A stretch of 64,000 nucleotides of DNA. It comes from Enterococcus phage VRE9_4. Each line of letters starts with the position of its first letter. The first letter of the stretch is position 1. The stretch lies in sequence record PP680570.1; one strand, written 5' to 3'. Both the position numbers and the translations under genes were made by a program. The notes below the pieces were generated by a model that was given only the letters and a program-made list of their open reading frames with translations, had not been told where the DNA came from and did not search any database. Positions 1 to 64,000 of this stretch are shown one piece after another.

Positions 1-1776
1 ATGGCGAAGAATAAAAAACATGAAGACAAAAGTACAACTCTTATTGATATTAAATCAGATTTTATTAACTCTAAAAAAAATCGAGAAGTATTCTTAACAG
101 AAGAGAGGGTGCGCAAAAGCATCCCCACTTTTACAGAATATGTCTCCTTTTGGAGAGAATATCCAGATATGTTTATTGATATGATAAAGGGTCCAGATAG
201 CAAATTTAATTTTTTCTTTTACCAAAGATTATTTTTGCGTGCTGCTATGAGGCATAAATACTTTTTCGGTACTTTTACACGTGCCTTTTCTAAATCATTT
301 TTATCTGTTATGCTGATGATGGAAAAATGTATTTTATATCCAGGAATTAAAGTATTTATTACTTCTGGTGGTAAAGAGCAGGCTGCTGGTATTGCCGCAG
401 AAAAAATTAATGAAATTTGTGATATGATACCATCAATTAAAAAAGAAATCAATTGGGCACCAGGACAAACGAAGCTTAATGGTAAAGATTATGTACAGGT
501 TGTATTTAAAAATGGTAGTCGATTCGACGTAGTAGCAGCTAAAGAAAGTTCTCGTGGTGGACGTCGACATTCAGGACTTATTGATGAGGTTATTTTGGTT
601 GATGGGGAAAAATTCTCACAAGTTATTTTACCTATGATGAACGTATCTCGTCGAGCTGCTAATGGACAAGTAGATCCTAATGATAAAATGAATAAATCTC
701 AAGTTTATATCACCAGTGCAGGCTTTAAAGATCATTTTAGTTATCAAAAACAAATCCAGCTATTAGTATGGCAATTAATTAAACCTGGTACCGCTATTAT
801 CATGGGAGGAACTTGGAGAACTCCTGTTAAAATGGGATTATTAGATCCAGGTTTTGTTAACGATCTAAAGTCTGATGGTACTTTTGACGAAGTATCATTT
901 AACCGAGAGTATGAATCTGTTTGGGCTGGTTCTGCGACAGAATCATTCTATAATGGAGACGTTTTTGATAGATGTAGAATTTTAAAACAGGCTGAATTTA
1001 CAAGAAGTGGTCGAGGAAATGATGAAGCTTATTATGTACTTGGAGTCGATGTAGGTCGTAATGGCTGGCAAACTGTTATTACAGTAGTTAAGGTTAATCC
1101 TCAGCGTAATGGTGTAGGAATTAAATCTGTAGTTAATATGATTGTTATTGAATCGGAGCATTTTGGGATTCAAGCTAATGAAATCAAACGTCAATATTTA
1201 AATTATATGCCTCGTTATGTTGTAGTCGATGGTAATGGTTTAGGGATTGGATTAGTCGATTATTTAGTCATGCCTTCTTCGGATAGTAAAACAGGAGAAA
1301 GTTTTTCTGCTTTTGAAGTTGTTAATGATGATAAAGGTCTTTATAAAAAAATTGATAATCATGGCGATAGCTATGGTAAAGTTTTATGGATTGTTAAAGC
1401 TGATTCAGAATTAAACTTTGAGGGTTATACTGCGCTACTTCAACAAATGGGTTCTGGTAAAATTCGATATTTACAAAACGAGCGTGATGCAAAAGGTGAT
1501 TTAGAAAGTAAAAAAGCGTATAAAACAATGTCAGCAGGACAAAAAGCTGATGCTATTAGACCTTTTGTATTAACGTCTACACTAAAGAATGAAATGATGA
1601 ATTTAACTAGACCTGAAAACAATAGTACTAAATTTAGCTTAGATAGAATTAATAAAGGAATGGGTAAAGATAAGGTTTCATCCTTAATGTATGCAATTTA
1701 TGTAATTAAGTTACAAGAGGACAAAGAACGGAATAAGAAGAAAAGTAGTCTTGCTAACTTTGCATTCTTTAACTAA
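1..1776 (+). CDS. terminase large subunit (ATG at window position 1; may be truncated by window edge)
   Basis: 591-aa ORF at the head of a terminase-portal-scaffold-capsid gene order. Size and acidic nuclease-like C-half (LGVDVGRNG) fit the family. No upstream sequence is available to confirm the start. Confidence 0.65.
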   Translation: MAKNKKHEDKSTTLIDIKSDFINSKKNREVFLTEERVRKSIPTFTEYVSFWREYPDMFIDMIKGPDSKFNFFFYQRLFLRAAMRHKYFFGTFTRAFSKSFLSVMLMMEKCILYPGIKVFITSGGKEQAAGIAAEKINEICDMIPSIKKEINWAPGQTKLNGKDYVQVVFKNGSRFDVVAAKESSRGGRRHSGLIDEVILVDGEKFSQVILPMMNVSRRAANGQVDPNDKMNKSQVYITSAGFKDHFSYQKQIQLLVWQLIKPGTAIIMGGTWRTPVKMGLLDPGFVNDLKSDGTFDEVSFNREYESVWAGSATESFYNGDVFDRCRILKQAEFTRSGRGNDEAYYVLGVDVGRNGWQTVITVVKVNPQRNGVGIKSVVNMIVIESEHFGIQANEIKRQYLNYMPRYVVVDGNGLGIGLVDYLVMPSSDSKTGESFSAFEVVNDDKGLYKKIDNHGDSYGKVLWIVKADSELNFEGYTALLQQMGSGKIRYLQNERDAKGDLESKKAYKTMSAGQKADAIRPFVLTSTLKNEMMNLTRPENNSTKFSLDRINKGMGKDKVSSLMYAIYVIKLQEDKERNKKKSSLANFAFFN

Positions 1777-1793
1777 CGAAAAGAGGTGGAACA

Positions 1794-2162
1794 ATGAGTA
1801 CATTTTCTGGAGTAAGTAGAGGACATCTAAGAATTCGTCATATATTAGAAGAAAATGGTTTTAATTGGGAAGAAGAATACAGCTTTCCTGATTTAGTCGC
1901 TTCTAGCGGCCGCCAATTAGCTTTTGACTTTATGGTAATGGACGACGATGGAAATATAGATTTTGCTATAGAAGTCAATGGTGAACAACATTATGAACCA
2001 GTTGCTGCTTTTGGAGGAAAAAATAAATTTAAACGTCAACAATATAACGATCATCAAAAACGGTTATATTGTCATAATCATGGTATCCCATTAGTAGAAA
2101 TTCCATATTGGGAACTTGAAATTGTTGATATTGGATATCTTTTGGAAAAAGCAGGTATATAA
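1794..2162 (+). CDS. small PD-(D/E)xK nuclease-like protein (DUF559/Vsr-like), possible free-standing homing endonuclease
   Basis: 122 aa with an AGAGGTGG RBS. Motifs FDFMV ... AIEVNGEQH ... KRL..G.PLVEIPY resemble the DUF559/Vsr D-(D/E)xK core. It is inserted between terminase and portal, a classic homing-endonuclease location. Confidence 0.45.
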   Translation: MSTFSGVSRGHLRIRHILEENGFNWEEEYSFPDLVASSGRQLAFDFMVMDDDGNIDFAIEVNGEQHYEPVAAFGGKNKFKRQQYNDHQKRLYCHNHGIPLVEIPYWELEIVDIGYLLEKAGI

Positions 2163-2169
2163 AAACTAG

Positions 2170-2200
2170 AGGCCGATATTGCATAATATCGGTCTTTAAT
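2170..2200 (+). terminator. putative intrinsic terminator
   Basis: Hairpin GGCCGATATT-gcat-AATATCGGTC (one G-U pair) followed by a T-rich tract. Confidence 0.35.
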
Positions 2201-2267
2201 ATATAGTTTTATAAGGAAAGATTTCATTTTCCAAGAGATAAAATAGAGAAAAGGAGGAATATAATTC

Positions 2268-3845
2268 ATGTTGGACAAATCAAAAAGACAGAGAAGAAAG
2301 CCAACTCCAGTCAAAAAAGAAGAAAGAAAACTTTACGAAAATAAAAAACCTTCAGTAGATTTTTCTTATTATGCTGACAGAAGCTTCACTAATTTTGGCT
2401 TCGGGTCTTATACTTCAGAATTAGGAGAATCATTTGTAACAACTGACGACATTCGTAAAGCTTTGGATAAAGCTTTTAGACGAAAAGATGTTAAAGGCAT
2501 TAAAACTTTGTCAAGACATTTTTATAGAGTTTCTGGTGTATATTCTCGTGCGGCTGAATATTTAGCTTACCTTCCAACTTATGATTATATGATTACTCCT
2601 CGTGTAGTAGGCACAAAAATTAATGAAGATACTATTGTACGAGAAGTTGTTAATCAACTATTGTTCTTAGAAAAAGCAAAATTAAAGCAATCTCTTCAAT
2701 CAATTTCCTTAGATGTTATTGTAGATGGAGTAGCTTATGTATATTTTAGACGTAGAGGGAAACAAGCAGTTTTTCAAAAATTGCCAACATCCTATTGTAG
2801 AACTAGAAGTGTTCTAAATGGATTCCCTACAGTAGAATTTAATTTAGATTATTTTGAACAATTTGGAACAGAAGAAGAAAAAGCTATTAAATTAAATAAC
2901 TTCCCGCCAGAAATTGTACGTGAATACAATATTTGGAAAAATGATAATCATCGAGGGAGAAACAGTTCTAAGAGACGTCAAAATCAAAGTTTAACCAATT
3001 CTGGTACATGGATCTTGTTAAATCCAGATAATTGTACAGCTTTTTATTTTAGCCCTTCATTACAACCTGTACTAGCTAATAGTTTTTTTGCTATTTTAGA
3101 TGTAATGGAACTAAAAGGAATTGAAAAGAAAAAAGCTGAAAATGAACTATATAACTTAGTAGTTCAAAAATTTGGCTTCTTGGATGATGGAGAACCTATC
3201 TTAGAATTACCTGAAATGCAAGCTTTCCACGAAAGTGCCAAAAAAATCTTTGAAAACAGTAACCAAACAGACTTACTTACTACTCTTGGAGAAATCCAAA
3301 ATGTTAACTTAAATGAGGCTGCTGCCGATCCGATTGATTTTGAACCTTGGACTAAATCTATCTATGCAGAACTTGGTGTTTCACCACAATTATTCTCTAC
3401 AGAAGGTAATATGGCTTTAGAAAAATCTGTGAATATTGATGAAGCTATGATGTTTACCCTTGTTGAAAAATATCAAAATTGGTTAAATTTCCTATTAGAT
3501 AATGAGTTCTTGGAAGATGATGATGATATGTTTGATACATCACTTTGGTTCCCACCAATTACAATTAATAATCGTAATGAATTATCTACAAAATATAAAG
3601 ATATGGCAACTTTAGGATATTCAAAATTATTACCAGCTCTTTCGCTAGGTCAATCACAACTAGATATTATGGCTTCACCTATCTTTGAAAATTCTATTTT
3701 AAACTTAGGAAGTATTATGAAACCATTACAATCATCACACACAGCATCAGGAAAATCTAATTCTTCAGGTTCAAGCAGCGGTGGTAGACCACCATTGCCA
3801 GATTCACAAAAATCTGAGAAAACAATTCAAAATGCTGGAGGATAA
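2268..3845 (+). CDS. portal protein
   Basis: 525 aa immediately downstream of terminase, with a strong RBS (AAAGGAGGAAT). The basic N-terminus and S/G-rich C-terminal tail are typical of siphophage portals. The call rests on position and size. Confidence 0.6.
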   Translation: MLDKSKRQRRKPTPVKKEERKLYENKKPSVDFSYYADRSFTNFGFGSYTSELGESFVTTDDIRKALDKAFRRKDVKGIKTLSRHFYRVSGVYSRAAEYLAYLPTYDYMITPRVVGTKINEDTIVREVVNQLLFLEKAKLKQSLQSISLDVIVDGVAYVYFRRRGKQAVFQKLPTSYCRTRSVLNGFPTVEFNLDYFEQFGTEEEKAIKLNNFPPEIVREYNIWKNDNHRGRNSSKRRQNQSLTNSGTWILLNPDNCTAFYFSPSLQPVLANSFFAILDVMELKGIEKKKAENELYNLVVQKFGFLDDGEPILELPEMQAFHESAKKIFENSNQTDLLTTLGEIQNVNLNEAAADPIDFEPWTKSIYAELGVSPQLFSTEGNMALEKSVNIDEAMMFTLVEKYQNWLNFLLDNEFLEDDDDMFDTSLWFPPITINNRNELSTKYKDMATLGYSKLLPALSLGQSQLDIMASPIFENSILNLGSIMKPLQSSHTASGKSNSSGSSSGGRPPLPDSQKSEKTIQNAGG

Positions 3846-3859
3846 GGAGGAAATAAAAA

Positions 3860-6139
3860 TTGAAAGATGAAAGACTATTATTTTTTACAGATATTCAATT
3901 CTTAGAACCTGTTGCAATTGAAGAAAATCCAATGCTTTCTAAGGTTAAAATTAAAATTGCACAGTCAGGAATTAATAGAAATGGATATGATATTCCTAAA
4001 GCAGTATTAGAAGATGCTGCAAAAACAAGCTTAGGTCTAACACCAATTGTTGCTTATTATAATCAATATAAAGGAGATTTTGGTGAGCATGGAACCCAAG
4101 CAGTATATAATCAATTAGGAGAATATGTAACCACAGCCGATACACAAGCAGTAGGTGTAATTCCAGAAAATCCTATTATTTATTGGGACGAAGACAACTA
4201 TTTAGTAACTTATGGCTATTTATGGACAAGCCGATATGCAGAATTAATTGATGCATTAGATGGACGTCCTCAATCAATGGAATTAAGTTTTGAAAATACA
4301 ATTATGCACCAAAAGGGCAGAATTATGGAAATTACTAAGACTGCTTTTGTTGGTTTATGTATACTTGGAAATGATGTTACGCCTGCTTTCGCTGATGCCT
4401 CTATTGAAGGAGTTAATTTCTCTTATCAACCATTAACAGAACAGGAAGATAAAGTAGAAGAAGGAGTAGATGAACTTATGGACGCATTAAAATTTGCCCT
4501 AGATAATAACTTTGATGATTCTGCTCTTGGTACTCCTCTTGTAGTCGATACAGATGGAGAAGAGAGAGACAAGGTTAATCGTGAAAAGATTACTGAGGCT
4601 GTTGATTTATTAGATGAAGCAGCTGATTTAGTTGAGGACGAAGAGGCTAGAAATAGAATTGATGATGCTATTTCAGGTTTAGTTGACGCAGAAATTGATA
4701 TGAAACGTGAAGCTGATATAATCCCTGTAACAGAGGCAGCTCATCGTGGACTACAAGGTCAACCAGGTTATAAAGATGGTATCGTTAGTGTAGAAAACCT
4801 CAATTATAAAAAAGCAAGTAATTCTTTATTGAAAAAAAATGAAGACGAAAAAGAGGAGGAAAAGGAATTGGATATCAAAAAGAAAAAAGAAGAGGAAATT
4901 AAAAAAGATCCAGTTACTCAAGAACCTGTAGAAAAGGAAACAAAAGTAGAAACTGAAGTTAATCCTGAAGACAAAACTGCTGAAACTAAGCAGGTAGAAG
5001 AAACAAAAGAACCTGTGAGTCAAGAAGAAGACCAACCCAGCAAAGAAGTTCAACCTGGAGGACAGCCTGGAGCAGAGCAGACAGTTGCTGAACCAGAGAA
5101 GACAACAGTTGAACCAGAAGCAACGGGAGTTCAAGCAGATACAGTTGAGGAAGAAACAGGACAGCCTGGAGAGGAAGTACAAGAAGACCCTCAAGGAGCA
5201 ACCGCTGCTACAATTGCAGAAGAACGTGAAACCGCTAAAGATAAACGTACGAGCGCTTTACTATCTGATGTTGGCGATGATGAATTATTTGATTATCTTA
5301 TTGAACGTGTAGCTGCCGCAGATGAAATGCGTACTAAACTACAAGAAATGTTGGGAACAGCTGTGCCAGAAGGACTACCAGAAGGTGGAGATGTAACAGT
5401 CGAAGGAGAAACAACTGAAGAAGACTTAGGTACTGAAACAGTAAGTACTCCTGCAGATGCTACAGAACCAGAAATTGATGTTAAATCTGATAAACCTGAT
5501 TCAGAACTAGCTGCTGAAGGCGAAGATATGACAGATGAAGAAACTCTTCAAGAAGATGGTAAAGAAGTTGTTAAAGCTGATAAAACTATTGAAGTTACCG
5601 ATGGTGGAGCAACTGATGAAGGTGGAGAAACTTCTCCAGCACCAGAACAGGCAGAAGAAAAATCTGAAAAATCTACACCAGAAGATAAAACTGTAGTTGA
5701 AGAATCAGAAGAAGAAGAAAAGAAAAAGAAAAAATTAGACTATAGTTTAGATTTTAAAGCTATTATTGCAGAAAATCAACAATTAACAGTTGAAAACGAA
5801 AATCTTCGTCAACAAAATGAAACATTACTACAATTTAAACTAAAAGCTGAACGTGAAGCAAAAGAAAACTTATTGTTAGAATTTAGTCTTTCTGACGAAG
5901 GAAAAGATAAAATTCGTGCTAAATTTGATGAGTTAACTTTAGAAGAAGTTGAAGCTCAAGCAGCATTAGCACAACACCGAGAATTTAAAGAAGCTCATGG
6001 TGGTCAAAAAGAGTCTGGTGAAGGTATTCAATTTTCACTTGAATCAGAAGAAACTGAACTAGATGCGTTAGATGAAGAAGATAGTTTAGCGCTTTTCTTA
6101 GAAAAAGTTTCTAAGAAAAATAAACGTTCACGTTTTTAA
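3860..6139 (+). CDS. scaffolding-like protein, possibly a prohead protease-scaffold fusion, with a long acidic disordered linker
   Basis: 759 aa with an apparent TTG start 9 nt after AGGAGG. It has a globular N-terminal domain of about 300 aa. An E/K/T/P/Q-rich low-complexity tract of about 350 aa follows (nt about 4800-5750). The C-terminus is a coiled-coil (ENQQLTVENENLRQQNETLLQFKLKAEREAKE). The gene lies between portal and capsid. Confidence 0.4.
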   Translation: MKDERLLFFTDIQFLEPVAIEENPMLSKVKIKIAQSGINRNGYDIPKAVLEDAAKTSLGLTPIVAYYNQYKGDFGEHGTQAVYNQLGEYVTTADTQAVGVIPENPIIYWDEDNYLVTYGYLWTSRYAELIDALDGRPQSMELSFENTIMHQKGRIMEITKTAFVGLCILGNDVTPAFADASIEGVNFSYQPLTEQEDKVEEGVDELMDALKFALDNNFDDSALGTPLVVDTDGEERDKVNREKITEAVDLLDEAADLVEDEEARNRIDDAISGLVDAEIDMKREADIIPVTEAAHRGLQGQPGYKDGIVSVENLNYKKASNSLLKKNEDEKEEEKELDIKKKKEEEIKKDPVTQEPVEKETKVETEVNPEDKTAETKQVEETKEPVSQEEDQPSKEVQPGGQPGAEQTVAEPEKTTVEPEATGVQADTVEEETGQPGEEVQEDPQGATAATIAEERETAKDKRTSALLSDVGDDELFDYLIERVAAADEMRTKLQEMLGTAVPEGLPEGGDVTVEGETTEEDLGTETVSTPADATEPEIDVKSDKPDSELAAEGEDMTDEETLQEDGKEVVKADKTIEVTDGGATDEGGETSPAPEQAEEKSEKSTPEDKTVVEESEEEEKKKKKLDYSLDFKAIIAENQQLTVENENLRQQNETLLQFKLKAEREAKENLLLEFSLSDEGKDKIRAKFDELTLEEVEAQAALAQHREFKEAHGGQKESGEGIQFSLESEETELDALDEEDSLALFLEKVSKKNKRSRF

Positions 6140-6166
6140 TTTAAAATAAGAAATTATTTCTATCAA

Positions 6167-6225
6167 AATATTGCAATCAAGGTTTACTTATTTTCATTTG
6201 AAAATGAGTAAACCAAGCAATATTT
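6167..6225 (+). promoter_or_regulatory. long near-perfect hairpin immediately upstream of the RBS of the 205-aa gene
   Basis: GGTTTACTTATTTTCA-tt-TGAAAATGAGTAAACC forms a 16-bp stem with one G-U pair. A flanking imperfect extension (AATATTGCAATCAA / CAAGCAATATT) lengthens it. There is no T-tract after it. Confidence 0.4.
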
Positions 6226-6248
6226 CAAAAATAAGGAGGAAATAGAAA

Positions 6249-6866
6249 ATGGCACAACAATTATTAAAAAAAGTCGGCTACGGACAAGTTGAGAAAAACC
6301 GTATTCAAGGTATCCGAGCTGGTCGAGTTTTAGCAGACCTACCTGTTAACCCAGAAGTTGTTAAATCTAGCGGAGACCGTATTGAAAATGGTATGTTCTT
6401 AGATGCAGTTTATGGTAAAGGTTTTGAAGGAAATCTAAAAACTGGTCAATTAGAATTGCCAACAGCAGAAAGTAAAAATGTTGGTTTGGTATATAGTGAG
6501 GTTAAATTATATAGCGAATATACTTCAAATAAAGATTTTGCTTTATTTACAGTAAACCCTTCTATTAACCAAATGCGTCAAGCACCAATTTATGACAAAA
6601 AAGAAGCTCCAAAAGCTACAGTTATCCCTCGTTTGATTTTCCCAACGCCTGGTGATATCTTTACTACTAATTTAATCGAAACTGAAAATGGTGAACTTCC
6701 AGCAGTAGGTACAACATTAAAATTAAATGCTAAAGGTATTTTATCTACAACAGGAACTTTAAACGTTGTTATTGCACAAGTAGTTCAAAAAACAACAATG
6801 GCTGATGGACAAGTTGCAGCAAAACTTGCTATCGTTGAAGTAAATCCAGCAGCTACAGGCGCGTAA
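6249..6866 (+). CDS. hypothetical beta-rich capsid-associated protein (decoration or auxiliary capsid protein candidate)
   Basis: 205 aa with a very strong RBS (AAGGAGGAAAT). It sits directly upstream of the major capsid gene. It is not helical, so it is unlikely to be the scaffold. Confidence 0.35.
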   Translation: MAQQLLKKVGYGQVEKNRIQGIRAGRVLADLPVNPEVVKSSGDRIENGMFLDAVYGKGFEGNLKTGQLELPTAESKNVGLVYSEVKLYSEYTSNKDFALFTVNPSINQMRQAPIYDKKEAPKATVIPRLIFPTPGDIFTTNLIETENGELPAVGTTLKLNAKGILSTTGTLNVVIAQVVQKTTMADGQVAAKLAIVEVNPAATGA

Positions 6867-6888
6867 TTAGATAGGAGGAAATGGAAAA

Positions 6889-7986
6889 ATGAATTTAAAA
6901 CCTGAACAAATTAGAACTTTAATGTTCCAAGCAGCAGATATTCAAACTGGAGAATCTATTGAATTCTCAGATAAATCATATGATTCTCATACATTGAATG
7001 AAGCTCTTCGTGAAGAAATGAATAGTTTAATGGGAAATGGTGGACACCGTTTCACAGCTAACCGTGAGTTAGTTTATGCTTTACTATCAGAAGTAGTTGA
7101 TGATTTGCTACCTAAACGAGTATTTGATTCAATGAATCGTTTCGCAGAAATTAAAAATGTTGCAGATGGAGACAAAGTAACATTTAAACGTCGTAAAGGT
7201 AATGTCCGTGGACGTAACTTTGTGACACAAGTTGCTCATGCTGGTCTATACGAAGTATTCCGTCTAGACAGAGAAGTATTCGATATGCCAACAACAGCTT
7301 ATGGTGCTGCTGTAGGATTGGACTTAGAAGAATTCTTAGAAGGTCGTATTGACTTTGCAGAATTAATCCAATGCATTACTGAAGGCTATGAAGAAATTCT
7401 TTATAAAGAAATTCTACGCCATATGGTAGCATTGAACTCTAATACAATTTTACCTGCTAACAACATCTATAGTGTAGCTGGTTGGAGCCCACGTCGTTTT
7501 GCAGCATTACTTGGTATTTCAAGTGCTTATGCAACACCAACAATCTTTACTTCATATGTATTTGCTGCTGAAATGATTCCTGAAGGACATTTAGCAACAG
7601 AAAAAATGAAAGAAGAATATAACCGTAATGGTTTCATCGGAAACTATAAAGGTGCTAACATTGTTGTACTACCACATAGCTTCTACAACGAAACAAACGA
7701 AGCAGAAGCAGTAACACTACCATTAGGTATGGCTTGGATCCTTCCAGATGTAGACAACAAACCAGTTAAAATCGCTTTTGAAGGCGGAATGCAAACTAAA
7801 GAAGTAGATTTAGACGACTGGTCTAAAGAAATGCACTTCTACAAAAAAATGGGTACTATGTTGATGGCTAACCCAGCTATCTGTATCTATGAAAACACTG
7901 CTCTTAATGAATGGCCTGTAGTTAACGGACCAATTATTAAAGAAACAGAAGACGAAGTTACACCAACATATACACGTTTGGTTTAA
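6889..7986 (+). CDS. major capsid protein
   Basis: 365 aa with a strong RBS (GGAGGAAATGG). It is followed by a strong intrinsic terminator and holds the conserved post-scaffold position. Confidence 0.55.
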   Translation: MNLKPEQIRTLMFQAADIQTGESIEFSDKSYDSHTLNEALREEMNSLMGNGGHRFTANRELVYALLSEVVDDLLPKRVFDSMNRFAEIKNVADGDKVTFKRRKGNVRGRNFVTQVAHAGLYEVFRLDREVFDMPTTAYGAAVGLDLEEFLEGRIDFAELIQCITEGYEEILYKEILRHMVALNSNTILPANNIYSVAGWSPRRFAALLGISSAYATPTIFTSYVFAAEMIPEGHLATEKMKEEYNRNGFIGNYKGANIVVLPHSFYNETNEAEAVTLPLGMAWILPDVDNKPVKIAFEGGMQTKEVDLDDWSKEMHFYKKMGTMLMANPAICIYENTALNEWPVVNGPIIKETEDEVTPTYTRLV

Positions 7987-8001
7987 TATAAACGTTTAAA
8001 G

Positions 8002-8034
8002 AGGTTCGAGTTTAAAACTCGGACCTTTTCTTTT
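8002..8034 (+). terminator. intrinsic terminator after capsid gene
   Basis: AGGTTCGAG-tttaaaa-CTCGGACCT stem (one G-U pair) followed by TTTCTTTT. Confidence 0.6.
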
Positions 8035-8115
8035 GCTCTTTTGGGGCATATTTGTTTAAGTATAGTTTAGTTAGTTCTAAATAGATTAGAACAGAGAAAA
8101 AGGAGAGAAATAAAT

Positions 8116-8790
8116 ATGAATAATTCATACCTAACTATTGATTTTAGTTATCTTGTTGAGGGATTAAAAGGAGACACAATGATTCCTGTCTCAAACATGG
8201 GGCGAAAAAGAGTTGCTTATATTATTGAAGAAATTGGAGTAACAAGAGATTTTCGTCAATTTCAAGAAGGTCAGCGACCAGATACTAAAAATATTCCATT
8301 CGGAGAACTTTATGCTTTAAGTAACATGCCTGGAGGTATGCAATTAATTTGGGACAATCTAAAAATTGATAGCAATGATGCCCGTCAAGCTTTAGGATTA
8401 CCATTAGCAGAAGATACTCCAGAAGTAGAATATGATCGAGAAACTGTAGCTAATATTGTACAAAACGGCACAGAAGATGAAATCTTAGATATGCTAGAGT
8501 TCGGTCCTTATTATATTGCAGAATGGATTAAAGAAGAAGCTATTAATGTAGATAGTTCTAAACGTCGTCATTTTATTGGACAAGTTCTACAAATTAATAT
8601 TGATGCTCTTGAAGAAAACGTTAAATGGGCTGCTGGAGACGAAGATGCTGGACGATTACAATACCAAACGATTAAGGGTATTAAAACTAATACTGCTGCA
8701 AGAAGCGCAGGACGTCGTTCAACTGGAAAACGAGCAGAAAGTAAAGCAAAAACTGGAACAGTGAGCTCAGGACGTAAGCGCAGAACATAA
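8116..8790 (+). CDS. hypothetical head protein with Arg/Lys-rich C-terminal tail
   Basis: 224 aa with RBS AAAGGAGAG. The C-terminus reads AARSAGRRSTGKRAESKAKTGTVSSGRKRRT. Confidence 0.6.
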   Translation: MNNSYLTIDFSYLVEGLKGDTMIPVSNMGRKRVAYIIEEIGVTRDFRQFQEGQRPDTKNIPFGELYALSNMPGGMQLIWDNLKIDSNDARQALGLPLAEDTPEVEYDRETVANIVQNGTEDEILDMLEFGPYYIAEWIKEEAINVDSSKRRHFIGQVLQINIDALEENVKWAAGDEDAGRLQYQTIKGIKTNTAARSAGRRSTGKRAESKAKTGTVSSGRKRRT

Positions 8791-8808
8791 AAATAAGATA
8801 AAATAGAA

Positions 8809-8837
8809 TGGCTGGCTTACGAGCCAGTCATTTTTTT
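8809..8837 (+). terminator. intrinsic terminator
   Basis: TGGCTGGCT-tacg-AGCCAGTCA stem followed by TTTTTTT. Confidence 0.6.
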
Positions 8838-8851
8838 AGGAGGAAAAGGAA

Positions 8852-9427
8852 ATGGAGAATCAACAAGTTGGAACAAGTTTTTTTGAAATTTATTGTCGTT
8901 TTTTAGATAAAATCACTGATGATATGTATTTAGAATTAAGTCTTGAAGACACTCTAAGAATTATTGAATCTATTTTTATGGATTCCTTGCCAGAATATAG
9001 TTATCCAAGATTTAGAATTGGATTATACGATCCAGATATTGTTACCTCTGATGCTTTAGATGAAGAAGGGAATCCAGTTGTAACAGGAGCCTTTGTTGAT
9101 ACTTTAACCAATGAAGAAAAAGATATTATTGCTGAAATTATGTTATTAAATTGGTTAAGACGTCAATTAAATACAACTCGTATTATTCAAATGAGATATT
9201 CTACATCTGATTTCAAACAAACTTCACAAGCAGCACATATGCAAAGATTAAATGCAGTTATTTTAGACCAACAAAAACGTATTAAACATAAATTGAATTT
9301 ATACTCTAAACGTAAAATTGATAAAGATGGTTATATTGTTCCTAATGCGGATAATCTTTCTGGAGTTGGTCCACGTGCTCGAGATATTATTATCACACAG
9401 TTAGGAGTTGTAAAACGTCATGACTAA
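8852..9427 (+). CDS. hypothetical head-tail joining (neck/adaptor) candidate
   Basis: 191 aa with RBS AGGAGGAAAAGG. It lies between the capsid and tail-tube genes. Confidence 0.45.
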   Translation: MENQQVGTSFFEIYCRFLDKITDDMYLELSLEDTLRIIESIFMDSLPEYSYPRFRIGLYDPDIVTSDALDEEGNPVVTGAFVDTLTNEEKDIIAEIMLLNWLRRQLNTTRIIQMRYSTSDFKQTSQAAHMQRLNAVILDQQKRIKHKLNLYSKRKIDKDGYIVPNADNLSGVGPRARDIIITQLGVVKRHD

Positions 9428-9734
9428 TACAGAATTTAAAAATGGCTTTGGTATTAATGAAGTACCATGGGGAATATATATTAAACAAAAGAAAAATCAA
9501 GTATTTAAATTACTACCTCTCAAAGAAGAAAATGGCGAGTGGAAAAAACAATTACAAACTATCCTACTTGAAATGGGAGGAATAATTAATTTATCTCCCC
9601 AAGAGGAAGTAGTTGCTATAACAATTATGGCTAAACTAGCTGGGCTTGAAAATGAAAACGATTTCATGTTATATAGAAAAACAGTATTTGAAATTATCTC
9701 GCTCTTGGAGGACTGGAAAAAAGAAAGGAGGTAG
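9420..9734 (+). CDS. hypothetical neck protein candidate
   Basis: 104 aa. An ATGACTAA overlap with the upstream stop suggests translational coupling. Confidence 0.5.
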   Translation: MTNTEFKNGFGINEVPWGIYIKQKKNQVFKLLPLKEENGEWKKQLQTILLEMGGIINLSPQEEVVAITIMAKLAGLENENDFMLYRKTVFEIISLLEDWKKERR

Positions 9735-9741
9735 TTAATAA

Positions 9742-10803
9742 ATGAAGATCACTGATATTGGAAAAGCAAACAAAGCAAAAGATAATCATGACCATCGAAT
9801 AGAGAGTGGCTATCAAGTTAAACCTAGTGATCCTATAGATACAAATACTGCTTGGGATTGTTTAAATAATGCGAGAAAACGTATGGATAGTAGTTTAAAA
9901 TTAAATATGTTAGACAAAAGTTTTCAGCAAGCGTTAGATTCAGCAGAAGGAACAGAATTGTTTACAGTATGGGAGAAAGGCGACACTGACGTTTGGAAGG
10001 TTATACTTAAAAACCAAAAAGATAATTGGCAACAAGATATTAAATATATTAATGCTTTGAATGGAGTCGGTTTTGAAGTAGGTAATACAATAACTTGGCA
10101 AAGACTTGGAATTAGATGGTTAATTACATGGCAAGATTATAATATAAATGAATTTTTCAGAGGAGAGATTCAAAAAGCTGAACATGTTATTAGATGGAAA
10201 AATGAACATGGACAAATTCAGCAACAGTGGGCTGCAGTTCAAGGACCCATTGAAACTCGTGCTAAATATGAACAAACTAGAGGAAATACTATTGTAGGTC
10301 GTCAAAATGATACTGTAGAAATATGGATGGGATCTAATAGTCCTAAAGATGTTAATGATTTAACAAGATATGATAAAATAAATATTAAAGGAAGATGTTG
10401 GAGAATTCAAGTAATTGATGATATTTCTAACCCTAATATTTTACGTTTTTCATGCGTTGAAGATTTCAACAATCCAGTAACAGATGATATGGTAGCTTTA
10501 ATTCCTAATGGTAAAATTGATTTCGCTCCTAACGAAGAAGAACCTAAAGAAAATAAAATTCGTATTGTTGCACCTGCTAAAATTAAAGAAAAATTAGTTA
10601 GCAGAGTTTATGCAATTAATGAAGAGACATCTGAGAAAGTTAAAGGAACATGGGAAATTTCTGGTGCAACCTTTAATAAGGTAGATGAATACGAGGTCGA
10701 TGTAAAAGGAACGAAAATTGGAAACATAATTACTATAATGTTTACAGACGAAGAAGGAAATTCTAATATAGTAACAGCTAAAACAGTATCTATGTTTTCT
10801 TAA
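9742..10803 (+). CDS. hypothetical virion protein (neck or head-completion region)
   Basis: 353 aa with RBS AAAGGAGG. Confidence 0.5.
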   Translation: MKITDIGKANKAKDNHDHRIESGYQVKPSDPIDTNTAWDCLNNARKRMDSSLKLNMLDKSFQQALDSAEGTELFTVWEKGDTDVWKVILKNQKDNWQQDIKYINALNGVGFEVGNTITWQRLGIRWLITWQDYNINEFFRGEIQKAEHVIRWKNEHGQIQQQWAAVQGPIETRAKYEQTRGNTIVGRQNDTVEIWMGSNSPKDVNDLTRYDKINIKGRCWRIQVIDDISNPNILRFSCVEDFNNPVTDDMVALIPNGKIDFAPNEEEPKENKIRIVAPAKIKEKLVSRVYAINEETSEKVKGTWEISGATFNKVDEYEVDVKGTKIGNIITIMFTDEEGNSNIVTAKTVSMFS

Positions 10804-10835
10804 TAAAATAATGAGTTAAAGGAGAGAATTTTAAT

Positions 10836-11363
10836 ATGCCTATTTATGATAGTAAAACCAAAAAAGCTACAAAAGATATGTATATAAAAGATAGATTTAT
10901 CACAAGTGGGGACAATCTAAATATTATTGCTAATCGTCTTTTAGAAAGCGACAAATTAATTAAATTGCTTACTCGCAATGGTTCAGATGTTTTAACAGAT
11001 GATAGACCTGTTACAGATGAAGAACGAGCTGAAGCAATGAGAACTAATATTGGTGTTATACCAATTATAGATAAAGATATTGAAGTAAATACTTTTATCG
11101 CAGTACAAATTACTGATATTGTGCCTACAATACAAGGATTAACATATAATTTTGTGTTTGATATTTTATGTAACACAGAAGTTTGGAATTTAGATGGATA
11201 TAACCAACGTCCATATTTAATAATGAATGAATTAGACCAACTTTTTTCAAATACTAAGATGAAATCTTTAGGGCCAGCAACATTCTTAGGAGCGACTAGC
11301 TTGAAAATTAATGAAAAAATGCTTGGTTATACTATGATGTTTTCATTTTCGGAAATACAATAG
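10836..11363 (+). CDS. hypothetical neck / tail-terminator candidate
   Basis: 175 aa with RBS AAAGGAGAG. Confidence 0.45.
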   Translation: MPIYDSKTKKATKDMYIKDRFITSGDNLNIIANRLLESDKLIKLLTRNGSDVLTDDRPVTDEERAEAMRTNIGVIPIIDKDIEVNTFIAVQITDIVPTIQGLTYNFVFDILCNTEVWNLDGYNQRPYLIMNELDQLFSNTKMKSLGPATFLGATSLKINEKMLGYTMMFSFSEIQ

Positions 11364-11365
11364 TA

Positions 11366-12181
11366 ATGGATATTTTAACAAAAGTTGCTGGCACAGACTT
11401 TTATTTTATACCTTTTGCTACATTAATTCATCAACCAACGATAAAAGAAATAGCTTTATTAGGAGAAAGAACTCTATTTGATGCCTTAGCAATCTTTGCG
11501 GGTTCTTCTCCAGATTATTTTAAAAAACAAGTACTTAAAGGAATACCCGAAGAGGAACGTGGAGCAACAGAGGTTGAATTAAATTATACGATAACATCAG
11601 AGCTAGATGTTTTTTATAAATATTGTTTAGGAACTCAAGAAAAAAGAGTAATTGAATCTTTTTTATTTTTAATTTTTGAATCATTACGAGGAGTAAAATT
11701 TATTCCCATAGGAGAAACAAAAATGTTGCTTCAACTATCTTTTATAGATATTCTTAGCAAAGAAGAAAATAAAATAAATACTATCACTCTTGATGCAGAA
11801 AATTTCTCAGAATTAAAAGAAACTGTTTCTGATATGTTTACTTATCAATCAGAAGAAGATCAAGAAGCAAAACTAAATCCTGCTGGAGAAATGGCTCAAA
11901 AAATTGCTGATAAAATGGCTGCAGCAGCAGAAAGAAGAGCTAAAATTTATGGGAAAAATAAGGCTAAAAAAGATGAAGAGTCTGTAATAGGAACAATGGC
12001 TTCAATTTTAGCTACGAGTGATGGTATACCAATAACAGAGGTCTTAAAATTAACATTTCCACAGGTTCTTATTCAGTTAAATCGAACACAAATGTTCCAA
12101 CAATATCGTACACAGATTACGCTTGGGGCTTTTGGAGGTTTAGAAGCAGATGATGTAGTAAACTGGCAACAGTCAGTTTAA
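11366..12181 (+). CDS. hypothetical protein (tail completion candidate)
   Basis: 271 aa. It starts 2 nt after the upstream stop and lies directly before the major tail gene. Confidence 0.45.
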   Translation: MDILTKVAGTDFYFIPFATLIHQPTIKEIALLGERTLFDALAIFAGSSPDYFKKQVLKGIPEEERGATEVELNYTITSELDVFYKYCLGTQEKRVIESFLFLIFESLRGVKFIPIGETKMLLQLSFIDILSKEENKINTITLDAENFSELKETVSDMFTYQSEEDQEAKLNPAGEMAQKIADKMAAAAERRAKIYGKNKAKKDEESVIGTMASILATSDGIPITEVLKLTFPQVLIQLNRTQMFQQYRTQITLGAFGGLEADDVVNWQQSV

Positions 12182-12278
12182 TTTTACTATCAAAACTTTA
12201 TAATACAAGCTTGGTTTTTTCTAGATGTATTAGGGAATATAATTCCAAGAACAACTCATATAAGAGGAGGAAAAACAA

Positions 12279-13313
12279 ATGAATGAAAAATTTGGCGTTC
12301 GAGAAATAGTAGACGTAGTATTTAAGGCTAAAAGTGCTATGACTGTTGGTAACACTAAGTATAAAAAAGGTGAACCAGTTATCTACTTCGACTCAGCTAA
12401 AACTTCAACTTTGGAGTCTACAACTGCTACTGTTTACGCTCAAGGTGGACGTGGTAATGCTCGTTTACTTGCTTGGGAAGGTGACAAAACAGTTACTTTC
12501 AACTTTGAAGAAGCTCTATTATCAACACGTAGTTTTGCATTGTTATCAGGTGGTAATTTAACAGAAAATACTCGTGTAAATATGCACGTTACAGAACGTG
12601 TAGAAGTTACAAAAGCATCTATTCAATTGGGAGAAAAAACTGCTGCTGAAGTACCAGTACTTGATTTAGCTCCATATCTACCTAAAAATGGACAAATCCT
12701 AAGTGCTGCAGACCCTACTTTGGTAACAGAAGCTGGAAATGCTAAATACCCTGAAGCTGGTATTTATGTAATGGAACTTAACGAACATGGTGAAATTACT
12801 CGTCGTTTTGATGTTATAGCAGGTGCTTTAAAAACAGATCCTTCTACACCAGCTCTATCTACTTTGGCTGAGTCACAACAAGGTGACGATACTGAATTAA
12901 ATGTAACTAAAAAATTCTATTTAGCAAGTGCTTATGCCGGAGATAGCAATACTACAGCTGTTTCAGGTGTAAATGCGTTAGACGAATCTAAAGTTTACTT
13001 AGTTGACTTCTATGTAGCTCAACCAGGTTCAAACTTGACAATCACACCAGGTAAATTTGCAGGAAGCTTCTTAATCGAAGCAACAACATTGTTCCGTCGT
13101 CAAGCTGATAGCCGCGACTTCCCAGCTCAATTTACTATTCCAAATGGTAAAATCAGTTCTAACTTCACATTCACAATGGCATCTACTGGTGATCCAAGTA
13201 CATTCCCATTCCAAGTTGAAGCGCAACCTGATTATCTTCCATTCAACAAAAAATGTAAAGCATTGTTTGCATTGGATGTTGCTGAAGAACCAATTGGCGA
13301 AAATGAGTGCTAA
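12279..13313 (+). CDS. major tail (tube) protein, probably with a C-terminal Ig-like extension
   Basis: 344 aa with a very strong RBS (AAGAGGAGGAAAAAC). A strong terminator follows it. It holds the position before the chaperone and TMP and has a beta-rich T/S/G composition. Confidence 0.5.
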   Translation: MNEKFGVREIVDVVFKAKSAMTVGNTKYKKGEPVIYFDSAKTSTLESTTATVYAQGGRGNARLLAWEGDKTVTFNFEEALLSTRSFALLSGGNLTENTRVNMHVTERVEVTKASIQLGEKTAAEVPVLDLAPYLPKNGQILSAADPTLVTEAGNAKYPEAGIYVMELNEHGEITRRFDVIAGALKTDPSTPALSTLAESQQGDDTELNVTKKFYLASAYAGDSNTTAVSGVNALDESKVYLVDFYVAQPGSNLTITPGKFAGSFLIEATTLFRRQADSRDFPAQFTIPNGKISSNFTFTMASTGDPSTFPFQVEAQPDYLPFNKKCKALFALDVAEEPIGENEC

Positions 13314-13322
13314 TAATTATGA

Positions 13323-13355
13323 AAGACCTAGTATTTTTACTAGGTCTTTTTTTTG
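13323..13355 (+). terminator. strong intrinsic terminator after major tail gene
   Basis: AAGACCTAGTA-ttttTACTAGGTCTT followed by TTTTTTTT. Confidence 0.75.
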
Positions 13356-13416
13356 TAAGTAATTCATATTTTTTATTATTGATAAAGACATACGAGAAAA
13401 AGGAGAGAAACATACT

Positions 13417-13926
13417 ATGAGTAAAATATCTTTTAGTAAACTTAAATTAAAGGTTGATGATAGTGTCAACACTGTAGACATTGAAGGTGCAGATGGTACG
13501 ATTTATGAGATTGAAGTAAAACAATATCTTCCAATTGAAAATAAGATTAAACTTGTTTCTTATGTAATTGCAAAATCTGCAAATGGTGGCGTTATTCGAG
13601 AAGATATGTTAGATGCCTACCTTGGTGTAGAATTAGTTAAAGAATATACTAATTTTTCATTTACAGAAAAAATGCTTCAGAATGATGCAGATTTATTTGA
13701 TGTGCTGGAATCTAATGATATTGTAGGCAAAGTACAAGATGCAATGAACCCTGCAGAATTAGAAGACATTATTCGTTATATTAATTCTTATTCAGACCAA
13801 ATGCAAAAATCTATTCAATCTTCTGTATCAGGATATACTGCTCAAGAGAAAGCTATTGAAGGCATGGTAGCTAAATTTATGAGTGAAATTGTCAGCAACG
13901 AATCAGAAACAGTGTCAGATAACTAA
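13417..13926 (+). CDS. tail assembly chaperone-like acidic protein
   Basis: 169 aa, acidic, with a D/E-rich C-terminus. It sits upstream of the TMP. No overlapping -1 frameshift partner is evident. Confidence 0.4.
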   Translation: MSKISFSKLKLKVDDSVNTVDIEGADGTIYEIEVKQYLPIENKIKLVSYVIAKSANGGVIREDMLDAYLGVELVKEYTNFSFTEKMLQNDADLFDVLESNDIVGKVQDAMNPAELEDIIRYINSYSDQMQKSIQSSVSGYTAQEKAIEGMVAKFMSEIVSNESETVSDN

Positions 13927-13963
13927 CATTATACCTTCTTATCACAAGGAGGAATGAGTACGA

Positions 13964-14302
13964 ATGTCTTTATCAGATGTTTTAAATGCGGCTCCTGGTT
14001 TGTCAGATTTAACGATCGGAATAGTTGCTATCCTTTTGGTAGTCTGGTTAGTTGGGAAGTTTTTAGATAAACAACAAGAACAAACTATGTTACACAACGA
14101 ACAAATGGATAAAACGTTCAAAATTATAGCAAGTTTTACCGAAACATTATCTGAACTAGTCGCACTTATCCGAGAAGGAAATGAAAAGACAGACAACGTT
14201 TCCGATAAAGTTGATGAAATAAATCGTAAGCTAGAACACTTTGAAATTCATGACGAAAAAGAGCATAGCGAGAAAAAACAAGGAGACAGGAACGATAGTT
14301 AA
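13964..14302 (+). CDS. small membrane-anchored protein
   Basis: 112 aa with RBS AAGGAGGAATG. The N-terminus has a transmembrane helix (LTIGIVAILLVVWLVGKFL) followed by a charged, helical C-terminal part. Confidence 0.55.
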   Translation: MSLSDVLNAAPGLSDLTIGIVAILLVVWLVGKFLDKQQEQTMLHNEQMDKTFKIIASFTETLSELVALIREGNEKTDNVSDKVDEINRKLEHFEIHDEKEHSEKKQGDRNDS

Positions 14303-14345
14303 TCTATCTCCTGTCTCTATTTTTATCCCAAAAGGAGGGAGAAGG

Positions 14346-15704
14346 ATGGCCGATAATCTGCCAAAAATACCTTATACGTTACAAAACATACGAGACTTAA
14401 AATTTTATTCTGTCTATAATTTACAGCCTTTACAATCATACTCTTTAAGAGATTTTAATTCAGGTGATACAAAGCATAGGATATATCAAAATTATATTAA
14501 TGCTTATGAAGCAGATTTTACTTCTAGGGCAGGAATGAATGCCGAAGAATTTTCTAAAAAAGCTGGTCTTCATAGTAAATTAGTTACAGAAAATACAGAT
14601 TTTATTAAAAATTTTAAAATAGCACAAAATAATTTCAGTATAAATAATACAGAGTTAAACAAATATGTTAATGATTTATTATCTGGAGATTCCGATAGAC
14701 TACAAAAATTGGCTGGAAAAGAAAAAGAAATTATCAAAGTGTTGGAAAATTGGGCTAACTCAGTTCAAGAATATCTTGATGTGCTTTCAAGAGTAGATGA
14801 TTTATATTATTTTAGAAATATGGATCAAGCTCAGATAAAAGGTTCTATTTCTATGGCAAGTGGAAGAAATATTTCTCAAGCCTTTAGATTGGAACGAAGT
14901 GCTATGACAGCGATGCAAAATGCAGACGCTTTAATAGTAGGTTTAAAACAATCTATTGATAAAGTTAATCAAGAAGGATTGTCTGTTAAACAATTATCGA
15001 ATATGGTTATTACAACTCCTAGTTATGAAGGAGCTAGAGGGCAAGCACCATCAACAATAAAAACATTGGGAAACTTAAAGACAATGGTTGGTTCATTGAG
15101 TAATTTGATGGGTTTTGCCTTTGAAGCACAATTAGCAAGTGGTTTAGAACGCCAAGTCAATGAAGCACTATCAGACATTGCTCTCTTGGGGGGTGCAGAA
15201 GGAGTTTCGGTAACATTAAGTGATGGACGACCTTTTAAAGTTAAACAAAGTAAAACAGACCTTAGAGCAACTGTTGAAGGAGTTGACTTAGGTTTTTCTT
15301 TAAAGAATTTATCTAAAAATGGTAAAACTAAACGAGTTTCATTAAACACTTCTAATACAAATCAGCTTATTGCTTTAATAAGTAATAATCAAGATTTTCG
15401 GTCACAATTAGCTGGGACATTAATGTGGCGTTCTGATTCTATAAAACGAACTAGTGACCAATTAACAATGTTTTTAGCTTCCTTATCTGCAGACTATGCA
15501 ATTGCAATGGGAGGAAATGATCGTATTGATTATATGGTTTTTAATGATAAAGTTATTAGCTTAGGAGAGTATTATTCAATTATGGAGAAAAGATTATCTC
15601 TTAAAATTCATCCTAGTGCTAGTCAGAATTCTTATCAAAATCAACTTAGAGAGTTGAGAGAACGGGAAATATTAGCTAATATGCCTGTTAAATTTACAAC
15701 ATAG
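14346..15704 (+). CDS. hypothetical protein preceding TMP (start moved to the RBS-supported ATG)
   Basis: 452 aa from MADNLPK. An RBS AAAGGAGGGAGAAGG lies 8 nt upstream. The track ORF start at 14241 lacks an RBS. Confidence 0.55.
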   Translation: MADNLPKIPYTLQNIRDLKFYSVYNLQPLQSYSLRDFNSGDTKHRIYQNYINAYEADFTSRAGMNAEEFSKKAGLHSKLVTENTDFIKNFKIAQNNFSINNTELNKYVNDLLSGDSDRLQKLAGKEKEIIKVLENWANSVQEYLDVLSRVDDLYYFRNMDQAQIKGSISMASGRNISQAFRLERSAMTAMQNADALIVGLKQSIDKVNQEGLSVKQLSNMVITTPSYEGARGQAPSTIKTLGNLKTMVGSLSNLMGFAFEAQLASGLERQVNEALSDIALLGGAEGVSVTLSDGRPFKVKQSKTDLRATVEGVDLGFSLKNLSKNGKTKRVSLNTSNTNQLIALISNNQDFRSQLAGTLMWRSDSIKRTSDQLTMFLASLSADYAIAMGGNDRIDYMVFNDKVISLGEYYSIMEKRLSLKIHPSASQNSYQNQLRELREREILANMPVKFTT

Positions 15705-15726
15705 AGAGCAAAAGGAGAGGAATTAA

Positions 15727-18700
15727 ATGGCAAATAATGTAGACGTTGGTTTAAAGTTTAAAACTACCTACGAAGGTCTTGATGCTGGTAAACAGGACCT
15801 AAAAGAGCTAAAAAACTTAATGGACTCCATTGGTAAAGATGGAGTTAAACTTAACTTAAAAGATGGAGAAATTGAACAAGCTAAACTACAGATTTCAGCT
15901 TTGGAGCGCTCAATTAGAGAAGCTGAACAAAGTGGTGGAGATTTTGGTAGAATTTTCCAGTCTAATTTAAATGCGGTACAAAATGAAGCTAAACAAACTG
16001 CAACTAGTGTTTCAAAGGTAGAGAAAGAAATTAAATCTTTAAACCAAACATCTAATAATGGTGGAGGATTTAAATCTATCTCTAATGCTGCTCGTTTAGC
16101 AACAAAAGAAATTCAAGGAACAACAGGTCAAATTGACCAGTTACGAGTGAATTTACAACAAGGTATGGGACAAACTATTGCCTTTGGTGCTATTGGGGCT
16201 GTAACAGGCGCAGTAACCGATGCTTTAAATGTAACAAAACAATTAGACGAAATTTCAACAGATATTAGTATCGTTTCTGGTAAAACTAGAAAAGAAATGG
16301 AAGGATATCGTGATGCTGCTGTAGATGCTGCTGATGCTTTAGGAACTACTACAAAAGATTATTTAGACGCTTCTTTAATCTTTGAACAGCAGGGTGGTCA
16401 AGCAGCTTATTATGCAAAAGAATTGGCAGAAGCTACTGTAACAGCCGCCAATATTTCTAATGTAGCAACGGATCAAATGTCTGAATATCTTACAGCTACA
16501 ATTAATGGTTTCCAACTATTAAAAGAAAAAGGTGGAGAAGCTGGTACTTATATTACTGATGTAATGGCTAAATTAGGAGCTGCATCTGGTTCCGACTTAG
16601 CTGAAATTGCTACAGGTTTAACACGTACTGCTAATACAGCAAAAGACGTTGGTTTTGAATTTGAAGAAATAGCAACAATGATTGCTACTGTTTCCGAAGT
16701 AACTCGTCGTACACCAGAAACAATTGGTAATGCGTTTAAATCAATGCTTACTTCATTTACTCAATTGCGTGAAGCTGGTGAAGAGGAAGTAGAAGCTTTC
16801 ACAAATAAAGTTCAAGAAGCCTTTAAACTTGGTGGAATTGAAGATATTTCCTTATTTGATAATGGAAATCTAAGAGATGCTGCAGATATCTTTAAAGATA
16901 TTGCTGCTCGATGGCAAACAATGAATAAAGAGCAACAATCTTTAGTTTCTGAAGCTGTTGCTGGTAAGTATCAAGCAGAAACATTCCGTGCATTTATGAA
17001 CAACCAAGAGCGATACAATCAATTACTTGGGGAAGCTTATGATTCTGCTGGGACATCGGCGCAACAACAATTAGTATATATGGACTCTTTGAAAGCTAAA
17101 GGAGAACAACTTAAAAATGCTTGGCAGGGCGCTGTAAATACAGTTGTTGACTCAGATATGTTTAAGGGTGTTTTGGAAGACGCTACTAATTTCTTAAAAA
17201 TTATTGGTGACGCAAAAAGTGGACTTGGTGGTTTAGCTACAGCAATTGCTCCTATTGTTGGTATTGGTGGACAAATGTTTGGTGCTAACCAAATTGGAGA
17301 ATTATATTCTAACAATAGACTAAATAAACAAGCCAAAGAAATTACAGCAAGTTTAGAAAAATTAAAGGTTGCTCAAGAGGGTAATTTAACAGCTCTACAA
17401 GAAGAGTATAAATCAGCAGCCCAAGTAAATCAAATTATGTCTACTCTTGGACCAGAAGCTGCTAAGAATTATGAAGAAGTAACTAAAGAGATTACTAAAC
17501 TTGATGAGAAATTAAAAGACATTCCTAAGAGCGCAGAGGAAGTAAAAACCAAGGCGAAAGAAACAGCAGACTTCCTTATCAAAAATGGATATCATAAAGG
17601 CGTAGACGAAAAAAATGTAACTAGAGCTGCTAAGGGATTAGAAGAAAAACAAGATCCTAGATTATTAGATAACATTAAACAGCTTAATGAAGCTAGAAAA
17701 GAGTTAGAGAAAACTCAACAAAGATCCATTGATCAATTATCTACACTGGAAGATAAAATCTCATTAAAAGATGGAAATGCTTCAACTAAGATAAGTCGTT
17801 TACAAGACGAACTTGTTTTATGGGAAGATGATTATAGACAAGTTCTTTATGAAAATAAATCTTTATCAGATCAATTTTCTGCTGACATGGATAAAATTCG
17901 TGAAGGTATAGATCAACGATATAATGATTACTATGGATTAGTAAAAATTCGTAAGCAAGCATTAAAAATTGAAGATCAGATAAGAGATAGTATGTTGGCT
18001 CAAAATCCTGGAGCTGTAGAAAAAGTCGCCAAAGCTGAAAAAGAACTTGAAAATAAAGCTAAACAGGTAGTATTAGAAGAACAATATACTAATGAAATGA
18101 AAGAACAAAATAAAATTATTGCTGATAGAAAAGTATTAGAAGACAAAGCTCAAAGTACTGCTCAAATCGCAAAACGAACGGAATTAATTCAAAAAGGCGT
18201 TAGAGGAATGAGTTTAGCTTATAGCACAATAGTTCCTATTATAGCTACCTATAATTCTGTACAAGAAGAAAGTATTAGTAAACAAGATGGTGTAATTGCA
18301 GGTTTACAAACTACTTCTGCAATGTTAATGGCATCTATGAATCCGTGGGGTATGGCTGCAGGAGCCGCTGCTGGAGCATTTTCATTAATAGTTGATAAAT
18401 TTGATTTATTCAAATCTCGTGGAGAAAAAGCAAAAGAAGTTAATGAACAATTAACTAAAACTTTTATGTCCCTTCAAGAAACAGTTAATGGAAATATTTC
18501 TAACCTAAATGATATTGCAGATACCTATAAACGTTTTGAGGGTGTTAACGCTGAAGCATTTATTAATAATGCACCAGACCCAAGTGATACAGAAGCTTTT
18601 GAAAAGTACAATAAAAACCTAGAAGACTATGATAATTTAGCTGGTAAAATTGCTCAAACAAATCCAGAATTAGTCAAAGGCTACGATGATACTGGTAGAG

Positions 18701-21700
18701 CAATTATAGATCTATCTAAAGATTTTGAAACTTTAATGGAACAACAAAAAACTGCTAGAACAGACAATTATCAAATGCTTTCTGCAAATAGAAACTCATT
18801 TATTACACAACAAGTCTCCGACTTGCAAAATGCTAAATCTAGTATGAATGATTATTCTGTTGAGGTTGCTAAATTAACCAAAGAACTTGAAAATGCAAAA
18901 AAACAGGGTAAAGGCGAAAAAGTAGATGATATTCTAAAAGATTTAACTAATGCTCAAAATAAAATTTCAGAAGTACAAAAAACTTTCAGTGAAACTAAAG
19001 CTAATATTCAAAGTAGCATTGTAGTACCTTTTAATGAAGCAAACGATGAATTTAATAAATTAGTTGATAAAACTCCCGAATTAAAAGAAGCATTTGAAAC
19101 TTTTTCTGATACTTATATGAACTCTAATTTCTTGGCAGGGATGGCATCTGAGAATGACGAAGAAGGAATGAAAAATCTTGTTCAAAATATGGGTCTTATT
19201 AAAGATAAATTTACTGAAATAGCTCAACAAGATCCTGGAAAAGCTCAAGAATTCTTAGATAAAATTGCCAAGTCTAGCGAATGGGCTAAATTAGCTTTAT
19301 ATGATGTTCAAGGAAATATTGAAACTTTACAAGAAAAAATGGCGGAAGCTGCAGATCCAATTACAGATGGTGCACAATCTAGAGCATTAAGTTTTGTAGA
19401 TAAAGTAATTCCTGAAAAAGATGTTGAAAAAGCTCAAAAACGTATTGGAGAGCTTGCTTCAGATCTTGAAGAAAAAGTTGAAGACGCTAATAAAATGAGG
19501 TTTGATTTTTCTAAGGCAGAAGGCGCTGACTTTACTGGTGATAGAAAAGAAATCGAAAACATTAATGATAAAATTGAAGATTATGATAAACTTCAAGATG
19601 TTATGTCTGATGTTTCTGAAGAGTATTCTAGAACATCTAGAACAGTCGAAGGTTTTAATGAAAACTTAGGTCATGTTGGAGATATAGATGCTGCAATGCA
19701 AGCATTGGATCAACTTCAAAAGAATGGTTTGGATGATAACCAATTAGAAGTATTAAAACAAAAATTCCCAGAATTAGAAAAATCTATGAGGGAATCTGCT
19801 GAGAAAGGTACAGAAGCCTTTAAACAAAATGCTTCAAATTTATATGATATTTTGTCAGAGGAACATGAAGCAGCTATAACTGGTATGGTCATGAATAATG
19901 AGCAGTTTTATGGAGTATGGATGCAAAATAATTCTAAGACAATTAATAAAATTGCTGAAGATTATGGCATTGATGCAGCTAACTACCAAACGTTGGCTGA
20001 ATATAAAAATGCTCTGCAGTCATTAAGTCTTGAAAACCTACAAGTTATTGCAGGACAAGAAGTAGAAACGAATAATAAGAAAAATAAAGAAATTTTAGCT
20101 GGCGAAGCAGTTCATGTAAGTAACATGATTTCTTTAACCGACATCTGGTCTAATTCAAATCTTACTTACACTCAAAAACTTGTAGCTTCATTCTTAAATG
20201 CTTATGACGATATGGCTAATGGACTAGGGAACGCTTTAAGTTACATGGAACAGCTCCTAAAAGGATGGTTAAATACAGCTCATAAAGCATTAGGTGATTT
20301 TTTTGGAGGTATGATAAAAAAACTTCCAAAAGGAATGAGGGACGCTCTTGGTCTTGATGAGATAGACAAATGGGGCGAAGGTGGAGTTTCTGAAAGCTTC
20401 TTTAAAAAATTAGACCCCTCAACTTTAGCAAAAGATTATGTAGACAAAAAGAATCAAGAAGCCCAAAAAGAACAAGAGAAAAAAGATTCTTTAATTCAAC
20501 AAATTCTTGAAGGTAAATTCAAAAATAAGAACGGTCTCTCAAATGAAGACTTGATGAAAAAGTTAAACCTTGATAAACCACAGTCATTAGAAGGTCTGAA
20601 TGGTGTTCCTAGAGACCCAGAAAATAAAGATGTTGAAAAAGATGGCAAAATTGAAAAGGAAGACAAAGATAGTAAAAAAGATGTTGATAATTTAGAATTA
20701 GAATTAGATAGATATTATAAATTAGATCATATCTTAAGTGAAATTGAAAAACGTTATTCTGAATTATCAGATGCTAAAGATGCTGCTTATGGAAATGATA
20801 GATTAAATATCATGAAGCAAGAAGAGCAATTATTGGCTCAAAAAGCAGGGGTATTGAAACAATATACGGCTGAATTAAATAAAGAGCAAGACGAGTTAAG
20901 AAATAAACTTGCTTCTCAAGGATTTACATTTAGCGCTAATGGCGATATTGATAATTTAAATCAAAAATTAACTGATTTACAAAACGCCGCAAATTCTAAA
21001 ACCGGAGACGCTAAAGAAGACGCAATTGATGCTGTTAAAAAGATTCAAGAAGAAGCTTCACGTTACCAAGATATTACATTTAATTTAATTCCAGATAAAC
21101 AAAAAACATTAAATGAAATTAAAAAACAACTTTCTGAAATTGCTAGAGAAAGAATTGAATATACTGTTAAACTTAGAGTTGACAAAGATGAATTCAAATC
21201 TGATGTTTTAGATGTTGTTAAAGAAATGCAAGATTCTTATGCAGACCTTGATGAAAAAGCTCAAATCGTCGGCAAAGAAATGAAACAAGCTTTAGATAAT
21301 GTTTCTTATTGGCAATCTATGATGAACCAAGTTAGAAATGATAGTGGTTTAACAGATTCTGATAGACAAGATCTATTACAAGAATATAATAAAAACTTAC
21401 TCGACGCAGTTTCAAAAGCGAGAAGTGGTTATAAAGAATTATTAGAAGTACAAGCTGATTTTGTTAAACAATCAGTTGAAGCTATTAATAAGGTTAATGA
21501 TAGATATGATAATTTATTTGAAAAAGCTGGGCAACTAGCAGCTAAAACAGAAGAATTATATGGTACAAAAGCTTATGGTAAAATTGTTGGTTATTTCGAT
21601 ACCCAAGAGAAGGCGATTAATGGTCAAGTTAAAAATCTTCAGGAAGCTCAACGTAGAATGATTAAATATCGAAATTCTGTTAAACAAGGATCAGATGCTT

Positions 21701-23748
21701 GGAATGAGGCAAATGATGCTATTAACGAAATGGCTGATTCAATTAGCGATGCCTTATTGAAAAAACTTGAGTTAGCTCAAAAACGTTTTGAATTATTTAC
21801 TCAATCAGTTGAGGATGGATTCCAAAAAATGTTTGGTACTTGGGGATTAGATGGAGTCATTGATGATTTTGATAAACTTACTGAAAAACAAGATAAATAT
21901 TTCAGCAACTTTGAAAAATTTACAAATATCAGTAGCAAAATCAAAGAAATTAATGATGAAATTGCTAAAACACAAGACCCTAAACGCGCCAAAGAACTAG
22001 CAGACTTCAGAGATAAAGAATTATCTGCTCTCTTGGCTCAAGATAAAGTTTCTCAAGACGATTATGATCGTGCAATGAAAATGTATGATATTAAACAAAA
22101 AGAACTAGCTTTACAGGAACGAGAAAATGCAAAACGTACAGCTCAATTAGTTCGTGATGCTAATGGTAACATGACTTATGAATATGTTAGAACTGAAACA
22201 GAAGATTTATCAAGTGAAATCGCAGACTTACAGAAACAAAAAGATGAATTATATGCTTTTGATTCTGATAAGGTGAGAGAATCTGCTAAAGGTGTATTTG
22301 ATACCATTTCTAAATATCAAGATAAAATAAAAGAATTACAAGATAAAGGATTAGATCCTGCAGAATATAAGAAAGAGTTGCAAAAACTTCTTGATGAAGC
22401 AGAAGATGAAATTAAAGATAAAACTAATGAAATGAATAAATGGTTAGAAAATGCTGGAAAAGATGGATTAAGTAATCTACAAGGTATGGTTGCAAATGGT
22501 ACTATTACACCAGATCAATTAGGAGTAGATAAAAATACGTTATCAAGTATTTTCTCAGCAATGAAAGATGGTACTTTAACAGTACAAGATATGTTAAGCG
22601 GAGACTTTGATGATTTTGCAAGTTCTATTGGTATGACAGCCGATCAACTTAGTGGTACAATGGATAAATTATTAGAATTAATCTTAGGAGATAACCTGGA
22701 TATTGCAGAAGCAATGATGGATGCAAGTAATAAATGGACTTCTACTGCTCAACAAAATGTAAATAACTTAGGAAATGCTTATGCTGAGTATATGTCTCAA
22801 GCTACAAAAGTTTTAAATGACTATAGCAGCTCTACAGGAAGATTAAATGATTTGTTAAATCAAACAAATCAAGCTTCTCAACAAGTTATTTCAACTATTG
22901 ATAAACAAACTCAGGCAATGCTAAGAAGTCAAAGACAAACTGATGCAACATCAAATAGTGTTTTAAACCTTCAAAACAGATTAATTGGTTCAAATGGAAA
23001 TTCAGGACTGTTTGGTTCAATGGTTCAATTGCAACGTACTATGAATGAGCAATTACAGCCTTCAATGGTAAATACTGGTAAACAAACTGATATATTAAGT
23101 GGAAAAACTTATAATTCAGCAGTAAAATATAATGCAATGGGAAATGAAGCTAGATTCGCTTATCAACGAGTTAATGCATTTAGTGACCAACCTACAAAAG
23201 TAGCAATGACAAATATTGATAGAATCACTGGTAAAACCAATAATACTGCTGGAGCGTTTAGAAATGTTAAACGTGATGCAAACGAAGGTAGAAATAGTAT
23301 CATTGACTTCAGTTCAGCAATCAGCACTTTAGCTGGATATGGCTCTTATAAAGTTTCTGGAGGTTCTACTAAAAAAGCTGCATCTTTAGATAGTGGTGGT
23401 TATACAGGAACATGGAGCAATTCAACTAATAATGCAGAAGGAAGAATGGCAATTTTACATGAAAAAGAATTAATTCTTAACAAAGAAGATACAAAAAATA
23501 TTTTAGAATCAGTTAAAATGCAAAGAGGACTAATGGAATCTATTAAGGGCAGAGGTTCTTCTGTAAAAAATAGTATTCAAAATATGAGTTCTAATATCTC
23601 TAATATTCAAAATAGTAACAGAATGAGTACAGTTGAACAAAACATTACTCTTTCACCAAACTTCCCTAATGCTAGAGATCGAAGTGAAATTGAAGCTGCG
23701 TTCGAAGGCTTATTAGGAAAAGCATCAACTTATGTTGGAAAGAAATAG
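15727..23748 (+). CDS. tail tape measure protein
   Basis: 2673 aa, the largest helical/coiled-coil-rich ORF, with RBS AAAGGAGAGGAA. It has hydrophobic Gly/Ala-rich segments at about aa 820-880 (GMAAGAAAGAFSLIV), and a terminator follows. Confidence 0.85.
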   Translation: MANNVDVGLKFKTTYEGLDAGKQDLKELKNLMDSIGKDGVKLNLKDGEIEQAKLQISALERSIREAEQSGGDFGRIFQSNLNAVQNEAKQTATSVSKVEKEIKSLNQTSNNGGGFKSISNAARLATKEIQGTTGQIDQLRVNLQQGMGQTIAFGAIGAVTGAVTDALNVTKQLDEISTDISIVSGKTRKEMEGYRDAAVDAADALGTTTKDYLDASLIFEQQGGQAAYYAKELAEATVTAANISNVATDQMSEYLTATINGFQLLKEKGGEAGTYITDVMAKLGAASGSDLAEIATGLTRTANTAKDVGFEFEEIATMIATVSEVTRRTPETIGNAFKSMLTSFTQLREAGEEEVEAFTNKVQEAFKLGGIEDISLFDNGNLRDAADIFKDIAARWQTMNKEQQSLVSEAVAGKYQAETFRAFMNNQERYNQLLGEAYDSAGTSAQQQLVYMDSLKAKGEQLKNAWQGAVNTVVDSDMFKGVLEDATNFLKIIGDAKSGLGGLATAIAPIVGIGGQMFGANQIGELYSNNRLNKQAKEITASLEKLKVAQEGNLTALQEEYKSAAQVNQIMSTLGPEAAKNYEEVTKEITKLDEKLKDIPKSAEEVKTKAKETADFLIKNGYHKGVDEKNVTRAAKGLEEKQDPRLLDNIKQLNEARKELEKTQQRSIDQLSTLEDKISLKDGNASTKISRLQDELVLWEDDYRQVLYENKSLSDQFSADMDKIREGIDQRYNDYYGLVKIRKQALKIEDQIRDSMLAQNPGAVEKVAKAEKELENKAKQVVLEEQYTNEMKEQNKIIADRKVLEDKAQSTAQIAKRTELIQKGVRGMSLAYSTIVPIIATYNSVQEESISKQDGVIAGLQTTSAMLMASMNPWGMAAGAAAGAFSLIVDKFDLFKSRGEKAKEVNEQLTKTFMSLQETVNGNISNLNDIADTYKRFEGVNAEAFINNAPDPSDTEAFEKYNKNLEDYDNLAGKIAQTNPELVKGYDDTGRAIIDLSKDFETLMEQQKTARTDNYQMLSANRNSFITQQVSDLQNAKSSMNDYSVEVAKLTKELENAKKQGKGEKVDDILKDLTNAQNKISEVQKTFSETKANIQSSIVVPFNEANDEFNKLVDKTPELKEAFETFSDTYMNSNFLAGMASENDEEGMKNLVQNMGLIKDKFTEIAQQDPGKAQEFLDKIAKSSEWAKLALYDVQGNIETLQEKMAEAADPITDGAQSRALSFVDKVIPEKDVEKAQKRIGELASDLEEKVEDANKMRFDFSKAEGADFTGDRKEIENINDKIEDYDKLQDVMSDVSEEYSRTSRTVEGFNENLGHVGDIDAAMQALDQLQKNGLDDNQLEVLKQKFPELEKSMRESAEKGTEAFKQNASNLYDILSEEHEAAITGMVMNNEQFYGVWMQNNSKTINKIAEDYGIDAANYQTLAEYKNALQSLSLENLQVIAGQEVETNNKKNKEILAGEAVHVSNMISLTDIWSNSNLTYTQKLVASFLNAYDDMANGLGNALSYMEQLLKGWLNTAHKALGDFFGGMIKKLPKGMRDALGLDEIDKWGEGGVSESFFKKLDPSTLAKDYVDKKNQEAQKEQEKKDSLIQQILEGKFKNKNGLSNEDLMKKLNLDKPQSLEGLNGVPRDPENKDVEKDGKIEKEDKDSKKDVDNLELELDRYYKLDHILSEIEKRYSELSDAKDAAYGNDRLNIMKQEEQLLAQKAGVLKQYTAELNKEQDELRNKLASQGFTFSANGDIDNLNQKLTDLQNAANSKTGDAKEDAIDAVKKIQEEASRYQDITFNLIPDKQKTLNEIKKQLSEIARERIEYTVKLRVDKDEFKSDVLDVVKEMQDSYADLDEKAQIVGKEMKQALDNVSYWQSMMNQVRNDSGLTDSDRQDLLQEYNKNLLDAVSKARSGYKELLEVQADFVKQSVEAINKVNDRYDNLFEKAGQLAAKTEELYGTKAYGKIVGYFDTQEKAINGQVKNLQEAQRRMIKYRNSVKQGSDAWNEANDAINEMADSISDALLKKLELAQKRFELFTQSVEDGFQKMFGTWGLDGVIDDFDKLTEKQDKYFSNFEKFTNISSKIKEINDEIAKTQDPKRAKELADFRDKELSALLAQDKVSQDDYDRAMKMYDIKQKELALQERENAKRTAQLVRDANGNMTYEYVRTETEDLSSEIADLQKQKDELYAFDSDKVRESAKGVFDTISKYQDKIKELQDKGLDPAEYKKELQKLLDEAEDEIKDKTNEMNKWLENAGKDGLSNLQGMVANGTITPDQLGVDKNTLSSIFSAMKDGTLTVQDMLSGDFDDFASSIGMTADQLSGTMDKLLELILGDNLDIAEAMMDASNKWTSTAQQNVNNLGNAYAEYMSQATKVLNDYSSSTGRLNDLLNQTNQASQQVISTIDKQTQAMLRSQRQTDATSNSVLNLQNRLIGSNGNSGLFGSMVQLQRTMNEQLQPSMVNTGKQTDILSGKTYNSAVKYNAMGNEARFAYQRVNAFSDQPTKVAMTNIDRITGKTNNTAGAFRNVKRDANEGRNSIIDFSSAISTLAGYGSYKVSGGSTKKAASLDSGGYTGTWSNSTNNAEGRMAILHEKELILNKEDTKNILESVKMQRGLMESIKGRGSSVKNSIQNMSSNISNIQNSNRMSTVEQNITLSPNFPNARDRSEIEAAFEGLLGKASTYVGKK

Positions 23749-23770
23749 AATATAAAAACTAGGGGCGGAA

Positions 23771-23808
23771 ATACGACTATTTTCGCCCTTTCTTTTTAAT
23801 CTCAATAG
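23771..23808 (+). terminator. intrinsic terminator after TMP
   Basis: GGGCGGAAA-tacgacta-TTTTCGCCC followed by TTTCTTTTT. Confidence 0.6.
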
Positions 23809-23837
23809 GAAAAAAGAGAAAAAGGAGCTGACATGAT

Positions 23838-25823
23838 ATGGATAAAAGCCAAGAGCTTTTTGATGCGATTCGATTAATTGCAAGAAACGAAATAGAAAAA
23901 CAATCATCTACAGATACTGTAATTGGTACAGTAATTGAACGTGTTGAATCAAGCGACGCTTATAAAGTTTCTTATCAAAATATTGAAATTCTAGCAAGTT
24001 CTATGGGCGGACGATATAATGCTGGAGATTCTGTATATGTAATGCTTCCTAAAGGAAGATTAGATGGGGTCAAGTTTATTATTGGTAAAACCAATGACAG
24101 GACTCCGACTATAACAACAAATGCAAATGGACTATCTGATTCTACTCTTGGTATGATTCAAGATATTATTAACAATTTTAACGATTTAATTTCAGATAAT
24201 AAAATTACCCCAGTAGAAAAACAATCTTTACAAGTCCAATGGGAACAAATTAAAAAGTCTTATCAGGAGATTTTAAATAATTCTGCGCCTTATCCAGAAA
24301 TTGATTTAACTGGCTTAAATTCTAAATATAAAACTTTAGAATCATTAATGAATGTTATTTTAGAAAATATGGAAACTACTACAGAGGTTGATGGAAATAC
24401 AGTAAGACAAGTTTTATCTAATTATTTAACTGAAGATACCTCAGTAAGAGTTTTAATCCAAGAGGCACTAAGAAATGAAATTACTTATAAGGCTGATATT
24501 GTTTCAACAAATGGCGAGAGTTTTAAAAATGGTGTAATTAATACTATTTTACAAGTAATTGCTATGAGAGGTAAAAAAACTATAACTTCATCATTCGAAC
24601 CAGAAAATATTAGATGGTATAAAATGAAAGATGATGGTTCTATTTTACCTAATTGGTCTAAGACTGGTAAAAGTATTCCTATTACATCAGAGGATGTTGA
24701 CATTAAACAAGTATTTGTGGTACAATTATATGTAGAAGAAGCAATGGTAGCACAAGATACAATAACTATAGTTGATTTAAATGATATAGAAAATATTAAA
24801 TTAAGTTTAACTCCTAAGTTAAGTAGAACTCAAACGTTTGACCCAACCACTAAAAATATTATACCAGATTATACTATACAAAATCAAGTCATTCAAGCCA
24901 AGACTCTAAAAGGAGCAGATGATATTACTTCTTTAGTAACGCATCAATGGTATTATAATGGAGAATTAATTAGTAATGATGGCAGGTTTGAAGTTCAAAA
25001 CAACGCTTTGTTTATCAAAAGAAATTTAATGGACTCAGAAAACCCCACAATGATGATTGATTGTAAGGTATCTTATTATAGTGAAGAATATAAATTAACC
25101 CTTGAGGATTCTTTGTCTTTAGACTTCTCTTATGTATCTAATGGAGAAGATGGAGAGGATGGCAAGAATGCTCTTTTAGTTAACGTTCTTCATCCATATG
25201 GCACAACTATTAAAAATAAACAACAATCTCTTCTCTTGGTATCATTACAAGCATATTTTGCTGATAAGGATGTTCTTTCTTTATTAAGTAATAGAAAATG
25301 GTTTTATGCAGATGAATCAGTTAATTCTTCTAGTCCTTATTATGATAAAGATGGTGGAGTAGGTTGGTCTCTAATTAGCGAGACAAATAATTTGAATGGA
25401 GCTTTAAATGGATATGACACAAATATCCTATCTATTTCTGGGAATGGCTTTAACGGGAGCATTTCTATCAAGGTGGTAGCTTACTTTGAAGAATTTAAAG
25501 GAGCTGCAACAACTACTTTAATTGATTCTACTGATCCAATTACAGGAGTTATCTTGGGCAGTACGCAATTAAAAAATGGTGAACCAACTTCATTACAAAT
25601 AGAAGCTTATTTAGGACAAATGAAAATAACAGATACTTCTAATTACACTTTTGTGTGGAATTTAGAATTGATAGATAATAGTTCTAGAATGATTGGTCCA
25701 ATGGAACCTTTTACTACAAGTACAGTATGGCCCAAATATGGAGAATCTATTATATTAGAATGGGGAGATATCCCTGAAAACGATAATGTTTATGTAACAT
25801 GTAAAATATATCGTAATGAGTAG
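23838..25823 (+). CDS. distal tail (Dit-like) / baseplate protein with Ig-like carbohydrate-binding-type insertions
   Basis: 661 aa, the first gene after the TMP. It contains Ig-like repeat motifs shared with downstream genes (NGVINTILQVIAMRGKK...IRWYKMKDDGS). Confidence 0.4.
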   Translation: MDKSQELFDAIRLIARNEIEKQSSTDTVIGTVIERVESSDAYKVSYQNIEILASSMGGRYNAGDSVYVMLPKGRLDGVKFIIGKTNDRTPTITTNANGLSDSTLGMIQDIINNFNDLISDNKITPVEKQSLQVQWEQIKKSYQEILNNSAPYPEIDLTGLNSKYKTLESLMNVILENMETTTEVDGNTVRQVLSNYLTEDTSVRVLIQEALRNEITYKADIVSTNGESFKNGVINTILQVIAMRGKKTITSSFEPENIRWYKMKDDGSILPNWSKTGKSIPITSEDVDIKQVFVVQLYVEEAMVAQDTITIVDLNDIENIKLSLTPKLSRTQTFDPTTKNIIPDYTIQNQVIQAKTLKGADDITSLVTHQWYYNGELISNDGRFEVQNNALFIKRNLMDSENPTMMIDCKVSYYSEEYKLTLEDSLSLDFSYVSNGEDGEDGKNALLVNVLHPYGTTIKNKQQSLLLVSLQAYFADKDVLSLLSNRKWFYADESVNSSSPYYDKDGGVGWSLISETNNLNGALNGYDTNILSISGNGFNGSISIKVVAYFEEFKGAATTTLIDSTDPITGVILGSTQLKNGEPTSLQIEAYLGQMKITDTSNYTFVWNLELIDNSSRMIGPMEPFTTSTVWPKYGESIILEWGDIPENDNVYVTCKIYRNE

Positions 25824-25852
25824 ATAAATATAGAGATGAAGGAGGAGATAAG

Positions 25853-26689
25853 ATGGCATTAACTCAAGTAGGTACAGCCTCTGCTGGTATTTCAAAAGTG
25901 ATTGATGGACAAAGTCAATATATATTCTGGAGATTTTCAGCAAATCCAGATGGGAATCCTATGACAGAGAGACCAACAGAAGACACAAAATATATGGGTG
26001 TTTACACAAGCACAAAAAATAAACCTTCTGAAAACCCAAGTGAATATATCTGGACCAAAATTAAGGGCGAAGATGGTTCAGACGGACAAAATTCTCATAG
26101 CGGTATTTTGACTGATGAATTTATTGCTATTAATACAGATGCAAATGGGAATAATGGTGATTTTTCTAAGGCTAGTACATCAATTATTTTGTTTGAAGGA
26201 ACAAGAGAAAATACATCAGAGTGGGACATTTCTGTTGAAGTAACTGCAGGAATTCAAGGAAGTTTAAGTTCTTCAAAGGATACTTATAAAGTATCAGGAA
26301 TGACTGTAGATTCAGGAGAAATAACTTTTATTGCCAAGTATAAAACAACCACTTTAACAAAAGTAGCTAAGATTGCAAAAGTAAAACAAGGAGCTCCTGG
26401 AGAAGATGGAGAGAGTCCATACAATGTAGAACTTATATCATCAAATGGTTTAATTTTTAAAAACGGGGTAATTTCAACTATTATTCATGCAATTGTTTTT
26501 AAAGGAAATGAAAATATTACTGATTTATTAGATGCGAATCAGTTTAGATGGACTAAAACAAATGCTGATGGATCACCAGATTTAATATGGAACGCAATGC
26601 ATGCCGGTGGTACAAAAAGCATAATAATTGAAACAGATGATGTTAATAAACGTGCAACGTTTAGCTGCGACATTATCGAAGAGATATAA
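25853..26689 (+). CDS. tail protein with Ig-like domain and fibre-type Y-x-W-x-x-IKG-EDG motif
   Basis: 278 aa with RBS GAAGGAGGAG. It carries motifs TKYMGVYTS...PSEYIWTKIKGEDGSDGQ and NGVISTIIHAIVFKGNENITDLLDANQFRWTKTNADGS. Confidence 0.5.
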   Translation: MALTQVGTASAGISKVIDGQSQYIFWRFSANPDGNPMTERPTEDTKYMGVYTSTKNKPSENPSEYIWTKIKGEDGSDGQNSHSGILTDEFIAINTDANGNNGDFSKASTSIILFEGTRENTSEWDISVEVTAGIQGSLSSSKDTYKVSGMTVDSGEITFIAKYKTTTLTKVAKIAKVKQGAPGEDGESPYNVELISSNGLIFKNGVISTIIHAIVFKGNENITDLLDANQFRWTKTNADGSPDLIWNAMHAGGTKSIIIETDDVNKRATFSCDIIEEI

Positions 26690-26705
26690 AGGAGATGGAA
26701 TAATA

Positions 26706-27821
26706 ATGGCAACAATTTCAAGCGGTCAAATTACAATTATTGATTTGTATGATGCTCCTGCATTAAATGCATGGATTTCAGCAAGTCAAACAACAACTCA
26801 GACATACAATAATACAACTAACACATACTCACCTAACTTTGGGTCCTCTGCGCAAGTTTTAACACTTAACTTAACAAAAGCGGGTGGAACAGGGAGCTTG
26901 ATTGGTTCCGCTGTATCAGATGTTAAATGGAAAAAGACAGTAGGAGCAACAACTACTGAAATAACTTCTACAACAAATACTGATAGTGAGTATAAGGGCG
27001 GTGCATCAAACAGTGTGCTGACAACAAAAGTAAACGTTCCAACAACAAATAATGCTGTACGTTGGACAGTTGAGGGAGTATATACAGACCCAGATACTTC
27101 GTTACCAATTACTTTTCAGGCGACTATCGACATTAATCTTATTCAGCTAGCTAAAGCTGCGGTAGTAGCAGTTTTGAGCGCTCCTAATGGAAGTTACTTC
27201 CGAAACAATACGCCTTCTAGTCTGAAGTTAACCGCTGATGTTTACAAAGATGGTGATTTAAGCAATGGTTCTCGAAAATACAAATGGTTCGCAGCAGACT
27301 CAAGCGTTTCAACATCTCAAGATTCTGACGCTGGAATTGGCTGGAGAAAAATTACAGCAACCACAGGAACATCAGGAGCTGTCGCAAGTTCAGGGTTTGA
27401 TGTTGCAGTTACAGTTCAAGGCGTTCTAACAGTCTATCCAGATGCAGTAACAAATGGACAAACATTCCTATGTGTCGTTACAGATAATGCTGGAGGAACT
27501 TCTGGAACCAAAATGAAACAGTATATAACTTTGATGGACATGGACGACCCGATTATGGTGGTTATTGAGTCCTCTGGAGGAAACATTTTGAAGAATGGTG
27601 TAGGATCTACTACTTTGAAGGCACGGTTGTACCAAAATGGTGAAGAAATCGATTCGGGCGGCACAGGCTATACTTATAAATGGTCTAAGTGGCAGAATAA
27701 CGCAATGGTACCAAACTTCGGCGGCACGAGCAATGCTTATAAAACTGGGAAATCGCTGTCTGTTGGAAGTGCTGATGTAGATAATACAACAACGTTTAAA
27801 GTGGAGGTAGAAAACAAATGA
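26706..27821 (+). CDS. tail protein with Ig-like repeats (start moved to the RBS-supported ATG)
   Basis: 371 aa from MATISSGQITIIDL, with an AAGGAG RBS. It shares the Ig-like motif (NGVGSTTLKARLYQNGEEID...YKWSKW). Confidence 0.5.
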   Translation: MATISSGQITIIDLYDAPALNAWISASQTTTQTYNNTTNTYSPNFGSSAQVLTLNLTKAGGTGSLIGSAVSDVKWKKTVGATTTEITSTTNTDSEYKGGASNSVLTTKVNVPTTNNAVRWTVEGVYTDPDTSLPITFQATIDINLIQLAKAAVVAVLSAPNGSYFRNNTPSSLKLTADVYKDGDLSNGSRKYKWFAADSSVSTSQDSDAGIGWRKITATTGTSGAVASSGFDVAVTVQGVLTVYPDAVTNGQTFLCVVTDNAGGTSGTKMKQYITLMDMDDPIMVVIESSGGNILKNGVGSTTLKARLYQNGEEIDSGGTGYTYKWSKWQNNAMVPNFGGTSNAYKTGKSLSVGSADVDNTTTFKVEVENK

Positions 27822-27970
27822 TGAACTACATTGCTTATATCATTTTAAATAATGAACGAACAAAAATTGAATTTAGTACAGAGGGAAATCCTATCGAATA
27901 TTTATGGACTAAATATGGTATGGATACTTATATCGAATCCCTTGAGGAAATTAAAGAAGAGGGTGATTAG
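27818..27970 (+). CDS. small hypothetical protein (50 aa), translationally coupled
   Basis: ATGA overlap with the upstream stop, and GGAGGT 9 nt upstream. Its stop abuts the ATG of the giant fibre gene. It is not in the ORF track (<60 aa). Confidence 0.4.
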   Translation: MMNYIAYIILNNERTKIEFSTEGNPIEYLWTKYGMDTYIESLEEIKEEGD

Positions 27971-30900
27971 ATGACTACAGTTTCACGTGGTGAAATCACT
28001 ATAACGAACGTTAATGATGGTAAAACTCCTTATTTCCATACAGCTTATTCTTGGTCTAAAGATGGAACAGATAGATTTACTACAATTTATCCACAAGATA
28101 ATAAATTAGAAAATACACAAAACCCAAGTGTAACAAAACCTGTACAATTAAAAGGATCTAGAACATCAAGTACTGAAACAGTTACAATGGAGAATGGAAT
28201 AACACGTCAAGAAAAAAAAGTTGATAAAACTGGAGAATTTTATTATAGATTTATGAACACTGCTGATAATAACTTGTCAGCAGTCGATTTAACTCCAGGG
28301 GAAACTTATCATTTTGGACTTGATCTTAGAGCTGAATTGGCCGAAGGGGATTATATTACTTGGAGAGCTCAATATAAAACAGCAACAAGTAGTTGGATAA
28401 ACATGGATAATTGGGGAGCGAGCTTCAGTAAAATTGAAGGGGTTACAAGTGAATTTCAACGTTTTGAACGAGAGCTAACAATTCCAGAAGATGCAACTAC
28501 ATTATATTTTTCTTATCAAGTTTACTCTCCTAATTCCACTTCGCCTTCTGTAGGAACAGTAGTGGAATTTAAAAATGCTAAATTTGCATTGGATAGTGCT
28601 TCTCCTTATACGCCTTCTCCAGAAGAAGATTTAGCTAATGCGTATCCAACATATCTTGGAACTTATTCTAGCTTTGAAGAAGAAAGTTCGTTGAGCCCTT
28701 ATGACTATACATGGAGTTTAATTAAAGGTTTAGATGGTAAAGATGGAGAAGATGGTATTCCAGGAGCTCCAGGAGAAGATGGTAGAACCCCATATTTCCA
28801 TATTGGCTATACCAATAGCACAGATTTTGGGAACTATGACTTTAGTGGGAATCCTAATCTTTTTCCTAATGTAGGTTATGCTGATATTTCCACAAATTGG
28901 ACTCAAGCAGGAGCAGCTCCAATAAAACCTCAAGATGGTTTAGTTATTGACAATGGAGATTCTTTTACGGTAGATCTAGGTAAATTGACAAGCAATTTTG
29001 GTTTATATTTTAATAATCTACCTCGTCCTAAAACTGGCAAAAATTATGCATGGTCGGTTGAGTTAAAGAGCGAGGAACCTCTTGACAATAACGTATTTTT
29101 TGTTAGACCTGTTTATATAAATTCTGGAGGGACACTGTCAGCCTATGCTAAACCAATTAACACGGGCGCAACGACTGAAATGACAAGATATTCTGCAACA
29201 TATACTAATATCACTGATGTTATTAGTAATTCTAATTGTCAATCATTACAAATTTATTTTCCAAGCACACTACCAAGAACCAAGGTAACTATTAAATATA
29301 ATATTAAAGTTGAAGAAGTTGAAACACCAACAAGTTCATCAACTCCATATCAGCCTAATATTAAAGATGCGCCATGGCATTTTAGTACTTACCCTCTTGG
29401 GAAGAATATCGCAGATAAAACAGTTAAATTTCCAATTAATGTTAATACGTATAAGGTATATGAAGGAGATATGCTTGAGTCGTTTAAGATTGGAGAAACA
29501 TATACTGTAACTATTAAGGGTAGAAAACCAGCCCAAAAAACATTTAGTGTTTATAATGCAGGTACTGTTTTTCTAGGGCACTTAGCTCCAGTACAAGGAT
29601 TATCAGACGTATGGACAGGTACTTTTACAGTACCATTAATTAATTCTGGTTATCCTAATAGATTGCAAATATATCAACTGCCAAATGACAATCAATATGG
29701 AGAAGTTCAAATTGATTGGGTTAAAATTGAAAAAAGTCCAGTTTCAACACCAAATATTGATGCTTATAAATATTTAGGTAATTATGCAGACTATGAACAA
29801 GAAGACTCCTTAAATCCTACTAAATATAAATGGAATTTAATTAAGGGAGAAGATGGTTCAAATGGAACTAGTTCATTTCTACATGTAGCTTGGGCTAACG
29901 TAGATACCTTCCCAGAGTTCGTCAAAGGTGCTAGACCTAATGTTTTGAGAAAAGCTGATATAGTTTCTGTGTTTTCTAATAATAGCTCATTGTTCCCAAC
30001 CAATAGTTATTGGGTAACAGATGAGGACGGTAGGGTATTTAACAGGGTGGAGAGAACTAACCTAGACCTTAATCCAAATAAACTATCAGTATATCACACT
30101 ATAGGAACAACATACAACTCAATGGACCCTGTAAATTTAGGAGACTTAACTGTACCTATTGAAGGTAAAAAGATCGTTGTTTCTGGTAAGTGGCGAGCCT
30201 CTAAAGAGGTAAGAATGGTAATGATGGCTAAGGTAATTGTTAATGGAGTTACTAAGCCTCTACCACATGATAAAGAGGTTGTTACAATTTCAACTGAATG
30301 GAAAACGTTCTCTACTGTTTTGGATAATGTAGAGCCTAATACAACTATTATTAGATTCCTCCCATCATATGACACAAACGATTGGGAAACAGCAAATATA
30401 CAACTAGACCAGAAGGATCTAAAAATTGAGATAGTCGAAGAAGGCGAAAGCGAAGAACCTACTCCTTGGGTACCCCCAATCACGAGAGAATTGTTCAATC
30501 CTAAAAACATGTTTGAAGGAGGAAATTCTAGGGACATTGCAAACTTTGGTGGTTCAACAATAACAGCAACGAAGAATATTGAAGTTCCTGGATGGGGGGC
30601 AAAAGATGCTTCTACCTTTGTTATAACTGGCGGAGCGAATGTGATTAAAGGAGTAATGAAAGTTAAGCCGATCGATCCTCCACTACAAAGTGATGGTAAT
30701 ACTTTCTATCGAAGTAATTTTCATGTACGTAATAACCATGAAACCAATACTTTAATTATAGATTCAAATGGGGGTACCAGTATTTCAATACCTCCTAAAG
30801 CAATGGGATATTTTGGTATACCAACCAACCAACAGGTTGCTAATAGTAATCTTCAATGGCACTTCCGAGTAGCTGATCCTAGTATGGACATCAATTTTAC

Positions 30901-33900
30901 TTTTTGGAATCCAGAGTTTTATGCTTACGATATTGCCCATGACTTTACTATAAGCTCATCTGAATTAAAAGGGTTTAAGTACTTAGGAGTGTATACAGAC
31001 GATAAGACGACTAATTCACAAAACCCTGCTGACTACGAGTGGAACTTGGTAAAGGGGAATGCTGGCGAATCTGCAAAAACATTAATTTTATCAACTTCTT
31101 CAAATACTGTTAAAATTAACCAAGACTCTTCTATCCAGTCTGACACTATAACTCTTCAAGCTAATATGCAAAATATGGTAGGAACTGCTACTTTTAGCGC
31201 TATCCCATATATTGGGACAACACCACAAACAGCAATAACCTTGGGCGGGGCAGGAAACACAAGAACATTTTCTACTTCCTCTTGGAATAAAAATTGGACT
31301 TCTTTGGTAGTTACTGCTACGTTTGAATCATTTATTGATAAGCAAACAATTATTTCTGTTAAAGAAGGTAAAGATGGCGCTGATTCAATAACTGGATTAT
31401 TGACAAATGAATCTGTAACATTAGCGGCTGATAAAAATGGTACTGTTGAGAGCTTCTCCGAGGCTTCAGGAACATTTAAAGTGTTTGATGGATTATCAGA
31501 TGTTACTGGCAAAAATGTTGCTTATACATTAAAGAATAGTTCAGGAGGAACATTTAATATTAATGCTTCTACTGGAGTATACAATATGACTGCAATGAGT
31601 AATGATTCTGCTACAGCAACTTTTGAAGCTACTTATAAAAATATTAAAATTGAAAAAATATTAAATGTAGCTAAATCTAAAGCAGGGAAAGAAACTTATA
31701 CTTATACAAAATATTCTAATTCAAAAGATTTTGGGAATTATGACTATAGTGGAAACTATAATTTTATGAGACCACTCTCATTAGATGATTGGGATTTAAT
31801 GGGCGCAGGTATTACGAAGGCTGATGTAAACGGTGAATATGTAAGCTTTGATTTTAGTAAACATAGTGGTGATATGAATGTATATGCTGGTTTTAGTCAT
31901 CCACTTCCTTTACTTAAAGCTAATCAAAACTATACTCTGTCTGCAGAAGTAAGTACTGATACTACATGGACAGGAAGAATCCGTATGAGTTATCGTATCA
32001 ATAAGCCAGATGGAAGCCCAGCTCCAGTTGCACAAGGCGTGCTGATTGGAGACGTTACTAATCCTGTAGCCAATAAATGGTATACATTAACAACGATGGA
32101 TGGAAATCATGCTGTACCTGATTTAATTAATAACTGTAAATCTGTATGGCTTCAAGCGAACCTTTCTAATACAGAGTTTAAAGGTAAATTAAATATTCGA
32201 TACACTATTAAAATCGAAGAAGGAGATAAAGCAACACCATATCAACCTAATTTAATGGATTCTCCTTACTATTTAAATAATATACCTCTTCAAGAGAATC
32301 TAATAAGATCTGATGTGGGTACTAAATTACCAATAACTACTACCGAATATCAAGTTGCAAATTTTGTTCCTAAAGAACCTTATATTATAGGACAAAAATA
32401 TACATTTACTATGAAAGCAACAAAACTGGGTGCACAAAACTTTGGTATCCATTTAAGAGCCGGTTCTCTAGGAGTCGGAGATATGAAACCAGTACAAGGG
32501 TTAATTAATACTTGGCAAATTACTTTCACAATTACTCAGGCACATATTGATGGCAATGCTAATGCAGTAAATGTTTTTCAAATGCCTCAATCAACTAAGG
32601 GTACTGTAAATATAGAATGGGCTAAACTTGAAAAAGGTGAAAATTATACTCCAAATATAGATTCATATAAATATATGGGGATTTATGTTGGAGGAGAAAG
32701 CGAACAACCTCATGACCCAACTCAATATGCCTGGAGTCAAATTAAGGGTAATGATTCTACAGCTTATTCATTATTATTAAGTAGTCAAATAATGTCATTA
32801 CCAAGAGGAGCAAGTAAACTAGTTCCTGAAAATATTACTATTTCTGGTATGGCTCAAACAGGTGAAAAATCTATTGAGAACATTAAATCTCGTATTGTTG
32901 TAGAAGAAACTACTAATGGAACTACATGGACTACTAAGTATGATGCAGATGCATTAACCTATACTTATACTCCTTCTTCCTTAAATGTTTTATCTGCACG
33001 AGTTAAAATGTATGTTGCAGGAGATAAAAATGTACAATTAGATCAAAAGAGTATTAATATTGTCAAAGATGGTTCGAATGGTTCTAATGGTTCAAGTAGT
33101 TATACATGGGTTCGTTATTCAGAAAATGCCAATGGTAATCCAATGACTACAACCTCTAATAGCAAAACTAAATACATTGGTATTGCTATTACCCAAACTT
33201 CAACTGCACCAAGCGCTTATAGTGATTACACTTGGAGTAGAATTAAGGGAAGTGGCGGACTTGTAGCTAAAGTTTATTCTAATGGTGGAACAAACATTGA
33301 GCAATCTCCAATTCAGATTAATGTAGAAACACAATCTGATGGGGATATAGTAGAACCAGATAAAGTAACATGGTATATGTCAAAAGATTCTTCGGTAGAA
33401 TGGACAGCAATTACTGCTGGAAATGGAATTACTTTAAATAAAAAATATATAGTTGTTGAACCAGTAGTATTCTTAGAATCAAATTCAATTAGTTTTAAAG
33501 CTCAAGTAGAATATAATTCTATGGCAGCTTTTGACTATATGACTGTAAATAATAAAAGCTTCGATGCAACAAAACCGTTAATTTTAAGACAACCAACTGC
33601 TCCACTTAATCCTTATCCTGGATTATTATGGTTAGATACTTCTAGTGGTAGTGGAGATCCTCTAGATAAAACTAATCCAAGTTTAGTTTATCGTTGGGGT
33701 AAATCAGCAATTGAAAGTGTAATTGGAACTGAATATGCGCATTATGCTTATGCAAATACACCAACTGGATATCAAGAAGATGGTGTTACACCAGATCCAG
33801 GGTTTAGTGTTACTTATAATAGTAGTCAAAAACCTATGTATATTGGATATTGTGTAACTGATACAGCACCAGATCCAACCACTCCTAGTTCCTACAATTG

Positions 33901-35689
33901 GAAGTCAATCACTACAGAAAATGGTAGCGAAGATGTTAACGGTGCCAAAGGTATTGCACAAGAAAAAATAGAAACAACTTACGAATGGGGATGGGTTGTT
34001 CTAAGTACTTCTGATTTAGAAATGCTTCCATGGTTAAATAATGAAGACGGTTCTACAATTATTGACTGGATTTATCAAATTACTCAAAAAACTTCGGATG
34101 ATTCTATTGTTCAAACTGTAGTTGGTTCAGAAGATATGTCGAAAGTATATGCTAAAACTGATGCGGTCGATGAACTAAGTAGTGCCAACCATGAATTATC
34201 AGATAAAATAGAAGAATATAATAAGCAAATGCAAGAAGCTTTTGCTGGAATTGATACAACGTATGTAAACAAATCAGAATTTGAACAAGAAATGAATAAA
34301 TTCAATTTTGGTATTGATAAAGCTGGTGGGGTTAACTTAATTAGAAATTCAACAGGTTTCCAATGGGAAGATACAGCGCCTAGCGATGAAATGTTAACAA
34401 ATCCTAAATTTGAAGGAACAATCTCAACTACTGGATTAAATGATAATGGTTGGGTGTATAATGATACAGGAATGGGTCAGATAATAGGAGCAGAAAATGA
34501 CTTTCCAGAATATAATATTATGCGTATTGGTGGAACTAATTCAAGAACCAAATATAGTTATAGTAAAAATATTCCTGTTACTCCAGGCCAATTAATTAAT
34601 ATTTCTGGACAGACTCGTATCCCTAACACTATTGGAGATACTCAACATATTTATGTTTCTATTAGATTCTATGGGGCGGCAAGCGATCCATCTGCTAATT
34701 CTGAAGCGGATACAATAGGAGATGGACAAGGTTTTATCTATCTATTTACAGATAAAAAGCACAATGCTGGTTCCATATTTGGAACAGATTCTTACACTGT
34801 AAAAACAAATAATATAGTCCAAGATATTTGGAGTAATTATTCTGTTAATGTAACAATACCATCTGGAGCCGCTTTTATGAAGGTATGTTTGTATAATAGT
34901 TCTACAACTGTTACTGACTATTTTGATTTTAGAAAACCTAGTGTAGTTTTATATTCTGGGATGTTTGATTTTTGGTATAAAAATGATTCAGCCAATGCCC
35001 AAATTAGACAAATTTTAGGTGATGAATCACTAGAAGAACTTGGTTTAATTGCTGGTTTTGAATTAAAAGGTTTAAGATATAAACTAGACCAAGATATTCT
35101 TCTACCTAACCCAAATACAGAATATACTCTAAGCTGGTATGCTAATAAAATTAGTCAATCAGGGAAGAGCAAATATTATGTAAAAGTATTAAATACAAAA
35201 ACTGGAGCAGAAATAGCTGTTTCAGAAGCCTCTGCCGATACTATCGGATACCAACGAATGTCTGTTACTTTTTCAGTAACTAACACAAGTGCAGTTACTA
35301 TTAGAATTGGTTTAGAAGGAGAAGGAAGCGCGGATGCAACATTATCCGCAGCAGGATTAATGATTAATATTGGTCCCTATCCTCTCTCTTGGCAATCTCA
35401 TCACGAAGAAGTATATTCTACAAATGTTCGAATTGATAGTAGTGGCTTGAAAGTATTTAATTCTGATTACGATGGATATAATGTTATGACTCCTAGAGAA
35501 TTTGCAGGTTATTATCGTAATGGAGAAGTTTATGAAAGAGTATTTACTTTAAATAAAGATACAACGAAAGTTAAAAAATTAGAAGCGCAAGAAAGATTTA
35601 TGATGAAACCAGTACAAATTGTATCGGTTGATTCTCCAACTATTAAGGGCTGGGCCTTTGTTGGATACAATGGTGAAGATACTGACTAA
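27971..35689 (+). CDS. giant tail fibre / host-recognition protein with collagen-like tract and repeated modules
   Basis: 2572 aa. It has a G-X-Y run (GLDGKDGEDGIPGAPGEDGR, nt 28727-28786). The motif Y-x-W-x-x-IKG-x-DG/NG recurs at least 6 times. Two diverged copies of a block of about 360 aa lie at nt about 28790-29870 and 31700-32760. The sequence is beta-rich (N/T/S/Y). Confidence 0.6.
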   Translation: MTTVSRGEITITNVNDGKTPYFHTAYSWSKDGTDRFTTIYPQDNKLENTQNPSVTKPVQLKGSRTSSTETVTMENGITRQEKKVDKTGEFYYRFMNTADNNLSAVDLTPGETYHFGLDLRAELAEGDYITWRAQYKTATSSWINMDNWGASFSKIEGVTSEFQRFERELTIPEDATTLYFSYQVYSPNSTSPSVGTVVEFKNAKFALDSASPYTPSPEEDLANAYPTYLGTYSSFEEESSLSPYDYTWSLIKGLDGKDGEDGIPGAPGEDGRTPYFHIGYTNSTDFGNYDFSGNPNLFPNVGYADISTNWTQAGAAPIKPQDGLVIDNGDSFTVDLGKLTSNFGLYFNNLPRPKTGKNYAWSVELKSEEPLDNNVFFVRPVYINSGGTLSAYAKPINTGATTEMTRYSATYTNITDVISNSNCQSLQIYFPSTLPRTKVTIKYNIKVEEVETPTSSSTPYQPNIKDAPWHFSTYPLGKNIADKTVKFPINVNTYKVYEGDMLESFKIGETYTVTIKGRKPAQKTFSVYNAGTVFLGHLAPVQGLSDVWTGTFTVPLINSGYPNRLQIYQLPNDNQYGEVQIDWVKIEKSPVSTPNIDAYKYLGNYADYEQEDSLNPTKYKWNLIKGEDGSNGTSSFLHVAWANVDTFPEFVKGARPNVLRKADIVSVFSNNSSLFPTNSYWVTDEDGRVFNRVERTNLDLNPNKLSVYHTIGTTYNSMDPVNLGDLTVPIEGKKIVVSGKWRASKEVRMVMMAKVIVNGVTKPLPHDKEVVTISTEWKTFSTVLDNVEPNTTIIRFLPSYDTNDWETANIQLDQKDLKIEIVEEGESEEPTPWVPPITRELFNPKNMFEGGNSRDIANFGGSTITATKNIEVPGWGAKDASTFVITGGANVIKGVMKVKPIDPPLQSDGNTFYRSNFHVRNNHETNTLIIDSNGGTSISIPPKAMGYFGIPTNQQVANSNLQWHFRVADPSMDINFTFWNPEFYAYDIAHDFTISSSELKGFKYLGVYTDDKTTNSQNPADYEWNLVKGNAGESAKTLILSTSSNTVKINQDSSIQSDTITLQANMQNMVGTATFSAIPYIGTTPQTAITLGGAGNTRTFSTSSWNKNWTSLVVTATFESFIDKQTIISVKEGKDGADSITGLLTNESVTLAADKNGTVESFSEASGTFKVFDGLSDVTGKNVAYTLKNSSGGTFNINASTGVYNMTAMSNDSATATFEATYKNIKIEKILNVAKSKAGKETYTYTKYSNSKDFGNYDYSGNYNFMRPLSLDDWDLMGAGITKADVNGEYVSFDFSKHSGDMNVYAGFSHPLPLLKANQNYTLSAEVSTDTTWTGRIRMSYRINKPDGSPAPVAQGVLIGDVTNPVANKWYTLTTMDGNHAVPDLINNCKSVWLQANLSNTEFKGKLNIRYTIKIEEGDKATPYQPNLMDSPYYLNNIPLQENLIRSDVGTKLPITTTEYQVANFVPKEPYIIGQKYTFTMKATKLGAQNFGIHLRAGSLGVGDMKPVQGLINTWQITFTITQAHIDGNANAVNVFQMPQSTKGTVNIEWAKLEKGENYTPNIDSYKYMGIYVGGESEQPHDPTQYAWSQIKGNDSTAYSLLLSSQIMSLPRGASKLVPENITISGMAQTGEKSIENIKSRIVVEETTNGTTWTTKYDADALTYTYTPSSLNVLSARVKMYVAGDKNVQLDQKSINIVKDGSNGSNGSSSYTWVRYSENANGNPMTTTSNSKTKYIGIAITQTSTAPSAYSDYTWSRIKGSGGLVAKVYSNGGTNIEQSPIQINVETQSDGDIVEPDKVTWYMSKDSSVEWTAITAGNGITLNKKYIVVEPVVFLESNSISFKAQVEYNSMAAFDYMTVNNKSFDATKPLILRQPTAPLNPYPGLLWLDTSSGSGDPLDKTNPSLVYRWGKSAIESVIGTEYAHYAYANTPTGYQEDGVTPDPGFSVTYNSSQKPMYIGYCVTDTAPDPTTPSSYNWKSITTENGSEDVNGAKGIAQEKIETTYEWGWVVLSTSDLEMLPWLNNEDGSTIIDWIYQITQKTSDDSIVQTVVGSEDMSKVYAKTDAVDELSSANHELSDKIEEYNKQMQEAFAGIDTTYVNKSEFEQEMNKFNFGIDKAGGVNLIRNSTGFQWEDTAPSDEMLTNPKFEGTISTTGLNDNGWVYNDTGMGQIIGAENDFPEYNIMRIGGTNSRTKYSYSKNIPVTPGQLINISGQTRIPNTIGDTQHIYVSIRFYGAASDPSANSEADTIGDGQGFIYLFTDKKHNAGSIFGTDSYTVKTNNIVQDIWSNYSVNVTIPSGAAFMKVCLYNSSTTVTDYFDFRKPSVVLYSGMFDFWYKNDSANAQIRQILGDESLEELGLIAGFELKGLRYKLDQDILLPNPNTEYTLSWYANKISQSGKSKYYVKVLNTKTGAEIAVSEASADTIGYQRMSVTFSVTNTSAVTIRIGLEGEGSADATLSAAGLMINIGPYPLSWQSHHEEVYSTNVRIDSSGLKVFNSDYDGYNVMTPREFAGYYRNGEVYERVFTLNKDTTKVKKLEAQERFMMKPVQIVSVDSPTIKGWAFVGYNGEDTD

Positions 35690-35695
35690 AAATAA

Positions 35696-35740
35696 ATGGT
35701 CATTCCTAATTATTTGGGAGTGACCATTTCTTATTTCCCA
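35696..35740 (+). terminator. putative terminator after fibre gene
   Basis: AATGGTCATTCC ... GGGAGTGACCATT imperfect stem followed by a weak T-rich tract. Confidence 0.3.
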
Positions 35741-35771
35741 AGAGAGAAGAGGAAAAGGAGGAAATTTAATA

Positions 35772-38150
35772 ATGGCAACAAGTGGAGAGAAATATACTGC
35801 TTTTGCTCGACATCGTTTAAATTGTAGATGGTCGATAAACCGACAAGATATTGCTGGTAACTACACAATTGTCACCGGTTTTTTATATTTACAATCTATG
35901 GACGCCTATGGGGCTATTTCAGCTTCTGCCGTAGGTCAAGCACAAGTTACAATTAATGGACAAAAACAAACTGAAAACGCAACTTCTCAATTAAGTGCGC
36001 ATCAAAATAAATTATTATTAGCTAAAGATTATCGAGTAGGACATAATAATGACGGTTCAAAAACGACTACTGTTTCTGGAAGTTATTTTGTAAATGTTAC
36101 ATTCGCAGGAGTTTATTATGGAACGATATCTGTTGGGAATTTTAACGCAGATTTACCCAAAATTCCTAGACATAGTTCATTGAATCCAGTACCAACATTT
36201 ACAGTTCCTAATGGATGCTCTTTTTCTATTAGCAGACAATCAAATTTTACACATGGACTAAGCTTTTGGGTCCAAAATAGAGCTAACCCTACGCTATCTG
36301 ATGATAGTCATTGGACGTGGCTTGCAGATGTAAGCAATGTCGCAACGAGTGGCAAATTTAATTTTACAGATGGACAGCTATCAACTATTGCTCAAAGAAT
36401 AAAACAATTTGCTGGTAATGGTGGAAATATTTTGGGAAAGGTTAAACTATGGACGAACGGCGTGTCCGGCCTTAGTCAACAACGAACAGTCCAGATTGCT
36501 CATCCAGCACCAGCTTCTCCTAATATTAAAGATTTTTCTTTAACCTCAGGAGAAAAAATTAACATTGGACTAGATAGTTTTCAATCGGATAGTAAATTTA
36601 AATATGATGTAACATTTAGGTGTGCTGGCTGGAGTAAATCATGGTCTAATTTAACAACAAGCTCTACAGGATGGACGTTAACCCAAGAAGACGTAAATAA
36701 TATGTTGAGTAGATTTACTGGAGCAACAAAAAATGGTTACGAAGTAGAAATTGTTTCTAAACTTTGTGGTTCACAATATAGGAATAGTATAAAAAAATAT
36801 GCAAGTGCGATTGTTAATACGGAAACAGCTTCACCCTTGATAACTGAAGGTTTTTCTCATGAAGATACAAATCAAGTATCCATTGCTATAACAGGAAATA
36901 AAAAAGTACTTTTAGATAAAAATTCTACTTTGAGAGTAACGGTTCCTAGTTCAATAATAACAACTAGAGATTATGGTAAACCAGCTAGTGTTGAGGCATC
37001 ATTTGCAGGGATCAAAAAAACGGTTAATTATGCAGAAGGAAATATGGTTTTAGACTTTGGTGTTATTACAGGAACAACAGGAAATCTAACTGTAACAGCT
37101 ATTGACAGCCGAGGATTAAAAGGGAGCGCTTCTTATGAAGTTACGGTACTTCCATATAATATGCCTGTGATTAACTTTAATGTAAGAAGAAATAATAGCT
37201 TTGAGACAGATACTTTAGTTTCAGGTACTTCTATCTGGTCTCCTGTTGATGGAAAAAATAAAATTTTGTCTGTACAATACCAAATAAGTGGTTCAGATAA
37301 GGTAGATATTCCTTTTACGACAGCAGCAAATGTTTTAAGTATTACAGCCCAAACATTGCCGCTAGATAATTCTCAATCTTGGACAGTTACAATATTCATT
37401 ACAGATAAAACTGGAACATATTCTAGATCATATAATATTACGGAAGGTAAACCATTAATGTTTATCGATCCAAACCGTAAATCTGTTTCTTTTGGGGACT
37501 TCCCAACAACTGGTGAAGAAAGAGGATTGCCTGGTGTTATAGAAATAGAAGCAGATAGATATCATGATAGCGGCAAAACAGGTATTCAAATGAATAATAG
37601 TGATATTTCTGGTTTAAATGGACTATTTTTTTCTAATGATTCAATGAATAATACTGGAGAAGGACTTAATTTCATCAAATCTGGAAAAGAGATTAATTCG
37701 CCTAATCATGATGATTATGACCATATTTATATGAGAGATGGCTCTCTTTACATTAATAATGATAGCGTTCCGCTTTTTACTATGAACGCTGAAAAATCTG
37801 GATTTTTAGAAAAAAGATTATGGTCTGGAGCTTGGTATATTGGTAATACCCAAAAAACAGTTATATCTAAGAGTATTTATGCTTGCCCTAATGGTTGGGC
37901 ATTATTTTTCTCTAGATATTCTGGTGGGGCTCCATCTGATGTGGACTCTGTGTGCGTACTTCTTCATAAAGCTACACTACAATCAACGGGTACTAATCAT
38001 AAACGTGTACTAATTTCAACGTATTCTGACACAATAGCAGTTAAAGCCTTTCATATTCAAGACAATGGAACATCAATTGTAGGCTCTAACAATAATAATT
38101 CTGTAGGAGAAAATGCTAAAACAGTACTAAGGGCGGTGTACGAATGGTGA
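35772..38150 (+). CDS. tail/baseplate structural protein
   Basis: 792 aa with RBS AAAGGAGGAAAT. It is beta-rich with no enzymatic motif recognised. Confidence 0.4.
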   Translation: MATSGEKYTAFARHRLNCRWSINRQDIAGNYTIVTGFLYLQSMDAYGAISASAVGQAQVTINGQKQTENATSQLSAHQNKLLLAKDYRVGHNNDGSKTTTVSGSYFVNVTFAGVYYGTISVGNFNADLPKIPRHSSLNPVPTFTVPNGCSFSISRQSNFTHGLSFWVQNRANPTLSDDSHWTWLADVSNVATSGKFNFTDGQLSTIAQRIKQFAGNGGNILGKVKLWTNGVSGLSQQRTVQIAHPAPASPNIKDFSLTSGEKINIGLDSFQSDSKFKYDVTFRCAGWSKSWSNLTTSSTGWTLTQEDVNNMLSRFTGATKNGYEVEIVSKLCGSQYRNSIKKYASAIVNTETASPLITEGFSHEDTNQVSIAITGNKKVLLDKNSTLRVTVPSSIITTRDYGKPASVEASFAGIKKTVNYAEGNMVLDFGVITGTTGNLTVTAIDSRGLKGSASYEVTVLPYNMPVINFNVRRNNSFETDTLVSGTSIWSPVDGKNKILSVQYQISGSDKVDIPFTTAANVLSITAQTLPLDNSQSWTVTIFITDKTGTYSRSYNITEGKPLMFIDPNRKSVSFGDFPTTGEERGLPGVIEIEADRYHDSGKTGIQMNNSDISGLNGLFFSNDSMNNTGEGLNFIKSGKEINSPNHDDYDHIYMRDGSLYINNDSVPLFTMNAEKSGFLEKRLWSGAWYIGNTQKTVISKSIYACPNGWALFFSRYSGGAPSDVDSVCVLLHKATLQSTGTNHKRVLISTYSDTIAVKAFHIQDNGTSIVGSNNNNSVGENAKTVLRAVYEW

Positions 38151-38896
38151 TAAAAGAAAAAGAATATAAAGATATAGTCCTTGCTTTAGATGAAAACAAT
38201 TTTGTGGAACAATGGGCCGAAAATCTAAGTGGGGAAGGGAATTTCTTTCCCATAACACTCCCTTCAGACCATCCTTTTTTCTATAATAATATAGCTTCTT
38301 TTAAACTTGAAAATTCTGAATTAGTTTTTGTTGAAGACAAATATATGGAGAATACAAAAAAGATTCAAAAGGATAATTTAGAAATAGTTTGTAAAGAAAA
38401 AATTTTAGAAGGTTTTGAATATGAATTTGAAGGAGAATTTTATCATATAAGCTATTCTGAAAATAAACAAAGTAGATTTGAAGAAACAAAAACACTTTTT
38501 TCCACGAAAACAATAAATACTATTGATTGGGAATTTATTCAAAATAATGGTACTATAGTTATTAAAACATTAAATGAATTAGAATTTTTAACGTTGTATA
38601 CTTTTGCTAGTATGGTAAAAATGAATAAAATTAATAAGTTAAACAATAACCTATTCTCTCTTATTGATAATGCAAAAACAGAAGAAGAGATATCGTCAAT
38701 AAATTGGAGTTCTGTAGAGGACGTCTTACCAGAAAAACCAATTATTGATTTAAATGGAGATGGCGAAATTAGCCAAGAAGAATTTGATGCTTTGATGAAA
38801 GAAAATAAAGAACTTAAACAAAAAGTAGAGTTAAATGAAATGGCTTTGGTTGATGCTATTAATATGTTATCTAATATGATTATTGGACAATCTTAA
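38144..38896 (+). CDS. hypothetical protein with canonical EF-hand Ca-binding loop
   Basis: 250 aa with an ATGGTGA overlap with the upstream stop. The 12-residue loop DLNGDGEISQEE (nt 38747-38782) matches D-x-N-x-D-G-x-I-x-x-x-E. Confidence 0.55.
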   Translation: MVIKEKEYKDIVLALDENNFVEQWAENLSGEGNFFPITLPSDHPFFYNNIASFKLENSELVFVEDKYMENTKKIQKDNLEIVCKEKILEGFEYEFEGEFYHISYSENKQSRFEETKTLFSTKTINTIDWEFIQNNGTIVIKTLNELEFLTLYTFASMVKMNKINKLNNNLFSLIDNAKTEEEISSINWSSVEDVLPEKPIIDLNGDGEISQEEFDALMKENKELKQKVELNEMALVDAINMLSNMIIGQS

Positions 38897-38911
38897 AGGA
38901 GGTGATTATTA

Positions 38912-39064
38912 ATGTATCCATATTTAGCAATTTTTTACGCAAGCCTTATCATCAAAGACCCAGAAGGTTGGAAAGGAAAAGAAAACCAAATTCCAGCTAT
39001 GATCCGAGACGATGTTATGAAGCTTGTAAATGAAATGGCAAAAAAAGACGTTACCGCCGAGTAA
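38912..39064 (+). CDS. small hypothetical protein (50 aa) upstream of holin
   Basis: RBS AAAGGAGGTGATTATT precedes it. It has a hydrophobic N-terminal segment (YLAIFYASLII). It is not in the ORF track. Confidence 0.4.
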   Translation: MYPYLAIFYASLIIKDPEGWKGKENQIPAMIRDDVMKLVNEMAKKDVTAE

Positions 39065-39151
39065 TATTATTTGGTTTAGGAATGTTAGTAGGTTTTTTAC
39101 TAGCTCTTCTAATCTTTTAATCTCGGCAAAAATTAAGGAGGAAATAAAATT

Positions 39152-39481
39152 ATGGCAAATATTGATATGAGTCAAATTCAAGATGTTTTCGCTGCTTTAG
39201 TAGCATTTGGTGGTATCTTGGCACCAATCGTATTTTATATTATTCAATTAATCAAACCTTTTATTCCTAGCGATTATACTAAATTAATCGCAGTAGTTCT
39301 AGGAGGGGGTATCGGAGCAGTACTAGTAGCAATTGCCCCTGCTCTTGGAATTGTAGGACTTAACTATATTGTTGGTATAATTGGTGGTTTAATCGGTGGT
39401 TATATTGCAACTAATCAATTTGATACTGCTGCTAAAAAAGGCTTTGAAAAAGGTCTAGATGAAACTAAACAAGAAAAATAA
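39152..39481 (+). CDS. holin
   Basis: 109 aa with RBS AAGGAGGAAAT. It has two predicted TM helices and a charged C-terminus (KKGFEKGLDETKQEK). It lies immediately upstream of the lysin. The N-terminus has a MANIDM dual-Met arrangement. Confidence 0.7.
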   Translation: MANIDMSQIQDVFAALVAFGGILAPIVFYIIQLIKPFIPSDYTKLIAVVLGGGIGAVLVAIAPALGIVGLNYIVGIIGGLIGGYIATNQFDTAAKKGFEKGLDETKQEK

Positions 39482-39495
39482 ATAAAATAAATCAA

Positions 39496-39524
39496 TAGGC
39501 TGTCATTGCACAGCCTATTTTTTT
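39496..39524 (+). terminator. intrinsic terminator between holin and lysin
   Basis: TAGGCTGT-cattgc-ACAGCCTA followed by TTTTTTT. Confidence 0.65.
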
Positions 39525-39558
39525 ACATTAAAGAGAGTATTTATAAGGAGGTATATAA

Positions 39559-41991
39559 ATGGCTTTTACAGATGATTTTTTAAAAAAGATAAAAGGTGGA
39601 GCTTATGCTAGTTGGAAAAACTATAAGGTCTTACCTTCTGTTGTTGCCGCTCAGGCAGCATTAGAGTCAAACTGGGGTAGAAGTTCCCTAGCGACACAAG
39701 GGAAAAATCTGTTTGGGGTAAAAGGAAGTTATAAAGGACAGTCTATTGTCTTTCCTACCCAAGAGTGGACTGGTGGAGGATATGTAACTATTAATGACGC
39801 CTTTGCTAAGTATCCTAGTTGGGATGTTTCCATTGTGGAACATGGTAAATTAATTGCAGAAAATGCTCGTTATCGTGCTGCTATTGGGAAAACAGATCCT
39901 TTAGCCCAAATCACAGCAATTTGGAGCGCTGGTTATGCAACAGATCCTGCTTATCCAAGCAAAATTATGTCAGTTATTAATGCTAATAATTTAAGAGCAT
40001 GGGATTTAGACGCTTTTTCTGGTGGAGATGGCGGAGGATTCAGTGGAGATATAGGTGGAGGAAATGGTTATAAAAACTTTTCTGAAAATCTTATCAAGAA
40101 AAATGGTACTACAAGACCAGGGTTTAAATTAGAAGCAATGCAAGCCATTGTAGTGCATGATATTCAAAGTAGTTCTAATTTAGGTGGAATAAGGAATATT
40201 CTTAATTCTGGAAATGGTGGACAAAAAATGGGTTATCATGTTATTGTCTCAGAAAATGACGCCCAACTAGTAGTACCCTTTACAGAAGGAGTTTATCATG
40301 CGGAGAGAGGCAAAAGCTTAGTTGCTGGCATGAGTAATCCAAATAAAAAAACTATCTCTATTGGAGTAGTAACAAAACGTTCACTTTCTAATTTTTCTAC
40401 CAACCTAAATATTAAATTAGCCTTAGTTATTGCGGAAATATGTAGAACATATAAAATACCTGCAACCGCTGTATTACCAGCTTGGCAAGTAGATGGAGTA
40501 AGCGAACCTATTAGCTGGTATAATAATCCTTTCTTATATACTGCCTTTGTAGGAATGGTAAGTGATGCTATTGAAAAAGGAGAAGATGTAATTACAAATC
40601 CTGACTATGACAGTGGTGGAGGAGGAACTGGTGCTGATGGGTTAATACCAAATGGAGAAGGCGCAATTAAGAATATTATTAAAGAAGCCAATGATTTGCT
40701 TGGATCAATGACCTATTCTTGGACAAGACCTGCCCAAATAAGAAAAGGCGGTTTTGGAGACTGTTCTTCATTCTGTCAATATCTATACCAAAAACATGCT
40801 AAGGTTGATATAGGAAGTTATACTGATGCCCAATGGTTTGGAAGTTGGGGTAAAAAAGTTAACGTTAAAGATGCTAGAGCAGGGGACTTAATATTCTTTG
40901 CTGGAACCTATGCTACTAATATGACAACCACTCATATTGGAATTGTTGTTGGTGGAGGAAAAATGATTGACTTTGGTTCTACACCAGGTCCAAAATTAAA
41001 CAATTATAATGATAGTTATTGGGGACCAAAAATCTATGGTGTGAAAAGAATTTTTTCTGATGCAGATTATAACCAATCCCAATCAGGAGGAGGAAAACCT
41101 TCAAAACCTACAATTGACCCTAAAGGAACATATGTTGTTAATGTTAAAAAATCAGTTGTTGCAACTAACGCTGATGTCGGCGGAGTATCACAAAGAAGAT
41201 TATCTTCCAATGAAGTTTATAGAGTACAAGAAATTGGTAAAACTAGTTTACAATTAGCCTCTAATGAATTATGGGTGCCTAAGAGTAGTGATGCAATAAC
41301 AGTTTCACGATTATCTACACCATCTTCTCCTATTGGAGCTATTTCAACTAAATTACCTACAAAAGTATATTCTGCTCCTACTTATGTAGCAGAACCAGCA
41401 ATAGAGAAAGGAACGCCAAGAATTCTTCCTGAAAAAACAAGTATGAATATTTACGCTGTAGAGAATGGTTTTGCTCAAGTGGATTTAGAAAAAAATCATT
41501 GGGCTGTAGCTAATTCTACATATGCGACTTTGAATATTGATTTATCTGAAGAATTTGTAGAAGATATTAATTTTGAACAGGGCATTCCAACTTCAACTAC
41601 TGTAAGAGGACGGTATGAACCAGAAGACTTTATTACAGTAGAGAATAGTTTGCCAATTAAAAATGGATTAGCTGTAGTTGCTCATCCAGATTTATTGGAT
41701 ATTGGTTCAGTAATTAATATAGAAATTCCATCAGCAACTAAATATAATAGAAAAGCAGTTGTGGTATCAAATAAATTAAATGATTCAGATGGAAACGTAT
41801 TAGAATTGATATTTACAAACCAAGGAGATCAATATAATTTTGGAGGAAGAACTGGAATTATTACATTATTAGAAGTATTAGATAATGATGTAGATATTAC
41901 AAAATTTATGAATAATCCAGAAGGTTACGAACAAACTAAAGCTATCCCTCCAAAAACTCCAGAAGGAGGTATGTTAGGTGAGCCAAAGTAA
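39559..41991 (+). CDS. multidomain endolysin: GH73 glucosaminidase + Amidase_2 (PGRP-type) + NlpC/P60-like cysteine peptidase + C-terminal SH3-like binding repeats
   Basis: 810 aa. N-terminal AAQAALESNWGRSSLATQGKNLFGVKG matches the AcmA/LytD-type glucosaminidase. The middle region (AIVVHDIQ...GYHVIVSENDAQLVV...YHAERG) is amidase_2-like. GGFGDCSSFCQYLY ... THIGIVVGG gives the Cys/His of NlpC/P60. C-terminal segments of about 70 aa look SH3b-like. Confidence 0.8.
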   Translation: MAFTDDFLKKIKGGAYASWKNYKVLPSVVAAQAALESNWGRSSLATQGKNLFGVKGSYKGQSIVFPTQEWTGGGYVTINDAFAKYPSWDVSIVEHGKLIAENARYRAAIGKTDPLAQITAIWSAGYATDPAYPSKIMSVINANNLRAWDLDAFSGGDGGGFSGDIGGGNGYKNFSENLIKKNGTTRPGFKLEAMQAIVVHDIQSSSNLGGIRNILNSGNGGQKMGYHVIVSENDAQLVVPFTEGVYHAERGKSLVAGMSNPNKKTISIGVVTKRSLSNFSTNLNIKLALVIAEICRTYKIPATAVLPAWQVDGVSEPISWYNNPFLYTAFVGMVSDAIEKGEDVITNPDYDSGGGGTGADGLIPNGEGAIKNIIKEANDLLGSMTYSWTRPAQIRKGGFGDCSSFCQYLYQKHAKVDIGSYTDAQWFGSWGKKVNVKDARAGDLIFFAGTYATNMTTTHIGIVVGGGKMIDFGSTPGPKLNNYNDSYWGPKIYGVKRIFSDADYNQSQSGGGKPSKPTIDPKGTYVVNVKKSVVATNADVGGVSQRRLSSNEVYRVQEIGKTSLQLASNELWVPKSSDAITVSRLSTPSSPIGAISTKLPTKVYSAPTYVAEPAIEKGTPRILPEKTSMNIYAVENGFAQVDLEKNHWAVANSTYATLNIDLSEEFVEDINFEQGIPTSTTVRGRYEPEDFITVENSLPIKNGLAVVAHPDLLDIGSVINIEIPSATKYNRKAVVVSNKLNDSDGNVLELIFTNQGDQYNFGGRTGIITLLEVLDNDVDITKFMNNPEGYEQTKAIPPKTPEGGMLGEPK

Positions 41992-42193
41992 ATCTTTAAT
42001 TTTAAGAGATCCAAAAGGACAGAATTGGTTGGTCCGAGTATATCATGAAGATGGTATTCGTCAATTGTATACAACAAAAACTGATGAAGAGGGAGAAAAT
42101 TCAGTAAGAATTAAAACCTATCAAGGATATTATAAACTTAAAATAAGTACTAAAGGACAGCTAATAACATTTCCAATTGATTCAATTGGGTAA
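41978..42193 (+). CDS. small hypothetical protein (GTG start)
   Basis: 71 aa with AGAAGGAGG 7 nt upstream of GTG. It overlaps the lysin 3' end by 14 nt. Confidence 0.45.
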   Translation: MSQSKSLILRDPKGQNWLVRVYHEDGIRQLYTTKTDEEGENSVRIKTYQGYYKLKISTKGQLITFPIDSIG

Positions 42194-42285
42194 TATATAA
42201 AAAGAATTAGAGGGTATGCAATAACAATGTGCTTATCCTCTTTTTCAATACTTTTAGAGCAAAAAACAAAAGGAGGAAAAGGATA

Positions 42286-43401
42286 ATGGAAGGATTTAAA
42301 AAACACACTTTCCGTGACCATCAAGGGAATATTATACTTCCTGAAACAGTCTCAGAAATGGTAAGAGAAACACCAGATAGACGCTTTGTAGATAATTCAG
42401 AAAAACAAATTTTAACTAGATTTGGTGGTAAAATTGATATTGTTGATATGTTAATTACTAATGCAGAACCTATTCGAGCATTAGCTACACAAGAAGTTGC
42501 CTTAACTCAACTAATTGATAAAGTACCAAATAATTTCGAGGATATTGTTTTAACTACAGATGAACTATCACGTTTAGTTCCTTATATTTCACAATTAATT
42601 GAAAACTTAAGTTATCCACCAGTTGTAACTTCTACAACTTCAGGTTTATCTTATGCTTTACAAATTGATGATACAGATCCAAATAATTTAAAACTTAAAT
42701 TCGCACAACAATCTATTAATACAGGTCAACCATTAACTTATGTTAAGGGAGATAAATGGAAGGTTCAACCAGGAGTGCCAGATGTATTAGTTGAATTAGC
42801 ACCAACTCATATTGCTTTTGATAACTCCAGAAAAACTGTTTTAGTCTTTAACGAAGGCAAAAATTTGGTGGACGTACCAGAAGATGTATTTACAAATATA
42901 GTTAATGGTGTTCAAGAAGAAACTATTACTGCAGAAGATGATAATATCCCACAAGCATTTGTACGATTTGCGGTTCGTCACCAATTACAAGAATTATTTG
43001 CTACTTCTAAAAGTTTAGAAAATACTATTTCAAACTTTACTATTGAAGTATTATCTCAACCAATGGAAGGCACAACAAGTGCATTAACGCAAGCTTATAT
43101 GAACGGCAATGTAGTACAACCAGTTCGAGAAGCAAATAAAAAAGAAGATTATACTGCTAATACTTTCCAAAATATTACATGGACAAATAGTTTAGATACT
43201 AATTTTATTAGAGAATGGCTAAATGACTCTGGTGAAGCAGCATTAGTTACTTATGGGAAGACTAATAATTCTATTAGTATCGCAAAGCCAACATTAAAAG
43301 TTTATATTAAAAATCCATATATTGGAAAAACATTAGTTGCTCAAAATAATATGGATGGTAAATTTAATATCTTAGATTGGGCTATTAGTGAAGAAGAATA
43401 A
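42286..43401 (+). CDS. hypothetical structural-like protein (post-lysis block, gene 1)
   Basis: 371 aa from MEGFKKHTF with RBS AAAGGAGGAAAAGG. The track start at 42229 lacks an RBS. Confidence 0.5.
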   Translation: MEGFKKHTFRDHQGNIILPETVSEMVRETPDRRFVDNSEKQILTRFGGKIDIVDMLITNAEPIRALATQEVALTQLIDKVPNNFEDIVLTTDELSRLVPYISQLIENLSYPPVVTSTTSGLSYALQIDDTDPNNLKLKFAQQSINTGQPLTYVKGDKWKVQPGVPDVLVELAPTHIAFDNSRKTVLVFNEGKNLVDVPEDVFTNIVNGVQEETITAEDDNIPQAFVRFAVRHQLQELFATSKSLENTISNFTIEVLSQPMEGTTSALTQAYMNGNVVQPVREANKKEDYTANTFQNITWTNSLDTNFIREWLNDSGEAALVTYGKTNNSISIAKPTLKVYIKNPYIGKTLVAQNNMDGKFNILDWAISEEE

Positions 43402-43426
43402 AAGAGAAAAAGGAGGAAAGAACTAA

Positions 43427-45625
43427 ATGGCTATTTATTATAATATTTTATACCCACCATTAGTTCCTATTACGCATCCTGCCTTTGAATTAGGAAAACC
43501 AACTGACACGTTTAGACTTTTTTTTGAACCAGCAGTTGGTAATAAAATTTCTGATTTTAAAGGAGGATTTATTAGAATCAGAAATGCTGAGACAGAAAAA
43601 AGTGCGCTATTACCAGTTGGAGAAGGATACCTAGATGATTTTATTCCTTTTAGAAATCCATTTGCTGAATATATTGATTTAAAAGATCCTTCAAAAAATA
43701 TAATTCAGCCAACTGGATATAATACTACAATGCCTTATGTACAAAAAAATACTAATGGAGAATATTTTATTGATATAAAGCAAGAAGCTTTTACTATGTC
43801 TGGCGCAGAAAAAGATGTTAGATATAAAATGCAAATTATGTTAACAACAGACTGGCTTTCCTCTACTAAGCCAAATGGAAGAGGAAATATTCAAACTTAC
43901 TCTAGTGATGTACAACAGTATGTAAATATTGATAAAACCACATACTTTGGAGGAAATTTAATTTCTAAGGGATTGTCTGAGTGGTCTACTATTTCTTTAA
44001 TTTCTCCTGTGAGTGAAGCAATTTATGAACTGCAATTTGATGGGAATAATATTTTTTCACCAATATTTGAATTTGTTGGTTCTAATATACAAGAAAATAT
44101 TAGAAATAACACAATGGCTAATTATCTTAAAGCTTATAGAATTGATATTTATAGAGCTAATGGAGATGAAAAAGAACTTTTTATTGATTCAAGTGATTGG
44201 ATTATCGGTCAAGAACCTTCAAATATTGAAATTAGATGGCAAAATGTAGTAGAATTAGAAGATAAGAATAAGTATATAGTTGAATTATCAATACAAACTG
44301 CCTGGGACCTAAGAAAAACATTTACTTATCATGTTACAACACAATTTGAAGGAAGCTTATTTAGGGGCTCAGTTAGTGTTGAAAACGATCATGATAATGC
44401 TCGTTCTAAAATCAAACTAAATATAAAAACACCTCTACAATGGGGACCAAAGGAAAACTTTGAAATTTCTCTTAACGACAGAGAATTTGCTGATGCAACT
44501 GGAGAAGTATCTGTACTTGAAGGAATCGACTTCTTTAATAAACAAGCTGCTATAGCAGGGGAAATGATAGTTTCTGGAATTAAACCAATAAAAACTTGGG
44601 AAGCAAAAGAAGACCGATGGTTCTTCAGATTAAAAGGACCAGAGATTTCTACAATTAATCCCTACCAAGAAGAATATCTAATGTATGCCCATACTGCTCC
44701 TCTTGGGAAAGATAAAGCTTCTGAAGGTCCTTACGAAGATGATATTATTATTAATCCTGTTATTGAAAGTCCATCAGGAGATATATATCTAACTTACCTA
44801 GATAGTTCTAAAACTCCTACAACAGAAGGAGGAATTATTGGAGGTATGGGAGGTATTGTTACTATTCCGAGCGAAGATTTACCAAGTTCGCATACCTTCT
44901 TCTATTTGGAAGATGAAAATCAACAACTATGGAAAACAACTGTTACAATTAATGGAGAATTCGTCACAGAACAATCTCATGAAAAAGATCCAACAGAATT
45001 TTTAAAACCTGTTTGTTTCTTTGATTCATATCATAATATTTTAGTAGTACCAAGAGTAGAGACAAATGGAACTATTGTTCTTGATACAGTTTACGAAAAT
45101 TATGTATTGGGCGAAAACGTCCGTCCAATGTATCTTAATGAATTTAGATTTGTTAAAAGAGTTTATGCTCTTGAACTTGGAAGAAAAACTCTATTAACTA
45201 CACAAACTTATAAAGCTTACATGAATGATTTTAATAAGAAGTTAAATAAGTGGGTTAAAATACAACCGACAAGAAAATATTATATGTACTTTTCTTGTAT
45301 TGATGGACAGATAAGATTAATAGTACGAGATTTATCCGCTGATGATAGCCAAAACAGTTTAGATAGATTTACATTAACTTATTCTGAAGGATTCATGAAC
45401 AGTGTTGGAATAAGTTCTGATATGTTTTTAACAACAACTGGTTTAGGTTCAGATTTCCTACCAAAAGTTGATTTAAGTGGCAAGGAAGTTCCTTATACAA
45501 TTACAGCAGATGAACGAGGAGTCTTAGGAACGGATGTTGGAAACATCTCTGCTGCAACAACACGTTCGAGAGACTTATTAACCAGTGACATTGAAGAATT
45601 AAAGAGTAAAGGAGAAATAGAATAA
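43427..45625 (+). CDS. hypothetical large structural-like protein (post-lysis block, gene 2)
   Basis: 732 aa with RBS AAAGGAGGAAAG. It is beta-rich with no catalytic motif seen. Confidence 0.5.
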   Translation: MAIYYNILYPPLVPITHPAFELGKPTDTFRLFFEPAVGNKISDFKGGFIRIRNAETEKSALLPVGEGYLDDFIPFRNPFAEYIDLKDPSKNIIQPTGYNTTMPYVQKNTNGEYFIDIKQEAFTMSGAEKDVRYKMQIMLTTDWLSSTKPNGRGNIQTYSSDVQQYVNIDKTTYFGGNLISKGLSEWSTISLISPVSEAIYELQFDGNNIFSPIFEFVGSNIQENIRNNTMANYLKAYRIDIYRANGDEKELFIDSSDWIIGQEPSNIEIRWQNVVELEDKNKYIVELSIQTAWDLRKTFTYHVTTQFEGSLFRGSVSVENDHDNARSKIKLNIKTPLQWGPKENFEISLNDREFADATGEVSVLEGIDFFNKQAAIAGEMIVSGIKPIKTWEAKEDRWFFRLKGPEISTINPYQEEYLMYAHTAPLGKDKASEGPYEDDIIINPVIESPSGDIYLTYLDSSKTPTTEGGIIGGMGGIVTIPSEDLPSSHTFFYLEDENQQLWKTTVTINGEFVTEQSHEKDPTEFLKPVCFFDSYHNILVVPRVETNGTIVLDTVYENYVLGENVRPMYLNEFRFVKRVYALELGRKTLLTTQTYKAYMNDFNKKLNKWVKIQPTRKYYMYFSCIDGQIRLIVRDLSADDSQNSLDRFTLTYSEGFMNSVGISSDMFLTTTGLGSDFLPKVDLSGKEVPYTITADERGVLGTDVGNISAATTRSRDLLTSDIEELKSKGEIE

Positions 45626-46218
45626 TGGATAAAGTAGACTTAAAAATACAAGTACCCAGACGATTAGAAATTGATCCTCCAGCTAATGTGGGACCTTCTA
45701 AATTCCCTAGTGTTGTAGATCAATTAAAAGTAATTGAATATTCAAGTGTTCCTTCTGGGGGACAACTAGAAAAAGACTTACATGATTATTATGCTATCTT
45801 AGCGAACGTATCAAACAATACAGCGTCAGAGCAAGACTTTGTAAAACTTAAAGAGTTGATGTTGAGAGTTCGTAATTATGTTTTGACGGAAGATGATTTT
45901 AATCTAATGGCTGATGCTATTAGAACTACACAGTCTTATTTAAAAGCATCAATTGAAGCTGCAGATGGCAACTATGAACTAATTTCAATTGTTGCTCAAC
46001 AATTGGTAGATCAAATCAATGAATGGAGTCTATGGCTTCAAGATGAACTAGCAAAAGTAGCAGCCAATAAAAATTGGGGTGCGCCAGTAATTTATAGCGA
46101 AAATAGCCCAGGACCTTCTGCTCTTGGATATTTGTGGGCCCAACCACAAGACGATACCTACATTGCTCCGGCAATTACTTTTAACCCTGACGAAGACTTA
46201 AATGATTATCCACAATAA
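45625..46218 (+). CDS. hypothetical protein (post-lysis block, gene 3)
   Basis: 197 aa with a TAATG stop-start overlap with the upstream gene. Confidence 0.5.
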   Translation: MDKVDLKIQVPRRLEIDPPANVGPSKFPSVVDQLKVIEYSSVPSGGQLEKDLHDYYAILANVSNNTASEQDFVKLKELMLRVRNYVLTEDDFNLMADAIRTTQSYLKASIEAADGNYELISIVAQQLVDQINEWSLWLQDELAKVAANKNWGAPVIYSENSPGPSALGYLWAQPQDDTYIAPAITFNPDEDLNDYPQ

Positions 46219-46232
46219 GGAGGTAGATATAA

Positions 46233-48086
46233 ATGGCAGTACCATTTGCTTCATTTAAAGAATATGGTAATGACGACTTACAACTATACTATCCCTTATT
46301 AATGACTTCTCCAGCTATTCCACAGGCTGGAGATAGTTATCTTTCTGATATAGCTTTAAGAGATATTTCAATTAAATCTATATATATGGAAGGTGGTCAT
46401 ATGGAGCCTAATTTAGATTGGGATGGTAGTCGTTACGATTGGGCTTCTGGAGTTACAGAAATACAATCAGACTTTGTTGACGCAGGAGGAGAATCTCCAA
46501 CAGGTAATTTTAACCTATTAAAGAATACAGCTTTGTCAACTTTTCAAAGTACTCATTGGACTTCAGTTTTTGAAAAACCTTATGTAGAGGGTTCTGATGA
46601 TATTGAACAACCTTATAATTGGGTTTATTCTAAATCTGAACCTTCTGACCATAGTAAAATTTGGGTAGATACAAGAGAAGAAACTATAGAACCTAAATAT
46701 TATCAAAATGGCTGGAAAAATTATTATGATTTTAAACAAAAAGAGTTTAAAGGTGAGGTTGGATTAGTAGAAAATAAAAGAAATGGAAACGCCTTTAGAA
46801 TTTATAAAGCTCCTAAAATTAATGCTAACATAGGAATCGCTCAATTTGTACCATTAAAAATAGTTCTGTGGCAAGGAGATGCTATTACAGTTGGCTTTAA
46901 CCTTAGTGAGAAAACTGATTCAGGTGGAGCAGTAATTCGTATAGAATTCTATGATAATAATAGACAGTTAATTCAAACAAAATATTCTCCTAGATTCTTT
47001 AATAAAACTGAAGAAAGTAAACATTTTGGACATCCTTTTATTTTTACAGACCGAACAAAAGCAGCTGCTTTTATTAGGGTTTCTATTCTTGGAGTAGAAG
47101 ATCGAAAAAGTGAATTACAAGTAAATAGAATTAAAGCAGAAATAGGTATGGAAGATACAGGATGGAATTTGCATGAAGAAGAATTATTGTTAAATCTTAA
47201 TGCAGGAGAAATAGACGTTCCAATGCTGAATGGAGAGGTTGATAAATCTAAATTAATTTCTGAAATTGCAATCTTGCGTTCTGTTTTGGGAGAAGGATTG
47301 CTGAAATGGGAAGAAGTAACTAGACTAAAATCTAGTTCAGTACAAGAAGCAATCTTATATGATTATTTTATAGAAAATGGTAATTACTATCGATATGCTT
47401 TACAACCTATATTAGCCAACGGAATGAAAGGTGCTATTACTTCATTCTACGATACTGTGACTACTTTTGATGGTTTCTGGTTGCTAGGAGAAAAAGATGA
47501 ACAGTTTTCATTTATTTATAATGGTAAAATTGGAGAAATCTCCTATGTAAAACCTAGAGATGTTATTCAAACTATTGCAGGGCAATATCCATATTTTGTA
47601 ACCTCTTCTGAATTAGATTATAGAACATATCAATTTTCTGGTACATTAACTTATCATCAAGATGTTCACAAATTACTTACTTCTGATAGTTATTCTGTCG
47701 CAATATCTCCAGATCCAACTATTCCTATTAGTTATGTAGAACTAAAATATGGAGATGAAATGTTGCTTAATATGAAGAACGATTTAGAAGAAGTACAAGA
47801 TGGTATGGTAATGCAAAGAATTTGGAGAAACAAAATTTTAGCATGGTTAAATGATGGAAAACCTAAAATTCTTAAATCAGAAGCTCAAGGGAATATGTTA
47901 GTAATGTTGACAAATATTAAGGTTACCCCAAATGAACCAACGTTTGGTTTAATTTCTGATTTTGAATGTACTGTTACTGAAATTGGAAAACTTGATGAAA
48001 AAGCATTACAAAAATATAAACTTCGTAAATCTTCTATTATGAAGGATGAGCTTGTAAAAGAAGCTATGAAAAATACTTCATTCTAA
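46233..48086 (+). CDS. hypothetical structural-like protein with CBM-like beta segments (post-lysis block, gene 4)
   Basis: 617 aa with RBS TAAGGAGGTAG. Confidence 0.5.
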   Translation: MAVPFASFKEYGNDDLQLYYPLLMTSPAIPQAGDSYLSDIALRDISIKSIYMEGGHMEPNLDWDGSRYDWASGVTEIQSDFVDAGGESPTGNFNLLKNTALSTFQSTHWTSVFEKPYVEGSDDIEQPYNWVYSKSEPSDHSKIWVDTREETIEPKYYQNGWKNYYDFKQKEFKGEVGLVENKRNGNAFRIYKAPKINANIGIAQFVPLKIVLWQGDAITVGFNLSEKTDSGGAVIRIEFYDNNRQLIQTKYSPRFFNKTEESKHFGHPFIFTDRTKAAAFIRVSILGVEDRKSELQVNRIKAEIGMEDTGWNLHEEELLLNLNAGEIDVPMLNGEVDKSKLISEIAILRSVLGEGLLKWEEVTRLKSSSVQEAILYDYFIENGNYYRYALQPILANGMKGAITSFYDTVTTFDGFWLLGEKDEQFSFIYNGKIGEISYVKPRDVIQTIAGQYPYFVTSSELDYRTYQFSGTLTYHQDVHKLLTSDSYSVAISPDPTIPISYVELKYGDEMLLNMKNDLEEVQDGMVMQRIWRNKILAWLNDGKPKILKSEAQGNMLVMLTNIKVTPNEPTFGLISDFECTVTEIGKLDEKALQKYKLRKSSIMKDELVKEAMKNTSF

Positions 48087-48096
48087 TAAATAAAAT

Positions 48097-48138
48097 TAAA
48101 CTGGGGAACTTGTGATAGTACCCAGTTTAATTTTTTTA
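48097..48138 (+). terminator. intrinsic terminator
   Basis: TTAAACTGGG-15 nt loop-CCCAGTTTAA followed by TTTTTTT. Confidence 0.55.
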
Positions 48139-48183
48139 TATAAAAGAGAAACTTTACATACCAAGAGCAAAGGAGAGAAAGTA

Positions 48184-50949
48184 ATGAATGAAAATATTAA
48201 CGTTAAGCAGTACCCTACTTCTTTTTTAGAAGAACTTTTTGAACATAATATTAGAGTAGTGCATACTAAGATACAGCTACTTAATTGGGACGAACAAGTT
48301 TTAAAAGAAATACAAGGTATTGTAAAAAGTGGAAGTTATAATGCTGATGGAACAAGTCGAGTAAGAAGAAATTTATCTCTAACTTTTAGTGTAAAAGATA
48401 GAGACGATGAATTGGTTTATAAATATCTAACCCCAGATAAAAAAATAAAATTATATATAGGATTAGAAAACCAAACTTCTCGTTATCAAGAAGATGAAAT
48501 TATATGGTTTAATATGGGGATCTTTATTTTAACCGAACCATCTTATTCTCATTCTGTTGATACAGCAACTATATCAATTAATGCGCAAGATAAAATGACT
48601 ATGCTAAATGGTACATTAGGAGGCCGCCTTCCAGCCCCAGTAAGTTTTGTAGAAAAAAGAAATGGTAAGAATTATTCCTTCTCTTGGAGAGATATTTTCT
48701 TAAGTGCAGCAGTGAACTTTGGGAATGAGAATCCAGCAAAGGTTATTATTGATTCTGTTCCAGATTATATAAATGAATATACGCAAGTAAAAAATGTGGC
48801 TGGATTAAAAGATAAATTTATTCATATTAATGCTCCTGGAGATGTAGATGGGGAAAGAATTATTACTAGAGCGTGGAGCCCAACTGTTCCAGAAACAGAA
48901 ATTAATTTTTCAAAGGGAGATAGAATCTATAAATTGCGCAGATTTGGTCCACCTGACCCTTCAGCAGGAACGGTAAGTACTCAAGAATCTTATCAAAAGA
49001 ATGTAAACGAACCATTAACTTCTATTTTTGAAGATATTGTAGAAGCTATGAGTAATACTCATGAATTTTTTTATACTCGTGATGGGGATTTAATGTTTCA
49101 GCCTATTAAGAACTATGTTAACGAAGTATTTGATCCTGAAAAAGATACAGATTTAGGATATTTTGCTTATGAATTAGATATGGATGATTTTATTCCTAAT
49201 TATTTAGGTCTTCCTTTTACCTATAATTTTGCCGATAAAAAGACTATTATTAGATATAATAACAATCCTAGTTATACAAATATCAAAAATGATTTTATAG
49301 CAACTAGAGAAACAGGAGAAATTTTAGAAATAGCAATAGACCATAAACCAACAATTAGAGAGATTAAGGAATGGTTTGTTGGAGTTGCAGAAGATTTTAA
49401 TATGGATTCTCCAGAAATGGATTTTTTAGCAAAAGATGGAAGAAGAAGGGAGCCATATAACCCTCAAACTAATACAGTTCCTTTTGAATTTAAAGAAGCC
49501 ACAGCAGGAAAACCAACACAATATATTGAAGTTCCTTTAGATAAAATTCCATGGCAAATTGGTTTAGGGCTTAAAAATTATTTTATTAGAAATATCTATG
49601 GCGCTTCTACTGCAAGAGTTCTTCCTAGATGGGGAAAAGAATGCGAATCAATGATTTTTAAATGGATTGCATCTGAAGATAAAAAAACTTTGTTGCCAAA
49701 TACTGGAATTTTTAATCCATCTTTTATTTCTGTCGGAACTCCATGGTTGGCAGGTTATCCTATGGCTGCAAGCGCAAACACAGAAAATGATGTTGAGTCT
49801 TTAGATAAACAGAATCCTATTTTTACCGATAAGGGTGATTCGGCTTATTGGACTTACTTTCTTGATATTATACCAACAGAATCTAAATTGGGCAAATATT
49901 CTATTGAATTAATTGGTAAACGTTCTATTGGAGTTTCTAATAAACAGGCGACTACCATTTTTAGAACAAACCCTAAAGAATTAATTGTTATTACAGAAAC
50001 AGAATTACAAGATTTAGGCGGAGATATGATATTAGATAATTTAAAAGCACAAGGAGAAGCTTATGCAGTAATTAGAGATATACAAGATCAATTCTTTATG
50101 CCAACAGCAATAACAAAAAATAAAAATGTTATGCCTTATAGTGCTATGGTTGGAGACCCAGGGCGGTTTGAACAATTACGGTATATGTTTGCAGAAGGTA
50201 ATGGAACAGTTCACGAATATCTAGCTGGTGGTAAACATACTGGTACTATTGGGGTAAATAAGAATATGCAAGATCAAGATAAACCTGGATATGTTACAAT
50301 TTCTGCTGGGGTATACACCAATCCAGTTACAAAAAGACAGTTTACTCAAACAGATTTTGCAACCATAAATACTCCTTTTGGTAGTGAAAAAGATTTAACG
50401 GAATATGGTTTTATTGCTTATCTATTGAATAAAAACAGTCGTTGCCCTGATAGTGGGAATCATAATTATTTTGCTGTAGTTAAAAATATAGGTACTCAAT
50501 GGTACTATGCTAAACAAAATAATGGAAAACCCACATGGACTAAATTTAATTGGGATAAAACTAATGACTTTTTGGTAGCAGTATTAAGTAAAACTGTTTA
50601 TAAAGGAAGTGCAGATTTCCCTGATTGGTCCAGTGGTAGAATTGATGATTTTCAAGAATTATTTAATATTAGAGATTCTAAAATGGACAATTTATTTACT
50701 ATTGATGGAGCGGTTGATTTATTTTCTTCTGTTAGAAATTTAATCTATCAACATACTAATACTTCAGATGTAGTAACAATAGATGTATTACCAGTCTATC
50801 ATTTAGAACCAAATACATTAATTTATGCAGAAGATGAAATTTCAAATATATCAGGAATGTTTATGATAACAGGATATTCTATACAATTAAATACAGAAGG
50901 AAGTCCAACAATGAATATTTCTGCAATACAAACAAATCCAGCTATATAA
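48184..50949 (+). CDS. hypothetical large structural-like protein (post-lysis block, gene 5)
   Basis: 921 aa from MNENINVK with RBS AAAGGAGAGAAAG. The track start at 48112 lies inside the terminator hairpin. Confidence 0.5.
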   Translation: MNENINVKQYPTSFLEELFEHNIRVVHTKIQLLNWDEQVLKEIQGIVKSGSYNADGTSRVRRNLSLTFSVKDRDDELVYKYLTPDKKIKLYIGLENQTSRYQEDEIIWFNMGIFILTEPSYSHSVDTATISINAQDKMTMLNGTLGGRLPAPVSFVEKRNGKNYSFSWRDIFLSAAVNFGNENPAKVIIDSVPDYINEYTQVKNVAGLKDKFIHINAPGDVDGERIITRAWSPTVPETEINFSKGDRIYKLRRFGPPDPSAGTVSTQESYQKNVNEPLTSIFEDIVEAMSNTHEFFYTRDGDLMFQPIKNYVNEVFDPEKDTDLGYFAYELDMDDFIPNYLGLPFTYNFADKKTIIRYNNNPSYTNIKNDFIATRETGEILEIAIDHKPTIREIKEWFVGVAEDFNMDSPEMDFLAKDGRRREPYNPQTNTVPFEFKEATAGKPTQYIEVPLDKIPWQIGLGLKNYFIRNIYGASTARVLPRWGKECESMIFKWIASEDKKTLLPNTGIFNPSFISVGTPWLAGYPMAASANTENDVESLDKQNPIFTDKGDSAYWTYFLDIIPTESKLGKYSIELIGKRSIGVSNKQATTIFRTNPKELIVITETELQDLGGDMILDNLKAQGEAYAVIRDIQDQFFMPTAITKNKNVMPYSAMVGDPGRFEQLRYMFAEGNGTVHEYLAGGKHTGTIGVNKNMQDQDKPGYVTISAGVYTNPVTKRQFTQTDFATINTPFGSEKDLTEYGFIAYLLNKNSRCPDSGNHNYFAVVKNIGTQWYYAKQNNGKPTWTKFNWDKTNDFLVAVLSKTVYKGSADFPDWSSGRIDDFQELFNIRDSKMDNLFTIDGAVDLFSSVRNLIYQHTNTSDVVTIDVLPVYHLEPNTLIYAEDEISNISGMFMITGYSIQLNTEGSPTMNISAIQTNPAI

Positions 50950-50978
50950 AAAAAGAGACCGTATAGGTCTCTTTTTTA
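50947..50978. terminator. bidirectional intrinsic terminator at the convergence point of the two arms
   Basis: A-run, AGAGACC-gtata-GGTCTCT, then T-run. It is flanked by the stop codons of the + strand gene (50947-50949) and the - strand ruvC-like gene (50976-50978). Confidence 0.75.
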
Positions 50979-51461
50979 GTTCCAATTAATTTCTTGGTGT
51001 GAAGCATAATAACCAATCATAATTGCATCTGCTTCGTCTTGTGTTGCAGTAATATCAAATATTTCTAACACTTTAGCTTGAGCATTTCTTTTTTGTTCTA
51101 TTCTATTTTTACCTTTAATCTTAGCAAACCCTTTCCATTGAGAAGCATAGATAAAATCAAAATGAATTTCTGGATGAGCTTCTAAAACCCCAACAGCAAG
51201 AGCGCCTTGTAGTTGAGCTAATTGTTTAAAAGTAGTTTTATTTTGTTGCATTTGAATATCTTCAAACATTATTTTTATTTCTTCTTTAGGATATTTTTCT
51301 TTGGTATATTCAATTAATGCTAATACATTTGCTTTCTGTTTTGAATATCTTGAGAAATCATCTCCTTCAGCAGAAAATTTTCCATAGGCAATTAATTCTT
51401 GATTCTTATAAACAGAATAACCTGTTACAACTGTTGCTTGGTCTAAACCTATAAAAATCAT
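50976..51461 (-). CDS. ruvC: RuvC-like Holliday junction resolvase
   Basis: 161 aa. MIFIGLDQATVVTGYSVY matches the RuvC N-terminal D motif. FEDIQ supplies the second acidic residue and DEADAIMIGY the C-terminal DxxD motif. RBS GGGAGGTG. Confidence 0.7.
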   Translation of the reverse strand: MIFIGLDQATVVTGYSVYKNQELIAYGKFSAEGDDFSRYSKQKANVLALIEYTKEKYPKEEIKIMFEDIQMQQNKTTFKQLAQLQGALAVGVLEAHPEIHFDFIYASQWKGFAKIKGKNRIEQKRNAQAKVLEIFDITATQDEADAIMIGYYASHQEINWN

Positions 51462-51544
51462 ATTAAAACACCTCCCTACTAATAAATAGTAAAGAGGTGA
51501 GACATGTTGTCTTTTTTTGTCCTATATAAGAATATAAAAATTAA

Positions 51545-52342
51545 TTATTTTACTCCCGTACTTCCGTGCCCACCAAGACGTTCTCCTTGGGCATTATCGT
51601 CGTCTACCAACAAGAATTTTGAAAATACTCCTTGTCCAATACGCTCTCCTTTTTTAATATAGATAGTTTCAGGTCCAAAATTTAGAAATTGGAACATGAT
51701 ATGACCGTCATTATCAGGATTGCTATAGTAATCACCATCAATAACTCCCACGCCATTTGTTAAAACTAAGAAACGTTTCAATGGATTTGAAGAACGATTG
51801 AATAAAGCTAAATATTCATCTGGCTCCATATAAGCTTTTACTCCTGTTGGAACTAAAACTGGTTTAAATTGCTTACTTAAAGTTTTAATTTCTGAAACAG
51901 CTTCATCACTTAATAACTCTTTTAGAATTTCATTGTTTTGATTTTCTAAATTTAGAGTATTAAATAATGCTGTATAAGAGGCAGGGTCCGAAGCTAATTC
52001 TTCTAAATCAATACCCTTATCTTTTAAAAGCTGAGTAATCTTGCTAAGGAAATCTGTAACTTTAGAAAATAGTTCTAAAGATTCAACTTCTGTTAAATGT
52101 TCCATAACTTGACTAATTGAATCTGGGTCTTGTAAATCAATATTAAATCCAAATAAATCTTTAGAAAGAATACTTGAAATTGACTTTTTATGAATTTCTT
52201 TGACATCCCAAATCGAAGGAATTACAATATCATCTGATGCTTCAAAATCATATCCTGCTGCACGAGCAGTTGCTCGAACAGGCAGGTTAATATTTTTATC
52301 TTCAAAACCTTTTGCTACTTCAAATCCACGTACTTTTGTCAT
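51545..52342 (-). CDS. dut: dUTPase with ~95-aa helical insertion between motifs I and II
   Basis: 265 aa. Motif I is RAAGYDFEA, II is NRSSNP, III is GVIDGDYYSNPDNDG, IV is GERIGQGVF and V is RLGGHGSTG. The spacing between I and II is about 130 aa, versus about 35 aa in canonical trimeric dUTPases. Confidence 0.7.
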   Translation of the reverse strand: MTKVRGFEVAKGFEDKNINLPVRATARAAGYDFEASDDIVIPSIWDVKEIHKKSISSILSKDLFGFNIDLQDPDSISQVMEHLTEVESLELFSKVTDFLSKITQLLKDKGIDLEELASDPASYTALFNTLNLENQNNEILKELLSDEAVSEIKTLSKQFKPVLVPTGVKAYMEPDEYLALFNRSSNPLKRFLVLTNGVGVIDGDYYSNPDNDGHIMFQFLNFGPETIYIKKGERIGQGVFSKFLLVDDDNAQGERLGGHGSTGVK

Positions 52343-52344
52343 AA

Positions 52345-52812
52345 TTATTTAGTCTCCTTTTTATCTTTTTGTGTAAAATCTTTAATTGATTCAACAATCC
52401 AATCATTGCTAACTAACTTAAAATAAGTAAGTCCAATATAAAGTCCAAGCTCTCCATGAGAAGTCTTATCCATATCAATATCTCGTACATCCATCATATC
52501 GATCATATCAGCTTCTACAATATCATTTTCATTTTTATCTTTAATATTTTCTTTTGGTTGGCAAAAACTAGAATCTTTTAAATAACCTAAGATATGTTGA
52601 GCCACTTCCTTATCTGTAGACTCAGTTCGATCAAAAATCACATTATAGTTAATATCTCGTGAATTAAGCCAAAAATATTTTCCAAAAGATTTTCTAACAA
52701 AGGTTAGAATAGCTTGATAAATATCTTCTTCCGATAATTTCGGTGCCTCCTTTAAAGCTTGTGTAATTAAATCCGATTTTTTCATTGTTTGTCCATCATT
52801 TTTCTTTTTCAT
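52345..52812 (-). CDS. hypothetical protein
   Basis: 155 aa with RBS AAAGGAGAATAA, in an operon with dut and the kinase. Confidence 0.55.
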   Translation of the reverse strand: MKKKNDGQTMKKSDLITQALKEAPKLSEEDIYQAILTFVRKSFGKYFWLNSRDINYNVIFDRTESTDKEVAQHILGYLKDSSFCQPKENIKDKNENDIVEADMIDMMDVRDIDMDKTSHGELGLYIGLTYFKLVSNDWIVESIKDFTQKDKKETK

Positions 52813-52817
52813 ATTAA

Positions 52818-53396
52818 TTATTCTCCTTTTAATTTTTCCATAATTTTATCTTGTAAAGCACTTAATGCCATCCATACAAAGGGTGTATCTGAAAAATAGT
52901 AAGCATCTGGTTTTCTATCAATTTCAGCATAATCTTTTTTATCTGCTTCAATTCGCCGTTTGATTTCATTTACATCAGGGTTCTTTTGTCTACCCTTTGC
53001 TCGTTCCATTCTAATTTTTTCGTCTGCTACAATTTCTATTAACATAACATTTGTATCATCTGACTTACCTACCCAATCAGCTACTTCAAATGCAGTTTCT
53101 TTTTCGCAAGTCATTAAATAAATAGATTCTTTATCTCTAGCTTGAGCAGTAATACCAAAGTAAACACCATAATTCCAATTATTAAATACCTTAGGAAATA
53201 GAATTTCTTTTTTTTCTACTCCTTTTTGAAAAACCTCATCAGTTAAAAATTGATAATAAGATTCTTCTTTGTCAGAACGCTTAGGTCTTGTTGTTGGTCG
53301 TTTGGCTAAATAAGCATCTACGCCAAGAGAGCCAAGTAATTTCCTTGCAATATAATCTTTACCAGCTCCTGTTTGTCCATATAAGATTACTAACAT
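52818..53396 (-). CDS. P-loop nucleoside/nucleotide kinase (dNMP kinase-like)
   Basis: 192 aa with Walker A GQTGAGKD at the N-terminus. RBS CAAGGAGAGATAAA. Confidence 0.5.
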   Translation of the reverse strand: MLVILYGQTGAGKDYIARKLLGSLGVDAYLAKRPTTRPKRSDKEESYYQFLTDEVFQKGVEKKEILFPKVFNNWNYGVYFGITAQARDKESIYLMTCEKETAFEVADWVGKSDDTNVMLIEIVADEKIRMERAKGRQKNPDVNEIKRRIEADKKDYAEIDRKPDAYYFSDTPFVWMALSALQDKIMEKLKGE

Positions 53397-53427
53397 TTTA
53401 TCTCTCCTTGTTTTAACTTTATAATTA

Positions 53428-53456
53428 ATTATAACATATTATATATTATTTGTCAA
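53428..53456 (-). promoter_or_regulatory. consensus sigma-A-type promoter (TTGACA-17-TATAAT) for the kinase-dut-ruvC operon
   Basis: The minus strand reads TTGACA aataatatataatatgt TATAAT. A second TTGAC lies 5 nt upstream. Confidence 0.6.
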
Positions 53457-53521
53457 TCTTTCGTCAAGATCCCAGTTTTAAGCACTGAGACCTTTAACAT
53501 AAGATAATTAACCTCGTCGGA

Positions 53522-56500
53522 TTAAGCTGCTCGTTCTGTTTTCAGAACAATACTTCCATCATCACGAGTTTCAGTAATTAATCCAATTTTTGGAGTTGCT
53601 GTATCATTATATGCTCTAGGAATAAATTGATCGTCACGTCTAAAACCAGTAATAAATAGTTTGTTTCCTCTTTCAAAGAAAGATTTTTCTACAACAGTTT
53701 TCTTCCCTGTTGATGTTCTTTCTGAAATTTGTTTATCCCAGTAAGAAAAATCTCCTTTGTACATTTTAACTAAAACAACAGTTCCTTCTGGAGTTAAAAC
53801 ATCGATACTTGCTTTAACCTTATTTTTACCAATAATAGTTCCAACAATTCTATTTAATTTTAACTTAGAAAAACTTGCGTAAGGATTGATTTTTTGTGCC
53901 TCTCTTGGAAGAAGTTCAAAATTATCAATTCCATATCTATCTACATCCACACAATTTAATTCATGTTCTGTATAATAGAAGTTCATAGATTCCATTTCCC
54001 ATCTTGCATATGAATCGTGACCACCATATGAATCAAATAATTCTAACATTTCATCAAAAAATATTTCTTCTAATAAAGACTCTTTATTCTCTCTTAACCA
54101 ATTTCTAACAGTATCCATTTTTTTATCATAGAACTTACTCCATCTATCTCGACTCATCACAGTCCAATAACGATCCTCATCACTAAACGTTTCAATAAAT
54201 TCATCTAAACCAATCGAAGATAAAAAGTTTTGCGCCCGATCATCAAGTCTAATAATTTGTCCGCTCTTGGTTAGAACTTCATTTACATAGCGATTAAACT
54301 CATAAATTCGTTTTTCTTCTTGTAATGATTCAGGGAATCTATTAATTTTCATAACCAATGGGACTTGCGTCATTGTAAGATTTTTTCTAAGTCCTGTCAT
54401 CATTTTAGCATATTTTGCTAAAGTAATTTTTCTATCAGAGCTATCTATTTCTCTAAAAGCTCCTGCCTTAATTAATGTTAACATTTGCATTTTATTTGGG
54501 TTTGTCTTTCTGACAAAATCCGCTAAAGAACTAAATGGTCTTCCCTCGAAAATTTTCTGGATAAATTCATAACCAATCCCAGTTAATGGTCTTAAACCAT
54601 AAGAAATAAAATTACCTTCTACATTAGGAGAAAAGTTTGATTCTGATTTATTTATATCTACCATTTCTACTTTAATCCCATGTTTAATAGTATTTCCTAA
54701 CGCTACTGCCATTTTAGAATAGTCTGTTGAAGTTCCTGTTTCATCTCCTGAGTTGACAATCAAACAGCCACAGTTCCAATAAATAGATGGATAATGATTA
54801 AATAAGTTTAATTCTTGTAGTGCAATAATTGTATATCCAATTGTATGCAAAATTGAGAAACTATATCCCATTTGAACACTAACTGCTGAATCCCAAATAT
54901 AATGAACTGTTTCATTTGAGCATACTGCTTGTTCAAAAATTTTGGCTCTAAGTTCTGGAATTTTATCCATTAGTTTTTTACCAATAATTTTACGTGCTGC
55001 ATTAGCTTCTGTTTCTGTAAAATTACAAATGTTTTCATCCATTAAAATCAACATTAATTCTTCCTGTGTATTTGGAACTCCATAAGAAGATAAGAAATGT
55101 TTCTCTAAGATAGGAATTTCATCTGCTGGAATATTATATTTTTCTAATTCTTCGTACCAAAGTTGGATATTTTCTTTAAATCTTGCATACTTCTCTAGTG
55201 GCATTTCACCATTTTCAGTTGCCATAAGTCTCATTAATGAATTCAATGCTGCTGCATCTTTTACATCTTCTGGTTTACCCTTCCTTACAGCTTCTTTTCC
55301 TACAGGTGTATCAAGCTGAAAAATATCCAGAACTTTATTATCCCATGTTGGTTCCCACAATTCTTTACTATAATCTAATACATCAGGATGCAATGTATTA
55401 AAATATGTTTCTTTTAAAGAACCCTTCCATTCCATTCTATTGTCTTTAATCAATAAATCCATTGTTTGACGAATTTTATCTAAAGCTTCGATGGATAACA
55501 TATCCATTTTTAATGCTCCCATATCATCACTGTCATGATAATCCCATTGAGTTACTTCTAAGTCGTTAGGAGTTTTCATCATAGCATTAATATCTGTATA
55601 AGGATGATTAAAAATATAAACTCCTGAAGCATGAGAACCTCTACTTTTTACCATTCCTTCAATTGCTAAAGCTGTTTCTAAATAATTTTCGTATTTATTA
55701 ATTTCATTAATAAACTCAGAAACTGGTTTACGACCTTTTTCTGGATTCCCATAAACCATATCTTTTAAATTCCAATCAAAACCACGTTCATTTGGAATCA
55801 AACCACTTAAATAACTTGAAACATCATCACTTATACCAAGTCCTCGTGCAGCAGTAGCTAATGCTGATTTTGCTTTTTCGGTTCCAAAGGTTGCGATATT
55901 TAAAACTCTATCATGACCAAAAAAGTTTTTTAACGCCAATAAAATTTGTTCTCGTTTAGAACCTTGTGAATCTATATCAACGTCAGGTAATTCTGGACGA
56001 CTTTCAGCTAGATGTCTCCAACTCATATCTCCCACATATGGAATAGGATCTACTTGGGTAACGTCTAACAACCAGTTTGACATAAATCCCATAGCTGAAC
56101 CACGAGATACTCCAACTAATGAATCTCCTTCATCCCAAATTAATTCAATAATTTTTTGAGCTGTATTATAATAAGACGTCATAGGTTGTTTTAAACGTTC
56201 AGAAATTTTTACCAGTGTAGTAGCTTCAATTTCCAATTGTTCTAAATATCTTTCATTTAATACATTTCTAATTTCTAATTGGTTTAGACAAGTTCTACTC
56301 CAATATAAATCTTGGTCTTCGTCAGAATTTAGCAACATTGTTAAATATTTATATTTACTTAAATCAATATTATTATATGTTTTGCTTAATTCTGGTACAT
56401 CAACAGGAACATATGGAATTTCTTGTTCCTTAAACAAAGAATAATGTTTGATCCCACTTCTAATTTTTTCTAAGTTATCTAACATTTCCTGAAATTCTTC

Positions 56501-57376
56501 TTCTGAAAAATCTAATAAAAAGTATTCCTTAACTTGTTCAGGTGGCATCATATAAGCAGTATAATAGAAATCGTCAACTTCTCGCTCTGCTTGCTTACTA
56601 TTCAAATAAGCTTTATGAATTTCTCTATCTGCTTCAGTAAGATAATGACTGTCTGTACTAAATACAACTGGAACATTCATTGCCTTTCCAAGTTTCCAAA
56701 CTCTTCTATTTACATATCTTTGCTCTTCTGAAGTATTTGGAGCAATTTCTAAATAAAAATCTTCTTCGCCAAAAACTTCTTGATTCCATAAAACAAAATC
56801 AACAATTTTTTGTTTTTCTTCTAAGATTTTTTCTTGATTAATTTTTTCTCCAAATGGAACTTCTTCTGCCGCTTTAATTTTCAAAAAAGCTTGAGCTTCG
56901 AAACTTCCAAGACAAGCTGTAGAAGATACAATATGTCCTTTTCCATTTTCCTGTTCCATAATTTCTTTTACTTGTTCACGAGTAATTGGAGTTCGTTGTA
57001 AGCCTCTATCCCAATAACTATTTTCCCAAGCTTTAGAAGACAACATTCTTAAAATTTTATGTCCTTTTTTGTCTTTTGCAATCAATAAATGATGATAATA
57101 TTTTTGTCCCATTTCTAAATCTTCGACTAAATAAATTTCATCTCCAAAACCAATTGTAAAAGATTCATGGTCTATACGACCTTCTTTTTCTAATTTATCT
57201 CTATAATGCATTAATTGAGCGTGACCAGATAATCCTTCGTGGTCTGTTAAAACATAACCGCTTAAACCTAAATCTAAAGCATAATCAACTGATTGTTTAA
57301 TATCATTAATTGAATCAGCGAATCCTAATAATGCATTACTAAAACTACTATGATTATGAATTGAATAGTATCCCAA
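53522..57376 (-). CDS. dnaE: DNA polymerase III alpha subunit (DnaE-like, N-terminal PHP domain), apparent TTG start
   Basis: 1284 aa. The PHP motifs HNHSSFS ... DHEGLSGH lie at the N-terminus and the protein has the polIII-alpha core length. RBS AAGGAG sits 9 nt before TTG. Confidence 0.85.
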   Translation of the reverse strand: MGYYSIHNHSSFSNALLGFADSINDIKQSVDYALDLGLSGYVLTDHEGLSGHAQLMHYRDKLEKEGRIDHESFTIGFGDEIYLVEDLEMGQKYYHHLLIAKDKKGHKILRMLSSKAWENSYWDRGLQRTPITREQVKEIMEQENGKGHIVSSTACLGSFEAQAFLKIKAAEEVPFGEKINQEKILEEKQKIVDFVLWNQEVFGEEDFYLEIAPNTSEEQRYVNRRVWKLGKAMNVPVVFSTDSHYLTEADREIHKAYLNSKQAEREVDDFYYTAYMMPPEQVKEYFLLDFSEEEFQEMLDNLEKIRSGIKHYSLFKEQEIPYVPVDVPELSKTYNNIDLSKYKYLTMLLNSDEDQDLYWSRTCLNQLEIRNVLNERYLEQLEIEATTLVKISERLKQPMTSYYNTAQKIIELIWDEGDSLVGVSRGSAMGFMSNWLLDVTQVDPIPYVGDMSWRHLAESRPELPDVDIDSQGSKREQILLALKNFFGHDRVLNIATFGTEKAKSALATAARGLGISDDVSSYLSGLIPNERGFDWNLKDMVYGNPEKGRKPVSEFINEINKYENYLETALAIEGMVKSRGSHASGVYIFNHPYTDINAMMKTPNDLEVTQWDYHDSDDMGALKMDMLSIEALDKIRQTMDLLIKDNRMEWKGSLKETYFNTLHPDVLDYSKELWEPTWDNKVLDIFQLDTPVGKEAVRKGKPEDVKDAAALNSLMRLMATENGEMPLEKYARFKENIQLWYEELEKYNIPADEIPILEKHFLSSYGVPNTQEELMLILMDENICNFTETEANAARKIIGKKLMDKIPELRAKIFEQAVCSNETVHYIWDSAVSVQMGYSFSILHTIGYTIIALQELNLFNHYPSIYWNCGCLIVNSGDETGTSTDYSKMAVALGNTIKHGIKVEMVDINKSESNFSPNVEGNFISYGLRPLTGIGYEFIQKIFEGRPFSSLADFVRKTNPNKMQMLTLIKAGAFREIDSSDRKITLAKYAKMMTGLRKNLTMTQVPLVMKINRFPESLQEEKRIYEFNRYVNEVLTKSGQIIRLDDRAQNFLSSIGLDEFIETFSDEDRYWTVMSRDRWSKFYDKKMDTVRNWLRENKESLLEEIFFDEMLELFDSYGGHDSYARWEMESMNFYYTEHELNCVDVDRYGIDNFELLPREAQKINPYASFSKLKLNRIVGTIIGKNKVKASIDVLTPEGTVVLVKMYKGDFSYWDKQISERTSTGKKTVVEKSFFERGNKLFITGFRRDDQFIPRAYNDTATPKIGLITETRDDGSIVLKTERAA

Positions 57377-57411
57377 TAAATATAACTCCTTTCATAATTC
57401 CTTATATATTA

Positions 57412-57458
57412 ATTATATCATTTAAAATATAAAAAGTCAAGTAAAATAATTACTTGAC
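57412..57458 (-). promoter_or_regulatory. composite terminator-promoter cassette copy A: hairpin GTCAAGTAA-aataa-TTACTTGAC plus TTGACT-17-TGaTATAAT
   Basis: A perfect 9-bp stem followed by T5 on the minus strand terminates tdk. The -35 TTGACT lies in the hairpin arm. The extended -10 TGATATAAT is at 57412-57420. Confidence 0.65.
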
Positions 57459-58022
57459 CAATTCATTATAGTTAAAATAACATTTTCTACATACAGGAAC
57501 ATATTCGTTATCTCCAATTAAAATTTGTTCACCTCTATAAACAGCTTCTCCATTAATTGTACGTAAATTCATAGTTGCTTTTTTATCGCATAATGTACAT
57601 ACAGTTTTTAACTCTTCTAATTTATCTGCAAATTCTAATAATGCCTTAGAACCTTCAAATAAATTATTTTGAAAATCATTTTTTAATCCCCAACAGAGAA
57701 CAGGAATATTGCCCTCATCTACTACTCCAGCTAAGGTAATTACCTGTTCTCTTGATAAAAACTGGGATTCATCCACTAAGATAGCATGAACCTTTTCTTT
57801 TTTAGCTTTTTCTAAAATTTCTTCTCTGCTATCATTTAAGTATTCTGCCTCAATATTAAAGCCAGTTCTAGAAACGATCTTTTTAAAACCGCTTCTAGTA
57901 TCTAAATCAGAAGTATAAATTAATACATTTTTGCCTTGTTGAGCATAATTATAAGCAGTTGTAATTAAAGATAAACTTTTTCCTGAGTTCATAACTCCAT
58001 ATTTAAAATATAATTTTGCCAT
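57450..58022 (-). CDS. tdk: thymidine kinase
   Basis: P-loop YGVMNSGKS and a C-terminal Zn-ribbon (CTLCDKKA ... CRKCY). The preferred start is MAKLYF with GGGAGA 7 nt upstream. The track's longer form starts at a TTG at 58037. Confidence 0.85.
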   Translation of the reverse strand: MAKLYFKYGVMNSGKSLSLITTAYNYAQQGKNVLIYTSDLDTRSGFKKIVSRTGFNIEAEYLNDSREEILEKAKKEKVHAILVDESQFLSREQVITLAGVVDEGNIPVLCWGLKNDFQNNLFEGSKALLEFADKLEELKTVCTLCDKKATMNLRTINGEAVYRGEQILIGDNEYVPVCRKCYFNYNELVK

Positions 58023-58024
58023 TT

Positions 58025-59206
58025 CTATTTCTCCCAAATTCCACTATTTTTATCATAAGCTAATACTAATTTTTCCGAAGCCCTAGTAACCATTGTATAT
58101 AACCATTTTCTATGATTTTTTCCATTTAATCGTTCTTCAATTCCTAAAACTTTAGAGTATTCACTACCTTGAGATTTATGTGTAGTAATACAATATCCAT
58201 AATCAATATAATTAACTCTAGCATCACCTTTTGCAAACTGATTTACAATATAAGATTTTTGGTTTTCTTTAATAAAAGGAAGCATATCATACTTGATAGA
58301 AAACTCTCCACCACCAAATTCTGGAATAAAACGAACTCGAGCGATCTCAATATCTTTTCCCATTGCGTTCCCCATTAATTTTTCACTTTTAAATACGCCA
58401 CTAGAAAAATTAACTTCACCTAACATACCATTAATAAGAGGAAATCCTTCTTCATTTAAAATATCCCAATTATTATTAGTTACAATAATTTTATCTCCCT
58501 CTTGAGGAGTAGGTGAAACAAAACCCTTGGCTAAACGGATTTCATCGTTGTAAAGTTTTCTGGTTGCGTTTCTTCCACACAAAACTTGGTCTGCCCATAA
58601 AAGCATACCTACAGAAATCTCTTCTTTTGGAACCATCTTAACAAAATCATCAGAAAAAGGTTTTATAACCTCCCCTTCTCGAATCATTTTAGATAGTTGA
58701 ATAATACTATTCCCTTCCTCTTGGCGCATGATTTCATCTAAGAAAATGTGAGGATTTTTTAACATACCATTATCTGCTCCTACAGGAGGTAGCTGCCCTG
58801 GATCTCCAAGCATTATAATATGAATACCTAAATCTGCTATATCTTTTAATAGGTCTTCTGGAACCATTGAAATCTCATCTATTAAAATTAATTTAATTCC
58901 TTGATAGTTTTCAATAGGAAGCTTTTGATGAATAAAGTTATTATTAATTTTGATAGATTTGTATCGCAATTTGTGTAAGGTTTGTGCTGCTGGAAATCCT
59001 GTTTGTTGAAGACGATAAGCTGCCTTACCTGTAAAAGCTCCAACCATATATTGTAATGGTGATAGCTCTAGTGCATTAATAATTTTTTTTGCTAAAAAAG
59101 TTTTACCTGTTCCAGCAAAACCAGCGATTGTAGTATAACGTTCTCCACTTTTATATCGTTCTACAGCAATTTCTAAACCTTGTTTTTGTTTACTTGTTAA
59201 TGACAT
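58025..59206 (-). CDS. RecD/Dda-like SF1 DNA helicase
   Basis: 393 aa with Walker A GFAGTGKT and DEISMV (Walker B). The C-terminal QGSEY-type motif is typical of the AAA_30/UvrD_C_2 family. Confidence 0.7.
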   Translation of the reverse strand: MSLTSKQKQGLEIAVERYKSGERYTTIAGFAGTGKTFLAKKIINALELSPLQYMVGAFTGKAAYRLQQTGFPAAQTLHKLRYKSIKINNNFIHQKLPIENYQGIKLILIDEISMVPEDLLKDIADLGIHIIMLGDPGQLPPVGADNGMLKNPHIFLDEIMRQEEGNSIIQLSKMIREGEVIKPFSDDFVKMVPKEEISVGMLLWADQVLCGRNATRKLYNDEIRLAKGFVSPTPQEGDKIIVTNNNWDILNEEGFPLINGMLGEVNFSSGVFKSEKLMGNAMGKDIEIARVRFIPEFGGGEFSIKYDMLPFIKENQKSYIVNQFAKGDARVNYIDYGYCITTHKSQGSEYSKVLGIEERLNGKNHRKWLYTMVTRASEKLVLAYDKNSGIWEK

Positions 59207-59238
59207 TTAATCATTCCTTTTTTATTCATTATATTTAT

Positions 59239-59283
59239 ATTATATCATTATAAAAATAAAAAGTCAAGTTATTTACTTGACTT
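59239..59283 (-). promoter_or_regulatory. composite terminator-promoter cassette copy B: AAGTCAAGT-tattt-ACTTGACTT plus TTGACT-18-TGaTATAAT
   Basis: A perfect 9-bp stem is flanked by A/T runs. It contains the stop of the small gene. The -10 lies at 59239-59244. Confidence 0.65.
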
Positions 59284-59397
59284 TTTATTTCGTTTAGTTT
59301 TAATTTGTTCCCAAGCAATTAAAGCGTTTTTCATTTGACCTGGGTTACGAGCTAAATATTCTGAAACAAATTCTTTTTTTGTTACTTTGCGTTTCAT
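59269..59397 (-). CDS. small basic protein (42 aa)
   Basis: MKRKVTKKEFVSEYLARNPGQMKNALIAWEQIKTKRNKKSSK with RBS AAGGAGTGATAGAT. It is not in the ORF track. Confidence 0.45.
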   Translation of the reverse strand: MKRKVTKKEFVSEYLARNPGQMKNALIAWEQIKTKRNKKSSK

Positions 59398-59424
59398 ATC
59401 TATCACTCCTTAAATTTATATGTA

Positions 59425-59432
59425 GGGGGGGG
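59425..59432. repeat. G8 (C8 on coding strand) homopolymer tract in the 150-bp intergenic region
   Basis: GGGGGGGG followed by TGG. This is exceptional in an AT-rich genome. It lies about 28 nt upstream of the small gene's ATG. Confidence 0.8.
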
Positions 59433-59546
59433 TGGTTTTAGGAAAAAGAAAATAGGCAGAAGGTAAATATGGCTCAATTCAAAAAATAGCATGAACCATA
59501 TTTTTCTCCTAGATTAGCGTCCGTAGACGATAAAAATCCTTTAATA

Positions 59547-61286
59547 TTAGAAAATGTATTTTTGCGCTGATTTCAATTCTAAATCTGCAACAAACATTTG
59601 TAGGAACGTACGACCTCTAAAAGTACTCATCTTAATAGTTCCAACTACATCAATTTTTGATTGCTGGTTTTTCATAAGTTTTTGTGCTGTTTCAGTGCTA
59701 ACACCCTTAAACTTAATAAACTCCAGTCCTCCAGCAGAAAATGTTATCTTATGATTATCAAATTCTCCACCCACAACTATATCATCTTTTTTAACAGGAA
59801 TATCTCTTAAAACAAAAGTAGGCTCTTCCAAACCTTTTCCCCAAAATGTAGCATAACGAGTAATTTCTGTTAAATTTTCTTTAGACATTTGTTGCCAAGA
59901 AATATCAAAATCTACAGAATATATTGGTTCAAAGACAATTTCTGATAATTGTTTATTGAAATATTCTACAATTTCATCCTTTTTGTCAGCAGCAAAGGCA
60001 AATCCGTGAGCTCCTTCGTGACCTTCTGCAAATTCAAATAATCCACTTTCTTGCTCAAATCGTTTTAATTCTGGTAAGTCAGATTTATCATCTCCACGAG
60101 CCGACCCACCAAAAAAAGTTTTTCCATCTTTTTCAAAATACGTTCCTACTAAAGTTGGCTTTTTATATTTTGAAACAAATTGATTGGCAATTAATCCTGT
60201 AAAGGTTTTTGGAAATTCATTTTTAGTATCTAAAATTAGAATCTGGTTGTCAGTTAATTTATTTTCTTCAATTTGAGCTTCTAATGAATTAAAGGCATTA
60301 TCTCTCAATCTATCTTGTCGAGCTTTAATATTATTCATTTTCCGAACAACTGCTTCATGGAATACTTCTGTATCTCCCTCTTTAGCTCCACGTTTTGTCG
60401 AGGGTACATCATAAGGTTTATCACTAACCATAGCTTTTGTAACTTCTTTTTTCTCGTCCATTGTTCCTACTCGTGTTACTGCATTAATCATTGGGACAAT
60501 AGAAAAAGATAAACCAATTGGTGTTACCTGTCCTCCAAGATTAAATGACTTAGCCTTATATAATGCTTTTAAAAAAGTATTATGAATATTTCTCATTCCT
60601 TGCTGAACAATATAAATTGTTTCTAAAGTATTAATTTCGATCATATCTCCTACAATCCCAATAGCAGCAAGATCATAATATTTTTCTGAGTGGTCGAAGC
60701 CATACATTTTATCATACAACGCAGCAAACTTTAAACAAACTCCTGCACCTGATAATTTCTTATTAGGATAATCATCTAAAGAAATATTTACCATTGTAGC
60801 ATATTCTGAAAATTTAGGTGCATCGTGGTGATCCAAAATTACAATAGGTATATTCAACTTTTCTACAATATACTTATGAACATCATATTCATTCGAAGAA
60901 CAGTCAGGGGCTATAATTAAATCTACATTATGTTCCCCCATAATATCTTCCACTGTTTTTACAGGAATTCCATGTTCTTTGTTCTCTTGGAAAACAATTA
61001 TTATTCTATTTGTTATTTCTTCTTTATAACAATCTTTTAAATAATTGTAGACAATAGCTGTAGATGTATAACCATCTGCATCAGGGTCCTGAACTAATAA
61101 TATTTTATCTTTTGAATTTACGATCTTGTCGTGAATAATTTCAGCAACCTCTTTCAAATTTTTTATTAAAAGAGGATCGTGTAACGCTGAATCATTTAAT
61201 CTAAAAATCTTATCTGGGTTTATTCCTCTATTTATGAAAATGTTAATAATGTTGTCATCATTTTTTCCAATTAGTTGCGTTCTCAA
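59547..61286 (-). CDS. recJ: RecJ-like DHH-family ssDNA exonuclease (TTG start, TTGA overlap with primase stop)
   Basis: 579 aa with DPDADGYTS, ILDHHD (DHH motif) and a DHHA1-like GGSARGD ... GHEGAHGFA. Confidence 0.75.
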   Translation of the reverse strand: MRTQLIGKNDDNIINIFINRGINPDKIFRLNDSALHDPLLIKNLKEVAEIIHDKIVNSKDKILLVQDPDADGYTSTAIVYNYLKDCYKEEITNRIIIVFQENKEHGIPVKTVEDIMGEHNVDLIIAPDCSSNEYDVHKYIVEKLNIPIVILDHHDAPKFSEYATMVNISLDDYPNKKLSGAGVCLKFAALYDKMYGFDHSEKYYDLAAIGIVGDMIEINTLETIYIVQQGMRNIHNTFLKALYKAKSFNLGGQVTPIGLSFSIVPMINAVTRVGTMDEKKEVTKAMVSDKPYDVPSTKRGAKEGDTEVFHEAVVRKMNNIKARQDRLRDNAFNSLEAQIEENKLTDNQILILDTKNEFPKTFTGLIANQFVSKYKKPTLVGTYFEKDGKTFFGGSARGDDKSDLPELKRFEQESGLFEFAEGHEGAHGFAFAADKKDEIVEYFNKQLSEIVFEPIYSVDFDISWQQMSKENLTEITRYATFWGKGLEEPTFVLRDIPVKKDDIVVGGEFDNHKITFSAGGLEFIKFKGVSTETAQKLMKNQQSKIDVVGTIKMSTFRGRTFLQMFVADLELKSAQKYIF

Positions 61287-62440
61287 TATATATCATACTC
61301 CTCTTCATCTGTTCCTATGGAATCCCATAGCTCTAATTTTTCTACAAAATTTTCATCTATCTCTTTGTATGTTTTTCGTTCTCTATATAATTCTGCAAAA
61401 ACTTCAAAACCACAATCTACTGGAGAATCTTTATATCCTGAAATCATATTAGTATCTAAAATAAAACTTATTTTAATACCATCTTCATTAGTTCCAAAAC
61501 GTTCTTGTATTGTTTTAAAAATTCCTATTAAGTTATCATATTCTCTATCATACTTCATAGATTGAAATTGTCTATCAAAAGCAAAAATAATTTCTTCTAC
61601 ACCTAATTTTTTTAATGCTTCATATTGATGCCGTGAAAAGTGCATACCAAATGCTGCTACACCAATATTTTTCTTTGGAGATAATAAATCATCCATTTTC
61701 ATGACCGATTTCTCTCCCTCAAAAACAATGGCTTTTCTTTCTCTTCTAATATTATTAGCATTAAAAAATAAACCGAATAAATAAAATGATAGTGGCGAAG
61801 AATACAGTATCCCTTCACGTTCAACGGGTCTATATTTTCCATATCGTTCTATCATTTCGCTATTAGCTATTCTTTGTCGTATACCTAATAGATTTCCTTC
61901 TTCATCTAAATGAGGAAACATTAAACCCGTTGTTGCATAATTATATCTGATATTATATTTATGTTGAGTTTCTGCTGATATACCTTCTCGTTCCCAATCA
62001 TTTACAATAATTCTAGGATAACGTAAATAAGGTTTTTTGTCATAAAACATAAAGCTTGGTTCTTGATATTCAATATCTAAATCATCATTATGCAACATAT
62101 CATTATCGCCTAAAGTCATAAACTCTTGTGATTGAATATAAATATCAATAGCCTCTTCTAATAAAAGTTCTTCATGATATTCATTCATATACATTTTAGA
62201 TAATAATTCAAAAATATCAAATCTACCACAACCAGTGTAACAATTAAATAATTTTGTATTATCATAATAATAAAGTTTATGACTGCCCTCACCTTTATGA
62301 TTATGACAGACAGTTTCAAAGACTAATTGGTGTTCATCAACCCAATTACCTTGAATACCTTGTCCTACCAAAAAATCATATACTTGTTGGATAGACATTC
62401 CAGCTTTTATAGCATTCTTATCACGTCCATATTCTGCCAT
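61283..62440 (-). CDS. dnaG: DNA primase (DnaG-like, zinc-binding + TOPRIM)
   Basis: 385 aa with a CHC2-type cluster (CHNHKGEGSH ... CYTGCG) and a TOPRIM-like IVFEGEKSVMKMDD. Confidence 0.65.
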   Translation of the reverse strand: MAEYGRDKNAIKAGMSIQQVYDFLVGQGIQGNWVDEHQLVFETVCHNHKGEGSHKLYYYDNTKLFNCYTGCGRFDIFELLSKMYMNEYHEELLLEEAIDIYIQSQEFMTLGDNDMLHNDDLDIEYQEPSFMFYDKKPYLRYPRIIVNDWEREGISAETQHKYNIRYNYATTGLMFPHLDEEGNLLGIRQRIANSEMIERYGKYRPVEREGILYSSPLSFYLFGLFFNANNIRRERKAIVFEGEKSVMKMDDLLSPKKNIGVAAFGMHFSRHQYEALKKLGVEEIIFAFDRQFQSMKYDREYDNLIGIFKTIQERFGTNEDGIKISFILDTNMISGYKDSPVDCGFEVFAELYRERKTYKEIDENFVEKLELWDSIGTDEEEYDIY

Positions 62441-62482
62441 ATACCTACAACCTACTTTTTTAATTATTTTTTATACATTTAT

Positions 62483-62528
62483 ATTATATCATAATAAAAA
62501 TAAAAAGTCAAGCTAATTGCTTGACTTT
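62483..62528 (-). promoter_or_regulatory. composite terminator-promoter cassette copy C: AAAGTCAAGC-taatt-GCTTGACTTT plus TTGACT-17-TGaTATAAT
   Basis: A perfect 10-bp stem containing the dnaB stop, followed on the minus strand by a T-run. The -10 lies at 62483-62488. Confidence 0.65.
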
Positions 62529-63981
62529 AAAAAGCACTTTTTCGATCATCTACCGTTTGGTTACGACGCTTAACATTTTTTTCTGCTGCTTTTTGAACCT
62601 TAATAGAAGTAGCATCAATTCCAATAGGAATATTATTACTATCTGTAATAAACAAACCTTTACATCTACAAGTTCCCAAATCTACGTCGCACCACAATTT
62701 AACACCAGCATATTTACCTCGTCGTACTTTATAAAAGCTAATAATATAGTTTGGACGAAAATATCCTTGACTTACAAATGTTTCTACAGCTTGTTCATCA
62801 ATAGGTCTAATTTTAACTGCAATCATTCCTACATCAATACGATCCGCAATAGCTTTAGATCCTCGAAGCAAATTTTGATTAAGTTCTCCTTCAAGATAAT
62901 CTCCATTCACCTGAGTTCCTGACTCAATAAAAATTCCTAGTTGGTTTGCTAAATCTTTTAATTTAGTTGACAACATAAATAATACTTGGTCTTCACGTAA
63001 TTTCATACCATTTGAAATGGAAGCAATCTCTGCTAAAAATTTCATAGATGTATGAATATAATCAAAACGGAAATATTTAACATCATGTTCTCGATAATAT
63101 TTTCTAATAGTAGCTTCAATTTCTGTAACAGAGAAATCTGAAATAATTTCAAAATATAACGGAGCCTCAGACATAATTCTGGCTCCTTCTCTTAATACTT
63201 TTTCTTGGTCTTCATCAAATTTACCATCTAAAATGATATCTTCAGGAATTCCTGTAAGAAATGCTAATGCCATTGTTTGGCACTCTTCTGAATCTAACTC
63301 TGTAGAAATAAATAAAGAACCTTCTGCTTCTCCGTTGTCAACCCAAGCTTGTTTATGTTGGTCATAAATTACAGGAAAGGCAGAATAACAAGCTCGAGAC
63401 ATCATAATACGAGACTTCCCATTTCCTGTTGGAGCTGAGTACAAATAGAATTTACCTAACCGATCTCCACGAGTTATCGTATCCATCATTGTAATTGGAG
63501 AAGGTGAACCAAAATCTGGGGCTTCTTTAAAAGAATCAATTAAATTTAATAATCCTTCACCAGCTTGAATACTTTCAGAAGCTACATTACTTGCAGAAGT
63601 ATCCATAATATGTTGAATATTATCTGAAATTTCATTTGCCATATCCTTTAAAGAAGTATGTTCAAACCAATTTTGTTGGTAAGCAATTAATTCTTGATTT
63701 TCTGTATCCCAATCATAAAACTGTTTTACAGATACGCCATTTTTCTCAAGAGAGCGAAGTAGAGTTAATTTTTTAATTGTATCTAGGGCTGGCTCAAAAG
63801 CTGTTGGATCTCCTACTTGTGATAGTTTATCAAAGTAATATTCACCTTGTCGAGCATATTTCCCTTCAGCAATTTCTATCTCTTCATCAAATAAAGTATT
63901 AATTTGCGGACGACCTTGAATATAGCTTTCTATTACACCTAAGCTAAATTTTGGATGTCCCATTGAATATAAATTGTACAT
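62527..63981 (-). CDS. dnaB: DnaB-like replicative helicase
   Basis: 484 aa with Walker A SAPTGNGKSR, an N-terminal DnaB-like domain and a RecA-like C-domain. Confidence 0.8.
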   Translation of the reverse strand: MYNLYSMGHPKFSLGVIESYIQGRPQINTLFDEEIEIAEGKYARQGEYYFDKLSQVGDPTAFEPALDTIKKLTLLRSLEKNGVSVKQFYDWDTENQELIAYQQNWFEHTSLKDMANEISDNIQHIMDTSASNVASESIQAGEGLLNLIDSFKEAPDFGSPSPITMMDTITRGDRLGKFYLYSAPTGNGKSRIMMSRACYSAFPVIYDQHKQAWVDNGEAEGSLFISTELDSEECQTMALAFLTGIPEDIILDGKFDEDQEKVLREGARIMSEAPLYFEIISDFSVTEIEATIRKYYREHDVKYFRFDYIHTSMKFLAEIASISNGMKLREDQVLFMLSTKLKDLANQLGIFIESGTQVNGDYLEGELNQNLLRGSKAIADRIDVGMIAVKIRPIDEQAVETFVSQGYFRPNYIISFYKVRRGKYAGVKLWCDVDLGTCRCKGLFITDSNNIPIGIDATSIKVQKAAEKNVKRRNQTVDDRKSAF

Positions 63982-64000
63982 AATTGCATAAGAGACTTTT

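Follow-up and report, generated by a model that had tools for sequence, protein, structure and literature searches.

The window analysed here, a stretch of 64,000 nucleotides from Enterococcus phage VRE9_4 (PP680570.1), carries a set of replication genes on its minus strand. Read along that strand, these are a DnaB-like helicase gene (62527..63981; Pfam DnaB_C, E = 3e-12, with a DnaB-like annotation in the close relative VRE9_1), a gene for a 385-aa protein (61283..62440), a RecJ-like exonuclease gene (59547..61286; Pfam DHH and RecJ_OB), a 42-aa ORF (59269..59397) with a good ribosome binding site (AAGGAG-N8-ATG), an SF1 (RecD/Dda-like) helicase gene (58025..59206; Pfam AAA_30, UvrD_C_2 and PIF1), a thymidine kinase gene, tdk (57450..58037; Pfam TK, E = 3e-47), which shares a 13-nt overlap with the helicase gene, and a DNA polymerase III alpha-type gene (53522..57376; Pfam DNA_pol3_alpha, PHP, HHH_6 and finger domains). 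While these Pfam matches uphold the DnaB, RecJ, helicase, thymidine kinase and polymerase labels of an initial annotation, its "primase" label for the 385-aa protein was not, as a Pfam search with this protein gave no match. The gene is annotated as "hypothetical protein" in VRE9_1, and its synteny is conserved across the clade. Likewise, the Pfam search with the 42-aa ORF product gave no match, and the ORF is a hypothetical CDS in VRE9_1.

Three composite elements, each combining a putative terminator with a putative promoter, are read from the sequence at 57459-57412 (site 1), 59291-59239 (site 2), and 62528-62483 (site 3), all on the minus strand and at the places where the initial annotation had put them. 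They share a plan in which a GTCAAG…CTTGAC core forms a hairpin, the 3' arm of this hairpin doubles as the -35 box TTGACT, and a 17-nt spacer, the first part of which is the U-tract, leads to TGATATAAT. A spacer of 17/18 nt had been reported, yet it is 17 nt at all three sites. At site 1, both the sequence and a terminator scan point to a terminator at 57424..57459, consisting of the hairpin GGTCAAGTAA-TTATT-TTACTTGACT (57459-57435) and the U-tract TTTTATATTTT, while the promoter TTGACT-17-TGATATAAT spans 57412..57440 (-35 at 57440-57435, TG at 57420-57419, TATAAT at 57417-57412). The site 2 terminator (59250..59291) has the core AGTCAAGT-AAATA-ACTTGACT (59282-59262), lengthened by A5/U5 pairing out to 59291-59253, with TTTTTATTTTTAT as the U-tract; its promoter (59239..59267) comprises the -35 box TTGACT at 59267-59262, the 17-nt spacer, TG at 59247-59246, and TATAAT at 59244-59239. 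The terminator scan also scored the site 2 hairpin as a plus-strand terminator. At site 3, the terminator (62494..62528) is formed by the hairpin AAAGTCAAGC-AATTA-GCTTGACTTT and the U-tract TTTTTATTTTTAT, with the core AGTCAAGC-AATTA-GCTTGACT at 62526-62506, and the terminator scan flags it as 10 pairs, four of them GC. The corresponding promoter (62483..62511) has its -35 box TTGACT (62511-62506) within the 3' arm, followed by TG at 62491-62490 and TATAAT at 62488-62483. Thus, the three hairpins first described as 9-10 bp AAGTCAAGY stems are present, although site 1 reads GGTCAAGTAA and has a 10-bp stem whose outermost pair is G·U.

All three promoters display the features of an extended -10 promoter (TTGACW, 17 ± 1 bp, TGn, TATAAT), matching the promoter consensus at 11 of 12 hexamer positions with the TG in addition, and they resemble one another at 25-28 of their 29 positions. 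As proposed earlier, they would therefore qualify as consensus extended -10 promoters, since they fit TTGACW-17-TRTGN-TATANT, the early promoter consensus derived from RNA-seq of Kayvirus vB_SauM-515A1 (PMC7698491). Each promoter lies upstream of a same-strand ribosome binding site and start codon, which follow 26-36 nt past the predicted transcription start, and 32-42 nt separate the end of the -10 box from the start codon. The site 3 promoter is thus predicted to drive the 385-aa and RecJ-like genes, the site 2 promoter the helicase gene and tdk, and the site 1 promoter the polymerase III alpha gene.

The hairpins sit at the 3' ends of genes on the same strand. They had been described as directly following stop codons, yet they overlap them: the tdk stop TAA (57452-57450) forms the final three bases of the 5' arm of site 1, which is built from the last codons of the gene, the stop of the 42-aa ORF (59271-59269) is located within the site 2 loop, and the A-run at the base of the site 3 stem shares bases with the DnaB stop (62529-62527). 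Intrinsic terminators call for a stem of at least 5-6 bp and a loop of 3-8 nt; here, 8-10 bp (as many as 17 counting the A/U extension) enclose loops of 5 nt, the terminator scan flags the hairpins, and past the stem-closing T of the -35 box follow the U-rich tracts TTTTATATTTT (site 1), TTTTATTTTTAT (site 2), and TTTTATTTTTAT (site 3). If the stem-closing T is counted, a T5 run stands at the stem foot of all three.

The strength of these hairpins is relevant to how they may act. The core stems alone are AU-rich, with 3-4 G-C pairs, and fold with -11.2 (site 1), -8.3 (site 2), and -10.5 kcal/mol (site 3); being weak, they may cause only partial termination and incomplete insulation. It could accordingly be proposed that the promoters are real while the hairpins, as weak terminators, serve mostly as stabilisers or attenuators protecting 3' ends against exonucleases; most polymerases would then read through, and the replication arm would thus be one long, internally boosted operon. 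Stems of -8.3 to -11.2 kcal/mol agree with such a role, and so does a fourth junction, between the polymerase and guanylate kinase genes (53428..53505, minus strand). Here, the 3' arm of a long hairpin (53505-53456, -20.5 kcal/mol) ends in CTTGAC with no U-tract behind it, and the consensus promoter TTGACA-17-TGTTATAAT (53456-53428) and a shared leader box (53427-53412) come next. This junction is akin to the three sites minus the terminator tail, so a hairpin can exist in this setting without a canonical one. However, an unbroken T5 abuts the stem at all three sites and in the orthologues of the polymerase junction, where it was observed freely; it also occurs in all 126 listed IMG/VR matches, but there the search pattern demanded it. 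The A/U extensions moreover bring the hairpins to between -12.8 and -18 kcal/mol, the folding energies with flanks being -13.5 (z = -5.8), -18.0 (z = -8.8), and -12.8 kcal/mol (z = -5.0) at sites 1, 2, and 3, respectively, and comparable stem-loops of T4-like phages equalled the rrnB T1 terminator in a lacZ assay (PMC2839356). We thus regard a mainly stabilising role as unlikely.

An AT-rich genome may produce such patterns by composition, and DNA of 32.5% G+C is indeed rich in promoter-like hexamer pairs; a generic promoter scan of the window found 64 sites, fewer than the 85 in shuffled sequence. Yet the window holds three matches to GTCAAG-N3-13-CTTGAC, where 0.04 would be expected from 100 shuffles, and the three sites are the sole matches to TTGACT-N14-TGNTATAAT with zero mismatches in the 64 kb. 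As covariation and intergenic location also persist over hundreds of elements, a chance origin is already refuted as far as statistics allow.

In close relatives, substitutions are located in the loop, in the spacer, or at the N/R positions of TRTGN, or they convert a stem pair to G·U, and none was found in the -35, -10, or TG of the sites compared. For example, an A-to-G change in the 5' arm of site 3 in VRE9_1 gives a G·U pair, and one in the 3' arm of site 2 gives a U·G pair. In L006, another close relative, a deletion has shortened the site 3 spacer by 6 nt, leaving TTGACT-16-TATAAA, and the site 3 promoter therefore either tolerates change or is dispensable.

These substitutions bear on a further suggestion of the initial annotation, namely that the AGTCAAG…CTTGACT palindrome is an operator through which a dimeric phage or host regulator controls the overlapping promoter. 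A perfect inverted repeat does cover the -35 of three promoters of functionally related genes, and one small VRE9_1 protein carries a transcriptional repressor annotation. An operator would nevertheless be expected to keep its half-site spacing, while the gap between GTCAAG and CTTGAC measures 11 nt at site 1 but 7 nt at the other two sites, and ranges over 3-20 nt among the IMG/VR matches listed for other phages. Conservation within the half-sites is confined to the bases of the -35 and its complement, with the adjacent inner positions covarying, and the single-arm A-to-G changes in VRE9_1 preserve G·U pairing in RNA but break the symmetry of the DNA. In addition, the same layout is made by unrelated sequences, such as AATTAAGAGTAAATAGC…GCTATTTACTCTTGATT in L023 and AATCAACTAAGAG…CTCTTAGTTGATT in VRE9_1. 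The evidence therefore supports an RNA hairpin acting as a putative terminator together with a sigma-A promoter, and an operator role appears very improbable.

Pairing is also maintained over longer distances. The order DnaB, 385-aa gene, RecJ, helicase, a variable part, and polymerase is kept in 34 IMG/VR loci. In a distant subclade, with helicases 37-40% and polymerases about 41-47% identical, the junction upstream of the polymerase gene reads AGTCAAG, a variable inner stem, CTTGACT-T5, and a promoter, as at site 1, and the inner stem has been altered by compensatory substitutions, with versions including CGGG/CUCG, CAGG/CUUG, CGAG/CUCG, UGGGU/ACCCA, and UGGGG/CCCCA (-17 to -22 kcal/mol). 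No type-A counterpart of sites 2 and 3 was found in the distant relatives, and deep conservation therefore applies to site 1 only. In an alignment of 15 elements, 92.7% of cells were paired versus 83.2% after shuffling (reached in 0 of 500 shuffles), although this alignment was made by counting off 11-nt arms from the -35, with an artificial loop, and therefore leans towards structure. Both sides had changed in 6 of its 11 pairs, the covariation score was 0.412 versus 0.222 shuffled (0/500), and slid registers gave 16-47% pairing.

The motif was also searched in IMG/VR, where at least 120 stretches carry a strict version, GTCAAG-N3-20-CTTGACTTTTT-N10-TGNTATAAT. Among the matches listed there are 95 distinct inner segments, which mostly pair and extend the helix by at least one, two, or three pairs in 93%, 60%, and 27% of cases, versus 41%, 16%, and 4% when shuffled. 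A same-strand ORF starts 5-150 nt past the -10 in 80 of these 95 listed elements (median 31.5 nt), and in 74 of them the hairpin stands at the end of a same-strand ORF (median 9 nt upstream of the hairpin). The layout is thus widespread in low-GC phages; it recurs in low-GC bacterial MAGs too. Together, the U-tracts, the position at gene ends, and the compensatory pairing seen in the polymerase-junction orthologues, the 95 listed variants, and the G·U-preserving changes of VRE9_1 bear out, at the level of sequence, a predicted terminator with the -35 box as its descending arm.

The elements had been presented as cassettes of the replication arm, and while three real ones are found there, they are not peculiar to it. 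VRE9_1 (140 kb) carries about 40 TTGAC(N)-17-TGnTATAAT promoters, nearly all off the structural module, and a terminator-like hairpin overlaps 15 of its 42 strict consensus promoters, in three layouts. Overlap was scored when the 3' end of a same-strand hairpin fell between -6 and +18 as counted from the first base of the -35, for which about 0.6 cases are estimated by chance, given 161 such hairpins per 2 x 140 kb. The three sites are hence not a special trio but represent one version of a genome- and clade-wide layout. At 124-130 kb in VRE9_1, such composites stand among small ORFans.

In general, the nearest known kind of element is the PeSL (promoter-early stem-loop), a composite promoter-terminator motif of the T4-like phages RB49/phi1, PST, and nt-1 (Arbiol et al. 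2010, PMC2839356; Comeau et al. 2014, PMC4122927), and the composite design itself is thus already known. PeSLs fall into five positional subclasses, one of which has the stem-loop over the -35, and for elements of this same layout, activity as promoters and as terminators has been measured in E. coli (PMC2839356). In both systems, a sigma-70 promoter close to the consensus is joined to a stem-loop terminator, with many copies per genome, and the three sites resemble PeSLs as short intergenic motifs reaching from a stop codon to the next Shine-Dalgarno sequence. However, PeSLs belong to T4-like myoviruses of Gram-negative hosts, while the phages here form an unclassified 140-kb Enterococcus phage group. 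The stems of RB49/phi1 are Gn-loop-Cn, whereas those described here are AU-rich, derive from the complement of the -35, and have a canonical U-tract in the spacer. PeSLs also favour hyperplastic ORFan regions, while the three sites, with predicted activity, lie in the conserved DnaB-to-polymerase module.

A further likeness to PeSLs concerns gene shuffling, and it could be argued that the cassettes are kept mainly as homology for modular exchange, with the transcription signals serving as the vehicle. Comparison of VRE9_1 with an IMG/VR relative places the breakpoints of three indels or replacements in the early ORFan region inside such cassettes, with junctions in the spacer, -10, or leader that create hybrid promoters. 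In one example, the -35 TTGACTTATCC of one promoter is fused to another's TTTTTTACTTGyTATAAT; a second is a one-ORF indel with the crossover within the -10/leader, and a third is an ORF replacement between a leader and the next -10. Relatives also differ in the interval from the helicase gene to the polymerase-junction cassette, which spans about 285-2780 nt. At the three sites themselves, however, neither indel breakpoints or rearrangements nor PeSL-like hybrid cassettes were found among the window and its close relatives VRE9_1, L005, and L006 (compare the spacer deletion in L006), and these sites occupy a syntenic core module instead of a plastic region. The lone insertion nearby (~950 nt, encoding a GIY-YIG endonuclease) lies within the 385-aa gene, off the cassettes, and identity at the unconstrained positions of the trio (0.55-0.77, rank 25th to 210th of 741 promoter pairs) is unexceptional. 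Maintenance mainly for recombination is therefore improbable at these sites.

Other systems share single aspects of the design. Kayvirus vB_SauM-515A1 uses the same promoter grammar in many units per genome, and its promoter p98 lies immediately behind terminator t97, but it belongs to another phage family, and PMC7698491 reports no overlap of a -35 with the 3' arm of a terminator. Similarly, lambdoid morons are flanked by their own promoter and terminator and insulated from their neighbours, but they are accessory inserts, often antisense and without a shared flanking motif (contrasted in PMC2839356), whereas here a repeated motif brackets core replication genes that all have the same orientation.

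The evidence establishes the anatomy of the elements, their non-random occurrence, their intergenic placement on the same strand, and selection for pairing. From these features we infer termination and initiation as well as their efficiency and timing. The reading we favour, with a probability of roughly 0.7, is that each element would terminate one transcript and initiate the following one in a shared stretch of 45 bp, as an intrinsic terminator fused to a sigma-A promoter. In the RNA, the GTCAAG…CTTGAC hairpin and UUUU(U)AU(A/U)UUU would form a probably somewhat leaky terminator that closes the upstream unit and leaves its mRNA a protective 3' hairpin. In the DNA, the 3' arm of the palindrome would serve as the TTGACT -35 of a host sigma-A promoter close to the consensus (TGnTATAAT after a 17-nt spacer), with the T-run of the U-tract as the upstream half of the spacer, and the next unit would initiate ~7 nt past TATAAT. 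By placing the terminator atop the promoter, the phage may shield the promoter from occlusion by read-through polymerases with no added DNA. The module would then comprise four separately initiated units: one ending with DnaB, one with the 385-aa gene, RecJ, and the 42-aa ORF, one with the helicase and tdk, and one with polymerase III alpha. Every sequence-level and comparative test agrees with such a division, which had been anticipated by the initial annotation. The elements are presumably early/middle and dependent on the host RNA polymerase, a timing we presume because the phage group encodes its own sigma factor.

Finally, it could be speculated that the zero-distance fusion was selected for kinetics and not for mere compaction. 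Polymerases can be recycled after termination and re-initiate by 1D movement along the DNA (Kang et al. 2020, PMC6978380), an effect expected to depend on the terminator-promoter distance, and a terminator beside a same-sense promoter could likewise hand its polymerase over. At the elements described here, a polymerase releasing its RNA in the U-tract would already be on the promoter spacer and may rebind sigma and re-initiate without leaving the DNA. The recycling work was in vitro only, with E. coli polymerase on synthetic templates, so the tie to these elements is one of analogy, and we consider selection for recycling doubtful. If true, it would allow the phage to reset its transcripts, with a new 5' end, stoichiometry, and protected 3' end, while scarce host polymerase is retained, and the repeated cassettes would double as crossover points for the shuffling of early-region genes. 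That well over a hundred low-GC phage contigs unrelated to one another, along with low-GC bacterial MAGs, share exactly this layout would then point to a general terminate-and-restart device.

Three gene junctions on the minus strand of the replication arm of Enterococcus phage VRE9_4 carry a hairpin fused to a promoter. Site 1 (57459-57412, between tdk and the Pol III alpha gene) reads GGTCAAGTAA-TTATT-TTACTTGACT-TTTTATATTTTAAATGA-TATAAT, site 2 (59291-59239, between a 42-aa ORF and the helicase gene) reads (AAAA)AGTCAAGT-AAATA-ACTTGACT-TTTTATTTTTATAATGA-TATAAT, and site 3 (62528-62483, between DnaB and a gene of 385 aa) reads (AA)AGTCAAGC-AATTA-GCTTGACT-TTTTATTTTTATTATGA-TATAAT. At all three sites, the final six bases of the 3' arm are the -35 hexamer TTGACT, the spacer opens with the T-run following the stem, and its last three bases, TGA, hold the TG of the extended -10. 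The presence of three composite elements at these places, as proposed in the initial annotation, is borne out by the sequence, by folding and by an excess of the palindrome, as GTCAAG-N3-13-CTTGAC occurs 3 times in 64 kb against 0.04 expected. This variable-gap search replaced the fixed-loop pattern AAGTCAAG-N6-CTTGACTT, which gave 0 matches in the motif search because the loops plus inner pairs measure 7 or 11 nt instead of 6. Perfect matches to TTGACT-N14-TGNTATAAT in the 64-kb window are confined to these three sites. With flanks, the hairpins fold at -12.8 to -18.0 kcal/mol (z = -5.0 to -8.8), and the bare cores at -8.3 to -11.2 kcal/mol. While the elements are real, several details were corrected, namely the consensus, the spacer length (uniformly 17 nt, not 17/18) and the label "primase" for the 385-aa protein, which had no Pfam match. 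The upstream stop codons, previously placed ahead of the elements, overlap the hairpins, and the downstream start codons, each with a ribosome-binding site (RBS), lie 32-42 nt past the -10. In the window, the site 3 hairpin has the 5-nt loop AATTA (62518-62514), against TAATT in the close relative VRE9_1 and in the fetched loci L005 and L006; the two are mutual reverse complements, as if the loop had been inverted. Sites 2 and 3 have the leader ATAAAT[A/G]TA in common, and the site 1 leader TAATATATAAGGAA is also found at VRE9_1 113063.

Structural genes occupy the plus strand of the window (1-50949), while the genes for replication and nucleotide metabolism run on the minus strand from 64000 down to 50976, with Pfam matches to DnaB_C, RecJ/DHH, SF1 helicase, thymidine kinase, Pol III alpha and guanylate kinase. 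Six Enterococcus phages (H1, EF1, EF5 and VRE9_1 to VRE9_3; 138-142 kb) are 96-97% identical over 6 kb around the sites, and EF1 is listed as an unclassified member of Caudoviricetes. Beyond these six, blastn in its distant mode found no relatives, the remaining matches being only T4-type tdk genes, and a literature search on these particular phages found nothing usable. An Rfam search of 50900-64000 at a permissive threshold gave no match. The tdk gene itself (57450-58037), whose nearest DNA-level matches are the T4-type genes at ~66% identity, fills a slot of variable length, with a helicase-Pol interval of ~285 to 2780 nt among the relatives L007-L038, and tdk homologues occupy this slot in the Enterococcus phage group only. 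Between the RecJ stop codon and the 42-aa ORF lies an apparently non-coding stretch of ~150 nt (59546-59398, minus strand; no Rfam match), which contains a C8 run at 59432-59425 followed by CATATAAATTT. Further along the arm, the gene for the Holliday-junction resolvase starts at 51461, and its Shine-Dalgarno sequence, GGGAGGTG, lies in the 3' arm of a 13-bp hairpin (51499-51469, minus strand; -18.4 kcal/mol) that is followed by TTTTAAT and ATG. A terminator-RBS fusion and a structure that controls translation are both possible.

The complete genome of VRE9_1 was assembled from four fetched pieces and scanned for further elements. It contains ~40 promoters of the form TTGAC(N)-17-TGnTATAAT, nearly all gene-oriented and outside the structural genes; a terminator-like hairpin overlaps many of them, in one of three layouts. 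In type A, the -35 lies within the 3' arm and the T-run begins the spacer, as at the three sites and at VRE9_1 113063 and 67463. In type B, the hairpin sits just upstream, with the -35 (often TTGATT) inside or directly after the U-tract. Type C places the -35 in either the loop or the 5' arm, with the T-run in the spacer, and is characteristic of the early cluster of small ORFs at VRE9_1 124-130 kb. Under a strict terminator definition, 15 of 42 promoters were accompanied, on the same strand, by a hairpin whose end lay -6 to +18 from the -35 start, against a chance expectation of ~0.6 estimated from a density of 161 hairpins per 2 x 140 kb. The trio thus belongs to a genome-wide habit. The three sites do not show the unusual likeness that recent duplication would leave, as identity at unconstrained positions is 0.55-0.77 and ranks 25th to 210th of 741 promoter pairs. 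Since these positions are no more alike than those of many other pairs, the near identity of the trio is mostly forced by shared constraints: the hairpin must complement TTGAC, the T-run must come next and the -10 must follow the consensus. The window has a fourth junction of interest: between Pol and guanylate kinase, a long hairpin that ends in CTTGAC and has no U-tract precedes a consensus promoter. Eleven promoters have in common a near-identical 20-nt box right after the -10 (TATAAT-TAATTATAAAGTTAAATAAG), mostly with an RBS immediately following; it is located at 53427-53412 (minus strand) in the window and at 50635, 64574, 73482, 83222, 98354, 98856, 103954, 107661, 109895, 112079 and 116956 in VRE9_1. 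The box is either a putative standardised leader (5' UTR) or, at the start of transcription, a putative binding site.

Distant relatives were reached through a protein search of IMG/VR with the helicase, which returned 34 loci, two nearly identical and 32 at 30-43% identity, many on contigs of 100-190 kb. The gene order DnaB, 385-aa gene, RecJ, helicase, variable segment and Pol III alpha is kept in these loci. A type A element before Pol is also found in a distant subclade (L021/22/27, L024/25/36, L032, L033, L034 and L038), where the outer stem AGTCAAG/CTTGACT is the same and the inner stems and loops differ (-17 to -22 kcal/mol). L023 has a type A version with the -35 TTGATT, pairing through G·U, and the remaining relatives have type B or no clear hairpin. 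At the DnaB|385-aa and RecJ|helicase junctions, type A was found in the Enterococcus phage group only; the distant relatives have other promoter arrangements there, while L023 carries, before the helicase gene, a type A element made from unrelated sequence. In L006, the orthologue of site 3 (726-770) has lost 6 nt of the T-rich spacer (TTTTTATTTTTATT shortened to TTTTTATT), which leaves the terminator intact and TGATATAAT only 11 nt from the -35, so that the sole plausible promoter is a shifted TTGACT-16-TATAAA; this could be a natural variant or an assembly error. L006 also carries, at about 1540-2495, a ~950-nt insertion encoding a GIY-YIG-type homing endonuclease. EF1 and EF5 probably carry the same insertion, as their matches are split in two and span ~960 nt extra, while the window, VRE9_1 and L005 are without it. 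An insertion at a cassette was considered and discarded, as the insert lies within the 385-aa gene (window equivalent within 61283-62440); it could represent an intron or a split gene.

Pairing was counted in 15 elements with arms cut to 11 nt in register from the -35, in place of a whole-hairpin MAFFT alignment, which placed the 5' arms wrongly. Paired cells amounted to 92.7% against 83.2% in shuffles, 6 of 11 pairs changed on both sides, and the covariation score was 0.412 against 0.222 (reached in 0/500 shuffles), with slid registers giving 16-47% pairing; yet, because a register-cut alignment favours structure, an independent survey of IMG/VR was weighted above this count. The survey pattern, GTCAAG-N3-20-CTTGACTTTTT-N10-TGNTATAAT, matched at least 120 stretches, with several copies on some contigs. 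Among the matches listed, the helix was extended by at least 1, 2 and 3 pairs in 93%, 60% and 27% of 95 distinct inner segments, compared with 41%, 16% and 4% of shuffled segments, and every Watson-Crick pair type was present at the first inner pair. For the elements with enough flank among these matches, a same-strand ORF started 5-150 nt past the -10 in 80 of 95 and ended at the hairpin in 74 of 95. A further count, of 21/95 elements within open frames of 80 codons or more, is uninformative, since the downstream gene's frame is often free of stops ahead of its start codon. Only ~20 loci among the matches listed have a homologue of the clade Pol within the fetched flank, so the layout is not confined to this lineage. 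In bacterial genomes and MAGs, 109 stretches had the strict motif, mostly in low-GC Ruminococcus, Clostridia, Bacilli and Saccharibacteria, and at least one extra inner pair was present in 66% (L158-L237 and further loci) versus 93% in viral contigs. These stretches may come from prophages, from phage contigs binned wrongly or from cellular genes.

Hairpin pairing is under selection. The palindrome had also been proposed to serve as an operator overlapping the -35. However, half-site spacing is free, only bases dictated by the -35 are conserved, and two single-arm A-to-G changes in VRE9_1 leave pairing only as G·U; with pairing selected, these features favour an RNA hairpin over a protein-binding palindrome. 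By definition, an intrinsic terminator is a hairpin at a gene end with a U-tract directly after it. RNA-seq of a Kayvirus gave the early-promoter consensus TTGACW-17-TRTGN-TATANT, and a promoter immediately after a terminator was seen there (PMC7698491). The promoters of the three sites fit this consensus and, as each hairpin with its U-tract stands at a gene end, the elements are taken as putative fused terminator-promoters. Anatomy, covariation, the survey and the consensus match thus all point to the reading first proposed, of a terminator whose arm is the -35 of a consensus promoter.

Such fusions would split the arm into separately initiated units, and to this extent the suggested partitioning of the replication arm stands, although the habit is genome-wide and not peculiar to the arm. 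From what is generally known of transcriptional interference, the terminator would shield each promoter from occlusion by upstream transcription. The hexamer is TTGACT rather than TTGACA because the U-tract starts at its sixth base. As the cores are only modestly stable, termination would probably be partial, and early or middle timing with host RNA polymerase is inferred from the sigma-A consensus and a phage sigma factor annotated in VRE9_1. It is possible, though not likely, that the zero-distance fusion was selected for polymerase recycling (PMC6978380).

The closest described kind is the promoter-early stem-loop (PeSL) of T4-like phages, which combines a terminator and a promoter in one motif placed after a stop codon and ahead of the next Shine-Dalgarno sequence. 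Stem-loops that overlap the -35 are among its five positional subclasses, lacZ fusions demonstrated activity both as promoter and as terminator, and a role in modular shuffling has been proposed (PMC2839356, PMC4122927). The anatomical features of PeSLs are present at the three sites; however, the sites lack an association with hyperplastic ORFan regions or indel breakpoints. Both associations are found elsewhere in the same phage group, in the early ORFan region, where VRE9_1 114961-138440 was compared with L267 (IMGVR_UViG_3300045988_176702, 76309-97025). Here, an indel of two ORFs joins two promoters within their spacers, leaving a hybrid promoter in L267; a one-ORF indel has its crossover in the -10/leader; and an ORF replacement has a leader and the next -10 as its two boundaries. 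In addition, one type C hairpin differs between these genomes by a compensatory change from A-U to G-C. Because indel and replacement junctions fall inside them, the composite elements of this phage behave like PeSLs, and the three sites are best viewed as putative transcriptional, non-shuffling members located in the core.

The elements are genuine, and with them an already known kind of regulatory cassette gains a new example from a Gram-positive phage lineage. They yield a map of transcription, open to testing, for the replication module in a group of ~140-kb Enterococcus phages that has received little study and is related to phages isolated against vancomycin-resistant E. faecium. If the elements proved inactive, little would be lost, as the arrangement itself is ordinary. 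With their predicted activity, the 45-bp elements would be ready-made insulating parts for Gram-positive synthetic biology, and the cassettes are a natural substrate for testing whether terminator-promoter distance matters to polymerase recycling. PeSL-like composite cassettes are thus not peculiar to T4-like coliphages but a common solution in low-GC phages, found here in a very economical version whose -35 hexamer doubles as the foot of the terminator stem.
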